A DNA stretch of 64,000 nucleotides from contig NC_092000.1 in assembly GCF_044704955.1 (NCBI RefSeq), positions 10,540,001 through 10,604,000 on the forward strand. The letters run 5' to 3'. Below are positions 1-64,000 of this stretch, piece by piece (within the stretch, counting starts at the first letter, position 1; each line of letters opens with the position of its first letter). The notes below the pieces were generated by a model. The model ran no database searches and was not told the origin of the DNA. It was given only the letters and a program-made list of their open reading frames with translations. The stretch is from Pristiophorus japonicus (lineage: Eukaryota). The position numbers and the translations under genes are program-made.

Positions 1-148
1 TCCCTGTTAGAATTTACAGTCTTCAAGTCAAGTATTTTAGACACGCGAGCTAAGGCACGCCAGGCTAGGATGGAGGTAAACGCACAAGGTAATCTGTATC
101 TTTTTATTGAAGGGTAGACGGCCAATTATCAAAGAGCGCCGCTGAAAG

Positions 149-370
149 ATGTCCACTCCCGATCCTCCGATGGGAGGCACACCTCGCCCGGGCCCCTCAC
201 CAGGACCTGGACCTTCCCCTGGATCGATGCTAGGCCCCAGTCCTGGACCCTCGCCTGGCTCTGCACACAGTATGATGGGACCAAGCCCAGGGCCTCCGTC
301 TGCAGGTCATTCCATGACTCCCCAAGGGGCTGGAGGTTACCCTGCAGAAAGCATACATCAACTTCATAAG
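149..370 (+). CDS. SMARCA4: SMARCA4/BRG1 first coding exon (exon 2), Pro/Gly-rich N-terminus
   Basis: [54 protein letters not shown] matches the BRG1 (not BRM) N-terminus; donor AAG|GTAATG at 370/371; likely acceptor AG at 111-112. Confidence 0.97.
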
Positions 371-659
371 GTAATGGAGCTTAACTTTATGTGAAAATCT
401 TTACGCTTGTGATGAAACTATAATGTGTGTTAAAAATTAATCTTACAAAAAGAGTTCTGAAGCAATGAGGCTCAACCGGCGATTTCTGCTGATGATAAAC
501 TAGCTCTAGTATTCCTATTCAGACTTTCATAGAATGATACAGCACAGAAGGCCATTCAGCCCATCATGCCGATGCCGGCTCTTTGGAAGAGCCATCCAAT
601 TAGTGCCACTCCCCCCTGCTCTTTCCCCACATCCCTGCAAATGTTTCCTTTTACCTGAG

Positions 660-1012
660 TCACTATCTCTGTAATCTACTCCAGCCCCACAACACCCCCA
701 TCCCTGAGATGTCTGCGCTCCTCTAATTCTGCCCTCCTGAGCAACCCTGATTATAATCGCTCAACCATCGGTGGCCGTGCCTTCAGCTGCCTGGGCCCCA
801 AGCTCTGGAACTCCCTGCCTAAACCTCTCCGCCTCTCTCCCTCCCTTTCCTCCTTTAAGACGCTGCTTAAAACCTCCCTCTTGTTATTTTGGTCATCTGC
901 CCTAATATCTCCTGAAGTGGCTCGGTGTCAAAATCTGTTTGATTATACTCCTGTGAAGCGCCTTGGGATGTTTTCCTGCGTTAAAGGCGCTATATAAATC
1001 CAAGTTGTTGCC
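660..1012 (+). mobile_element. L2-like LINE 3' fragment
   Basis: ggtggccgtgccttcagctgcctgggccccaagctctggaactccct and tail ggcgctatataaatccaagttgttg; related copies at ~3700-4372, ~16125-16650 and ~26420-26720(-). Confidence 0.65.
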
Positions 1013-1029
1013 ATTGAGCCCCTGAACCC

Positions 1030-1520
1030 CCTCTTTTATCGACACGGTTAATGGCAATTGCTCTTCACAGCTTTCTTTCCACATCCTCCTACACTCCAAA
1101 TACACATCCTGGATTCTTCTCCCTGAATCCTGCCGGTGTTGAAATCGAGACCGGTCACACCCTCTCCAGGAGCCCAAGCTCCAGAATGCCTCGCCTCCCT
1201 CAGTCCCCCTTTCACAGCCCACAGGCTTTTAAAAGCCAAGCCTGACTGTACCTAACCAGTCTGACTACACTTAACCACACCACCCTTTGCGTAACCTCCG
1301 TTACTCTCCTACTCTTCCGAACGCGCTGATACCCTGCACTATACTCATCTGCCTTATGCGTTGGATACCTTGCATTGAAGTATATACAATTAAGCACTGC
1401 CAAAACCCCTTTGTTGTCTCTTTTCTAACCTTTATTTCCTCAGCCTTCCAAATTCACTTACTAATTTACTACCTTCCATTTCCAGCTTGCATTCACTCCC
1501 TACTGCATCGACTTGGATAC
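1030..1520 (-). mobile_element. Degenerate CR1 fragment covering the ORF2 N-terminus
   Basis: Minus-strand LNCIYFNAR...KADE resembles the start of the CR1 APE endonuclease; boundaries approximate. Confidence 0.45.
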
Positions 1521-1924
1521 ACCCTTGAAGTCCCGTAACCTACAGGGCTACGGACCAAAAGCTGGAAAGTGGGATTAGGCTGGATAGCTCTTTTTTGGCC
1601 GGCACAGATACGACGGGCCGAATGGCCTTCTGCGCCATAAATTTTTATGATTCTATACTCCTGATCTGTTTCTAATGTTTCTCAGTGCGAGAACATTCTG
1701 TAGAGTGGCTCTGGTAGCACAATGGCTGCCTTCTAACATGACAGTCGCGAACCTGAATACCAAAGCAGCCAGTTGCCCACACTTGCCTTCCGTGGATTTA
1801 AAGTGACTTATTACTCTTTTTGCACCCAATCCCCCTTTCTAGCCATATCTTATGTACCATTTTCTTATGCTGTATACCCTCTCACACATCACTTGGCCCT
1901 GTATAATAAATACTGTGCTATACC

Positions 1925-2620
1925 GTGCCCCTCTGTGTAATATCCCTATGTGCCACAACCCTGTGAGTCACACCCTTGTATACAAATGTTCTCTCTATAT
2001 AACACCCTGATATACCACACTCCTCTGTATAAAACCATGATATAGCATACCCCTCTGTATAACACTCTGAAATAGCACATAAGAACATAAGAATTAGGAA
2101 CAGTAGTAGGCCATCCAGCCCCTCGAGCCTGCTCCGCCATTCAACAAGATCATGGCTGATCTGGCCGTGGACTCAGCTCCACTTACCCGCCCGCTCCCCA
2201 TAACCCTTAATTCCCTTATTGGTTAAAAATCTATCTATCTGTGACTTGAATACATTCAATGAGCTAGCCTCAACTGCTTCCTTGGGCAGAGAATTCCACA
2301 GATTCACAACCCTCTGGGAGAAAAAATTCCTTCTCAACTCGGTTTTAAATTGGCTCCCCCGTATTTTGAGGCTGTGCCCCCTAGTTCTAGTCTCCCCGAC
2401 CAGTGAAAACAACCTCTCTGCCTCTATTTTAACACCCTGATATACCACACCCCTCTGTGCAATACCCTGATATATCACACCCCTCCATGTACACCCTGAT
2501 ATACCACACTCCTCCGTATAACACTCTGATATAGCACACCCTCTGTGTAACACTCTGATATACCACATTCCTCTGTACTGCACTCTGATGTACCTTGTAT
2601 CTCTGTATAACATTCTCTGT
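1925..2620. repeat. ~30-bp minisatellite (ACACCCTGATATACCACACYCCTCTGTATA) split by a CR1 insertion
   Basis: Units seen at ~1990-2077 and 2429-2610. Confidence 0.8.
2078..2428 (-). mobile_element. CR1 LINE 3' end
   Basis: RTRGHSLKIRGSQFKTELRRNFFSQRVVNLWNSLP ORF2 C-terminus; (CATAAGAA)n tail. Confidence 0.9.
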
Positions 2621-3246
2621 TCCCATACCTCCCTAGTTATACCACTCCCTCTTCATTCTGCGTGACTCCTAATGTCTGTTGCAGGGACAGTTCCTGCCTT
2701 TCTTTGTCGATTAATGAGGTTAAACAGTTAAGTTCTGGCTGCGATCTGCTCCTCACCACTCTACAACTCGGTGTCACTGGTGTCTGAGAGGCTGACTTTG
2801 ACATTTCTGCTTTGAACATTCTTCGAATCCACATGCAGCAGGCAGGATTCATTGTGTTAAATCAGTGGCTGCAGGCCTGCTGAGGGGCTGGTTCCTTAGG
2901 AATCCTGTCAGTCACACCTTCTCTCCTGATTCCAGCAGCTCCCCTCGGGATACCCCTCACGTGCAGGCACTTTGCTGGTCGTGCCGGCCCTTTGTCGAGA
3001 CCTTCAAGGCACCCGCTATACAGCTCAGTGCTCGGGCTGCTGGGCTAACCACGGCTAAAGCCTCCTCCACCCCCACCCTTCCTCTCTCTCTGTTCCATTA
3101 CATCTGTTTCCCCGAGAGCCCTGCTCCACAGAGAGGCAGAAGACTGTGACATTAATGGATTGCACAATCTCCGGTGCGAGCTGTGTAATTGCAGCTCTGT
3201 GCCAGCTGAATGGGAACACTGCCTCCAACATCTTTTCTTCTTGCAG

Positions 3247-3379
3247 GCTATGGAATCGATGCATGAGAAGGTGATGCCCGATGACCCGCGCTATAGTCAG
3301 ATGAAGTCTATTGGCATGAGGTCAGGTGGGCACAGTGGCATGGGACCTCCGCCCAGCCCCATGGACCAGCATTCTCAAG
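3247..3379 (+). CDS. SMARCA4: SMARCA4 exon 3
   Basis: ttgcag|GCT; [44 protein letters not shown]; AAG|gtacaa; 133 nt, in phase. Confidence 0.95.
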
Positions 3380-3699
3380 GTACAAGGCTTTGCTTTTTAT
3401 TTTGTCTTTAATTGAAAAAAAACATGATTGTAAATACTTTTTTTTTTTGACCCCTCTGGTCTTTTGGTTTTTTCTTTCCTGCGCACTTAGCCATTTCAAA
3501 AAACAAAATGGCTGACCAGCTCCTGGCCTCTATCAGTAGCACTCCGTCACCGCTGCTCAGAACCATGGGATTACAGTCTAGGGGGACTCGCTCTCCATCT
3601 GATTTACTTTCCCTCCTTTCCTGTGGAGGAAACTGCCGCCCCTGTCCCTTCACCCATCACCTCGCCAGCTGCTCACTGACCTACATTGACTCACGGTCC

Positions 3700-4372
3700 G
3701 GCAACGCCTCGATTTCAAAATTTTCACTCTTGTCCTCGCCTCCCCCCGCCCCCCCCACCCCCGGCCCCACACTATCTCTATAATCTCCTCCAGCCCCACA
3801 GCCCTCTGAGAACTCTGCGCTCCTCCAATCCTCCTGTGCATCGCTGATTTTCATCGCTTCACTATTGGTGGTCGTACTTTCAGCTGCCTAGGACCTAAGC
3901 TCTGGAATTCCCTCCCTAAACCTCTCCGCCTCTCTATCACTCTCTCCTCCTTTAAGACGCTCCTTAAAACCTAACTCTTTGACCAAGCTTTTGGTCATCT
4001 ACCCTAATATTTTTGCTTCTCCCAGGAGATCACATGGCTCCGGTTGGGGTGGAGTGTAGAATGTTTCAGTGTAAGGGGTGACGCAGTTGTGTGAGTTGGA
4101 CTAGTTGGGCTGGGTGCTCTTTGCTTTTCCGCCATTATTCATTGTTCATAGGTTTGTATGAAACCTTCAGGGCTGCTGACCGAGGGCCGTGCGGCTCTTT
4201 GTCAGCTGGCGTGGACACGATGGACCGAAATGGCCTCCTTCTGCCCTGTAAATTTCTATATTTCTATATCTGGTTAAGAGCTCAGTGTCAAATTTTGTCG
4301 GATAACGCTCCTGTGAGGTGTCTTGGGACATTTTACTATGTTAAAGGCGCTATATAAATGCAAATTGTTGTT
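3700..4372 (+). mobile_element. L2-like LINE 3' fragment interrupted by a CR1-type 3' tail (~4015-4268)
   Basis: Same sequence as 660-1012; the insert ends in ccgaaatggcctccttctgccctgtaaatttctatatttctat. Confidence 0.65.
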
Positions 4373-4421
4373 TAGTGAGCAGGAAAAAAAAGTTAATCTT
4401 GCAACAACTCTTCAATTATAG

Positions 4422-4796
4422 GTTACCCTTCTCCTCTGGGAGGTCCTGAGCACGCCCCAAGTCCAGTACCTGCTAACGGCCCTCCTTCAGGACCCCCAAT
4501 GCCTTCTGGACCGGGAGGGGTTCCTATGGATGGTGGAGACCCCCAGACCCTGGGGCAGCAAAACCGCGGACCCTCCCCTTTCAACCAGGGGCAGCTGCAT
4601 CAGCTGCGAGCGCAAATCATGGCGTACAAGATGCTGGCAAGAGGCCAGCCCATTCCGGATCACCTGCAGCTGGCTGTACAAGGGAAGAGACCGCCACCTG
4701 GAATGCAGCAGCAGATGTCGTCACTACCTCCGCCCTCTAACCCTGGCACTGGAGCAGCTTCGGGCCCAGCACCCGGCAACTACAACAGGCCGCTCG
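4422..4796 (+). CDS. SMARCA4: SMARCA4 exon 4 (QLQ domain)
   Basis: tatag|GTTAC; [14 protein letters not shown]...[38 protein letters not shown]...NYNRPL; G|gtaccc; 375 nt, phase 1-1. Confidence 0.93.
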
Positions 4797-4953
4797 GTAC
4801 CCACCTCTTCAATTACCTGACGGGTCGCGCTTTTAACTTGCATTGATTGTTAGCGGTGGCGAACAAACCAAACTTTAGTATAAAGCAGACACACTCATAA
4901 GCAGGCCATAGCTGATCTTCGACATCAACTCCACCTTCCCGCCCGATCCCCAT

Positions 4954-5195
4954 TGTAATGTATTTGCTTCATGGGTTCTGTGCTAAAGCACTCATAGCAA
5001 CACATTGCTATTAAGAACTAGTTGGTTTATTAACAAAGGTTTAATAATCACACTACACATTACCAGTCCATCCACCAGGCTCACAGCCACCTGCCTCATC
5101 ATGGATTCGCCTAAATCCAACTGACTGGTTTTTTTTTTGAGTCTTGTGAACATCACGTGACTGGCTAAGCCACTCACAATTCAACAGCTCTACAA
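4954..5195 (-). mobile_element. LTR-like element copy A (host of Tx1 tandem array; other end missing)
   Basis: Begins TGTAATGT; reverse complement aligns with 33558-34249 outside its insert, and directly with 41081-41309. Confidence 0.75.
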
Positions 5196-5866
5196 CTATT
5201 TTTGTTGTATCTGTAAATCAAATGCCCCCTTCTTAAAGGGGCACTAAAACTGACAGTTTCAACAAATTAAACTTTAAACGATCAAATTTAAATTTGGTTG
5301 CTGGGGTTGATGACGCACTCCAGTCCCTCCGGCGCCCACCTCTCGCGGAAGGCCGCGAGCGTACCGGTGGACACCGCGTGCTCCATCTCCAGGGACACCC
5401 TGGCTCAGATGTAACCGCGGAAGAGAGGCAGGCAGGCAGTCAGGCTGAACGACCCCCTCGACCGCCCGCTGCCTGGACTGGCTGATGGCCCCCTTGGCCA
5501 TGCCCAGGACCAGTCCTACGAGGAAGCCTTCCGACCCTTCCACTCCCCTCCACACAGGGTGCCCAAAGATCAGGTGTGTGGGACTGAAGTGCAACCAGAA
5601 TTTGAGGAGCAGCCCCTTCAACTAATGGAACCGGGGCTGCAACCTTGCACATTCAACATAAATATGGAACACATACTCCTCCAGACCGCAGAAATTGCAG
5701 ACGGCCTGGGAGCCTGCAAAACTGACTTAAAAAACGATTGCACGGGACTGCCCCATGTAACACCCTCCAGGCCAAGTCCCCAATAAATAGAGGGAGGACT
5801 CCCACGTAGAGCGCACTCCATTGGAGACCCCGTCCCCTCTAGACGGCAGGATGGTGCAGCATGGCG
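5196..5866 (-). mobile_element. Tx1-clade non-LTR retrotransposon, 5'-truncated (unit 1)
   Basis: ORF2 C-terminus KGLLLKFWLHFSPTHLIFGHPV...AVQ.DCLP; bounded by CAACAGCTCTACAA at 5182 and 5869. Confidence 0.85.
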
Positions 5867-5882
5867 TTCAACAGCTCTACAA

Positions 5883-6959
5883 CTATTTTGTTGTATACTT
5901 TAATCAAGTGCACAATGATTAAAGGTGGGGGGTCAAACCAAAACCTTTTCAAGTGCCCCTTTTTTTTGAGGGCACCAAAACTCTAATTTTACAAGTGCCC
6001 CCTGGCTAAAGGGGGGGGGGGGGCACTAAAAACCGACAAGCTTAAACAAATTAACCTTTAGACAAGTGGTTCAAATTTGGTTGCCGGGGGTGATGATGCA
6101 CTCCAGCCCCTCCAGCGCCCACCTCTCGCGGAAGGCCGCGAGCGTACCAGTGGACACCATGTGCTCCATCTCCAGGGACCCTGACTCGGATGTAACTGCG
6201 GAAGAGAGGCAGGCAGTCAGGCTAAATGACCCCTTCATCTGCCCGCTGTCTGGACCGGCTGATGGCCCCCTTGGCCATGCCCAGGAGCAGTCCTACGAGG
6301 AGGTCTTCACGACCTGCCCGCTCCCCTCCGCACAGGGTGCCCAAAGATCAGGAGTGCGGGACTGAAGGGCAACCAGAATTTGAGGAGCAGCCCCTTTAGA
6401 TATTGGAAGAGGGGCTGCAACATCGCACATTCAGTAAAAACATGGAACACAGACTCTTCCAGACCGCAGAAATTGCAGGCGGCCTGGGAGCCAGTGAACC
6501 GACTTAAAAACTTATTGCACGGAACTGCTCCATGCAACACCCTCCAGGCCAAGTCCCCAATAAATAGAGGAAGGACTCTCGTGTAGAGTGCACTCCATTG
6601 GGGACCTCCGCCTCCTCCGGACAGCAAGATAGTGTTCCATGGTGTGTTTGGATGGCTGACGAGGATGGCAACGTGGAGAGTGTGCATGAGCAGCCCGTAC
6701 AGGGAATACCCTCCGTGCAGAACTGAAAGGCACAGAGGGGATTTCCCGGAGGAGGCTCAAGTTGTGAGGCGCCGGCTCCCGAGGGAGGTTTCGGGGTTTG
6801 ACGCCGATGATGAATTCTGTCCGGACGGGGGTCAGTTCGGACGGGATCTCCCCACGTGCTTGGGCCTCCTCGACACACCTAACGGAGTCAGGGCCCAGTG
6901 CTATTTTTAGCGACTTGATGGCATTGGCCGGACGTCGGCCCAGAATAGGCGCCGTGCCA
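5883..6959 (-). mobile_element. Tx1-clade non-LTR retrotransposon, 5'-truncated (unit 2)
   Basis: GDLAWRVLHGAVPCNKFLSRF...CNFCGLEESVFHVFTEC: C-terminal CCHC zinc knuckle typical of Tx1/L1-group ORF2; bounded by repeats at 5869 and 6961. Confidence 0.88.
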
Positions 6960-6974
6960 TCAACAGCTCTACAA

Positions 6975-7262
6975 CTCTTTTGGTTGGAAAACAAAATTAA
7001 ACAGTTAAATCAAGTGCCCCCTGATCTGGGGGACACCCCAAACACTTATCAAGGCCCTTTTTGTATTTTTTTTGTTTTTTTTAATGGTTTTTTTTTTGTG
7101 GGTTTTTTTGCGCACTAAAGCCATAAATTTACAAGTGCCCCCTATAAAAGGGGAGGGGGACACTAAAACCGGCAATAAAACAAATTCAACTTTAAAACAT
7201 ATAAAATCAAATTAAAATTTGGTTGCCGGGGGTGATGATGCACTCCAGTCCCTCCGGCGCCC
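6975..7262 (-). mobile_element. Tx1-clade element, short 3' fragment (unit 3)
   Basis: 3'UTR plus last ORF2 codons (ggttgccgggggtgatgatgcactccagtccctccggcgcc); repeats at 6961 and 7264. Confidence 0.82.
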
Positions 7263-7277
7263 TCAACAGCTCTGCAA

Positions 7278-7497
7278 CTCTTTTGGAGTAAAACATAATT
7301 AACATTAAATCAAGTGCCCCCCCTACTCTGGGGGACAGTCCAGCCACTTTTCAACTGCCATTTTTTGGGGGGTTTTTGTGTTTATTTTGATTTTTTTTTG
7401 TGATTTTTTTTTTTGGGCATTAAAACCATAAATCATAAATTTTACAAGTGCCCCCTATAAAATGGGAGGGGGACACTAAAAATCCGGCAATTAAACA
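7278..7497 (-). mobile_element. Tx1-clade element, 3'UTR only (unit 4, far end deleted)
   Basis: 3'UTR similar to unit 3 (caagtgccccc...ggacactaaaa...ccggcaattaaac). Confidence 0.75.
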
Positions 7498-7699
7498 GTG
7501 TGTGTGTTCATGTGACAGTCTGCTCATTGGGGACGGAACTGAGGTTAACATTAAAACTGGTGCTGGTTGTGTATGAACACATACATTTGGGAACATTTCT
7601 CGTAGCCCCTTTTAATGACTAAATTGTCCCCCTCCTCCCTCATGCTCACTTTTCATCCTCCTGCCTTGCAATCTGTATAGAATGTGGCACCGTGGAATG

Positions 7700-8700
7700 A
7701 GGCACAGGGTACTGGGGCACCAGTATACCAGGGCACGGTACTGGGGCACCAGTATACCAGGGCACAGTACTGGGGTACCAGTATACCAGGGCACAGTACT
7801 GGGGTACCAGTATACCAGGGCATGGTACTGGGGTACCAGTATACCAGGGCACGGTACTGGGGTACCAGTATACCAGGGCACAGTACTGGGGTACCAGTAT
7901 ACCAGGGCACGGTACTGGGGTACCAGTATACCAGGGCACGGTACTGGGGTACCAGTATACCAGGGCACAGTACTGGGGTACCAGTATACTAGGGCACGGT
8001 ACTGGGGTACCAGTATACTAGGGCATGGTACTGGGGCACCAGTATACCAGGGCATGGTACTGGGGTACCAGTATACTAGGGCACGGTACTGGGGCACCAG
8101 TATACTAGGGCACCAGTATACTTGGGCACGGTATTGGGGTACCGTGAATTGGAGCAGTGGGTATTGGGGGTACCAGTATACCAGGGCATGGTACTGGGGT
8201 ACCAGTATACCAGGGCACGGTACTGGGGTACCAGTATACTAGGGCACGGTACTGGGGCACCAGTATACTTGGGCACGGTATTGGGGTACCGTGAATTGGA
8301 GCGGTGGGTATTGGGGTACCAGTATACTAGGGCACAGTACTGGGGTACCAGTATACTAGGGCACGGTACTGAGGCACCGTGAATTGGAGCAGTGGCTATT
8401 GGGGTAAAGGGGGGTACCAGTATACTAGGGCACGGTACTGGGGCACTGTGAATTGGAGCAGTGGTTATTGGGGTAAAGGGGTGTACAAGTATACTAGGGC
8501 ACGGTACCGGGGTACCGTGAATTGGAGCAGTGGGTATTGGGGTACCAGTATACTAGGGCACGATACCGGAGCACCGTGAATTGGAGCAGTGGGTATTGGG
8601 GTACCAGTATACTAGGATACTGTAACGGGGCACCAGCGCAATGGAGTACTGGAATACCGTGCATTGAGGAACTGGGTACCTGGGACCAGTATATTAGTGA
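7700..8700. repeat. 29-bp minisatellite GGTACTGGGGTACCAGTATACCAGGGCAC, degenerating rightwards with a GTGAATTGGAGCAGT variant unit
   Basis: Tandem units read directly. Confidence 0.95.
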
Positions 8701-9195
8701 ACAGTATATTAGGTCACTTGAGCATCAGTGTATTGGGGCACAGGATACTAGAGCATTGGGTTCTAGAGCACCCACATGTAGCGGCATTGTAGCGTTACTT
8801 CCCCCTCTACTGAGCTGCAGGTCTTGGTTGTGAAGAGGATGCTGAGAAGGTCCTATGTGACCTGTGCAGGGGTGACCGGAAGGAAGATCAGAGGGAGTAG
8901 CATCACTGAACAGCTCTCATGCCTTTGTGGCAGTATAAGAGTTTGATTTAGTGGTAACCTGGGACTGGCTGCACTCACTGACTCAGGAAGAGGTGTGGTT
9001 TGGGAGTGTCTAGTAAAGGGAGAACCGCAAGAATGTCTTGGGGTGGGAATTGGCCGTATCCAGGCCCTGCCAAAGCACTGGTCCTCACATAAGCTTCCCA
9101 TTGTTATCTTGAGTTCAACTTCTAAAACCAACCCCACCTGTGCCATTGCATCCATTTGATTTTCTCTCTTCCCCTGCCCTCATTTCCTCTCACAG

Positions 9196-9294
9196 GTATG
9201 GGAGGATCCAACATGATGCCTCCAGGATCTGCTGGAGTCAATCAGGGAATGCAGTGCCAGCCTCCTGGTGGACCATCCAAACCCTGGCCAGAAG
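9196..9294 (+). CDS. SMARCA4: SMARCA4 exon 5
   Basis: cacag|GTATG; [32 protein letters not shown]; AAG|gtaagg; 99 nt. Confidence 0.95.
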
Positions 9295-9624
9295 GTAAGG
9301 CTCTTTGGTTCTTTGGAATTGTCAAGAAACCCAATTAAAGGGCCGAGGCTTCAAGTGCGAGACGAGATCGAATGTAAAAGCGAAGACAAGATAGAACAGG
9401 AAGCAGCGATTGTGGGACCTCCTAGCTTGTGTTCTGAAAGATTTTGGGAAGAATGGAAGGCTGAGGGCTTTAAGGAGTTCTGCAATTTCCCAGGTCCTGC
9501 AAAGGAATGAGTTAGAGATGGTGCGATGAGTTTGATTTCAACATAGTGAGGAGGAAGAAGAAAGTGTAAGATGGGGTCTTCGGTTACTTCAAAGGAGCAC
9601 TTTCAGAGGATGGAATTATGAAGA

Positions 9625-9967
9625 CAGGATGCATAAACTTGGCTTGTATACCCTTGAGTATAGAAGGTTGAGGAGTGATCTGATCGAAAATGTTAAAGGG
9701 ATTCGATAGGGTATAGAGAAACTATACAAGGGCCGCAATCACTGTCCCCTCTTATTTTTTGGGGGGGAGGGTTGTTGTGCGGCCCCTTCACAGTAGCGCA
9801 CACGTGCGAAACCATGCACCTTATAGGGAACATTGAGCACGATCTTAATATTAGAACTAGGCCCTTCAGGAGTGAAATCAGGAAGCACTTTTTCCACACA
9901 GAGGGTGGTAGAATTCTGGAGCCAATCGAGGACTTCGATTGAGAGCATTAGTTTTTTGTTGGCTTAG
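9625..9967 (+). mobile_element. Older CR1 3' fragment (continues at 12196-12325)
   Basis: ggaagcactttttccacacagagggtggtagaattctgg; resumes after duplicated TTGGCTTAG with ggtatcgagggttacggaacc...gaatggcctactcctg. Confidence 0.75.
9740..9835. mobile_element. Degenerate hAT-like MITE
   Basis: Ends CACTGTCCCC / GGGAACATTG; similar to 28957-29121. Confidence 0.5.
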
Positions 9968-12195
9968 TATTAGTATTAGGCAGTCCCTCGTATAGAAACA
10001 TAGAAACTAGGTGCAGGAGTAGGCCATTCGGCCCTTCGAGCCTGCACCGCCATTCAATGAGTTCATGGCTGAACATGCAACTTCAGTACCCCATTCCTGC
10101 TTTCTCGCCATACCCCTTGATCCTCCTAGTAGTAAGGACTACATCTAACTCCTTTTTGAATATATTTAGGGAATTGGCCTCAACAACTTTCTGTGGTAGA
10201 GAATTCCACAGGTTCACTACTCTCTGGGTGAAGAAGTTTCTCCTCATCTCGGTCCTAAATGGCTTACCCCTTATCCTTAGACTGTGACCCCTGGTTCTGG
10301 ACTTCCCCAACATTCCTGCATCTAACCTGTCTTAAACCCGTCAGCATTTTAAACGTTTCTATGAGATCCCCTCTCATTCTTATGAACTCTAGTGAATACA
10401 AGCCCAGTTGATCCAGTCTTTCTTGATATGTCAGTCCCGCCATCCCGGGAATCAGTCTGGTGAACCTTCGCTGCACTCCCTCAATAGCAAGAATGTCCTT
10501 CCTCAAGTTAGGAGACCATAACTGTACACAATACTCCAGGTGTGGCCTCACCAAGGCCCTGTATAACTGTAGCAACACCTCCCTGCCCCTGTACTCAAAT
10601 CCCCTCACTATGAAGGCCAACATGCCATTTGCTTTCTTAACTGCCTGCTGTACCTGCATGTTAACCTTCAATGACTGATGTACCATGACACCCAGGTCTC
10701 GTTGCACCTCCCCTTTTCCTAATCTGTCACCATTCAGATAATAGTCTGTCTCTCTGTTTTTACCACCAAAGTGGATAACCTCACATTTATCCACATTATA
10801 CTTCATCTGCCAAGCATTTGCCCACTCACCTAACCTATCCAAGTCATTCTGCAGCCTCATAGCATCCTCCTCGCAGCTCATACTGCCACCCAACTTAGTA
10901 TCATCTGCAAATTTGGAGATACTACATTTAATCCCCTTGTCCAAATCATTAATGTACAATGTAAACAGCTGGGGCCCCAGCACAGAACCTTGCGGTATCC
11001 CACTAGTCACTGCCTGCCATTCTGAAAAGTACCCATTTACTCCCACTCTTTGCTTCCTGTCTGACAACCAGTTCTCAATCCATGTCAGCACACTACCCCC
11101 AATCCCATGTGCTTTAACTTTGTACATTAATCTCTTGTGTGGGACCTTGTCGAAAGCCTTCTGAAAGTCCAAATATACCACATCAACTGGTTCTCCCGTG
11201 TCCACTCTACTGGAAACATCCTCAAAAAATTCCAGAAGATTTGTCGAGCATGATTTCCCTTTCACAAATCCATGCTGACTTGGACCTATCATTTCACCTC
11301 TTTCCAAATGCACTGCTATGACATCCTTAATAATTGATTCCATCATTTTACCCACTACTGATGTCAGGCTGACCGGTCTATAATTCCGTTTTCTCTCTCC
11401 CTCCTTTTTTAAAAAGTGGGGTTACATTGGCTACCCTCCACTCGATAGGAACTGATCCAGAGTCTATGGAATGTTGGAAAATGACTGTCAATGCATCTGC
11501 TATTTCCAAGGCCACCTCCTTAAGTACTCTGGGATGCAGTCCATCAGGCCCTGGGGATTTATCGGCCTTCAATCCCATCAATTTCCCCAACACAATTTCC
11601 CGACTAATAAGGATTTCCCTCAGTTCCTCCTTCTTACTAGACCCTCTGACCCCTTTTATATCCGGAAGGTTGTTTGTGTCCTCCTTAGTGAATACCGAAC
11701 CAAAGTACTTGTTCAGTGGTCTGCCATTTCTTTGTTCCCCGTTATGACTTCCCCTGATTCTGACTGCAGGGGACCTACTAACCTTTACTAACCTTTTTCT
11801 CTTTACATATCTATAGAAACTTTTGCAGTCCGTCTTAATGTTCCCTGCATGCTTCCTCTCGTACTCTATTTTCTCTGCTCTAATCAAACCCTTTGTCCTC
11901 CTCTGCTGAGTTCTAAATTTCTCCCAGTCCCCAGGTTCACTGCTATCGAGGATGACTTGCTTCCACACCAAAAAGGGATGAGTTCATAGGTGTTTCAATG
12001 AGGAAACTGACATTCTCGGTCCCGAACTACATACTGAAAGGTGGAAGATGCCTGTGCATGGATTCTTTTAACGTGTGGTGGCCGTTTCACACCAGCCACC
12101 ACACGGGCTTGACAGAGCTAGGTCTTGATCCAGTGGCAAAGGTTAACCAAGACGACTGGAGACCAAGCTCTGCTGCACGGACCTAGTGCGCACAC
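9968..12195 (-). mobile_element. Putative RTE-related non-autonomous short retroelement (~275 bp: 9968-9993 plus 11944-12195) split by a young CR1
   Basis: Rejoined end GTGGAAGCAAGTCATCCTCGATACGAGGGACTGCCTAA with (TACTAA)n tail; 9-bp TSD TTGGCTTAG (9959-9967 and 12196-12204); RTE relationship is from recall. Confidence 0.55.
9994..11943 (-). mobile_element. Young CR1 LINE, 5'-truncated, RT region with frameshifts
   Basis: [37 protein letters not shown]; (ATAGAAAC)n tail. Confidence 0.96.
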
Positions 12196-12789
12196 TTGGC
12201 TTAGGGTATCGAGGGTTACGGAACCAAGGCAGGTAAATGGAGTTGAGGAGGCGATCAGCCATGATCTGTTTCAATGGCGCAGTAGGCTCGAGAGGCTGAA
12301 TGGCCTACTCCTGTTTCTATGTAAGCAGTGACCAGAGTGGTCTTGCTTTAGATTCGACGAGAAAGATTGTAATAGAAAGAGGGGCCAGCGGCTGGAGGTG
12401 AGCTGGTCAAAGACCAAGAGACGCATCGATACGTCCCGTGTAATTTTACATGACGGACGTACAACCCATTGAGAAACTCGAGCTGATTCGGTTGCAAAGA
12501 GCCAATAATCAGGAGTCAGAAGCGGGTTCTGTCTTCCCGTAACAGAGATACTGCGATGTGGTTTTTATTGCTAACCTCAAAAACACAAAGTAAGGAGTCA
12601 CATGCCGTTTTGAACTAAGAAGTGTTTCCTAATGATCTCGGTATCGACGGGAAGAACAGTCTTTGGGGTTTGATTGCTTCCTTTTATTAAGAGTAATGGG
12701 CCTAAAACACCAGTAAAGTGTAGGTCTGGTGACAGCAGGTCTTTACGCACCTCAGAATGATAATGCTATGTCGTTTTGAAAAGAAAAAG

Positions 12790-13030
12790 AAAGCATTATG
12801 TTTATGTCGCACCTTTTCGCGTCTCCCAAGAAATACTCCAGAGCACTTCACAGCCTAGAAGCTGTTGTTGTGTGGACAGGCACAGCAGCTATTTTGTACA
12901 CAGCAAGATCCCACAAATAGAAACGACCAGTTAATCTCTTTTGGTGGCGTTCGTTGAGAGAGGAGTGCGAGCCAGCACACAGGATGAACTCCCTGCTCTT
13001 CTTTGAATAGGGCCATGGGATCTTCAATAT
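12790..13030 (-). mobile_element. Deu-domain SINE fragment
   Basis: Reverse complement of the cacagcaagatcccacaa / ctccctgctcttctttgaatag / ccatgggatc core also seen at 13320-13540. Confidence 0.7.
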
Positions 13031-13149
13031 CCCTCTAAACCGCTGGGATCACCACACGGACTGGCAAAAGAGCCGTCCATGGGTTGGCTCATCCGTGAGT
13101 GCAGTACTTCCTCAGAACTCCACCGGATCATTAATCTTCATGAAGGTGT

Positions 13150-13540
13150 CAGTCGTGGCTCAGTGGGTAGAACTCCATCCTCTGAGTCAAAAGGTTGCAT
13201 GCTCAAGTCCCACTCCAGGCTGGAGTACAAACTCCACGCTGTCGCTGAGGGAGCGCTGCAAGTCGGAGGTGCCATCTTTCTGATGAGACGTTAAACTGAT
13301 GCCCACTCAGGTAGACATATAAGATTCCACGTCACTATTTCGAAGAAGAGCAGGAGGTGTCCCCGGTGTCCTGAGCTAATATTTATCCCTCAACCAACAT
13401 CACTAGACAGATTATCTGGCCATTATCACATTGCTGTTCGTGGGAGCTTGCTGTGTGCAAATTGGCTGCCGCGTATCCTACATTACAACAGTGACTGCAC
13501 TCCAAAAGTACTTCATTGGCTGTAAAGCGCTTTGGGACGT
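13150..13540 (+). mobile_element. tRNA-headed Deu-domain SINE (SacSINE1/AmnSINE1-like); tail resumes at ~15554-15590
   Basis: A box TGGCTCAGTGG, B-box-like GCTCAAGTCCC, core gaagaagagcaggag...tgtgcaaattggctgccgcg...acattacaacagtgact; L2-type tail gctatataaatgcaag. Confidence 0.8.
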
Positions 13541-13905
13541 TCTTGGTTTCCATATTTACGAAAGGATATACTTGCTTTGGAGACAGTTCAGAGAAGGTTC
13601 ACTAGGTTGATTCCGGGGATGAGGGGATTGACTTATGAGGAAAGGTTGAGTAGGTTGGGCCTCTACTCGTTGGAATTCAGAAGAATGAGAGGTGATCTAT
13701 CGAAACGTATAAGATTATGAGGGGGCTTGACAAGGTGGATGTTTCCACTGATGGGGGAGACTAGAATTAGGCGGCATGATCTTAGAATAAGGGACCGCCC
13801 CTTTAAAACAAAGATGAGGAGAAATTTCTTCTCTCAGAGGGTTGTAAATCTGTGAAATTCGCTGCCTCAGAGAGCTGTGGAAGCTGGGATATTGAATACA
13901 TTTAA
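13541..13905 (+). mobile_element. CR1 3' fragment (continues at 15405-15553)
   Basis: RKDILALETVQRRFTRLIPGMRGLTYEERLSRLGLYSLEFRR. Confidence 0.88.
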
Positions 13906-15404
13906 CACATTCCATTGACTCTGAATCAGTTCCTATGGAGTGGAGGGTAGCCAATGTAACCCCACTTTTTAAAAAAGGAGGGAGAGAGAAAACAGGAAAT
14001 TATAGACCGGTCAGCCTGACATCGGTAGTGGGTAAAATGATGGAATCAATTATTAAGGATGTCATAGCAGTGCATTTGGAAAGAGGTGACATGATAGGTC
14101 CAAGTCAGCATGGATTTGTGAAAGGGAAATCATGTTTGACAAATCTTCTGGAATTTTTTGAGGATGTTTCCAGTAGAGTGGACAAGGGAGAACCAGTTGA
14201 TGTGATATATTTGGACTTTCAGAAGGCTTTCGACAAGGTCCCACACAAGAGATTAATGTACAAAGTTAAAGCACATGGGATTGGGGGTAGTGTGCTGACA
14301 TGGATTGAGAACTGGTTGTCAGACAGGAAGCAAAGAGTAGGAGTAAATGGGGACTTTTCAGAATGGCAGGCAGTGACTAGTGGGGTACCGCAAGGTTCTG
14401 TGCTGGGGCCCCAGCTGTTTACACTGTACATTAATGATTTAGACCAGGGGATTAAATGTAGTATCTCCAAATTTGCGGATGACACTAAGTTGGGGGTGGC
14501 AGTGTGAGCTGCGAGGAGGATGCTATGAGGCTGCAGAGCGACTTGGATAGGTTAGGTGAGTGGGCAAATGCATGGCAGATGAAGTATAATGTGGATAAAT
14601 GTGAGGTTATCCACTTTGGTGGTAAAAACAGAGAGACAGACTATTATCTGAATGGTGACAGATTAGGAAAAGGGGAGGTGCAACGAGACCTGGGTGTCAT
14701 GGTACATCAGTCATTGAAGGTTGGCATGCAGGTACAGCAGGCGGTTAAGAAAGCAAATGGCATGTTGGCCTTCATAGTGAGGGGATTTGAGTACAGGGGC
14801 AGGGAGGTGTTGCTACAGTTGTACAGGGCCTTGGTGAGGCCACACCTGGAGTATTGTGTACAGTTTTGGTCTCCTAACCTGAAGAAGGACATTCTTGCTA
14901 TTGAGGGAGTGCAGCGAAGGTTCACCAGACTGATTCCCGGGATGGCGGGACTGACCTATCAAGAAAGACTGGATCAACTGGGCTTGTATTCACTGGAGTT
15001 CAGAAAAATGAGAGGGGACCTCATAGAAACGTTTAAAATTCTGACGGGGTTAGACAGGTTAGATGCAGGAAGAATGTTCTCAATGTTGGGGAAGTCCAGA
15101 ACCAGGGGACACAGTCTAAGGATAAGGGGTAAGCCATTTAGGACCGAGATGAGGAGAAACTTCTTCACCCAGAGAGTGGTGAACCTGTGGAATTCTCTAC
15201 CACAGAAATTGTTGTGGCCAATTCACTAAATATATTCAAAAAGGAGTTAGATGAAGTCCTTACTACTAGGGGGATCAAGAGGTATGGCGAGAAAGCAGAA
15301 ATGGGGTACTGAAGTTGCATGTTCAGCCATCGAATGGCGGTGCAGGCTAGAAGGGCCGAATGGCCTACTCCTGCTGCACCTATTTTCTATGTTTCTATGT
15401 TTCT
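13906..15404 (+). mobile_element. Young CR1 LINE, 5'-truncated, nested in an older CR1
   Basis: RT ORFs 13935-14507 and 14504-15229 (frameshift); (TTTCTATG)n tail. Confidence 0.96.
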
Positions 15405-15692
15405 AAATAGACAGTTTCTTAACCGATGAGGGGTTAGGGAGTAGGCGGGGAAGTGGAGCTGAGTCCATGATCAGATCAGCCATGATCTTATTGAATGGCG
15501 GAGCAGGCACGAGGGGCCATATGACCTACTCCTGTTCCTATTTCTTATGTTCTGTGGTCAGAAAGGTGCTATATAAATGCAAGATCTTTCATTATTTTCT
15601 GGCGTGGGGCTTGAACTCTCAAACTTCTGATTCGAGACAAGCTCAGCAGATATGGAGAGGGGCAGGACTTGGGGTGGGGGGGCGGCGACTAG

Positions 15693-16019
<327 letters not shown>

Positions 16020-16211
16020 TAAGAAGAGGCTGACGATGTTCCAGGATGGAATGCATGTTTGTAGGTTACGTTGGTCTGGGCCCCGCTATCTCGGTGCATT
16101 CAGGTCTCCAGGCATAGTACACTGGTGTGTTTTTAAATTCTCATCCTTATTTTCAAATCCCTCCATGGCCTCGCCCCTCCCTATCTCTGTCATCTCCTCC
16201 AGCTCTACAAC

Positions 16212-16345
16212 TAATGTTCCTTGTAAACCTCGCGCAGCCAGCTCACTGGCTTACAAATAGGAAAAACCATGCATACGCTATATTTTTAAGGGGCCATGTA
16301 GCCTCTTAAAGGGGCCACGCACCCAAAAAATATAAGGGAACAGTG
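16212..16345. mobile_element. hAT-like MITE inserted in an L2-like fragment (~16125-16650)
   Basis: TAATGTTCC...GGGAACAGTG ends; internal similarity to 28957-29121 in inverted orientation. Confidence 0.65.
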
Positions 16346-17000
16346 CTGACAACCTTCTCATTTCTGTGCTCCTCCAATTCCGGCCTCTTGCATCCCCAAT
16401 TTTAATTGCTACACCATTGTCGCCCATGCCTTCAGCTGCCTTGGCCCTAAACCTCTCCGCCTCTCCAACTCTCTTTCCTTCTGTAAGATGTTCCTTAAAA
16501 CCCACTTCTTTGACTGAGCTTTTGGTCACTTGCCCTAACATCTCCTTATGTGGCTCAGTGTCAAATTCTGTTTGTTAACGCGTCTGTGCAGCACCTCGGG
16601 ACGTTTTACTACATTAAAGGCGCTATATAAATGCAAGTTTGTTGTTGTGTGTTGAGCATGTTAACTGGGATTCTGACACTAGGGGTCCTCCTTGAGCTGT
16701 CAAAATTCCAAGTGTTCCTTCTAATGGCAGAAGCATGATCCTGCAGCATATCAATACCTTACAAGAATGGTAATGTTTTAATGTGACATTTTCTGCATAT
16801 TCTGCTGTTTAATAAAGCAGGTGACAAACTTTTGCCCCGGGTAATATGCCCTCCCTTCAAAAAGTAGAATCACGACTTGATGTGAAGCAAAAGCTGTGAC
16901 CATTGCTATGTTTTATACCTGTGAAATGTGCTGACTGAGTTTCTGCCTTCCAAGACCCCTCTCTGACCTTTAGCTACAATGTCCAGAATTGCACCGCTGA

Positions 17001-17201
<201 letters not shown>

Positions 17202-17372
17202 TAACCGTGGCGTCGCTGACTACAAATTAAAAAATAAATATACACGCTGCATGCAATCCAAATACAGAATCCCATGTGTGAGTTCTATTTCGAAGCACTG
17301 CTAACAGCTCCCCACTGTGCGCTGAGTCCTGCCCGGCCACACACAAGCGTTCCTGACAGCAACGCCATGAGA

Positions 17373-17707
17373 NNNNNNNNNNNNNNNNNNNNNNNNNNNN
17401 NNNNNNNNNNNNNNNNNNNNNNNNNNNNNNNNNNNNNNNNNNNNNNNNNNNNNNNNNNNNNNNNNNNNNNNNNNNNNNNNNNNNNNNNNNNNNNNNNNNN
17501 NNNNNNNNNNNNNNNNNNNNNNNNNNNNNNNNNNNNNNNNNNNNNNNNNNNNNNNNNNNNNNNNNNNNNNNNNNNNNNNNNNNNNNNNNNNNNNNNNNNN
17601 NNNNNNNNNNNNNNNNNNNNNNNNNNNNNNNNNNNNNNNNNNNNNNNNNNNNNNNNNNNNNACGCACCGTCTCTCACGCACATGCACCGTCTCTCTCACA
17701 CACTGTG

Positions 17708-17741
<34 letters not shown>

Positions 17742-18300
17742 GCACCATCTCTCACGCGCATGCACCGNNNNNNNNNNNNNNNNNNNNNNNNNNNNNNNNN
17801 NNNNNNNNNNNNNNNNNNNNNNNNNNNNNNNNNNNNNNNNNNNNNNNNNNNNNNNNNNNNNNNNNNNNNNNNNNNNNNNNNNNNNNNNNNNNNNNNNNNN
17901 NNNNNNNNNNNNNNNNNNNNNNNNNNNNNNNNNNNNNNNNNNNNNNNNNNNNNNNNNNNNNNNNNNNNNNNNNNNNNNNNNNNNNNNNNNNNNNNNNNNN
18001 NNNNNNNNNACACGCGCGCACCGTCTCACACACACATACTGTCTCACGCGGACACACACACACACTCTCACACATACACACTGTCTCACACCCACACACA
18101 CACACACACAATTACACACTGTCTCACACCCACACACTCTCACACCTACACACACTGTCTCACACGCACACACGCACACACACACACACACACACTGTCT
18201 CACTGCATTGCTCACAGACCCATTGTCTGTCTCTCTCTCTGTCACACACACAGACTGTCTCACACACACACACAGTCTGTCTCTCTCACACACACACACT

Positions 18301-18347
<47 letters not shown>

Positions 18348-18350
18348 TGT
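17373..18350. repeat. (CA)n/(CT)n microsatellite region with N runs (17373-17661, 17768-18009)
   Basis: Seen directly. Confidence 0.95.
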
Positions 18351-18689
18351 TTCACACACCACATTCTCACTCTCCAGCCACGCTGAGCTTCTCCTCCAGG
18401 CCCTGCTTGGTCACGCTCTTCCTAACCAGTGCACAAACAGTCTCGTGACCCAGCCTCACTGAACTGCTCTTCATAGCCAGCTCCATCTGCTGCCAGCTGC
18501 TTCTTGCCTCCCTGTCTGCAGTCCAGCACAAATTTACCCTTTAGCTCGACAGAGCCTCACTGTCCAATCCAGGAGGCACACACCATTGGAACAGGAATAG
18601 GCCATTTAGCCCCTCGAGCCTGTTTCATAAGAACATAATAAATAGGAGCAGTAGTAGGCCATTTGGCCCCTCGAGCCTGTTTCATAAGA

Positions 18690-19144
18690 ACATATGAGGA
18701 GAGACTGGATCAACTGGGCCTTTATTCACTGGAATTTAGAAGGATGAGAGGGGTTCTCATAGAAACGTATAAGATTTTGACGGAACCGGACAGGTTAGAT
18801 GCGGGAAGAATGTTCCCGATGTTGGGGAAGTCCAGATTCGGGGACATAGTCTTAGGATAAGGGGTAGGCCCTTTAGGACTGAGATGAGGAGAAACTTCTT
18901 CACTCAGAGAGTTGTTAACCTGTGAAATTCCCTGCCGCAGAGAGTTGTTGATGCCAGTTCATTGGATATATTCAAGAGGGAGTTAGATATAGACCTTACG
19001 GCTAAGGGGATCAAGGGGTATGGAGAGAAAGCAGGAAAGGCGTACTGAGGGAATGATCAGCCATGATCTTATTGAATGGCGGTGCAGGCTCAATGGGCCG
19101 AATGGCCTACTCCTGCACCTATTTTCTATGTTTCTATGTTTCTA
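18690..19144 (+). mobile_element. CR1 3' fragment
   Basis: YEERLDQLGLYSLEFRRMRG; TTTCTATG tail. Confidence 0.9.
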
Positions 19145-20650
19145 ACATAATAAATAGGAGCAGTAGTAGGCCATTTGGCCCCTCGAGCCTGCTCCGCCAT
19201 TCAATCAGACCATGACTAATCTGATCATGGACTCAGCTCCACTTCCATGCCCGCTCTCCATAACCCTTTATTCACTTATCGCTCAAAAATCTGTCTATCT
19301 CCACCTTAAATATATTCAATGACCCAGCCTCCACAGCTATCTGGGGCAGAGAATTCAATCGATTTACAACCCTCTGACAGAAGAAATTTCTCCTCATCTC
19401 AGTTTTAAATGGACGGCCCTTATTCTCCAGTTTTATTCCCCAGTTTTAGATTCCCCTCTGAGTGGAAATATCCTCACTGCATCCAACTTGTCGGGCCCCC
19501 TCATTATCTTGTATGTTTCAATAAGATCACCTCTCATTCTTCTGAACTCCAATGTGTATAGGCCCAACCTACTCAACCTATCATAAGTCAACCCCCTCAT
19601 CTCCGGAATCAACGTAGTGAACCTTCTTTGAACAGCCTCCACTGCAAGTATATCTTTCCTTAAGTACGGAGACCAAAACTAAGCAGTACTCCAGGTGTGG
19701 AGGTGTGGCCTTACCAATACTCTGTATAATTGTAGCAGGCCCTCTCTGCTTTTATACTCTATCCCCCTTGCAATAAAGACCAACATTCCATTTACCTTCC
19801 TGATTACTTGCTGTACCTGCATTACTAACTTTTTGTGTTTCATGCACAAGGACCCCCAGGTCCCTCTGTACTATAGCAGTTTGCAATTTTTTCCATTTAA
19901 ATTATAATTTGTTTTCCATTATTTCTGACAAAGTGGATAACTCATATTTTCCCACATTATACTCCATCTGCCAAATTTTTTCCCACTCACTTAGCCTGTC
20001 TATATCCATTTGCAGATTTGTTGTGTCCTCCTCACAATTTGCTTTCCCACCCATCTTTATATCATCAGCAAACTTGGCTACATTACACTCGGTCCCTTCA
20101 TCCAAGTCATTAGTATAGATTGTAAATAGTTGAGGACCCAGCACTGATCCCTGCAGTACCCCACTAGTCACTGTTTGTCATTTATCCCAACTCTCTGTTT
20201 TCTGTGTTAGCCAATCCTCTATTCATGCTAATATATTACCCCCAACCCCGTGAGCTTTTATCTTGTGCAGTAACCTATTATGTGGCACCTTATCGAATGC
20301 TTTCTGGAAATCCAAATATACCACATCCACTGGTTTCCCCTTATCCACCCTGCTCGATACATCCTCAAAGATACGTCCAGCAAATTTGTCACATGATTAC
20401 CTTTTCATAAAACATGCTGTCTCTGCTTGATTGAATCATGCTTTTCCAAATGTCCTGCTACTGCTTCCTTAATAATGGACTCCAGCATTTTCCCAATGTT
20501 AGGCTAACTGGTCTATAGTTTCTTGCTCTCTGTTTGCCTACTTTTTTAAATAGGGGTATTACATTTGCGGTTTTCCAATCCCCAGAATCCAGGGATTTTT
20601 GGTAGATTACAACCAATGCCTCCACTATCTCTGCAGCCGTTTCTTTTAAA
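19145..20650 (-). mobile_element. Decayed CR1 LINE (RT region)
   Basis: [13 protein letters not shown]...FADD; VQRRFTTLIPEM; 3' tail duplicated at ~18590-18690. Confidence 0.92.
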
Positions 20651-20779
20651 GGCTCCTGTTCTCAGCAGCACCGCCTACAGGTACTGCAGCCGTATTCAAT
20701 CTATTGATTAAAAATGAATTCTTGCTGGAGAATGTATGCTTGGCATGTCAAGATTATACACAGTGCACGTTTACGGTTT

Positions 20780-23400
20780 TGGAGCAGTGGGCAGAACCTT
20801 TACCCATCAGCCAATGAGGCCATGGGCAGTCCTTTTTCCAATCAGCCATTGGGGCAGAGTCTTTTCCCATAGCCGTTGGGGGCACTTCCTTTACCCATCA
20901 GCCATTGGAGCAGTGGGCAATGCATTTACCCATTATCTTTTGGGGCAGAGCCTTTACTCATCAGCCATTGGGGCAAATAGGCAGTGCCTTTACCCATCAA
21001 CAATTGGAGCAGAGGGCAAAGACTATACCCATCAGCCATTGGGGCATTGACAGTGCTGTTACCCATCAGTCATTGGGACAGTGGGAAGTGCCTTTACTCA
21101 TCTGCCATTGCGGCAGAGCTTTTATCCAACAGCCATTGGGGCACTGGGCAGTGCTTTTACCCATCAGCCGCTGGGGCAGTGGGCAGTGCCCTTACACCTT
21201 GGCTATCGGGAGCAATGCCTTTACCCATCAGTCATTGAGGTAGTGGGCAATTTCTTTACCCATCAGCCAGTAAAGAGAAAAAGGTTGGTGAAGACAAACG
21301 TAGGTCCCCTGCAGTCAGAATCAGGGGAAGTCATAACGGGGAACAAAGAAATGGCGGATCAATTGAACAAGTACTTTGGTTCGGTATTCACTAAGGAGGA
21401 TACAAACAACCTTCCGGATATAAAAGGGGTCAGAGGGTCTAGTAAGGAAGAGGAACTGAGGGAAATCTTTATTAGTCGGGAAATTGTGTTGGGGAAATTG
21501 ATGGGATTGAAGGCAGATAAATCCCCAGGGCCTGATGGCCTGCATCCTAGAGTACTTAAGGAGGTGGCCTTGGAAATAGCGGATGCATTGACAGTCATTT
21601 TCCAACATTCCATTGACTCTGGATCAGTTCCTATGGAGTGGAGGGTAGCCAATGTAACCCCACTTTTTAAAAAAGGAGGGAGAGAGAAAACAGGGAATTA
21701 TAGACCGGTCAGCCTGACCTCAGTAGTGGGTAAAATGATGGAATCAATTATTAAGGATGTCATAGCAGAGCATCTGGAAAATGGTGACATGATAGGTCCA
21801 AGTCAGCATGGATTTGTGAAAGGGAAATCATGCTTGACAAATCTTCTGGAATTTTTTGAGGATGTTTCCAGTAAAGTGGACAAAGGAGAACCAGTTGATG
21901 TGGTATATTTGGACTTTCAGAAGGCTTTCGACAAGGTCCCACACAAGAGATTAATGTGCAAAGTTAAAGCACATGGGATTGGGGGTAGTGTGCTGACGTG
22001 GATTGAGAACTGGTTGTCAGACAGGAAGCAAAGAGTAGGAGTAAACGGGTACTTTTCAGAATGGCAGGCAGTGACTAGTGGAGTGCCGCAAGGTTCTGTG
22101 CTGGGGCCCCAGCTGTTTACATTGTACATTAATGATTTAGACGAGGGGATTAAATGCAGTATCTCCAAATTTGCGGATGATACTAAGTTGGGTGGCAGTG
22201 TGAGCTGCGAGGAGGATGCTATTAGGCTGCAGAGTGACTTGGATAGGTTAGGTGAGTGGGCAAATGCATGGCAGATGAAGTATAATGTGGATAAATGTGA
22301 GGTTATCCACTTTGGTGGTAAAAACAGAGAGACAGACTATTATCTGAATGGTGACAGATTAGGAAAAGGGAAGGTGCAACGAGACCTGGGTGTCATGGTA
22401 CATCAGTCATTGAAGGTTGGCATGCAGGTACAGCAGGCGGTTAAGAAAGCAAATGGCATGTTGGCCTTCATAGCGAGGGGATTTGAATACAGGGGCAGGG
22501 AGGTGTTGCTACAGTTGTACAGGGCCTTGGTGAGGCCACACCTGGAGTATTGTGTACAGTTTTGGTCTCCTAACTTGAGGAAGGACATTCTTGCTATTGA
22601 GGGAGTGCAGCGAAGGTTCACCAGACTGATTCCCGGGATGGCGGGACTGACCTATCAAGAAAGATTGGATCAATTGGGCTTGTATTCACTGGAGTTCAGA
22701 AGAATGAGAGGGGACCTCATAGAAACGTTTAAAATTCTGACGGGTTTAGACAGGTTAGATGCAGAAAGAATGTTCCCAATGTTGGGGAAGTCCAGAACCA
22801 GGGGTCACAGTCTGAGGATAAGGGGTAAGCCATTTAGGACCGAGATGAGGAGAAACTTCTTCACCCAGAGAGTGGTGAACCTGTGGAATTCTCTACCACA
22901 GAAAGTAGTTGAGGCCAATTCACTAAATATATTCAAAAGGGAGTTAGATGAAGTCCTTACTACTCGGGGGATCAAGGGTTATGGCGAGAAAGCAGGAAGG
23001 GGGTACTGAAGTTTCATGTTCAGCCATGAACTCATTGAATGGCGGTGCAGGCTAGAAGGGCTGAATGGCCTGCTCCTGCACCTATTTTCTATGTTTCTAT
23101 GTTTCTATGTTTCTAAGAGCCTTTACCCATCAGCCATTGGGGCAGTGGGCAGAACCTTTACGCATTGGTTATCAGGAGCAATGCCTTTACCCTTCAGCCA
23201 TTGGGGCAGTGGGCAGTTCTTTTACCCATCAGCCATTAGGGCAGTGGCTGAGCCTTTACCCATCAGCCATTGGGGAAGTGGCAGAGCCTTTACCCATCAG
23301 CCACTGGGGCAGTGGCAGAGCCTTTACCCATCAGCCATTGGGGCAGTGGCAGAGCCTTTACCCATCAGCCATTGGGGCAGTGGCAGAGCCTTTACCCATT
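20780..23400. repeat. ~34-37-bp minisatellite CCTTTACCCATCAGCCATTGGGGCAGTGG(G)CAGAG (20780-21269 and 23116-23400) split by a CR1
   Basis: Tandem units on both sides of the LINE. Confidence 0.9.
21270..23115 (+). mobile_element. Very young CR1 LINE, 5'-truncated, RT ORF uninterrupted to the stop at 23009
   Basis: ~580 open codons with [33 protein letters not shown]; (TTTCTATG)n tail. Confidence 0.97.
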
Positions 23401-23401
23401 T

Positions 23402-26434
<3,033 letters not shown>

Positions 26435-27162
26435 TAGTGCCTTAAATATGTGTCATTGGAGCATTATCAGACAATATTTTACACCAAGCCACATAAGGAG
26501 ACATTAGGACAGGTGACCAAAAGCATGTTCAAAGCTGTAGGTTTTAAGGAGCGTCTTAAAGGAGATGAGAGAGAGGGAGAGGTTTAGGGAGGGAATTCCA
26601 GAGCTTAGGGTCTAGAAAGCTGAAGGCCTGGCCACCGATGCGAATCGGAGATGGGCAAGAGGCCAGAATTGGAGGAGCGCAGAGATCTAGGGTTGTAGGG
26701 TTGGAGAGAGTTACAGCGATAGAGGTCACGTGGCAGTTCGAGTACAACTGGAGACCAAGGGACACGGAACAGTGGGACCCCAGAAAGATCTGATGATCCG
26801 CTGGTAAGCTAAAGATGTAACTGGAGCCCCCCCTGCTTCTGTGTACTTGCGGTAGCTGTTCCCTTTGATCTCGAATGGACATCATCTGGTCTCTGAATTG
26901 TGGTATTGTCTGGTGAATGTCACAGAACATACCCACAATGTGCAGCAACACCGTGATAGCCAACAATCAGGCAGGTGTAATCCAAAGGGAGGTGAGAGCA
27001 AGGGATGGGGGATGCTCTTCGAAAGAACCGGTGCAGACTTGACGGGCCAAGCGGCCTCTTTCTATGCTGTACTGTTCTATGAATCTATGACGTTCAGCCT
27101 TTCTTTCTGGCTGGTGTTTTTTTTCTCTAATTCCCCTCCTAAATGACAAAATGGTCTACTGA

Positions 27163-27399
<237 letters not shown>

Positions 27400-27699
27400 T
27401 GACGTTGCCCACCATGGTTGGGGAAAACGATTCCTCGCCCTTCCATTGCCCGGCCCCTGCGGTCATTCTTCGGGTGTGACGTTCAACCATGGGGTGCATC
27501 ATCGCTCCTACACACTAGGGGCTAAGTGATCGGGTGTGGTGGGGATTTTGCCTGCAGGCACTCTGCTTCATCGCAGAGGGTATGCAGACAAGATGGTGGC
27601 CGGGAGGCCTATTTGATTGAGGCAGAGATATGGCCCACGATGGCGCCCAGCTCCCAGCTCCCTATAAGGGTGGCTGTGGCGGGTCGTTCACAGCTCCTC

Positions 27700-28078
27700 T
27701 CATAAGAAATAGGCGCAGGAGTCGGCCATATGGCCCCTCGCACCTGCTCCACCAGTCAATGAGATCATGGCTGATCTTCGACCTCAACTCCATCTTCCTG
27801 CCCGATCTACATATCCCTTGATTGCTCTAGAGTCTGAAAATCTATCGATCTCGCCTTGAATATACTCAACGATTCAGCATCCACAGCTCTTGGGGGCAGA
27901 GAATTCCAAAGATTCACAACCCTCTGAGTGAAGAAATTCCTCCTCATCTCCGTCCTAAATGGCCGACCCATTATCCTAAGTCTGTGCCCCCCTGGTTCTA
28001 GACTCTCCAGCTAGGGGGAAACAACCTCTTAGCATCTACCCTGGCAATCCCTCTCAGAATCTTATATGTTTCAATCTG
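27700..28078 (-). mobile_element. CR1 3' fragment
   Basis: gaattccaaagattcacaaccctctgagtgaagaaattcctcctcatc; cataagaaatagg tail. Confidence 0.85.
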
Positions 28079-28079
28079 A

Positions 28080-28626
<547 letters not shown>

Positions 28627-28956
28627 TAGAGAGCATCGATGCAGCTCCTAATTTGACAGTAGTGCACAGTGCTAGGCATGAACGCAGAGATGCATAACGT
28701 TGCCACGTCCAGAACCATCTACAGGCCAGTTTGTCTCAAAGTTCTCCGATCTGATGAAAATAAAAGAGCTTGAGTATTTAATTCCGAGTTCGCTCTGTTT
28801 GGAAGATGACTCCTCATTCTTTCAGGAGGGTTTTATACCTAGCAATGTAAATTCCGTGATACATTCAGTTTGACCTCTGGCATTTTCACCCTTCCTTCTA
28901 TCCCCACCCACGTCCTTTCCAGCAGGAGTCACTCAATAGTGATCAGGAGTGCTGAC

Positions 28957-29121
28957 CAATGTTCCCTTTAATTATTTTTCCGGGTGCATGGCCCCTTTAA
29001 GGGGCTGTGCAACCCATTCAACACATTGTGCGTGTGCGGTTTTTAGCATTTAAAAGCCAGTGAGCCGGCTGCACGGGAGCTCCAGGGCGTTGCATGGCCT
29101 CGCAGCTTAAAGGGAACACTG
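28957..29121. mobile_element. hAT-superfamily MITE
   Basis: TIR CAATGTTCCCTTTAA / TTAAAGGGAACACTG; 8-bp TSD GTGCTGAC / GTGCTAAC. Confidence 0.85.
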
Positions 29122-29289
29122 GTGCTAACCCTAGCTGGTCTCCCCTTCCTCAACCGAGGCCAACTGTAGCACTGGGACCCGTGCAGCGGTTCTCCTGACC
29201 CTTGCTGCATGAACCCAACAGTAGGGATCAGGCAGCAAGGGCACGGTTCTCTTCTCCCGCTTCTCTTTATAATATGTCCTTCTTTACAG

Positions 29290-29340
29290 AAGCAGGAAAA
29301 TGTGGACGGATTGGGATCTGCTGTCGGCCCTGATGGTGAG
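29290..29340 (+). CDS. SMARCA4: SMARCA4 exon 11
   Basis: ttacag|AAG; KQENVDGLGSAVGPDGE; GAG|gtgagt; 51 nt; strong pyrimidine tract upstream. Confidence 0.92.
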
Positions 29341-29464
29341 GTGAGTGATTGGCGATTTCAGGGTACAGTAGCCTAGTGATTATAGTACTGGAGTAGCAGC
29401 CCAGAGATCAGGAGTTCAAATCCCACCAAGCCAAGTCGTGACATTGAATTTAGTTAGAAAAAAA

Positions 29465-30032
29465 GACTATATCGCACCTTTCGCGACCACCGGACGTCTC
29501 AAAGCGCTTTACAGCCACCTAAGTACTTTTTGAAGTGTAGTCACTGTTGTAATGTAGGAAACGGCGGCAGCCAATTTGCGCACAGCAAGCTCCACAAACA
29601 GCAACCTGATATTAGCCAGATCATTTTTTTAGTGCTGTTGATTGAGGGATAAATATTGGCCCCAGGACACTGGAGATAACTCCCCTGGTCTTCTTCGATA
29701 TAGTGCCATGGGATCTTTTATGTCCACCTGAGTGAGCAGACAAGGCCTTGGTTTGACATCTCATCCAAAAGATGGCACCTCCGACAATGCAGCACTCCCT
29801 CAGCACTGTACTAGAGTGTCAGCCTAAAGAAAGAAAGACTTGCATTCCATTTATATAGAGCCTTTCATGACACCCCAAAGTGCTTTATAGCCATTGAAGT
29901 ACTTTTTGAAGTGTAGTCACTGTTGTAATGTAGATTTTTGCCTGGATTCTCGTGCTCAAATCTCTGGAGCGGGACTTGAACCCACAACCTTGTGGCTCAG
30001 AGGCGAGGGTGCTACTCACTGAGCCATGGCTG
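29465..30032 (-). mobile_element. Deu-domain SINE, near full length, with a short nested tail fragment (~29828-29932)
   Basis: Reverse complement of 13150-13540; B box GGGTTCAAGTCCC and A box TGGCTCAGTGAG on the minus strand. Confidence 0.8.
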
Positions 30033-30325
30033 ACATGTGAGCTAATATGTGAGCTGGTATGGAAATATAAAGACAACACCTTCATTACTGTCCTTCACAG
30101 GCGGGAACCTGCCACCCCTACATGTGATTCTAGTCCTACTATCTGTGGTTGGCCCATAGTGCCCTCTGCAGTAGCCAAGCAAGACCCTGTATTGGGGCCA
30201 ACATCACCCACTACTCGAGAACAGATAGGAACAGTGATAGGAAATGAGTTGATCATTACCTGGAATTAAGTACTGAGATGAGGGTGAGAAGGGGGAATTG
30301 CTCCTCTACAACATCCCAGAATCAC

Positions 30326-30555
30326 AAATACAAAAAGCAGAATACTGCGGATGCTAGAAATCTGAAATGAAAACAAAATGCTGGAGATTCTGAGCCAGTC
30401 AGGCAGCATCTGTGGAGAGAGAAACAGAGTTAGCGTTTCAGGTGGATGGAGGTTCGGGAGTTGACGCAAGGTCATCGAGCTGAACCGTTGACTCCGTTTC
30501 TCACTCCACAGATTCTGCCTGACCTGCTGAGTGTTCCCAGCATTTCCTGTTTTTA
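30326..30555. mobile_element. Penelope-like palindromic terminal fragment
   Basis: ~80-bp imperfect inverted arms (30370-30448 and 30473-30554); exact 13-bp TSD ATCCCAGAATCAC (30313-30325 and 30556-30568). Confidence 0.6.
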
Positions 30556-30859
30556 ATCCCAGAATCACTGCCGTTTCAGCTTGTTAATGGGGAAGTTGAG
30601 CCGGTGCAGCCTGCGACATGTCTACTGAAGCTGCCTGGAGTGGGGCTGCCTTCTGAGAGCAAATACTAAGAGCAGTATTGAATGTTGTGGGAAAGGGTAC
30701 CCCATGAACTGCCCAGGCTGTGGCCTCGCCCCCTCCACCCCTTCCTTTCTCAGACTGCCAGGCAAGACCCCTCCTCCCTCACACCCAGAAAATCTCAGGG
30801 CAAATATTTGTGGGCTTTTGAAGCTCCTGTCACAGAAGTGGAGGAATAGCCGTTGTTTA

Positions 30860-31260
30860 TTCATAGAATCATAGAAATGTACGGCACAGAAGGAGGCCGT
30901 TCGGCCCATCATGTCCGCGCCGGTCGAAAGAGAGCTATCCAGCCTAATCCCACTTTCCAGCTCTCGGTCCGTAGCCCTGTAGGTTACAGCACTTCAAGTG
31001 CATATCCAAGTACTTCTTAAATGTGATGAGGGGTTATGCCTCTACCACCCTTTCAGGCAGTGAGTTCCAGACCCCCACCACCCTCTGGGTGAAAAAACTT
31101 TTCCTCAAATCCCCTCGAAACCTCCTACTAATTACTTTAAATCTGTGCCCCTTGGTTGTTGACCTCTCTGCTAAGGGAAATAGGTCCTTCCTATCCACTC
31201 TATCTTTGGCCCCTCATAATTTTATACTCCTCAGTTAACTCTCCCCTCAGCCTCCTCTGC
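30860..31260 (-). mobile_element. CR1 3' fragment
   Basis: catagaatcatagaa tail; accaccctctgggtgaaaaaacttttcctc. Confidence 0.85.
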
Positions 31261-31699
31261 CTGAAGTAAAACAGAGTTTGGGGGTCGTGTGTACTGCCTC
31301 TTGCCAGAGGTGACGGGATCGGCTTGAGCTCCCTCCAGCCCCGTACCGTCCTGCAGTCATAATTTACCTGATAGCGATAAAAAGGGTCATTGCCCAGTTA
31401 AAAAAAAATGCAACATATTCAGTGCATTTGCAAACCATTGCATGGGCAGGGCGCGCTGCAACCAAGTCGTCAATGCACACGCTCACAATATCAACTAAAA
31501 CCAAACCTAACAAATTCAGTCTCAGTACGAGAGCACCGATTGGCGGGGCGGGAGGGGGGGGGGGGGGCGACAGACACCATTTGCAAACCACGGACGGACA
31601 CCATGTTGGATCTGAGCTATGGGTGACGCAGTGAATGGGACGCGAGACCAGCAGTCCATCCTGTTTATCCTTAGCATCAACAAAGCTGTCTCGAGAAGT

Positions 31700-32168
31700 C
31701 AGAGCGGTTCCGTGGCTAAAAAGGTTAAGTTGTGAGGACAGGTTGCAAGGCCGAGGTTTGTATTCCCTCAGGTGTAGACGGTTAAGGGGTGAGCTAATCG
31801 AGGTGTTTAAAATAATCTCAGGCGTTGACAGGGTAGACAGAGAGAGAAATTATTTCCTCTGGTGTGGGGAATCCAGAACAAGGAGGCATAACCTTCAAAT
31901 TAGAGCCAGGCTGTTCAGGGGTGACATCAGGAAGCACTTCTTCACACAAAGGGTAGTGGAAATCTGGAGCCCTCTCCCCCAAAAAGCTGCTGAGGCTGGG
32001 GGTAGGGGGGAGCCAATTGAAAACTCCCAAACTGAGATTGATAGATTTTTGTTGGGGAAGGGTATTAAGGGTTACGGAACCAAGGCGGGCAGATGTAATT
32101 AAGATGCAGTTCAGCCATGATCTAATTGAATAGCGGAACAGGTTCGAGGGCCTCCTCCTGCTCCTATG
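31700..32168 (+). mobile_element. CR1 3' fragment
   Basis: RRLRGELIEVFKII...IRKHFFTQRVVEIWS. Confidence 0.85.
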
Positions 32169-32308
32169 AAAGGGTGACATTTTTTTAAAAAAGGCCCACA
32201 GCTTTAGTAACAACGGATGAATCTGCTATAGTCAGTGTTCTGGTGAAGTATAATCTTGGGGCAGTGAGAAGGTGGGTTTACTTATTGAGAAATGTGCTCT
32301 CTCTTCAG

Positions 32309-32439
32309 CTCTTGGATGAAACGAGCCAAATGAGTGACTTGCCGGTCAAGGTGATTCACTTGGAGAGCGGCCGAATCCTGGCCGGAGCGGAGGCACCAAA
32401 AGCCGGCCAGCTGGACACCTGGTTGGAAATGAATCCCGG
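32309..32439 (+). CDS. SMARCA4: SMARCA4 exon 12 (BRK domain)
   Basis: ttcag|CTC; [43 protein letters not shown]; GG|gtaagt; 131 nt. Confidence 0.96.
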
Positions 32440-32749
32440 GTAAGTGGAGCACACCGCGTCTCTGCGCGGCTTGGGTAAAACCTCACATCTCACCCGCCAC
32501 GGCCCCGTTTCCTTCGACATCCTTCTCTGCCCCATCGCTGGCTCTCCATCACCAGTCCTCTAGGCCGAGGGCGGCCTGGGAGCGGAGTTACTGCATGACT
32601 GAGTGACCCTCCTGTGGTAGGCTGGACTGCTCCTGGCGATGACACCCTCTGCTCCCAGTTTTCGGGGAGCCACAGTCAATCACTGCTAAAATCTGGAAAA
32701 ACAAAAAGACTTTGACACAACCGTAGATGATGTCCAATGTCTGTGGAAC

Positions 32750-33195
32750 TAAAGAAAGAATGACTTTAATTTATATAGCGCCTGTCACAACCTCAGGACA
32801 TCCCGAAGCACTTCAGAGCCAATGAAATACTTTTGGGAGTGTAATCACTGTTGTAATGTGGTAAACGCGGCAGCCAATTTGCGCACAGCAAGATCCCACA
32901 AACAACAATGTGATAATGACCAGATAATCTGTTGGTTGAGGGTAAATATTGGCCAGGATACCGGGGAGAACTTCTTTTTAAAATAGTGGCCGTGGAATGT
33001 TTTACGTCCACCTGAAAGAACAGACAGGGCCTCGGTTTAATGTTTCATACAAAAGACGGATCTTCCAACAGTGCAACACTCCCTCAACACTGCACTAGGA
33101 GTGTCAGCCTGGATTTTGGACTCAAGTCTCTGGTGCAGGACTTGAACCCATGGCCTTTTGACTCAGAGGCAAGAATGCTACCCACTGAGCCACTG
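32750..33195 (-). mobile_element. Deu-domain SINE, near full length
   Basis: Same family as 13150-13540; A box TGGCTCAGTGGG and B box GGGTTCAAGTCC on the minus strand. Confidence 0.82.
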
Positions 33196-33523
33196 AACCA
33201 AGGGGAAGTGCAAAGTTCACCGCCATGGATGGGAAACTGGGTCCGAGCATTCCTTTAGATTCCTGAGATGTATCAAACCACAGGCTTCCAGGGCAGCTCA
33301 GGAAACTCAATGGATTTAAATGTAGCATCCGGCGTGGTACTGAGGCACAGAGATCCGTAGAGTGGTAGGCTCAAACCCAGATCTGTGCTGTGTTCGCTGG
33401 TCTCAAGCCAATGGAACCCTCTAGTTATCCTTGATGTCCCTGGACCAGGGAGAAGAAAGAGTTGGCCAGGATTCCTCCTGCCTTGATGCCCAGCGAATGT
33501 GGAATCACAGCAGGATTAGGCAG

Positions 33524-34249
33524 TGTAATGTGTGTACCCGCGAGTATGCTCACAGGTTTGTAGAGCTCTTGAGTTGTGAGTGGCTTAGCCAGTCACATGA
33601 TGTTCACAAGACTCAATAAAACCTCGGCCAGTTGGTTTCGGGAAATCCATGATGAGGCAGGTGGTTGTGAGCCTGGTGGATGAACTGGTAACGTGGCCTT
33701 CTCGTAGGACTGCTCCTAGGCACGGCCAAGGGGGGCCATCAGCGGTCCAGGCAGCGGGTGGTCGAGGGGGGCATTCAACCTGACTGCCTGCCTCTCTTCC
33801 GCAGTTACATCCGAGCCAGGATGTCCCTGGAGATGGAGCACGCGGTGTCCACAGGTACGCTCGCGGCCTTCCGTGAGAGGTGGGCGCCGGAGGGACTGGA
33901 GTGCATCATCACCCCCAGCAACCAAATTTTAATTTGATCATTTCAATTCAAAGTTTAATTTGCCGGTTTTAGTGCCCCGCCTCCTCCTTTAGCCAGGGGG
34001 CACTTGTGTAATTTCTGTTTTTAGTGCCCAAAAAAAAAAGGAAGGAAAAAAACGGGGCACTGGAAAAAACTTATTTTGGAGTGTGACCCACCTTGCAGGA
34101 GGAATTTGTTTAAAGTGAACAACTAAAATAGTTGAACTGGTAATGTGTAGTGCGATTGTTAAACCTTTGCTAATAAACCAACTAGTTCTTAATAGCAATG
34201 TCTTGCTATGAATTCTTAAGCAAAGGACTCAGGAAACAAATACATTACA
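33524..34249 (+). mobile_element. LTR-like element copy B (complete, ~274 bp without insert), probable solo LTR
   Basis: 8-bp terminal inverted repeat TGTAATGT...ACATTACA; two AATAAA motifs; flanks GGCAG / GGCAC. Confidence 0.78.
33692..34132 (+). mobile_element. Tx1-clade element 3' fragment inside LTR copy B
   Basis: Same ORF2 end and 3'UTR as units 1-2; 11-bp TSD TGAACTGGTAA (33681-33691 and 34133-34143); ends AAAATAGT. Confidence 0.87.
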
Positions 34250-34390
34250 GGCACTGCCCGAGCTAGGAGTCTCTTCCTTCCCCCTCCCCCTTCCATACAT
34301 GGGACACCCCCTGCCTTGACTCGTGCACCCGGTGGAAAGTGTCCCCCTCCCAGTCCTCCATCTGACGTCGCTGTCATTTCTTCCGGGCAG

Positions 34391-34448
34391 GTACGAGGTG
34401 GCCCCGCGCTCCGACAGCGAAGACAGCGGTTCCGAGGAAGAGGAAGAG
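34391..34448 (+). CDS. SMARCA4: SMARCA4 exon 13
   Basis: ggcag|GTAC; YEVAPRSDSEDSGSEEEEE; GAG|gtgaga; 58 nt. Confidence 0.94.
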
Positions 34449-36367
34449 GTGAGAGCAAAAAAAAAGGGCACGCAGCCTGTCTAGATGCTAGCGTGCAGGA
34501 CACCTCGTTATAACGTGCATCTGATGGAGCCGTGCATCTAGACCACGGGGAGCGTTATAACGGGAGTGGTTCCCAGCCACTCCAATCGCCCAGCCCAGAT
34601 TGTTCTTCCAGTCCTTTGACGTTGTCTTTGCTTATTTTAAGAACTACTGATGATGTTGTTAAGCTGCATAGTGCTAAAAGCAATGATCATAATCCCGCTG
34701 GGCCTCACTCCTGCGTATTGATACAGTGCTTTATCCTTTTTGTCTCGGCCGCATTCTAAAGTCGCCACGGCCGTTTTACATCTTGTCCCTTTAAAATGCA
34801 ACAGCAGACAAAGCGGGGCGCGCTGTTTGGGGAAAGTCGCTGGCTGGAGCAGGGGCGACTGCAAACTGTTAATTTTTGGATACAGTGCTTTTTACTATTT
34901 TTTTTCATGAACTGTCTTTAAAATCACGTCAGGATACGACAGACTGGAGGCTGCTAATCATGTCGGAGGACAGGTCTCGTTCGGGACTGCTGGTAAGCAC
35001 ATTAGAACGAGCGTAAGGCTTCCGTGAGTCTTCACGTTGTTTGTGAGCGAACTGGCTAATTCTGCCCTGGAATAGGGGGTCGCGTCCCCAACCAAGCACT
35101 TTAGTGCCCCCTCCATTTTGCTCCCCTCTCCTGAGGATGCTGATCCTTGCTGGGGTACAGTTTGCACGCTAGCCAAGCACCGTCTGGTACCTTACCAAGG
35201 TGGCTATTCTTTGAGGCAGGGGGAAGAGAAACCGAGTCTGGATCATCTGCGATGCCCTCTACGCGTCTAATGGCCTGCACAGATTATAAGCTAACCTGTC
35301 CTCACCCAGCGACACCCTCATTCTACAACAGGAGCAGGAGCACTGGCTGATTATTTCCCTCCCCCCCATCTCTAACCCTGAGGCTATTTTCACTGCTCTA
35401 ATGCTGAAAAATCTGTGATTGAACCTCAGACCTCCTGGACTATATGGCGGAATACTGCACCAGGCAGTGTATCTGTCGAGCTACCAGCAGAGTTGGAACG
35501 GTCGAGTGCTTTAACTGGATTTGTCCCCTGATCTTGCTGTGAGTCTCCGGGACAGTCCAGTTGAGCCATTAACGGCACAGATTGGACAACCGTACTTCCA
35601 GTAGAAATTAATTTTTGTTTCTCATTAAGAATTTACCTTTTGACTCCTTAACCCGTGAACATTCATAAGTTAGGTGGTGGGGTGCAGGATTGAACCCACC
35701 CCGCAGGGTGTGCTGATCTCAGCTGTGCTACTGGAGTGCTGAGAAACACCAATCAATCATGGCCCCACAGGCAGGGGGAAGGAGTCATTCCCCTGGCCAC
35801 AGTTGTGCGCCTCCTAGTGGTACTCGGAAGCAGATTGCCTAGCCACTTGGCCACAAGTAGGGGAGATTGGAAGGCAACGCAACATGTTAAAGAATGTATC
35901 TCGAGTCAATCCATGTGTCTTTTAGCAGGAAGTAATCAAGAGTCTTAGAATGTACTCGCGCTATTAATACTGGGAGTGCGGACAGTGACCCTACAGGCTT
36001 ATGCTGAACTTGGCGGGGGTGGGGTGGAGTGGAGGGGAGACTGGGAGGGGCAATAGTATAGATGCTGACCTTTCACCTCTGGGACCTGAGTGCAAGTCTA
36101 GCCCAGGCTGCAGGATGAGAGTGTGCTGTTACTCTGCTGCAAAGATCCTGTGGTCATGAGGGGATGGGCTGCAGCACAAAGCTGGACTGCCGATATAAGT
36201 ACCCTACTGCATATAAGGTGCAGTAGGGGGATGCTCACCTGAGGCAGGGGATTGAGGCGGAGGAGAGGGCGATCACACCGACACCTGGCCGAGCTCGGAA
36301 TGGGAAGACTTCAATTGCCCAGCACCGCCTCCTTCAACTCGATGAGCACAATTGTTTGTTTAAAAAT

Positions 36368-36830
36368 GGGTACGGTGGCATAGTGGTTATGTTTCTGGAT
36401 GAGTAATCCAGTAGGCTGGACTAATGATCCAGAGACATGAGTTTAAAATCCCATCACGGCAGCTGGGGAATTTAAATTCAGTTAGTTAAATAAATCTAGA
36501 AAATAAAAAAGAGTTAGTATCAGTAATGGTGACCATGAAACTACCGGATTGTCGTAATAACCCAACTGGTTCACTAATGTCCCTTAGGCAAGGAAATCTG
36601 CCGCCCTTACCCGGTCTGGCCTATATGTGACTCCAGACCCACACCAATGTGGTGGACTCTTAACTGCCCCTCTGAAATGGCCCAGCAAGTCACTCAGTTG
36701 TCCATTCAAAAAAAATACAGCAGCGGATCAAGAAGACGACTCACCACCATCTTCCCAAGGGCAATTAGGGATGGGCAATAAATGCCAGCCTTGCCTGCGA
36801 CGCCCAGATCGCATGAATACTAAAAAAAAA
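36368..36830 (+). mobile_element. tRNA-headed SINE with a LINE-derived tail
   Basis: A box TGGCATAGTGG, B-box-like GAGTTTAAAATCC; tail shared with 28230-28335; head fragment also at ~29362-29460. Confidence 0.7.
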
Positions 36831-37230
36831 TCTGGTGAATCCTTTGGTGGTTTAGAGAGTGTACATGAGGAACCCACCTGTTCTGCCCTCACACCCTCCC
36901 CTCCCCTTTCCTAAACTCCCTTCCCCTCCTACATTTTCTCCTCTTACAGATCTGCGTGCTCCCTCCTGCTCTGTAGACCAGTGCTGCTCACACCCAGCCA
37001 GCCTGTTGAGGACGCTCCTTCTGATTTCACTCCCATTCCCCCACCTCGCTTCAAATGATTTATTTTTATGAATTACACAGAGATATTTCAATGAGATAAC
37101 TGGTTGGGCAGGCAAATGGAGTGATGGGCTTCTCCCGCCTGAGGTGTGTTGGTATCGATCTAATTATATAAATGTCATAAAGTCTGTATGATTTAAGCAC
37201 TGACTGAGCGTCTTAACACTACCCTAAAAC

Positions 37231-37348
37231 CAACACTCCCTGTAAGCCATGCTTTTCCAATGTTAAATTTCACGCATGCGCAAAACCGTGAATGGGCCGC
37301 GCAGCCCCTTAAAGGGGTCACGCACCCCAAAAAATGAGGGGAACATTG
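37231..37348. mobile_element. hAT-like MITE
   Basis: Ends GGGAACATTG; near-TSD CCTAAAAC / CCTAAACC (8 bp). Confidence 0.65.
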
Positions 37349-38572
37349 CCTAAACCCACTCACTGGCACAGCCTGGCAGCTCGTGCTCTGCCTGTGACTC
37401 TTGTCCTACAGATAAAGCACCCAGGGGTTGGGTGGGCGTGTGCTTGATGCCACTTGCAGACAGTGCCTCTGCTGGCGGCTCCCATCTCTCACCAAAGGTG
37501 ACCTGCGCTGCAGATTCATGCCCACTGTAGGCCGAACTCTGAGCTGCTTTCCCTCACAACTCACCAGCCAATCGGCATACGCTCTAGACTTGCTGCACCT
37601 CTGACCAACTCCACTCCGCAGAGAACGGAAAGACAGGATTTCAGTCATCCTGTTATTTTTTTGAACGATCTGAAAGGGCGGTGGAAGCAGATTCAATACT
37701 AGCTTTCCAAAGGGAATTGGATAAATTGATAGGGCTACAGGGAAAGAGTAGGGGAGTGGGACTAATTGGATAGCTCTTTCAGAGAGCCAGTACAGGCATG
37801 ATGGGCTAAATGGCTGCCTCCTGTGCTATACAGGTCTGTGATTCTAATCATTCCTACAATGTTCCAGCAGGTTGAACAGAAGCTTAAAGTGAGACTGTTT
37901 CACAGTGCTGACTCCTTCCTCTCCCCACCTCCGAAGGGCACAGGTTCATGATGGGATGAGCATAAGCCGTCCTCTGGTACCTCGACCAAGTAGCTGTTCT
38001 CCACCTGTGATCCTAGGCAGTGAGTGCCAGCGGGCTGTTCAACTGTGAAGGCAGCCCTGGATCAGCCAGTCACTGTCCACAATCCACACCCAGGCATTTT
38101 CCAGCAAGAGTCGCTGGACCAGAGTCCCCAGCTAATTTCAAGAAAATGATTTTTCCTTCCCTAGCCTACTGTAATTTGCAGCACCCTAACCGCAGCTCCA
38201 GCTGGGAGCTCACCCAATGCAAGCCAGAGGTTGACTGTGGGATATTGCTGTGCAATTTGCTGCCTGCACGAGCCACCGGGAGAAGCAGAGTGTGAGCCTA
38301 ACACTTCAGTCCTGGTTTTGAACTTTCCCCTCCAAGTCACGCACGCTAACAGCACTGTGGGAGTACCTTCACCACACGGACTGCAGTGGTTCAAATGGAA
38401 GGCCCACCATCACCTCCAGCAACGCCCACAGCCCGAGAATGATAAATAATAAAATAATGTACTCGAGCAGGAGACTGACCTTGCATGTGACATGAGGGTC
38501 ACTGCTTGGGTCAGGCGGGTACTTGGGTGAGGTAAACGCCCTGATCCATCGATCACTGTGCTTTGTGTTCAG

Positions 38573-38694
38573 GAGGAGGAAGAGGAGGAGTCGGTACCCC
38601 CGCTACCACTGCCTCCTGCACCCGAGGAGAAAAAGAAAATCCAGGATCCAGACAGCGAAGAAGTGTCTGAGCTTGACGCAAGACAGATCATAGA
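38573..38694 (+). CDS. SMARCA4: SMARCA4 exon 14
   Basis: ttcag|GAG; EEEEEESVPPLPLPPAPEEKKKIQDPDSEEVSELDARQII; GA|gtaagt; 122 nt. Confidence 0.94.
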
Positions 38695-38719
38695 GTAAGT
38701 GCACCAACATCGCGGCTGG

Positions 38720-39215
38720 GAGAGAACTAGGTTGGGGCAGAATGGGGGGAAACTGGTCTGGGGCAGAATGGGGGGGAACTGGTCTGAGACAGAATGGTGG
38801 GGGGAACTGGTCTGGGGAAGAATGGGGGGGGGGGAAACGGGTCTAGGACGGAATGGGGGGGGGGAACGGGTCTGAGACAGAATGGTGGAGGGAGAACTGG
38901 TCTGGTACAGAATGGGGGGGGTGGGGGGGAATGAGTCTAGGACGGAATGGGGGGGGGGAGACGGGTCTAGGACGGAATGGGGGGGGGGAACTGTTCTGGG
39001 GCAGAATTGGGGGGGGGAAACTGGTCTGAGACAGAATGGGGGGGAAACTGGTCTGGGACAGAATGGCGGGGAGGAACGGGTCTGGGGCAGAATGGGGGGA
39101 GAACTGGTCTGGGACAAAATTGGGGGGGGAAACGGGTCTGGACAGAATGGGGGTGGACCTGGTCTGGGACAGAATGGGGGGGAACGGGTGTAGGATGGAA
39201 TGGGGGTAATGGGTC
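38720..39215 (+). repeat. G-rich ~28-32-bp minisatellite (CAGAATG(n)AACTGGTCTGGGA)
   Basis: About 16 units with G6-G11 runs, filling most of intron 14. Confidence 0.92.
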
Positions 39216-39311
39216 TGGAGTAGGATGGAGATAAAATGTGCAGCAACATGTGAATGGAGAGAGACATTTATTTGTTGCAGTGCGATAACTGGGACTAATT
39301 GCATCTTGTAG

Positions 39312-39462
39312 GAACGCTAAACAGGACGTGGATGATGAGTACAGTGCGCCGCTCTCCAGTATACGTGGTCTGCAGTCCTATTACGCAGTGGCTCACGCGG
39401 TGACTGAGAGGGTGGATATTCAGTCCACGCTGCTCATAAACGGCTTGCTCAAACAGTATCAG
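39312..39462 (+). CDS. SMARCA4: SMARCA4 exon 15
   Basis: tgtag|GAAC; [50 protein letters not shown]; CAG|gtaaag; 151 nt. Confidence 0.96.
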
Positions 39463-40299
39463 GTAAAGGACAGCGTGGGGCCGTGTTCCATTGGGCATAT
39501 TTGGATTTCTTTCAATGGCAGCACAGTCGCGTTAGACCATCGATCCCCCCGACTCCCCTTTCCGTAGCTCTGGATTGCAGGTTTCTACTGCTTCCTGCGC
39601 CATGGGAGGACGAATCACGGAAACGCGCCTTTAACTGCCAGGTTAGCGAGTCCCCGATCCCTGGGTGTAGAGAGGCAAACGCTAGGCGCTTCCACAAAGG
39701 ATAACCAGAGAGGAACACTGGATCGAGGGGTAACTACCAATGTCCTCCCGCCCCGTAAGCCGTCCTGCCTCCTGCGCGGCCCATTCAAATTGTTGTGCCT
39801 GTGGGGCACCTACAGTGTAAAAGCCGATGGGTGGCCTGCAGATGACTGCACAGCTGCGCAGCTTAGCAGGAACATTGGTAAACACCCCTTCAGAGTGCGG
39901 CCTGACCAGAGGCTTTTATTGGGCAGGTCACCAATCGACCTGTCTGTCCAAGGTGGCCACAGAAAGGGAAGTGGGTAAACACCTTCCAAAAAAAATAAAA
40001 GCAGCAAGTTTATAGAAAAATAACAGCACAGAAGGGGGTCATTCAGCCCATCGTGCCTGTTCCGGCTCTTTGAGCTATCCAATTATTCCCACTCCCATGC
40101 CCTTTCCCCATAGCCCTGCAAATTTATATAATCCCCTTTTGAAAGTTACTATTGAATCTGCTCCCACTGCCCTTTCAGGCAGCGTGTTCCAGACCACAAC
40201 AACTCGCTGCATTAAAAAAAGTTTCTCCTTATCTCGCCTGTTTTTTCAGTAACATCTTGTCCTTGTACTCTGCAAGGATGATAATTATAACTACCAGGA

Positions 40300-40873
<574 letters not shown>

Positions 40874-41080
40874 TAAGGAGAAACCCGCTCACTCGCGTCT
40901 CTACCTCCCAGAGGTTGCGGGAGGAATGTTGGCCAGGACACTGGGAGAGCTCCCCGTTGCCCTTCTTCAAAGAAATCTTTTGCATCCTCCTGCACCAATG
41001 GAGCTGATGGAGCCTCAGTTTAACATCTGTGCCGAGAACATCAGGGGAAAAGGATTCCACGGCTCTCCCAGATCCTACGG

Positions 41081-41977
41081 TGTAATATATTTGCTTTGTG
41101 GGTTCTTTGCTTAAGAATTCATAGCAACACATTGCCATTAAGAACTAGTTGGTTTATTAACAATCACACTACACATTACCAGTCCATCCACCAGGCTCAC
41201 AACCACCTGCCTCATCGTGGATCCCCTGAACTCAACTGGCTGGGGTTTTATTGAGTCTTGTGAACATCACATGACTGGCTAGGCCACTCACAACTCAACA
41301 GCTTCATAACTATTTTAAGTTTCACCTGTAAATCAAGTGCCCCCTGGTTAAAAGTCAGGGGAGGGGGGAGCACTAAAACCGACACAATTAAACAAATTAA
41401 ACTTGGACACTCAACTGAATCAAATTAAAATTTGGTTGCCAGGGGTGATGATGCACTCCAGTCCCTCCGGCGCCCACCTCTCGTGGACGGCCGCGAGCGT
41501 ACCGGTGGACACCGCGTGCTCCATCTCCATGGACACCCTGGCTCGGATGTAACTGCGAGAGAGGCAAGCAGTCGGGCTGAACAACCCCCTCGACCGCCTG
41601 CTGCCTGGACCAGCTAATGGCCCCCTTGGCCATGCCCAGGAGCAGTCCTACGAGGAGGCCTTCCAACCTACCCGTTCCCCTCCGCACCGGGTGCCCAAAG
41701 ATCAGGAGTGTGGGACTGAAGTGCAACCAGAATTTGAGGAGCAGCCCCTTCAAATAATGGAACAGGGGCTGCAACCTCACACATTGCACATACACATGGA
41801 ACACAGACTCTTCCAGACCGCAGAAATTGCAGGCGGCCTGGGAGGCTGTGAACTGACTTCAAAACTGATTGCACGGAACTGCTCTGTGCAACACCTTCCG
41901 GGCCAAGTCCCCAATAAATAAAGGAAGGACTCCCAAATAGAGAGCACTCCATTGGGCCAACAGCTCTACAAACCTGT
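41081..41977 (-). mobile_element. LTR-like element copy C (41081-41309 plus 41958-41977)
   Basis: Begins TGTAAT; aligns with 4954-5195; resumes after the insert as CAACAGCTCTACAAACCTGT, matching copy B. Confidence 0.75.
41310..41957 (-). mobile_element. Tx1-clade element, 5'-truncated, inside LTR copy C
   Basis: FHVYVQCVRLQPLFHYLKGLLLKFWLHFSPTLLIFGHPVRRG; imperfect TSD CAACAGCTTCATAA / CAACAGCTCTACAA. Confidence 0.87.
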
Positions 41978-42804
41978 AATTTTGGGGTAATTTTGACTTA
42001 GCTTTCCTGCTGGGAAGTCCATGGGATCAGGTGGATCGCCGGTTATACACCCTGCCCCAATATTGATCACAAAGGCGAGTAAAATCGTGAAACCAGCCGA
42101 TTCTGTCAGTTCCTCAACGGGCGGGATAGGTTAAAATAGGCCCCCCGTTAGCACAGTGTAGAGAGTATTCAATGCTGAGTTAAGAGGGGGAGGGTACTAG
42201 TTAATCTTTTGACTCATTGGCACGCATTTAACCAAAACCATTAAATCCTTTTCCTGGAACATTCTTAGCACAGATGTTAAACCGCGGCTCCGCCTGTTTC
42301 ACTGCTGCAGGAGAATGTAAAAGATTTCTTTGAAGAAGAGCAGGGAGAGGTCTCCTGGTATCCCGAACAACATTCCTCCCTCAACCATCACCGCCAAACA
42401 CTGTCCATTTGCTGCTAGTGGAATCCTGCTGGTGTGCATGAAGGCTGATGCGTTTGCTGCACAACAGTTACTTATAAGTAACTCGTCTGTGAATCTCCTT
42501 GAGATGTTTCCAACGCTGCATAAATGAACCTCTGTGCATTTTGATTGATTGCTGTCACCCCTTTGATCCGGTTAATGTCAGGAAGCAGTGACTGACTGGC
42601 CCAGTTCCAAATTGTTTATTGCATGAATCATGCGTTTCACTGCACCCTGTACGTGCTCTGTCCCTGGGAGAGACGGCAGAGTCTCTTTATAAAACTCACA
42701 CGCTGTTAATACCCTGCTCCTTTTATAAATCAGCATCGCCAACCAGGGCAGAGACCATTGTACCCAAGGGCAGACCTGAGCCCACGGGCACAACGCCAGC
42801 CAGA

Positions 42805-42926
42805 GGCTGGAGGAGAGGGAGCGGGCTGCTGGTGGAGGAGAGGGAGTGGGCTGCTGGTGGAGGAGAGGGAACGGGCTGCTGGTGGAGGAGAGGGAACGGG
42901 CTGCTGGTGGAGGAGAGGGAACGGGC
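42805..42926 (+). repeat. 25-bp minisatellite GGCTGCTGGTGGAGGAGAGGGAACG, about 5 copies
   Basis: Seen directly. Confidence 0.9.
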
Positions 42927-43245
42927 TTTCACTCAGCCTCTCAGACAAGCAGGGCCCAAGTAGAAGGTGCAGGGAAAGGAAATGTTTATTTTAATGTAGT
43001 GCATGTGGCAAAAAACATAGTTTATGAATAAGAAGTGGTAGATGGGAGTGATTTCAAGTCTGTAATTTAATCTCTGGGTCTAATACGAATCTTTCAGGGT
43101 TTGTTGTGATGACTTCACAGTCCAACCTGATCCCCGAGCTGAGTTCCCAGCCCTCTAATCGCAGCTATCACTCGTAAAATAATGAGCCAGTAAGTTCTGT
43201 ACGTTGGTGCTCACCTGCAGTAATGACGCCAAATTGTATTTACAG

Positions 43246-43312
43246 AACTCTCTCAAACTGGGCCTATGAGTTTGATAAGTGGGCGCCATCCGTAACGCGG
43301 ATCTCGTACAAG
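43246..43312 (+). CDS. SMARCA4: SMARCA4 exon 17
   Basis: tacag|AAC; [22 protein letters not shown]; AAG|gtaatt; 67 nt. Confidence 0.96.
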
Positions 43313-43433
43313 GTAATTCCATCTTTGATGCTCTGGTTCTGTGAACTGGATGTTCTGAGACAAGCGAGTGATTATTATTGGCTGTGCAGATGCAATGACG
43401 ACGGTTTTTTGCTACTCTGCTTCCTCCTCTCAG

Positions 43434-43544
43434 GGTTCCCCGGCAGCTCGAAGGGCCTTTGTTCCTCTGCTTCGAAGTGGGAAGTTCAACGTCCTGCTCA
43501 CCACCTACGAATACATAATCAAAGACAAGCACGTCCTTGCCAAG
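43434..43544 (+). CDS. SMARCA4: SMARCA4 exon 18; gene continues beyond the window
   Basis: ctcag|GGT; [37 protein letters not shown]; AAG|gtgaag; 111 nt. Confidence 0.97.
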
Positions 43545-43699
43545 GTGAAGCTTTTCTTTTTTTTCTTCCAGATTTCCCACCTTCCCCAAATCCCCGGAGA
43601 TCGTAACTCGTGCTGGAATACCATCTTGTGGGTGTCCCTCACCTGCTCACCCATTCTTGTGTAAGCCTAGTTAGCAAGGTACCCAGTCCCTCAGTATCA

Positions 43700-46600
43700 A
43701 ACCTACTGCCCCCCATCCCGGTGTCTAATCCACTGCCCTGCAACCTCACTGTCTACCCCGCAACCGCACTGTCTACCCCACTGCCCCTGTTACCCCAGTG
43801 TCATATCCACTGGCCCTGTTACCCCAGTGTCTAATCCACTGCCCTGCAACCGCACTGTCTACCCCACTGCCCCTATTACCCCAGTGCCTACCCCACAGCC
43901 CTGGTACACCAGTGTCCAATCCACTGCCCTGTTACCCCAGCTTCTAATTCACTGCCCCTGTTGCCCCAGTGTCGAATCCACTGCCCCTGTTACCCCAGTA
44001 TCTAATCCACTGCCCCTGTTACCCCAGTGTCTAATCCACTGCCCCTGTTACACCAGTGTCTAATCCATTGCTCCTGTTACCCCAGTGTCTAATCCACTGC
44101 CCCTGTTATCCCAGTGTCTAATCCACTGCCCCTGTTACACCAGTGTCTAATCCACTGCCCCTGTTACCCCAGTGTCTAATCCACTGCCCCTGTTACCCCA
44201 GTGTCTAATCCACTGCCCCTGTTATCCCAGTGTCTAATCCACTGCCCCTGTTACACCAGTGTCTAATCCACTGCCCCTGTTACCCCAGTGTCTAATCCAC
44301 TGCCCCTGTTACACCAGTGTCTAATCCACTGCCCCTGTTAGCCCAGTGTCTAATCCACTGCCCCTGTTACCCCAGTATCTAATCCACTGCCCCTGTTACC
44401 CCAGTGTCTAATCCACTGCCCCTGTTACACCAGTGTCTAATCCACTGCCCCTGTTACCCCAGTGTCTAATCCACTGCCCCTGTTACACCAGTGTCTAATC
44501 CACTGCCCGTGTTACCCCAGTGTCTAATCCACTGCCCGTGTTACCCCAGTGTCTAATCCACTGCCCCTGTTAGCCCAGTGTCTAATCCACTGCCCCTATT
44601 ACCCCAGTGTCTAATCCACTGCCCCTGTTACCCCAGTGTCTAATCCACTGCCCCTGTTACCCCAGTATCTAATCTACTGCCCCTGTTACCCGACTCTCTT
44701 ATCCACTGCCCCTGTTACCCCAGTGTCTAATCCACTGCCTCCACTGCCCCTGTTACCCCAGTGTCTAATACACTGCCCCTGTTACCCCAGTGTCTAATCC
44801 ACTGCCCCTGTTACCCCAGTGTCTAATCCACTGCCCCTGTTACCCCAGTGCCGAACCCACTGCCCTATTACCCCAGTGTCTAATCCACTGCCCCTGTTAC
44901 CCCAGTGTATACCCCATTGCCCTGTTACCCCAGTGTCTAAACCACTGCCCTGTTACCCCAGTGTCTAATCGACTGCCCCTGTTACCCCAGTGTCTAATCG
45001 ACTGCCCCTGTTACCCCAGTGTCTAATCCACTGCCCCTGTTACCCCAGTGTCTGATCCACTGCCCCTGTTACCCCAGTGTCTAATCCACTGCCCCTGTTA
45101 CCCCAGTGTCTGATCCACTGCCCCTGTTACCCCAGTGTCTGATCCACTGCCCCTTTTACCCCAGTGTCTAATCCACTGCCCCTGTTACCCCAGTGTCTAA
45201 TCCACTGCCCCTGTTACCCCAGTGTCTAATCCATTGCCCGTTACCCCAGTGTCTAATCCACTGCCCCTATTACCCCAGTATCTAATCCACTGCCCTTGTT
45301 ACCCCAGTGCCTACCCCACTGCCCTATTACCCCAGTGTCTAATCCAGTGCCCCTGTTACCCCAGTGTCTAATCCAGTGCCCCTGTTACCCCAGTGTCTAA
45401 TCCACAGTCCCTGTTACCCCAGTGTCTAATCCACAGTCCCTGTTACCCTAGTGTCTAATCCACTGCCCCTGTTACCCCAGTGTCTAATCCACTGCCCCTG
45501 TTACCCGAGTCTCTTATCCACTGCCCCTGTTACCCCAGTGTCTAATCCATTGCCCCTGTTACCACAGTGTCTAATCCACTGCCCCTGTTACCCCCGTGTC
45601 TAATCCAGTGCCCCTGTTACCCCAGTGCCTACCCCACTGCCCTATTACCCCAGTGTCTAATCCACTGCCCCTGTTACCCCAGTGTCCAATCCACTGCCCT
45701 TGTTACCCCCAGTGTCTACCCCACTGCCCTGGTACCCCAGCGTCTAATCCACTGCCCCTGTTACCCCAGTGTCTAATCCACTGCCCCTTTTAGCCCAGTG
45801 TCTAATCCACTGCCCCTGTTACCCCTGTGTCTAATCCACTGCCCTGTAACCCCATTGTCTACCCCACTGCCCCTGTTACCGCAGCGTCTAATCCACTGCC
45901 CGTGTTACCCCAGTGTCTAATCCACTGCCCGTGTTACCCCAGTGTCTAATCCACTGCCCCTGTTAGCCCAGTGTCTAATCCACTGCCCCTATTACCCCAG
46001 TGTCTAATCCACTGCCCCTGTTACCCCAGTGTCTAATCCACTGCCCCTGTTACCCCAGTATCTAATCTACTGCCCCTGTTACCCGACTCTCTTATCCACT
46101 GCCCCTGTTACCCCAGTGTCTAATCCACTGCCTCCACTGCCCCTGTTACCCCAGTGTCTAATCCACTGCCCCTGTTACCCCAGTGTCTAATCCACTGCCC
46201 CTGTTACCCCAGTGTCTAATCCACTGCCCCTGTTACCCCAGTGCCGAACCCACTGCCCTATTACCCCAGTGTCTAATCCACTGCCCCTGTTACCCCAGTG
46301 TATACCCCATTGCCCTGTTACCCCAGTGTCTAATCGACTGCCCCTGTTACCCCAGTGTCTAATCGACTGCCCCTGTTACCCCAGTGTCTAATCCACTGCC
46401 CCTGTTACCCCAGTGTCTGATCCACTGCCCCTGTTACCCCAGTGTCTAATCCACTGCCCCTGTTACCCCAGTGTCTGATCCACTGCCCCTGTTACCCCAG
46501 TGTCTGATCCACTGCCCCTGTTACCCCAGTGTCTAATCCACTGCCCCTGTTACCCCAGTGTCTAATCCACTGCCCCTTTTACCCCAGTGTCTAATCCACT

Positions 46601-49600
46601 GCCCCTGTTACCCCAGTGTCTAATCCACTGCCCCTGTTACCCCAGTGTCTAATCCATTGCCCGTTACCCCAGTGTCTAATCCACTGCCCCTATTACCCCA
46701 GTATCTAATCCACTGCCCTTGTTACCCCAGTGCCTACCCCACTGCCCTATTACCCCAGTGTCTAATCCAGTGCCCCTGTTACCCCAGTGTCTAATCCAGT
46801 GCCCCTGTTACCCCAGTGTCTAATCCACAGTCCCTGTTACCCCAGTGTCTAATCCACAGTCCCTGTTACCCTAGTGTCTAATCCACTGCCCCTGTTACCC
46901 CAGTGTCTAATCCACTGCCCCTGTTACCCGAGTCTCTTATCCACTGCCCCTGTTACCCCAGTGTCTAATCCATTGCCCCTGTTACCACAGTGTCTAATCC
47001 ACTGCCCCTGTTACCCCCGTGTCTAATCCAGTGCCCCTGTTACCCCAGTGCCTACCCCACTGCCCTATTACCCCAGTGTCTAATCCACTGCCCCTGTTAC
47101 CCCAGTGTCCAATCCACTGCCCTTGTTACCCCCAGTGTCTACCCCACTGCCCTGGTACCCCAGCGTCTAATCCACTGCCCCTGTTACCCCAGTGTCTAAT
47201 CCACTGCCCCTTTTAGCCCAGTGTCTAATCCACTGCCCCTGTTACCCCTGTGTCTAATCCACTGCCCTGTAACCCCATTGTCTACCCCACTGCCCCTGTT
47301 ACCGCAGCGTCTAATCCACTGCCCTGTTACCCCAGTGCCGACCCCACTGCCCTATTACCCCAGTGTCTACCCCACTGCCCTGTTACCCCAGTGCCTCCCC
47401 CACAGCCCTATTACCCCCATGTCTAATCCACTGCCCCTGTTACCACAGTGCCTACCCCACTGCCCTATTACCCCAGTGTCTACCCCACTGCCCTGTTACC
47501 CCAGTGCCGACCACACTGCCCTGTTTATCCCAGTGTCTAATCTACTGCCCTTGTTACCCCAGTGTCTAATCCACTGCCCCTGTCACCCCAGTGTCTAATC
47601 CACTGTCCCTGTTACCCCAGTGTCTACCCCATTGTCCTGTTACCCCAGCGTCTCATTCAATGCCCCTGTTACCCCAGTGTCTAATCCACTGCCCCTGTTA
47701 CCCCAGTGTCTAATCCACTGCCCCTGTTACCCCAGTGTCTAATCCACTGCCCCTGTTACCCCAGTGTCTCATCCACTGCCCCTGTTACCCCAGTGTCTCA
47801 TCCACTGCGCCTGTTACCCCAGTGTCGAATCCACTGCCCCTGTTACCCCAGTGTCGAATCCACTGCCCCTGTTACCCCAGAGTCTAATCCACTGCCCCTG
47901 TTACCCCAGTGTCTAATCCACTGCCCTATAACCCCAGTGTCTACCCCATTGCCCTGTTACCCCAGCGTCTAATTCACTGCCCCTGTTACCCCAGTGTCAT
48001 ATCCATAGTCCCTGTTACCCCAATGTCTAATCTACAGCCCCTGTTACCCCAGTGTCTAATCCACTGCCCCTGTTACCGCAGTGTCTAATCCACTGCCCCT
48101 GTTACCCCAGTGTCAAATCAACTGCCCCTGTTACCCCAGTGTCTAATCCACTGCCTCCACTGCCCCTGTTACCCCAGTGTTTAATCCACTGCCCCTGTTA
48201 CTCCAGTGTCAAATCAACTGCCCCTGTTACCCCAGTGTCTAATCCACTGCCTCCACTGCCCCTGTTACCCCAGTGTTTAATCCACTGCCCCTGTTACTCC
48301 AGTGTCTACTCCAGTGCCCCTGTTACCCCAGTGTCTAATCCACTGCCCTATAACCCCAGTGTCTACCCCATTGCCCTGTTACCCCAGCGTCTAATTCACT
48401 GCCCTATAACCCCAGTGTATAATCCACTGCCTCTGTTACCCCAGTGTCGAATCAACTGCCCCTGTCACCCCACTGTCTAATCCACTGCCTCCACTGCCCC
48501 TGTTACCCCAGTGTTTAATCCACTGCCCCTGTTACCCCAGTGTCTAATCCAGTGCCCCTGTTACCCCAGTGTCTAATCCACTGCCCTATAACCCCAGTGT
48601 CTACCCCATTGCTCTGTTACCCCAGCGTCTAATTCACTGGCCCTGTTACCCCAGTGTCAATTCCACTGCCCCTGTTACCCCAGTGTCTAATCCACTGCCC
48701 CTGTTACCCCAGCGTCTAATTCACTGGCCCTGTTACCCCAGTGTCAATTCCACTGCCCCTGTTACCCCAGTGTCTAATCCACTGCCCCTGTTACCCCAGT
48801 GTCTAATCCACTGCCCCTGTTACCCCAGTGTCTAATCCACTGCCCCTGTTACCCCAGTGTCTAATCCACTGCCCCTGTTACCCCAGTGCCTACCCCACTG
48901 CCCTATTACCTCAGTGTCAATTCCACTGCCCCTGTTACCCCAGTGCCTACCCCACTGCCCTATTACCCCAGTGTCTAATCCACTGCCTCCACTGCCCCTG
49001 TTACCCCAGTGTTTAATCCACTGCCCCTGTTACCCCAGTGTCTAATCCAGTGCCCCTGTTACCCCAGTGTCTAATCCACTGCCCTATAACCCCAGTGTCT
49101 ACCCCATTGCCCTGTTACCCCAGCGTCTAATTCACTGGCCCTGTTACCCCAGTGTCAATTCCACTGCCCCTGTTACCCCAGTGTCTAATCCACTGCCCCT
49201 GTTACCCCAGCGTCTAATTCACTGGCCCTGTTACCCCAGTGTCAATTCCACTGCCCCTGTTACCCCAGTGTCTAATCCACTGCCCCTGTTACCCCAGTGT
49301 CTAATCCACTGCCCCTGTTACCCCAGTGTCTAATCCACTGCCCCTGTTACCCCAGTGTTTAATCCACTGCCCCTGTTACCCCAGTGTCTAATCCAGTGCC
49401 CCTGTTACCCCAGTGTCTAATCCACTGCCCTATAACCCCAGTGTCTACCCCATTGCCCTGTTACCCCAGCGTCTAATTCACTGGCCCTGTTACCCCAGTG
49501 TCAATTCCACTGCCCCTGTTACCCCAGTGTCTAATCCACTGCCCCTGTTACCCCAGCGTCTAATTCACTGGCCCTGTTACCCCAGTGTCAATTCCACTGC

Positions 49601-52600
49601 CCCTGTTACCCCAGTGTCTAATCCACTGCCCCTGTTACCCCAGTGTCTAATCCACTGCCCCTGTTACCCCAGTGTCTAATCCACTGCCCCTGTTACCCCA
49701 GTGCCTACCCCACTGCCCTATTACCCCAGTGTCTAATCCACTGCCCCTGTTACCCCAGTGTCCAATCCACTGCCCTTGTTACCCCCAGTGTCTACCCCAC
49801 TGCCCTGGTACCCCAGCGTCTAATCCACTGCCCCTGTTACCCCAGTGTCTAATCCACTGCCCCTGTTACCCCCGTGTCTAATCCACTGCCCTGTTACCCC
49901 AGTGCCGACCCCACTGCCCTATTAACCCAGTGTCTACCCCACTGCCCTGTTACCCCAGTGCCTCCCCCACTGCCCTATTACCCCCATGTCTAATCTACTG
50001 CCCCTGTTACCACAGTGCCTACCCCACTGCCCTATTACCCCAGTGTCTACCCCACTGCCCTGTTACCCCAGTGCCGACCACACTGCCCTGTTTATCCCAG
50101 TGTCTAATACACTGCCCTGTTTATCCCAGTGTCTAATACACTGCCCTGGTACCCCAGCGTCTAATCCACTGCCCCTGTTACCCCAGTGTCTAATCCACTG
50201 CTCCTGTTACCCCAGTGTCTAATCCACTGCCCCTGTTACCCCAGTGTTTAACCCACTGCCCCTGTTACCCCAGTGTCTAACCCACTGCCCCTGTTACCCC
50301 AGTGTCTAATCCACTGCCCCTGTTACCCCAGTGTTTAACCCACTGCCCCTGTTACCCCAGTGTCTAATCCACTGCCCCTGTTACCCCAGTGTCTAATCCA
50401 CTGCCCCTGTTACCCCAGTGTCTAATCCATTGCCCCGTTACCCCAGTGTCTAGTCCACTGCCCCTGTTACCCCAGTGTCTAATCCACTGCCCTGGTACCC
50501 CAGTATCTAATCCACTGCGCCTGTTACCCCAGTGTCTAGCCCACTGCCCTGTTACCCCAGTGCCGACCACACTGCACTGTTTATCCCAGTATCTAATCCA
50601 CTGCCCTGGTACCCCAGTATCTAATCCACTGCCCCTGTTACCCCAGTATCTAATCCACTGCCCCTGTTACTCCAGTGTCTAATCCACTGCCCCTGCTACC
50701 CCAGTGTCTAATCCATTGCCATTGTTACCCCAGTGTCTAATCCACTGCCCCTGTTACCCCAGTGTCTAATCCACTGCCCCTGTTACCCCAGTGTCTAATC
50801 CAATGCTCCTGTTACCCCAGTGTCTAATCCATTGCCCGTTACCCCAGTATCTAATCCACTGCCCCTGTTACCCCAGTGTCTAATCCATTGCCCGTTACCC
50901 CAGTATCTAATCCACTGCCCCTGTTACCTCAGTGTCTAATCCACTGCCCCTGTTACCCCAGTGTCTAATCCACTGCCCCTATTACCTCAGTGTCTAATCC
51001 ACTGTCCTGTTACCCCAGTATCTAATCCACTGCCCCTGTTACCTCAGTGTCTAATCCACTGCCCCTGTTACCCCAGTGTCTAATCCACTGCCCCTATTAG
51101 CCCAGTGTCTAATCTACTGCCCCTGTTACCCCAGTGTCTAATCCACTGCCCTTGTTACCCCAGTGTCTAATCCACTGCCCGTATTAGCCCAGTGTCTAAT
51201 CTACTGCCCCTGTTACCCCAGTGTCTAATCCACTGCCCCTGTTAGCGCAGCGTCTAATCCACTGCCCTTGTTACCCCCGTGTCTAATCCACTGCCCCTGT
51301 TACCCCAGTGCCTACCCCACTGCCCTATTACCCCAGTGTCTAATCCACTGCCCCTGTTACCCCTGTGTCTAATCCACTGCCCTGTAACCCCAGTGTCTAC
51401 CCCACTGCCCCTGTTACCGCAGCGTCTAATCCACAACCCTTGTTACCCCCGTGTCTAATCCACTGCCCCTATTAGCACAGTGTCTAATCTACTGCCCCTG
51501 TTACCCCAGTGTCTAATCCACTGCCCCTGTTAGCGCAGCGTCTAATCCACTGCCCTTGTTACCCCCGTGTCTAATCCACTGCCCCTGTTACCCCAGTGCC
51601 TACCCCACTGCCCTATTACCCCAGTGTCTAATCCACTGCCCCTGTTAGCGCAGCGTCTAATCCACTGCCCTTGTTACCCCCGTGTCTAATCCACTGCCCC
51701 TGTTACCCCAGTGCCTACCCCACTGCCCTATTACCCCAGTGTCTAATCCACTGCCTCTGTTACCCCAGTGTCTAATCCACTGCCCCTGGTACCCCAGTAT
51801 CTAATCCACTGCCCCTGTTACCGCAGTGTCTAAGCAACTGCCCCTGTTACCCCAGTGTCTAATCCACTGCCCCTGTTACCTCAGTGTCGAATCCACTGAC
51901 CCTGTTACCCCACTGTCGAATCCACTGCCTCTGTTACCCCAGTGTCTAATCCACTGCCCCTGTTACCACAGTGTCTAATCCACTGCCCCTGTTACCCCAG
52001 TGTCTAATCCACTGCCCCTGTTACCCCAGTGTCTAATCCATTGCCCCTGTTACCCCAGTGTCTAATCCACTGCCCCTGTTACCCCAGTGTCTAATCCACT
52101 GCCCCTGTTACCCCAGTGTCTAATCCAATGCCCCTGTTACCCCAGTATCTAATCCACTGCCCCTGTTACCCCAGTGTCTAATCCACTGCCCCTGATACCC
52201 CAGTCTCTAATCCACTGCCCCTGTTACCCCAGTGTCTAATCCACTGCCCCTGTTACCCCACTGTCTCATCCACTGCCCCCGTTACCCCAGTGTCTAATCC
52301 ACTGCCCCTGTTACCCCAGTGTCTAATCCACTGCCCCTATTACCCCAGTGTCTAATCCACTGCCCCTGTTACCCCAGTGTCTAATCCACTGCCCCTGTTA
52401 CCCCAGTGTCTAATCCACTGCCCCTGTTACCCCAGTGTCTAATCCACTGCCCCTGTTACCCCAGTGTCTGATCCACTGCCCCTGTTACCCCAGTGTCTGA
52501 TCCACTGCCCCTGTTACCCCAGTGTCTGATCCACTGCCCCTGTTACCCCAGTGTCTGATCCACTGCCCTGTTACCCCAGTGTCTAATCCACTGCCCCTGT

Positions 52601-55600
52601 TACCCCAGTGTCCAATCCACTGCCCCTGTTACCCCAGTGTCTAATCCACTGCCCTGTTACCCCAGTGTCTAATCCACTGCCCCTGTTACCCCAGTGTCTA
52701 ATCAACTGCCCCTGTTACTCCAGTGTCTAATCCACTGCCCCAGTTATCCCAGTGTCTAATCCACTGCCCTTGTTATCCCAGTGTCTGATCCACTGCCCTG
52801 TTACCCCAGTGTCTAAACCACTGCCCCTGTTACTCCAGTGTCTAATCCACTGCCCCAGTTACCCCAGTGTCTAATCCAGTGCTCCTGTTACCCCAGTGTC
52901 GAATCCAGTGCTCCTGTTACCCCAGTGTCTAATCCACTGCCCCTGTTACCCCAGTGTCTAATCCACTGTCCCTGTTACCCCAGTGTCTAATCCACTACCC
53001 CTGTTACCCCAGTGTCTAATCCACGACCCTGTTACCCCAGCGTCTACCCCATTGCCCTGTTACACCAGCGTCTAATCCACTGCCCCTGTTACCCCAGTGT
53101 CTAATCCACTGCCCCTGTTACCCCAGTGTCTAACCAATGCCCCTGTTACCCCAGTGTCGAATCTACTGCCCCTGTTACCCCAGTGTCGAATCCACTGCCC
53201 CGTTACCCCAGTGTCTAATCCACTGCCCCTGTTACCCCAGTGTCTAATCCACTGCCCCTGTTACCCCAGTGTCTAATCCACTGCGCCTGTTACCCCAGTG
53301 TCTAATCCATTACCCCTGTTACCCCTGTGTCGAATCCACTGGCCCTGTTACCCCAGTATCTAATCCACTGCCCCTGTTACCCCAGTGTCTCGTCCACTGC
53401 CCCTGTTACCCCAGTGTCTAGTTCACTGCCCCTGTTACCCCAGTGTCTAATCCACTGTCCCTGTTACCCCAGTATCCAATCCACTGTCCCTGTTACCCCA
53501 GTATCCAGTCCACTGCCCCTGTTACCCCCAGTGTCTACCCCACTGCCCTGTTACCCCAGTGCCGACCACACTGCACTGTTTATCCCAATGTCTAATCCAC
53601 TGCCCCTGTTACCCCAGTGTCTAATCCACTGCCTTGTTACCCCAGTGTCTAATCCACTGCCCTGTTACCCCAGTGTCTAATCAACTGCCCCTGTTACTCC
53701 AGTGTCTAATCCACTGCCCCAGTTATCCCAGTGTCTAATCCACTGCCCTTGTTATCCCAGTGTCTGATCCACTGCACTGTTACCCCAGTGTCTAAACCAC
53801 TGCCCCTGTTACTCCAGTGTCTAATCCACTGCCCCAGTTACCCCAGTGTCTAATCCAGTGCTCCTGTTACCCCAGTGTCGAATCCAGTGCTCCTGTTACC
53901 CCAGTGTCTAATCCACTGCCCCTGTTACCCCAGTGTCTAATCCACTGCCCCTGTTACCCCGGTGTCTAATCCACTGCCCCTGTTACCCCAGTGTCTAATC
54001 CACGACCCTCTTACCCCAGCGTCTACCCCATTGCCCTGTTACCCCAGCGTCTAATCCACTGCCCCTGTTACCCCAGTGTCTAATCCACTGCCCCTGTTAC
54101 CCCAGTATGTAATCCACTGCCCCTGTTACCCCAGTGTCTAATCTACTGCCCCTGTTACCCCAGTGTCGAATCTACTGCCCCTGTTACCCCAGTGTCGAAT
54201 CCACTGCCCGTTACCCCAGTGTCTAATCCACTGCCCCTGTTACCCCAGTGTCTAATCCACTGCCCCTGTTACTCCAGTGTCTAATCCACTGCGCCTGTTA
54301 CCCCAGTGTCTAATCCATTGCCCCTGTTACCCCTGTGTCGAATCCACTGGCCCTGTTACCCCAGTATCTAATCCACTGCCCCTGTTACCCCAGTGTCTCG
54401 TCCACTGCCCCTGTTACCCCAGTGTCTAGTTCACTGCCCCTGATACCCCAGTGTCTAATCCACTGCCCTGGTACCCCAGTATCTAATCCACTGTCACAGT
54501 TACCCCAGTATCCAATCCACTGTCCCTGTTACCCCAGTATCCAATCCACTGCCCCTGTTACCCCCAGTGTCTACCCCACTGCCCTGTTACCCCAGTGCCG
54601 ACCACACTGCACTGTTTATCCCAATGTCTAATCCACTGCCCCTGTTACCCCAGTGTCCAATCCACTGCCTTGTTACCCCAGTGTCGAATCCATTGCCTTG
54701 TTACCCCTGTGTCTAATCCACTGCCCTGTTACCCCAGTGTCTAATCCACTGCCCATGTTACTCCAGCGTCTAATCCACTGCCCCTTTTACTCCAGTGTCT
54801 AATCCACTGCCCCTGTTACCCCAATGTCTAATCCACTACCCCTGTTACCCCAGTGTCTAATCCACTGCCCCTGTTACCCCAGTGTCTAATCCACTGCCCC
54901 TGTTATCCCAGTGTCTAATCCACTGCCCTGGTACCCCAGTATCCAATCCACTGCCCCTGTTACCCCCAGTTTCTACCCCACTGCCCTGTTACCCCAGTGC
55001 CGACCACACTGCACTGTTTATCCCAATGTCTAATCCACTGCCCTGTTACCCCAGTGTCCAATCCACTGCCCTGTTACCCCAGTGTCTGATCCACTGCCTT
55101 GTTACCCCAGTGTCTAATCCACTGCCCTGTTACCCCAGTGTCTAAAATACTGCCCCTGTTACCCCAGTGTCTAATCCACTGACCCTGTTGTCCCAGTGTC
55201 TAATCCACTGCCCCTGTTACCCCAGTGTCTAATCCACTGCCCCTGTTACCCCAGTGTCTAATCCACTGCCCCTGTTACCCCAGTGTCTTATCCACTGCCC
55301 CTGTTACCCCAGTGTCTTATCCACTGCCCCTGTTACCCCAGTGTCTAATCCACTGCCCCTGTTTCCCCAGTTTCTCATCCACTGCCCCTGTTACCCCAGT
55401 GTCTCATCCACTGCCCCTGTTACCCCAGTGTCTGATCCACTGCCCCTGTTACCCCAGTGTCTGATCCACTGCCCCTATTACCCCAGTGTCTGATCCATTG
55501 CCCCTGTTACCCCAGTGTCTGATCCACTGACCCTGTTACCCCAGTGTCCAATCCACTGTCCTGTTACCCCAGTGTCTGATCCACTGCCCCTATTACCCCA

Positions 55601-58600
55601 GTGTCTGATCCACTGCCCCTGTTACCCCAGTGTCTGATCCACTGCCCCTGTTACCCCAGTGTCTCATTCACTGCCCCTATTACCCCAGTGTCTTATCCAC
55701 TGCCCCTGTTACCCCAGTGTCTTATCCACTGCCCCTGTTACCCCAGTGTCTAATCCACTGCCCCTGTTACCCCAGTGTCTCATCCACTGCCCCTGTTACC
55801 CCAGTGTCTGATCCACTGCCCCTGTTACCCCAGTGTCTGATCCACTGCCCCTATTACCCCAGTGTCTGATCCATTGCCCCTGTTACCCCAGTGTCTGATC
55901 CACTGACCCTGTTACCCCAGTGTCCAATCCACTGTCCTGTTACCCCAGTGTCTGATCCACTGCCCGTTACTCCAATGTCTAATCCACTGCCCCTGTTACC
56001 CCAGTGTCTAATCCACTGCCCCTGTTCCCCCAGTGTCTAATCCACTGCCCCTGTTACCCCAGTGTCTTATCCATTGCCCCTGTTACCCCAGTGTCCAATC
56101 CACTGCCCCTGTTACCCCAGTGTCTAATCCACTGCCCTGTTACCCCAGTGTCTAATCCACTGCCCCTGTTACCCCAGTGTCTAATCCACTGCCCCTGTTA
56201 CCCCAGTGTCTAATCCACTGCCCCTATTACCCCAGTGTCTTATCCACTGCCCCTGTTACCCCAGTGTCTTATCCACTGCCCCTGTTACCCCAGTGTCTAA
56301 TCCACTGCCCCTGTTACCCCAGTTTCTCATCCACTGCCCCTGTTACCCCAGTGTCTCATCCACTGCCCCTATTACCCCAGTGTCTGATCCACTGCCCCTG
56401 TTACCCCAGTGTCTGATCCACTGCCCCTATTACTCCAGTGTCTGATCCACTGCCCCTGTTACCCCAGTGTCTGATCCAGTGCCCCTGTTACCCCAGTGTC
56501 CAATCCACCGTCCTGTTACCCCAGTGTCCAATCCACTGCCCCTGTTACCCCAGTGTCCAATCCACTGCCCCTGTTACCCCAGTGTCTAATCCACTGCCTT
56601 GTTACCCCAGTGTCTAATCCACTGCCCTGTTACCCCAGTGTCTAACCCACTGCCCCTGTTACCCCAGTGTCTAATCCACTGACCCTGTTGTCTCAGTGTC
56701 TAATCCACTTCCCCAGTTACCCCAGTGTCTAATCCATTGACCCGTTACCCCAGTGTCTCGTCCACTGCCCCTGTTACCCCCAGTGTCTACCCCACTGCCC
56801 TGTTACCCCAGTGCCAACCACACTGCACTGTTTATCCCAATGTCTAATCCACTGCCCTGTTACCCCAGTGTCTACCCCACTGCCCTGTTACCCCAGTGCC
56901 AACCACACTGCACTGTTTATCCCAATGTCTAATCCACTGCCCTGTTACCCCAGTGTCTAATCCACTGCCCCTGTTACCCCAGTGTCCAATCCACAGCCCT
57001 GTTACCCCAGTGTCTAATCCACTGCCTTGTTACTCCAGTGTCTAATCCACTGCTCCTGTTACTCCAGTGTCTAATCCACTGCCCCTGTTACCCCAGTGTC
57101 TAATCCACTACCCCTGTTACCCCAGTGTCTAATCCACTGCCCCTGTTATCCCAGTGTCTAATACACTGCCCCTGTTACCCCAGTGTCTAATCCACTGCCC
57201 CTGTTATCCCAGTGTCTAATACACTGCCCCAATTACCCCAGTGTCTAATCCACTGCCCCTGTTACCCCAGTGTCTAATCCACTGCCCCTGTTACCCCAGT
57301 ATCTAATCTACTGCCCCTGTTACCCGACTCTCTTATCCACTGCCCCTGTTACCCCAGTGTCTAATCCACTGCCCCTGTTACCGCAGTGTCTAATCCACTG
57401 CCCCTGTTACCCCAGTGTCTAATCCACTGCCCCTGTTATCCCAGTGTCTAATCCACTGCCCTGGTACCCCAGTGTCTAATCCACTGCCCCTGTTACCCCA
57501 GTGTCTCATCCACTGCCCCTGTTACCCCAGTGTCTAATCCACTGCCCCTGTTACCCCAGTGTCTAATCCACTGCCCCTGTTACCCCAGTGTCTAATCCAC
57601 TGCCCCTGTTACCCCAGTGTCTAATCCACTGCCCCTGTTACCGCAGTGTCTAATCCACTGCCCCTGTTACTACAGTTTCTAATCCACTGCCCTGGTTACC
57701 CCAGTGTCTAATTCACTGCCCCTGTTACCCCAGTGTCTAATCCACTGCCCCTGTTATCCCAGTGTCTAATCCACTGACCCTGTTACCCCAGTGTCTAATC
57801 CACTGCCCTATAACCCCAGTGTCTAATCCACTGCCCTATAACCCCAGTGTCTACCCCATTGCCCTGTTACCCCAGCATCTAATTCACTGGCCCTGTTACC
57901 CCAGTGTCAATTCCACTGCCCCTGTTACCCCAGTGTCTAATCCACTGCCCCTGTTACCCCAGTGTCCAATCCACTGCCCCTGTTACCCCAGTGTCTAATC
58001 CACTGCCCCTGTTACCCCAGTTTCTCATCCACTGCCCCTGTTACCCCAGTGTCTCATCCACTGCCCCTATTACCCGAGTGTCTGATCCACTGCCCCTGTT
58101 ACCCCAGTGTCTGATCCACTGCCCCTATTACCCCAGTGTCTGATCCACTGCCCCTGTTACCCCAGTGTCTGATCCACTGCCCCTGTTACCCCAGTGTCTC
58201 ATTCACTGCCCCTATTACCCCAGTGTCTTATCCACTGCCCCTGTTACCCCAGTGTCTTATCCACTGCCCCTGTTACCCCAGTGTCTTATCCACTGCCCCT
58301 GTTACCCCAGTGTCTAATCCACTGCCCCTGTTACCCCAGTGTCTCATCCACTGCCCCTGTTACCCCAGTGTCTCATCCACTGCCCCTGTTACCCCAGTGT
58401 CTGATCCACTGCCCCTGTTACCCCAGTGTCTGATCCACTGCCCCTATTACCCCAGTGTCTGATCCATTGCCCCTGTTACCCCAGTGTCTGATCCACTGTC
58501 CTGTTACCCCAGTGTCTGATCCACTGCCCGTTACTCCAATGTCTAATCCACTGCCCCTGTTACCCCAGTGTCTAATCCACTGTCCCTGTTACCCCAGTGT

Positions 58601-61600
58601 CTAATCCACTGCCCCTGTTACCCCAGTGTCTTATCCACTGCCCCTGTTACCCCAGTGTCCAATCCACTGCCCCTGTTACCCCAGTGTCTAATCCACTGCC
58701 CTGTTACCCCAGTGTCTAATCCACTGCCCCTGTTACCCCAGTGTCTAATCCACTGCCCCTGTTACCCCAGTGTCTAATCCACTGCCCCTATTACCCCAGT
58801 GTCTTATCCACTGCCCCTGTTACCCCAGTGTCTAATCCACTGCCCCTGTTACCCCAGTTTCTCATTCACTGCCCCTGTTACCCCAGTGTCTCATCCACTG
58901 CCCCTATTACCCCAGTGTCTGATCCACTGCCCCTGTTACCCCAGTGTCTGATCCACTGCCCCTATTACTCCAGTGTCTGATCCTCTGCCCCTGTTACCCC
59001 AGTGTCTGATCCAGTGCCCCTGTTACCCCAGTGTCCAATCCACCGTCCTGTTACCCCAGTGGCTAATCCACTGCCCCTGTTACCCCAGTGTCCAATCCAC
59101 TGCCCCTGTTACCCCAGTGTCTAATCCACTGCCTTGTTACCCCAGTGTCTAATCCACTGCCCTGTTACCCCAGAGTCTAACCCACTGCCCCTGTTACCCC
59201 AGTGTCTAATCCACTGACCCTGTTGTCTCAGTGTCTAATCCACTGCCCCAGTTACCCCAGTGTCTAATCCATTGACCCGTTACCCCAGTGTCTCGTCCAC
59301 TGCCCCTGTTACCCCCAGTGTCTACCCCACTGCCCTGTTACCCCAGTGCCAACCACACTGCACTGTTTATCCCAATGTCTAATCCACTGCCCTGTTACCC
59401 CAGTGTCTAATCCACTGCCCCTGTTACCCCAGTGTCCAATCCACAGCCCTGTTACCCCAGTGTCTAATCCACTGCCTTGTTACTCCAGTGTCTAATCCAC
59501 TGCTCCTGTTACTCCAGTGTCTAATCCACTGCCCCTGTTACCCCAGTGTCTAATCCACTACCCCTGTTACCCCAGTGTCTAAAATACTGCCCCTGTTACC
59601 CCAGTGTCTAATCCACTGCCCTTGTTACCCCAGTGTCTGATCCACTGCCCGTTACTCCAGTGTCCAATCCACTGTCCTGTTACCCCAGTGTCTAATTCCA
59701 CTGCCCCTGTTACCCCAGTGTCTAGTCCACTGCACCTATTACCCTAGTGCCTAATCCACTGCCCCTGTTACCCCAGTGTCTAATCCACTGCCCCTGTTAC
59801 CCCAGTGTCTAATCCACTGCCCCTGTTACCCCAGTGTCTAATCCACAGCCCCTGTTATCCCAGTGTCTAATACACTGCCCCTGTTACCCCAGTGTCTAAT
59901 CCACTGCCCCTGTTACCCCAGTGTCTAATCCACTGCCCCTGTTACCCCAGTATCTAATCTACTGCCCCTGTTACCCGACTCTCTTATCCACTGCCCCTGT
60001 TACCCCAGTGTCTAATCCACTGCCCCTCTTACCGCAGTGTCTAATCCACTGCCCCTGTTACTACAGTTTCTAATTCACTGCCCCTGTTACCCCAGTGTCT
60101 AATTCACTGCCCCTGTTACCCCAGTGTCTAATCCACAGCCCCTGTTACCCCAGTGTCTAATCCACTGCCCCTGTTACCCCAGTGTCTAATCCACTGCCCC
60201 TGTTACCCCAGTGTCTAATCCACTGCCCCTGTTACCCCAGTGTCTAATCCACTGCCCCTGTTACCCCAGTATCTAATCTACTGCCCCTGTTACCCGACTC
60301 TCTTATCCACTGCCCCTGTTACCCCAGTGTCTAATCCACTGCCCCTCTTACCGCAGTGTCTAATCCACTGCCCCTGTTACTACAGTTTCTAATTCACTGC
60401 CCCTGTTACCCCAGTGTCTAATTCACTGCCCCTGTTACCCCAGTGTCTAATCCACTGCCCCTGTTACCCCAGTGTCTAATCCACTGCCCCTGTTACCCCA
60501 GTGTCTCATCCACTGCCCCTGTTACCCCAGTGTCTGATCCACTGCCCCTGTTACACCAGTGTCTGATCCACTGCCCCTATTACCCCAGTGTCTGATCCAT
60601 TGCCCCTGTTACCCCAGTGTCTGATCCACTGCCCCTGTTACCCCAGTGTCCAATCCACTGTCCTGTTACCCCAGTGTCTGATCCACTGCCCGTTACTCCA
60701 ATGTCTAATCCACTGCCCCTGTTACCCCAGTGTCTAATCCACTGCCCCTGTTACCCCAGTGTCCAATCCACTGTCCTGTTACCCCAGTGTCTGATCCACT
60801 GCCCGTTACTCCAATGTCTAATCCACTGCCCCTATTACCCCAGTGTCTAATCCACTGCCCCTGTTACCCCAGTGTCTAATCCACTGCCCCGGTTACCCCA
60901 GTGTTTAATCCACTGCCCCTGTTACTCCAGTGTCTGATCCACTGCCCCTATTACCCCAGTGTCTGATCCACTGCCCCTGTTACCCCAGTGTCTAATCCAC
61001 TGCCCCTGTTACCGCAGTGTCTAATCCACTGCCCCTGTTACTACAGTTTCTAATCCACTGCCCTGGTTACCCCAGTGTCTAATTCACTGCCCCTGTTACC
61101 CCAGTGTCTAATCCACTGCCCCTGTTATCCCAGTGTCTAATCCACTGACCCTGTTACCCCAGTGTCTAATCCACTGCCCTATAACCCCAGTGTCTAATCC
61201 ACTGCCCTATAACCCCAGTGTCTACCCCATTGCCCTGTTACCCCAGCATCTAATTCACTGGCCCTGTTACCCCAGTGTCAATTCCACTGCCCCTGTTACC
61301 CCAGTGTCTAATCCACTGCCCCTGTTACCCCAGTGTCTAATCCACTGCCCCTGTTACCCCAGTGTCCAATCCACTGTCCTGTTACCCCAGTGTCTAATCC
61401 ACTGCCCCTGTTACCCCAGTTTCTCATCCACTGCCCCTGTTACCCCAGTGTCTCATCCACTGCCCCTATTACCCGAGTGTCTGATCCACTGCCCCTGTTA
61501 CCCCAGTGTCTGATCCACTGCCCCTATTACCCCAGTGTCTGATCCACTGCCCCTGTTACCCCAGTGTCTGATCCACTGCCCCTGTTACCCCAGTGTCTCA

Positions 61601-64000
61601 TTCACTGCCCCTATTACCCCAGTGTCTTATCCACTGCCCCTGTTACCCCAGTGTCTTATCCACTGCCCCTGTTACCCCAGTGTCTTATCCACTGCCCCTG
61701 TTACCCCAGTGTCTAATCCACTGCCCCTGTTACCCCAGTGTCTCATCCACTGCCCCTGTTACCCCAGTGTCTCATCCACTGCCCCTGTTACCCCAGTGTC
61801 TGATCCACTGCCCCTGTTACCCCAGTGTCTGATCCACTGCCCCTATTACCCCAGTGTCTGATCCATTGCCCCTGTTACCCCAGTGTCTGATCCACTGTCC
61901 TGTTACCCCAGTGTCTGATCCACTGCCCGTTACTCCAATGTCTAATCCACTGCCCCTGTTACCCCAGTGTCTAATCCACTGTCCCTGTTACCCCAGTGTC
62001 TAATCCACTGCCCCTGTTACCCCAGTGTCTTATCCACTGCCCCTGTTACCCCAGTGTCCAATCCACTGCCCCTGTTACCCCAGTGTCTAATCCACTGCCC
62101 TGTTACCCCAGTGTCTAATCCACTGCCCCTGTTACCCCAGTGTCTAATCCACTGCCCCTGTTACCCCAGTGTCTAATCCACTGCCCCTATTACCCCAGTG
62201 TCTTATCCACTGCCCCTGTTACCCCAGTGTCTTATCCACTGCCCCTGTTACCCCAGTGTCTAATCCACTGCCCCTGTTACCCCAGTTTCTCATCCACTGC
62301 CCCTGTTACCCCAGTGTCTCATCCACTGCCCCTATTACCCCAGTGTCTGATCCACTGCCCCTGTTATCCCAGTGTCTGATCCACTGCCCCTATTACTCCA
62401 GTGTCTGATCCTCTGCCCCTGTTACCCCAGTGTCTGATCCAGTGCCCCTGTTACCCCAGTGTCCAATCCACCGTCCTGTTACCCCAGTGGCTAATCCACT
62501 GCCCCTGTTACCCCAGTGTCCAATCCACTGCCCCTGTTACCCCAGTGTCTAATCCACTGCCTTGTTACCCCAGTGTCTAATCCACTGCCCTGTTACCCCA
62601 GTGTCTAACCCACTGCCCCTGTTACCCCAGTGTCTAATCCACTGACCCTGTTGTCTCAGTGTCTAATCCACTGCCCCAGTTACCCCAGTGTCTAATCCAT
62701 TGACCCGTTACCCCAGTGTCTCGTCCACTGCCCCTGTTACCCCCAGTGTCTACCCCACTGCCCTGTTACCCCAGTGCCAACCACACTGCACTGTTTATCC
62801 CAATGTCTAATCCACTGCCCTGTTACCCCAGTGTCTAATCCACTGCACCTGTTACCCCAGTGTCCAATCCACAGCCCTGTTACCCCAGTGTCTAATCCAC
62901 TGCCTTGTTACTCCAGTGTCTAATCCACTGCTCCTGTTACTCCAGTGTCTAATCCACTGCCCCTGTTACCCCAGTGTCTAATCCACTACCCCTGTTACCC
63001 CAGTGTCTAAAATACTGCCCCTGTTACCCCAGTGTCTAATCCACTGCCCTTGTTACCCCAGTGTCTGATCCACTGCCCGTTACTCCAGTGTCCAATCCAC
63101 TGTCCTGTTACCCCAGTGTCTAATTCCACTGCCCCTGTTACCCCAGTGTCTAGTCCACTGCACCTATTACCCTAGTGCCTAATCCACTGCCCCTGTTACC
63201 CCAGTGTCTAATCCACTGCCCCTGTTACCCCAGTGTCTAATCCACTGCCCCTGTTACCCCAGTGTCTAATCCACAGCCCCTGTTATCCCAGTGTCTAATA
63301 CACTGCCCCTGTTACCCCAGTGTCTAATCCACTGCCCCTGTTATCCCAGTGTCTAATACACTGCCCCAATTACCCCAGTGTCTAATCCACTGCCCCTGTT
63401 ACCCCAGTGTCTAATCCACTGCCCCTGTTACCCCAGTATCTAATCTACTGCCCCTGTTACCCGACTCTCTTATCCACTGCCCCTGTTACCCCAGTGTCTA
63501 ATCCACTGCCCCTCTTACCGCAGTGCCTAATCCACTGCCCCTGTTACTACAGTTTCTAATTCACTGCCCCTGTTACCCCAGTGTCTAATTCACTGCCCCT
63601 GTTACCCCAGTGTCTAATCCACTGCCCCTGTTACCCCAGTGTCTAATCCACTGCCCCTGTTACCCCAGTGTCTCATCCACTGCCCCTGTTACCCCAGTGT
63701 CTGATCCACTGCCCCTGTTACACCAGTGTCTGATCCACTGCCCCTATTACCCCAGTGTCTGATCCATTGCCCCTGTTACCCCAGTGTCTGATCCACTGCC
63801 CCTGTTACCCCAGTGTCCAATCCACTGTCCTGTTACCCCAGTGTCTGATCCACTGCCCGTTACTCCAATGTCTAATCCACTGCCCCTGTTACCCCAGTGT
63901 CTAATCCACTGCCCCTGTTACCCCAGTGTCTAATCCACTGCCCCTGTTACCCCAGTGTCTAATCCACAGCCCCTGTTATCCCAGTGTCTAATACACTGCC
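43700..64000. repeat. Giant intronic 29-bp (28-30 bp variants) satellite CCACTGCCCCTGTTACCCCAGTGTCTAAT, >20 kb, runs off the window
   Basis: Continuous tandem units (about 700 by length/29); no exon or transposon seen inside. Confidence 0.99.

Follow-up and report, generated by a model that had tools for sequence, protein, structure and literature searches.

Four 5′-truncated copies of a Tx1 retrotransposon, of different subtypes and separated by 14-bp repeats, are stacked at one fixed site of a Gypsy LTR in the genome of Pristiophorus japonicus, and the likely origin of this arrangement is four successive target-primed insertions, with age falling from unit 1 to unit 4 (probability about 0.88). 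The stack lies in the window, the whole stretch of 64,000 nt that was analyzed (GCF_044704955.1, NC_092000.1, positions 10,540,001–10,604,000); labels consisting of L and a number (e.g. L097) each denote one genomic locus examined outside it. The layout is given in Table 1. The 15-mer pattern noticed in the preliminary description recurs exactly at 5181, 5868, 6960, and 7263, the fourth copy as a G variant, and with up to two mismatches it has 7 matches in the window compared with a shuffle mean of 0.26. The trailing ACT of the pattern is the Tx1 3′ end and lies outside the target, empty sites having AAACC there. The bodies of units 1–4 measure 673, 1078, 289, and 221 bp, all on the minus strand, and, as originally noted, their 5′ ends all differ, so that no 5′ breakpoint is shared among them. 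Pairwise identity is 85% over 634 bp for units 1 and 2, 79% over 240 bp for units 3 and 4, and 77% for units 2 and 3. Residues 1089–1212 of Tx1L ORF2 match unit 2 at 51% (E = 3e-30) and unit 1 at 59%. The first 14-bp repeat (5181) runs uninterrupted into the LTR-like host, as had been described, and downstream of 7497 there is no 35-bp LTR remainder, no fifth repeat, and no LTR 5-bp duplication. Read outward from the LTR the unit types are A, A, C, C (old, old, young, young); the window data order the A pair against the C pair, the order of unit 1 versus unit 2 and of unit 3 versus unit 4 not being shown separately.

Table 1. Position, strand, and basis of assignment of the stack and the related features of the window.
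Feature	Position	Strand	Basis or remark
Exon with QLQ domain, upstream in host gene	4442..4797	+	Pfam QLQ E 3.8e-16; exon translations
Gypsy solo-LTR remnant	4954..5194	-	~240 of 274 bp, without the 5′-most ~35 bp; numerous dispersed copies match at 91%
Target site B, LTR-proximal copy, 14 bp	5181..5194	.	pattern match; filled/empty site counts
Tx1 unit 1, older (A), ORF2 C terminus + 3′UTR, 5′-truncated, likely oldest	5195..5867	-	10/10 diagnostic sites old-type
Target-site duplication copy 2	5868..5881	.	pattern match
Tx1 unit 2, older (A), longest, other 5′ end	5882..6959	-	16/18 diagnostic sites old-type
Target-site duplication copy 3	6960..6973	.	pattern match
Tx1 unit 3, younger (C), 3′UTR + last ORF2 codons	6974..7262	-	five best 3′-end matches at other loci all C, top 91%
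Target-site duplication copy 4, one A>G change	7263..7276	.	pattern match
Tx1 unit 4, younger (C), 3′UTR only, likely youngest, no closing repeat or LTR remainder after it	7277..7497	-	unit alignment, type diagnosis
Third LTR copy: site B empty; sister-subfamily Tx1 at site A with own ~14-bp duplication	33558..34249	+	sequence comparison
Second LTR copy, one Tx1 at site B, closing repeat at 41957	41081..41970	-	sequence comparison

The stack is antisense to a gene, in the intron after the QLQ exon, and the gene is presumably SMARCA4/2-like. Both further host LTR copies in the window have also been hit by Tx1. Other repeats of the window are a 29-bp minisatellite (7618–8745) that starts about 120 bp past the stack, a pair of inverted repeats of about 1.4 kb (10065–11474 and 13907–15330) with 94–98% identity and 2.4–5 kb apart, and 20 kb of satellite-like sequence (44000–64000) in which the strand skew is strong and constant (GC skew about −0.48).

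The inserts are a non-LTR retrotransposon of the Tx1 clade, as the preliminary description had proposed. The family is 7.1 kb long, a length seen in several natural copies that are often arranged head-to-tail (20 loci found with an ORF1/ORF2 junction probe). These copies contain ORF1 and ORF2, with matches to PF03372 (APE endonuclease) and PF00078 (RT) above the cut-off and to zf-RVT and zf-CCHC below it. The closest named protein among the 120 matches listed is Xenopus Tx1L ORF2 (YTX2_XENLA, E = 2.5e-233), with 48% identity over 97% of an 829-residue ORF2 stretch and 46% in the endonuclease; the fish pol-like proteins among the matches listed reach 35–37% with the same query. A quick IQ-TREE analysis (18 rows, midpoint root, no L1 outgroup) places the family in a clade with Tx1L and a turtle protein, with an SH-aLRT value of 100. 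The names Tx1-8_Crp, Tx1-4_AMi, Keno, Kibi, Koshi, and Dewa are absent among the 120 protein matches listed. Across the sampled loci the 5′-truncated copies with target-site duplications carry the signature of target-primed reverse transcription. Arrays of full-length 7-kb elements, head-to-tail with the repeat between copies, occur at L208, L209, L210, L213, L219, and L223. A 5′-end variant with a shorter leader that starts with another 13-mer, and that has been re-hit by further copies, is found at L055, L205, and L215; L055 had been considered an off-target stack with a locus-specific repeat, an assignment that was dropped as the same 13-mer opens the variant at L205 and L215. At L096 (8850–10000), taken together with L143, an unrelated Gypsy-type element splits a full-length Tx1 in the endonuclease.

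The host is a minus-strand Gypsy LTR, present in the window as a solo LTR. This identification is based on the inverted termini, the 5-bp duplication, the tRNA-Ser(GCT) primer site, and the domain order at L097. Empty host copies measure about 274 bp in all, have short inverted termini (TG...CA), and continue for about 35 bp beyond the repeat up to the inverted terminus, indicating that the target site is internal to the LTR. The 14-mer is positioned about 35–48 bp from the LTR 5′ end, and the Tx1 insertion direction is the LTR's own. The LTR landed before it was entered by Tx1; a 5-bp duplication (4–5 of 5 letters) is found around 36 of 52 LTRs, comprising 25 of 39 that are split and 11 of 13 that are empty. 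In 17 of 59 sampled filled sites the LTR remainder is missing within 7 kb, as in the window. A first look gave 3762 candidates for dispersed host copies. At L097 paired LTRs enclose RT, RNase H, and integrase in Gypsy order, and paired LTRs are present likewise in L092, L098, and L099. A primer-site-like sequence, AAA-TGGCG, recurs after the LTR (366 pattern matches, a considerable fraction being of a single form) and corresponds to the tRNA-Ser(GCT) 3′ end, this tRNA being called in two of four loci. Judging from the tRNA-Ser primer, the host lineage may be Mag-like.

Genome-wide, exact 31-letter patterns of the target, here called site B, gave 2935 filled and 1255 empty sites (of 4190), with none for the reversed-pattern controls, so about 70% of intact patterns are occupied and the fixed target in an LTR suspected from the window is borne out. 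The exact eight target letters precede 3332 of 7733 Tx1 3′-end patterns, a lower bound with copies that have decayed. Of the first 30 3′ ends inspected, 23 (about 19 of 26 separate loci) occupy the site, directly or as members of a stack there, and seven are off target, so the targeting is a strong preference and not strict. Sampling covered the beginning of contig C1 and matches ranked by similarity, and the junctions were curated by eye. Both proportions (at least 3332 of 7733; 23 of 30) exceed the share of more than 20% of flanks in one sequence type that marks a target-specific Tx1 in the relevant part of Kojima 2015 (PMC4494074), and the family is a new example of target-specific Tx1, a targeting habit already known.

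A second target, site A, is located 123 bp further into the LTR, where 110 filled and 4746 empty patterns were counted. Its inserts constitute a sister subfamily with a distinct 3′ tail, seen in 12 of 12 inserts compared with none of 60 first units at site B, and in 36 of 40 in an extended set that overlaps the first in part. Three full-length site-A copies (L262, L263, L273) start with about 43 nt of the site-A target and share changes within it, indicating that the element itself carries a piece of the target. Within the site-A loci examined (L224–L235 and L240–L279), several inserts sit in a carried copy of this ~43-nt target. Comparison of the endonuclease in 10 site-A and 18 site-B copies revealed no fixed difference; the nearest are one I/V column and an S/N exchange at the tip of the hairpin loop (4 of 10 site-A copies versus 0 at site B), and chimeras are possible among them. 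Of 39 site-A loci, 12 have lost the LTR segment between the two sites, 10 have it intact, and 17 are unresolved. At L243, L248, L250–L252, L256, L257, L260, L264, L272, and L274 the 5′ end of the site-A insert joins the site-B repeat, with the inter-site LTR deleted.

Stacks were characterized at the first 60 listed filled sites, of which 59 were used, after removal of L173 (a segmental duplication) and six false 3′-end calls and addition of one missed end; for later counts nine false units were removed. One unit was found at 35 sites, two at 14, three at five, four at one, five at three, and seven at one, giving at least two units in 24 of 59, and a depth equal to or greater than that of the window in 5 of 59. 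Two 3′-end types, A and C, are distinguished. Outward from the LTR body the order is A then C in 15 cases and C then A in none in this sample, and 26 versus 1 over all loci examined, the exception being a rearranged locus. Type C is the younger, as indicated by its higher identity between loci (93.3% versus 85.4% for A; 10 C and 48 A units) and by less CpG decay (34/264, 13%, versus 417/1282, 33%). CpG decay by stack position is 0.34, 0.25, and 0.19 for positions 1, 2, and 3+, and the paired first-versus-last age test is modest (8 versus 5 of 13, p 0.03; 9/13, p 0.057). The stacks thus run from old to young, and of the repeat-spacer-like chronological record that had been proposed the age order holds and the likeness to repeats and spacers is mere analogy.

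At L146, L170, and L174, where the first duplication is short, letters of the distal junction that are foreign to the LTR reappear at the inner junctions; together with the type order this makes it most likely that newcomers enter the repeat still bearing the LTR 5′ flank. The raw tally of inner junctions nearer to the distal or to the proximal repeat is 8:8, a count that does not discriminate, the proximal eight comprising two misregistered ends, three junctions of one locus without the last repeat, and three single substitutions. A palindrome in the LTR 5′ flank has a folding energy of −8.3 kcal/mol in L022, a value obtained with no shuffle control. The possibility that the G of repeat 4 derives from donor RNA was considered and is unsupported, as this position is no hotter than others (6/123 inner junctions).

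Neighboring units frequently have the same 5′ end. Among 41 truncated neighbor pairs with both ends mapped, out of 98 adjacent pairs, 22 have the breakpoint in common, and in almost all of these the 3′ tails differ; pairs from one stack are not independent of each other. For the 59-locus sample together with the window the count is 18 of 42, and among cross-locus pairs a common 5′ junction is found in 8 of 9515. Rare variants present in the older unit are found again in the newer one at a frequency of 48–49% within 50 nt of the break, 30% at 50–100 nt, 23% at 100–200 nt, and 6–13% beyond, compared with controls of 10 and 5%. In the A-C pairs the young unit has old-type letters close to the break: the old-type letter is present in both units at 10 of 18 diagnostic sites near it versus 6 of 31 further off, with no enrichment of both-young sites (5/18 versus 9/31), in a set of only nine pairs with one locus dominant. 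Units sharing a breakpoint are longer than their neighbor in eight cases and shorter in nine. Neighbors of different subtype with one 5′ breakpoint are seen at L135, L158, L174, L181, L183, and L184. The preliminary description had taken identical 5′ breakpoints as a mark of duplication, which proves too simple, since stacks whose units demonstrably belong to different subfamilies often have shared breakpoints. Homology-guided joining to the neighbor during integration fits these data best, and newcomers likely borrow their 5′ start from the older neighbor.

Serial insertion could also be right while the order and the shared breakpoints were shaped afterward by gene conversion or deletion between neighbors, an explanation that we regard as unlikely but worth serious attention. 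Neighboring direct repeats of 85–95% identity are substrates for recombination, shared tracts extend up to about 500 nt at L060, and the loss of the inter-site stretch at site-A loci is explained by either route. Against later conversion, the direction of sharing in the diagnostic sites given above is old-to-new, with the same reservation of nine pairs and one dominant locus, five different 3′ ends meet at one breakpoint at L135, and the strict type order survives. That a single insertion gave rise to the stack through tandem duplication or through unequal crossing-over at the 14-bp repeats, followed by divergence, is very improbable for the window. True duplications do occur inside some other stacks (L131/L132 and blocks in L160 and L182), and common 5′ breakpoints are frequent in stacks; the window units, by contrast, have different breakpoints and are only 77–85% alike, unit 3 resembles a copy at another locus (91%) more closely than it does its neighbors, and the subfamily-specific 3′ ends refute duplication at this locus. 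In breakpoint-sharing pairs, moreover, the sharing of rare variants beyond 200 nt is near the 5% background. The independence of the four insertions, proposed from the window, is thereby upheld.

That the 14-bp repeat is a target-site duplication follows from the off-target copies, which lack the 14-mer and have their own 13–15-bp duplications in 10 of 19 cases (in seven the flank is too short to tell); at single insertions the duplication is 13–15 bp in 12 of 23 and 10 bp or less in 10 of 23. Off-target stacks of two and three units with locus-specific repeats exist at L037 and L127. The target regenerates itself, as had been suggested. We give almost no credence to the 14-mer being the LINE's own 3′ terminus, with an incidental or captured match in the LTR: almost every off-target 3′ junction ends in ACA or CA, as the motif does, and the ~43 nt carried by full-length site-A elements show that target letters can travel, but the off-target copies with their locus-specific duplications refute it, the 14-mer is present in empty LTRs, and sister-subfamily copies at site A have another repeat. 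Spread of Tx1-bearing LTRs as a composite by the Gypsy element, which would reduce the high occupancy to few insertions and would accord with Tx1 inside LTRs of elements that have internal sequence, is excluded for practical purposes by the diversity of junctions between loci, and furthermore 3′ tails differ widely among loci and old LTRs contain young C units.

In the mechanism that we propose for serial insertion, the APE endonuclease would nick the strand reading ...CTCTACA, just before the last 35 bp of the LTR, the nicked 3′ end would prime reverse transcription, and the other strand would be cut about 14 nt away. Each insertion would duplicate the site and enter the copy next to the LTR 5′ end, and because every newcomer enters there, age would drop from unit 1 to unit 4. 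Cutting would recur solely in the copy that retains the LTR upstream context, of which the adjoining palindrome is a candidate element. As the previous insert directly adjoins the new one, the new cDNA may often join through homology with it and end at the neighbor's breakpoint, a step suggested by the genome-wide data and not seen in the window. The closing repeat and LTR end of the window stack probably disappeared with the final insertion or in a deletion that came afterward.

The family resembles Tx1L of Xenopus laevis, the type element of the clade, in its two ORFs, APE endonuclease, RT, and clade membership, and in targeting one site in another mobile element (Tx1D in the case of Tx1L; PMC4494074, PMC1950540); the Tx1L endonuclease is described as sequence-specific (PMC1950540). 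The target of Tx1L is a piggyBac-type DNA transposon, whereas that of the shark family is a Gypsy LTR, and unlike Tx1L the shark family has thousands of dispersed filled sites and stacks with an age order. The suggestion that an LTR element as target might be undescribed is not supported. In the relevant passages of Kojima 2015 (PMC4494074) the crocodilian Tx1-8_Crp and Tx1-4_AMi prefer LTR retrotransposons, a described likeness to the shark family, and tandem SINEU-3 copies sandwiching a TSD, reported with Tx1-Mar, are read as sequential insertions; the same passages contain no analysis of polarity or shared breakpoints. Tx1-8_Crp, Tx1-4_AMi, and Tx1-Mar group with Keno (PMC4494074), whereas the closest named element to the shark family among the matches listed is Tx1L. 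Drosophila R1 in 28S rDNA forms arrays spaced by 14-bp TSDs, with newcomers entering the TSD at the 5′ end of an earlier copy (Stage and Eickbush 2009, PMC2718515), and a target-preferring element that makes TSDs is described as regenerating its own site (McGurk and Barbash, 10.1101/158386). The shark stacks share with R1 the 14-bp TSD between units and, in the part of that work concerned, the same model of entry at the previous copy's 5′ end. LTR-element targets and sequential stacking are therefore already published in these sources (PMC4494074; PMC2718515 for R1). R1 differs in belonging to another clade and in its target, an essential gene array that undergoes concerted evolution; the record in dispersed solo LTRs stays intact, which makes the age order readable in the shark stacks. 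A CRISPR-like array is not what the stacks represent, since all spacers are the same LINE family and no host function is indicated; polarity is the common feature. L1 insertions that form chimeras with an endogenous L1 nearby were reportedly observed by Gilbert et al. in 2002 and 2005 as rare events in cultured cells. They are alike in that homology with an older neighbor completes the 5′ junction, leading to duplication or deletion; in contrast to the rarity reported for cultured cells, shared breakpoints affect about half of neighbor pairs in the natural shark stacks. General L1 target-site deletions and templated insertions have been described (PMC11702581, PMC10760644), and the completion of the LINE 5′ junction and second strand is characterized as still poorly understood in the portion of PMC6895275 that treats it. 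In a literature search with most subscription papers and journals, Repbase, and Repbase Reports outside its scope, no report was found of the present family, of neighbor-shared 5′ truncations, of an age order in Tx1 stacks, of a cartilaginous-fish Tx1 targeting an LTR, or of two-target sister Tx1 subfamilies with near-identical endonuclease.

As a single locus the window stack is ordinary for its genome, and the main interest lies in the polarity of the stacks, the neighbor-shared 5′ ends, and the sister subfamilies with two targets. The family provides a clean vertebrate case of a LINE that parasitizes an LTR element with single-base precision, and from each stack the relative ages of Tx1 subfamilies can be read with no need of a molecular clock. 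The shared breakpoints (22/41 versus 8/9515) and the variant gradient amount to a large natural data set on completion of the 5′ junction. A wider reading, which we offer only tentatively, is that the stacks record how LINE integration finishes, with about half of newcomers copying the neighbor for their 5′ end, that the sister subfamily moved to its site with an unchanged endonuclease by way of the ~43 nt of carried target, and that site choice and junctions may be partly guided by nucleic acid homology instead of depending on the protein alone. Near-identical endonucleases with different 14-bp targets offer a direct test of target choice, which bears on tools for site-specific gene insertion.
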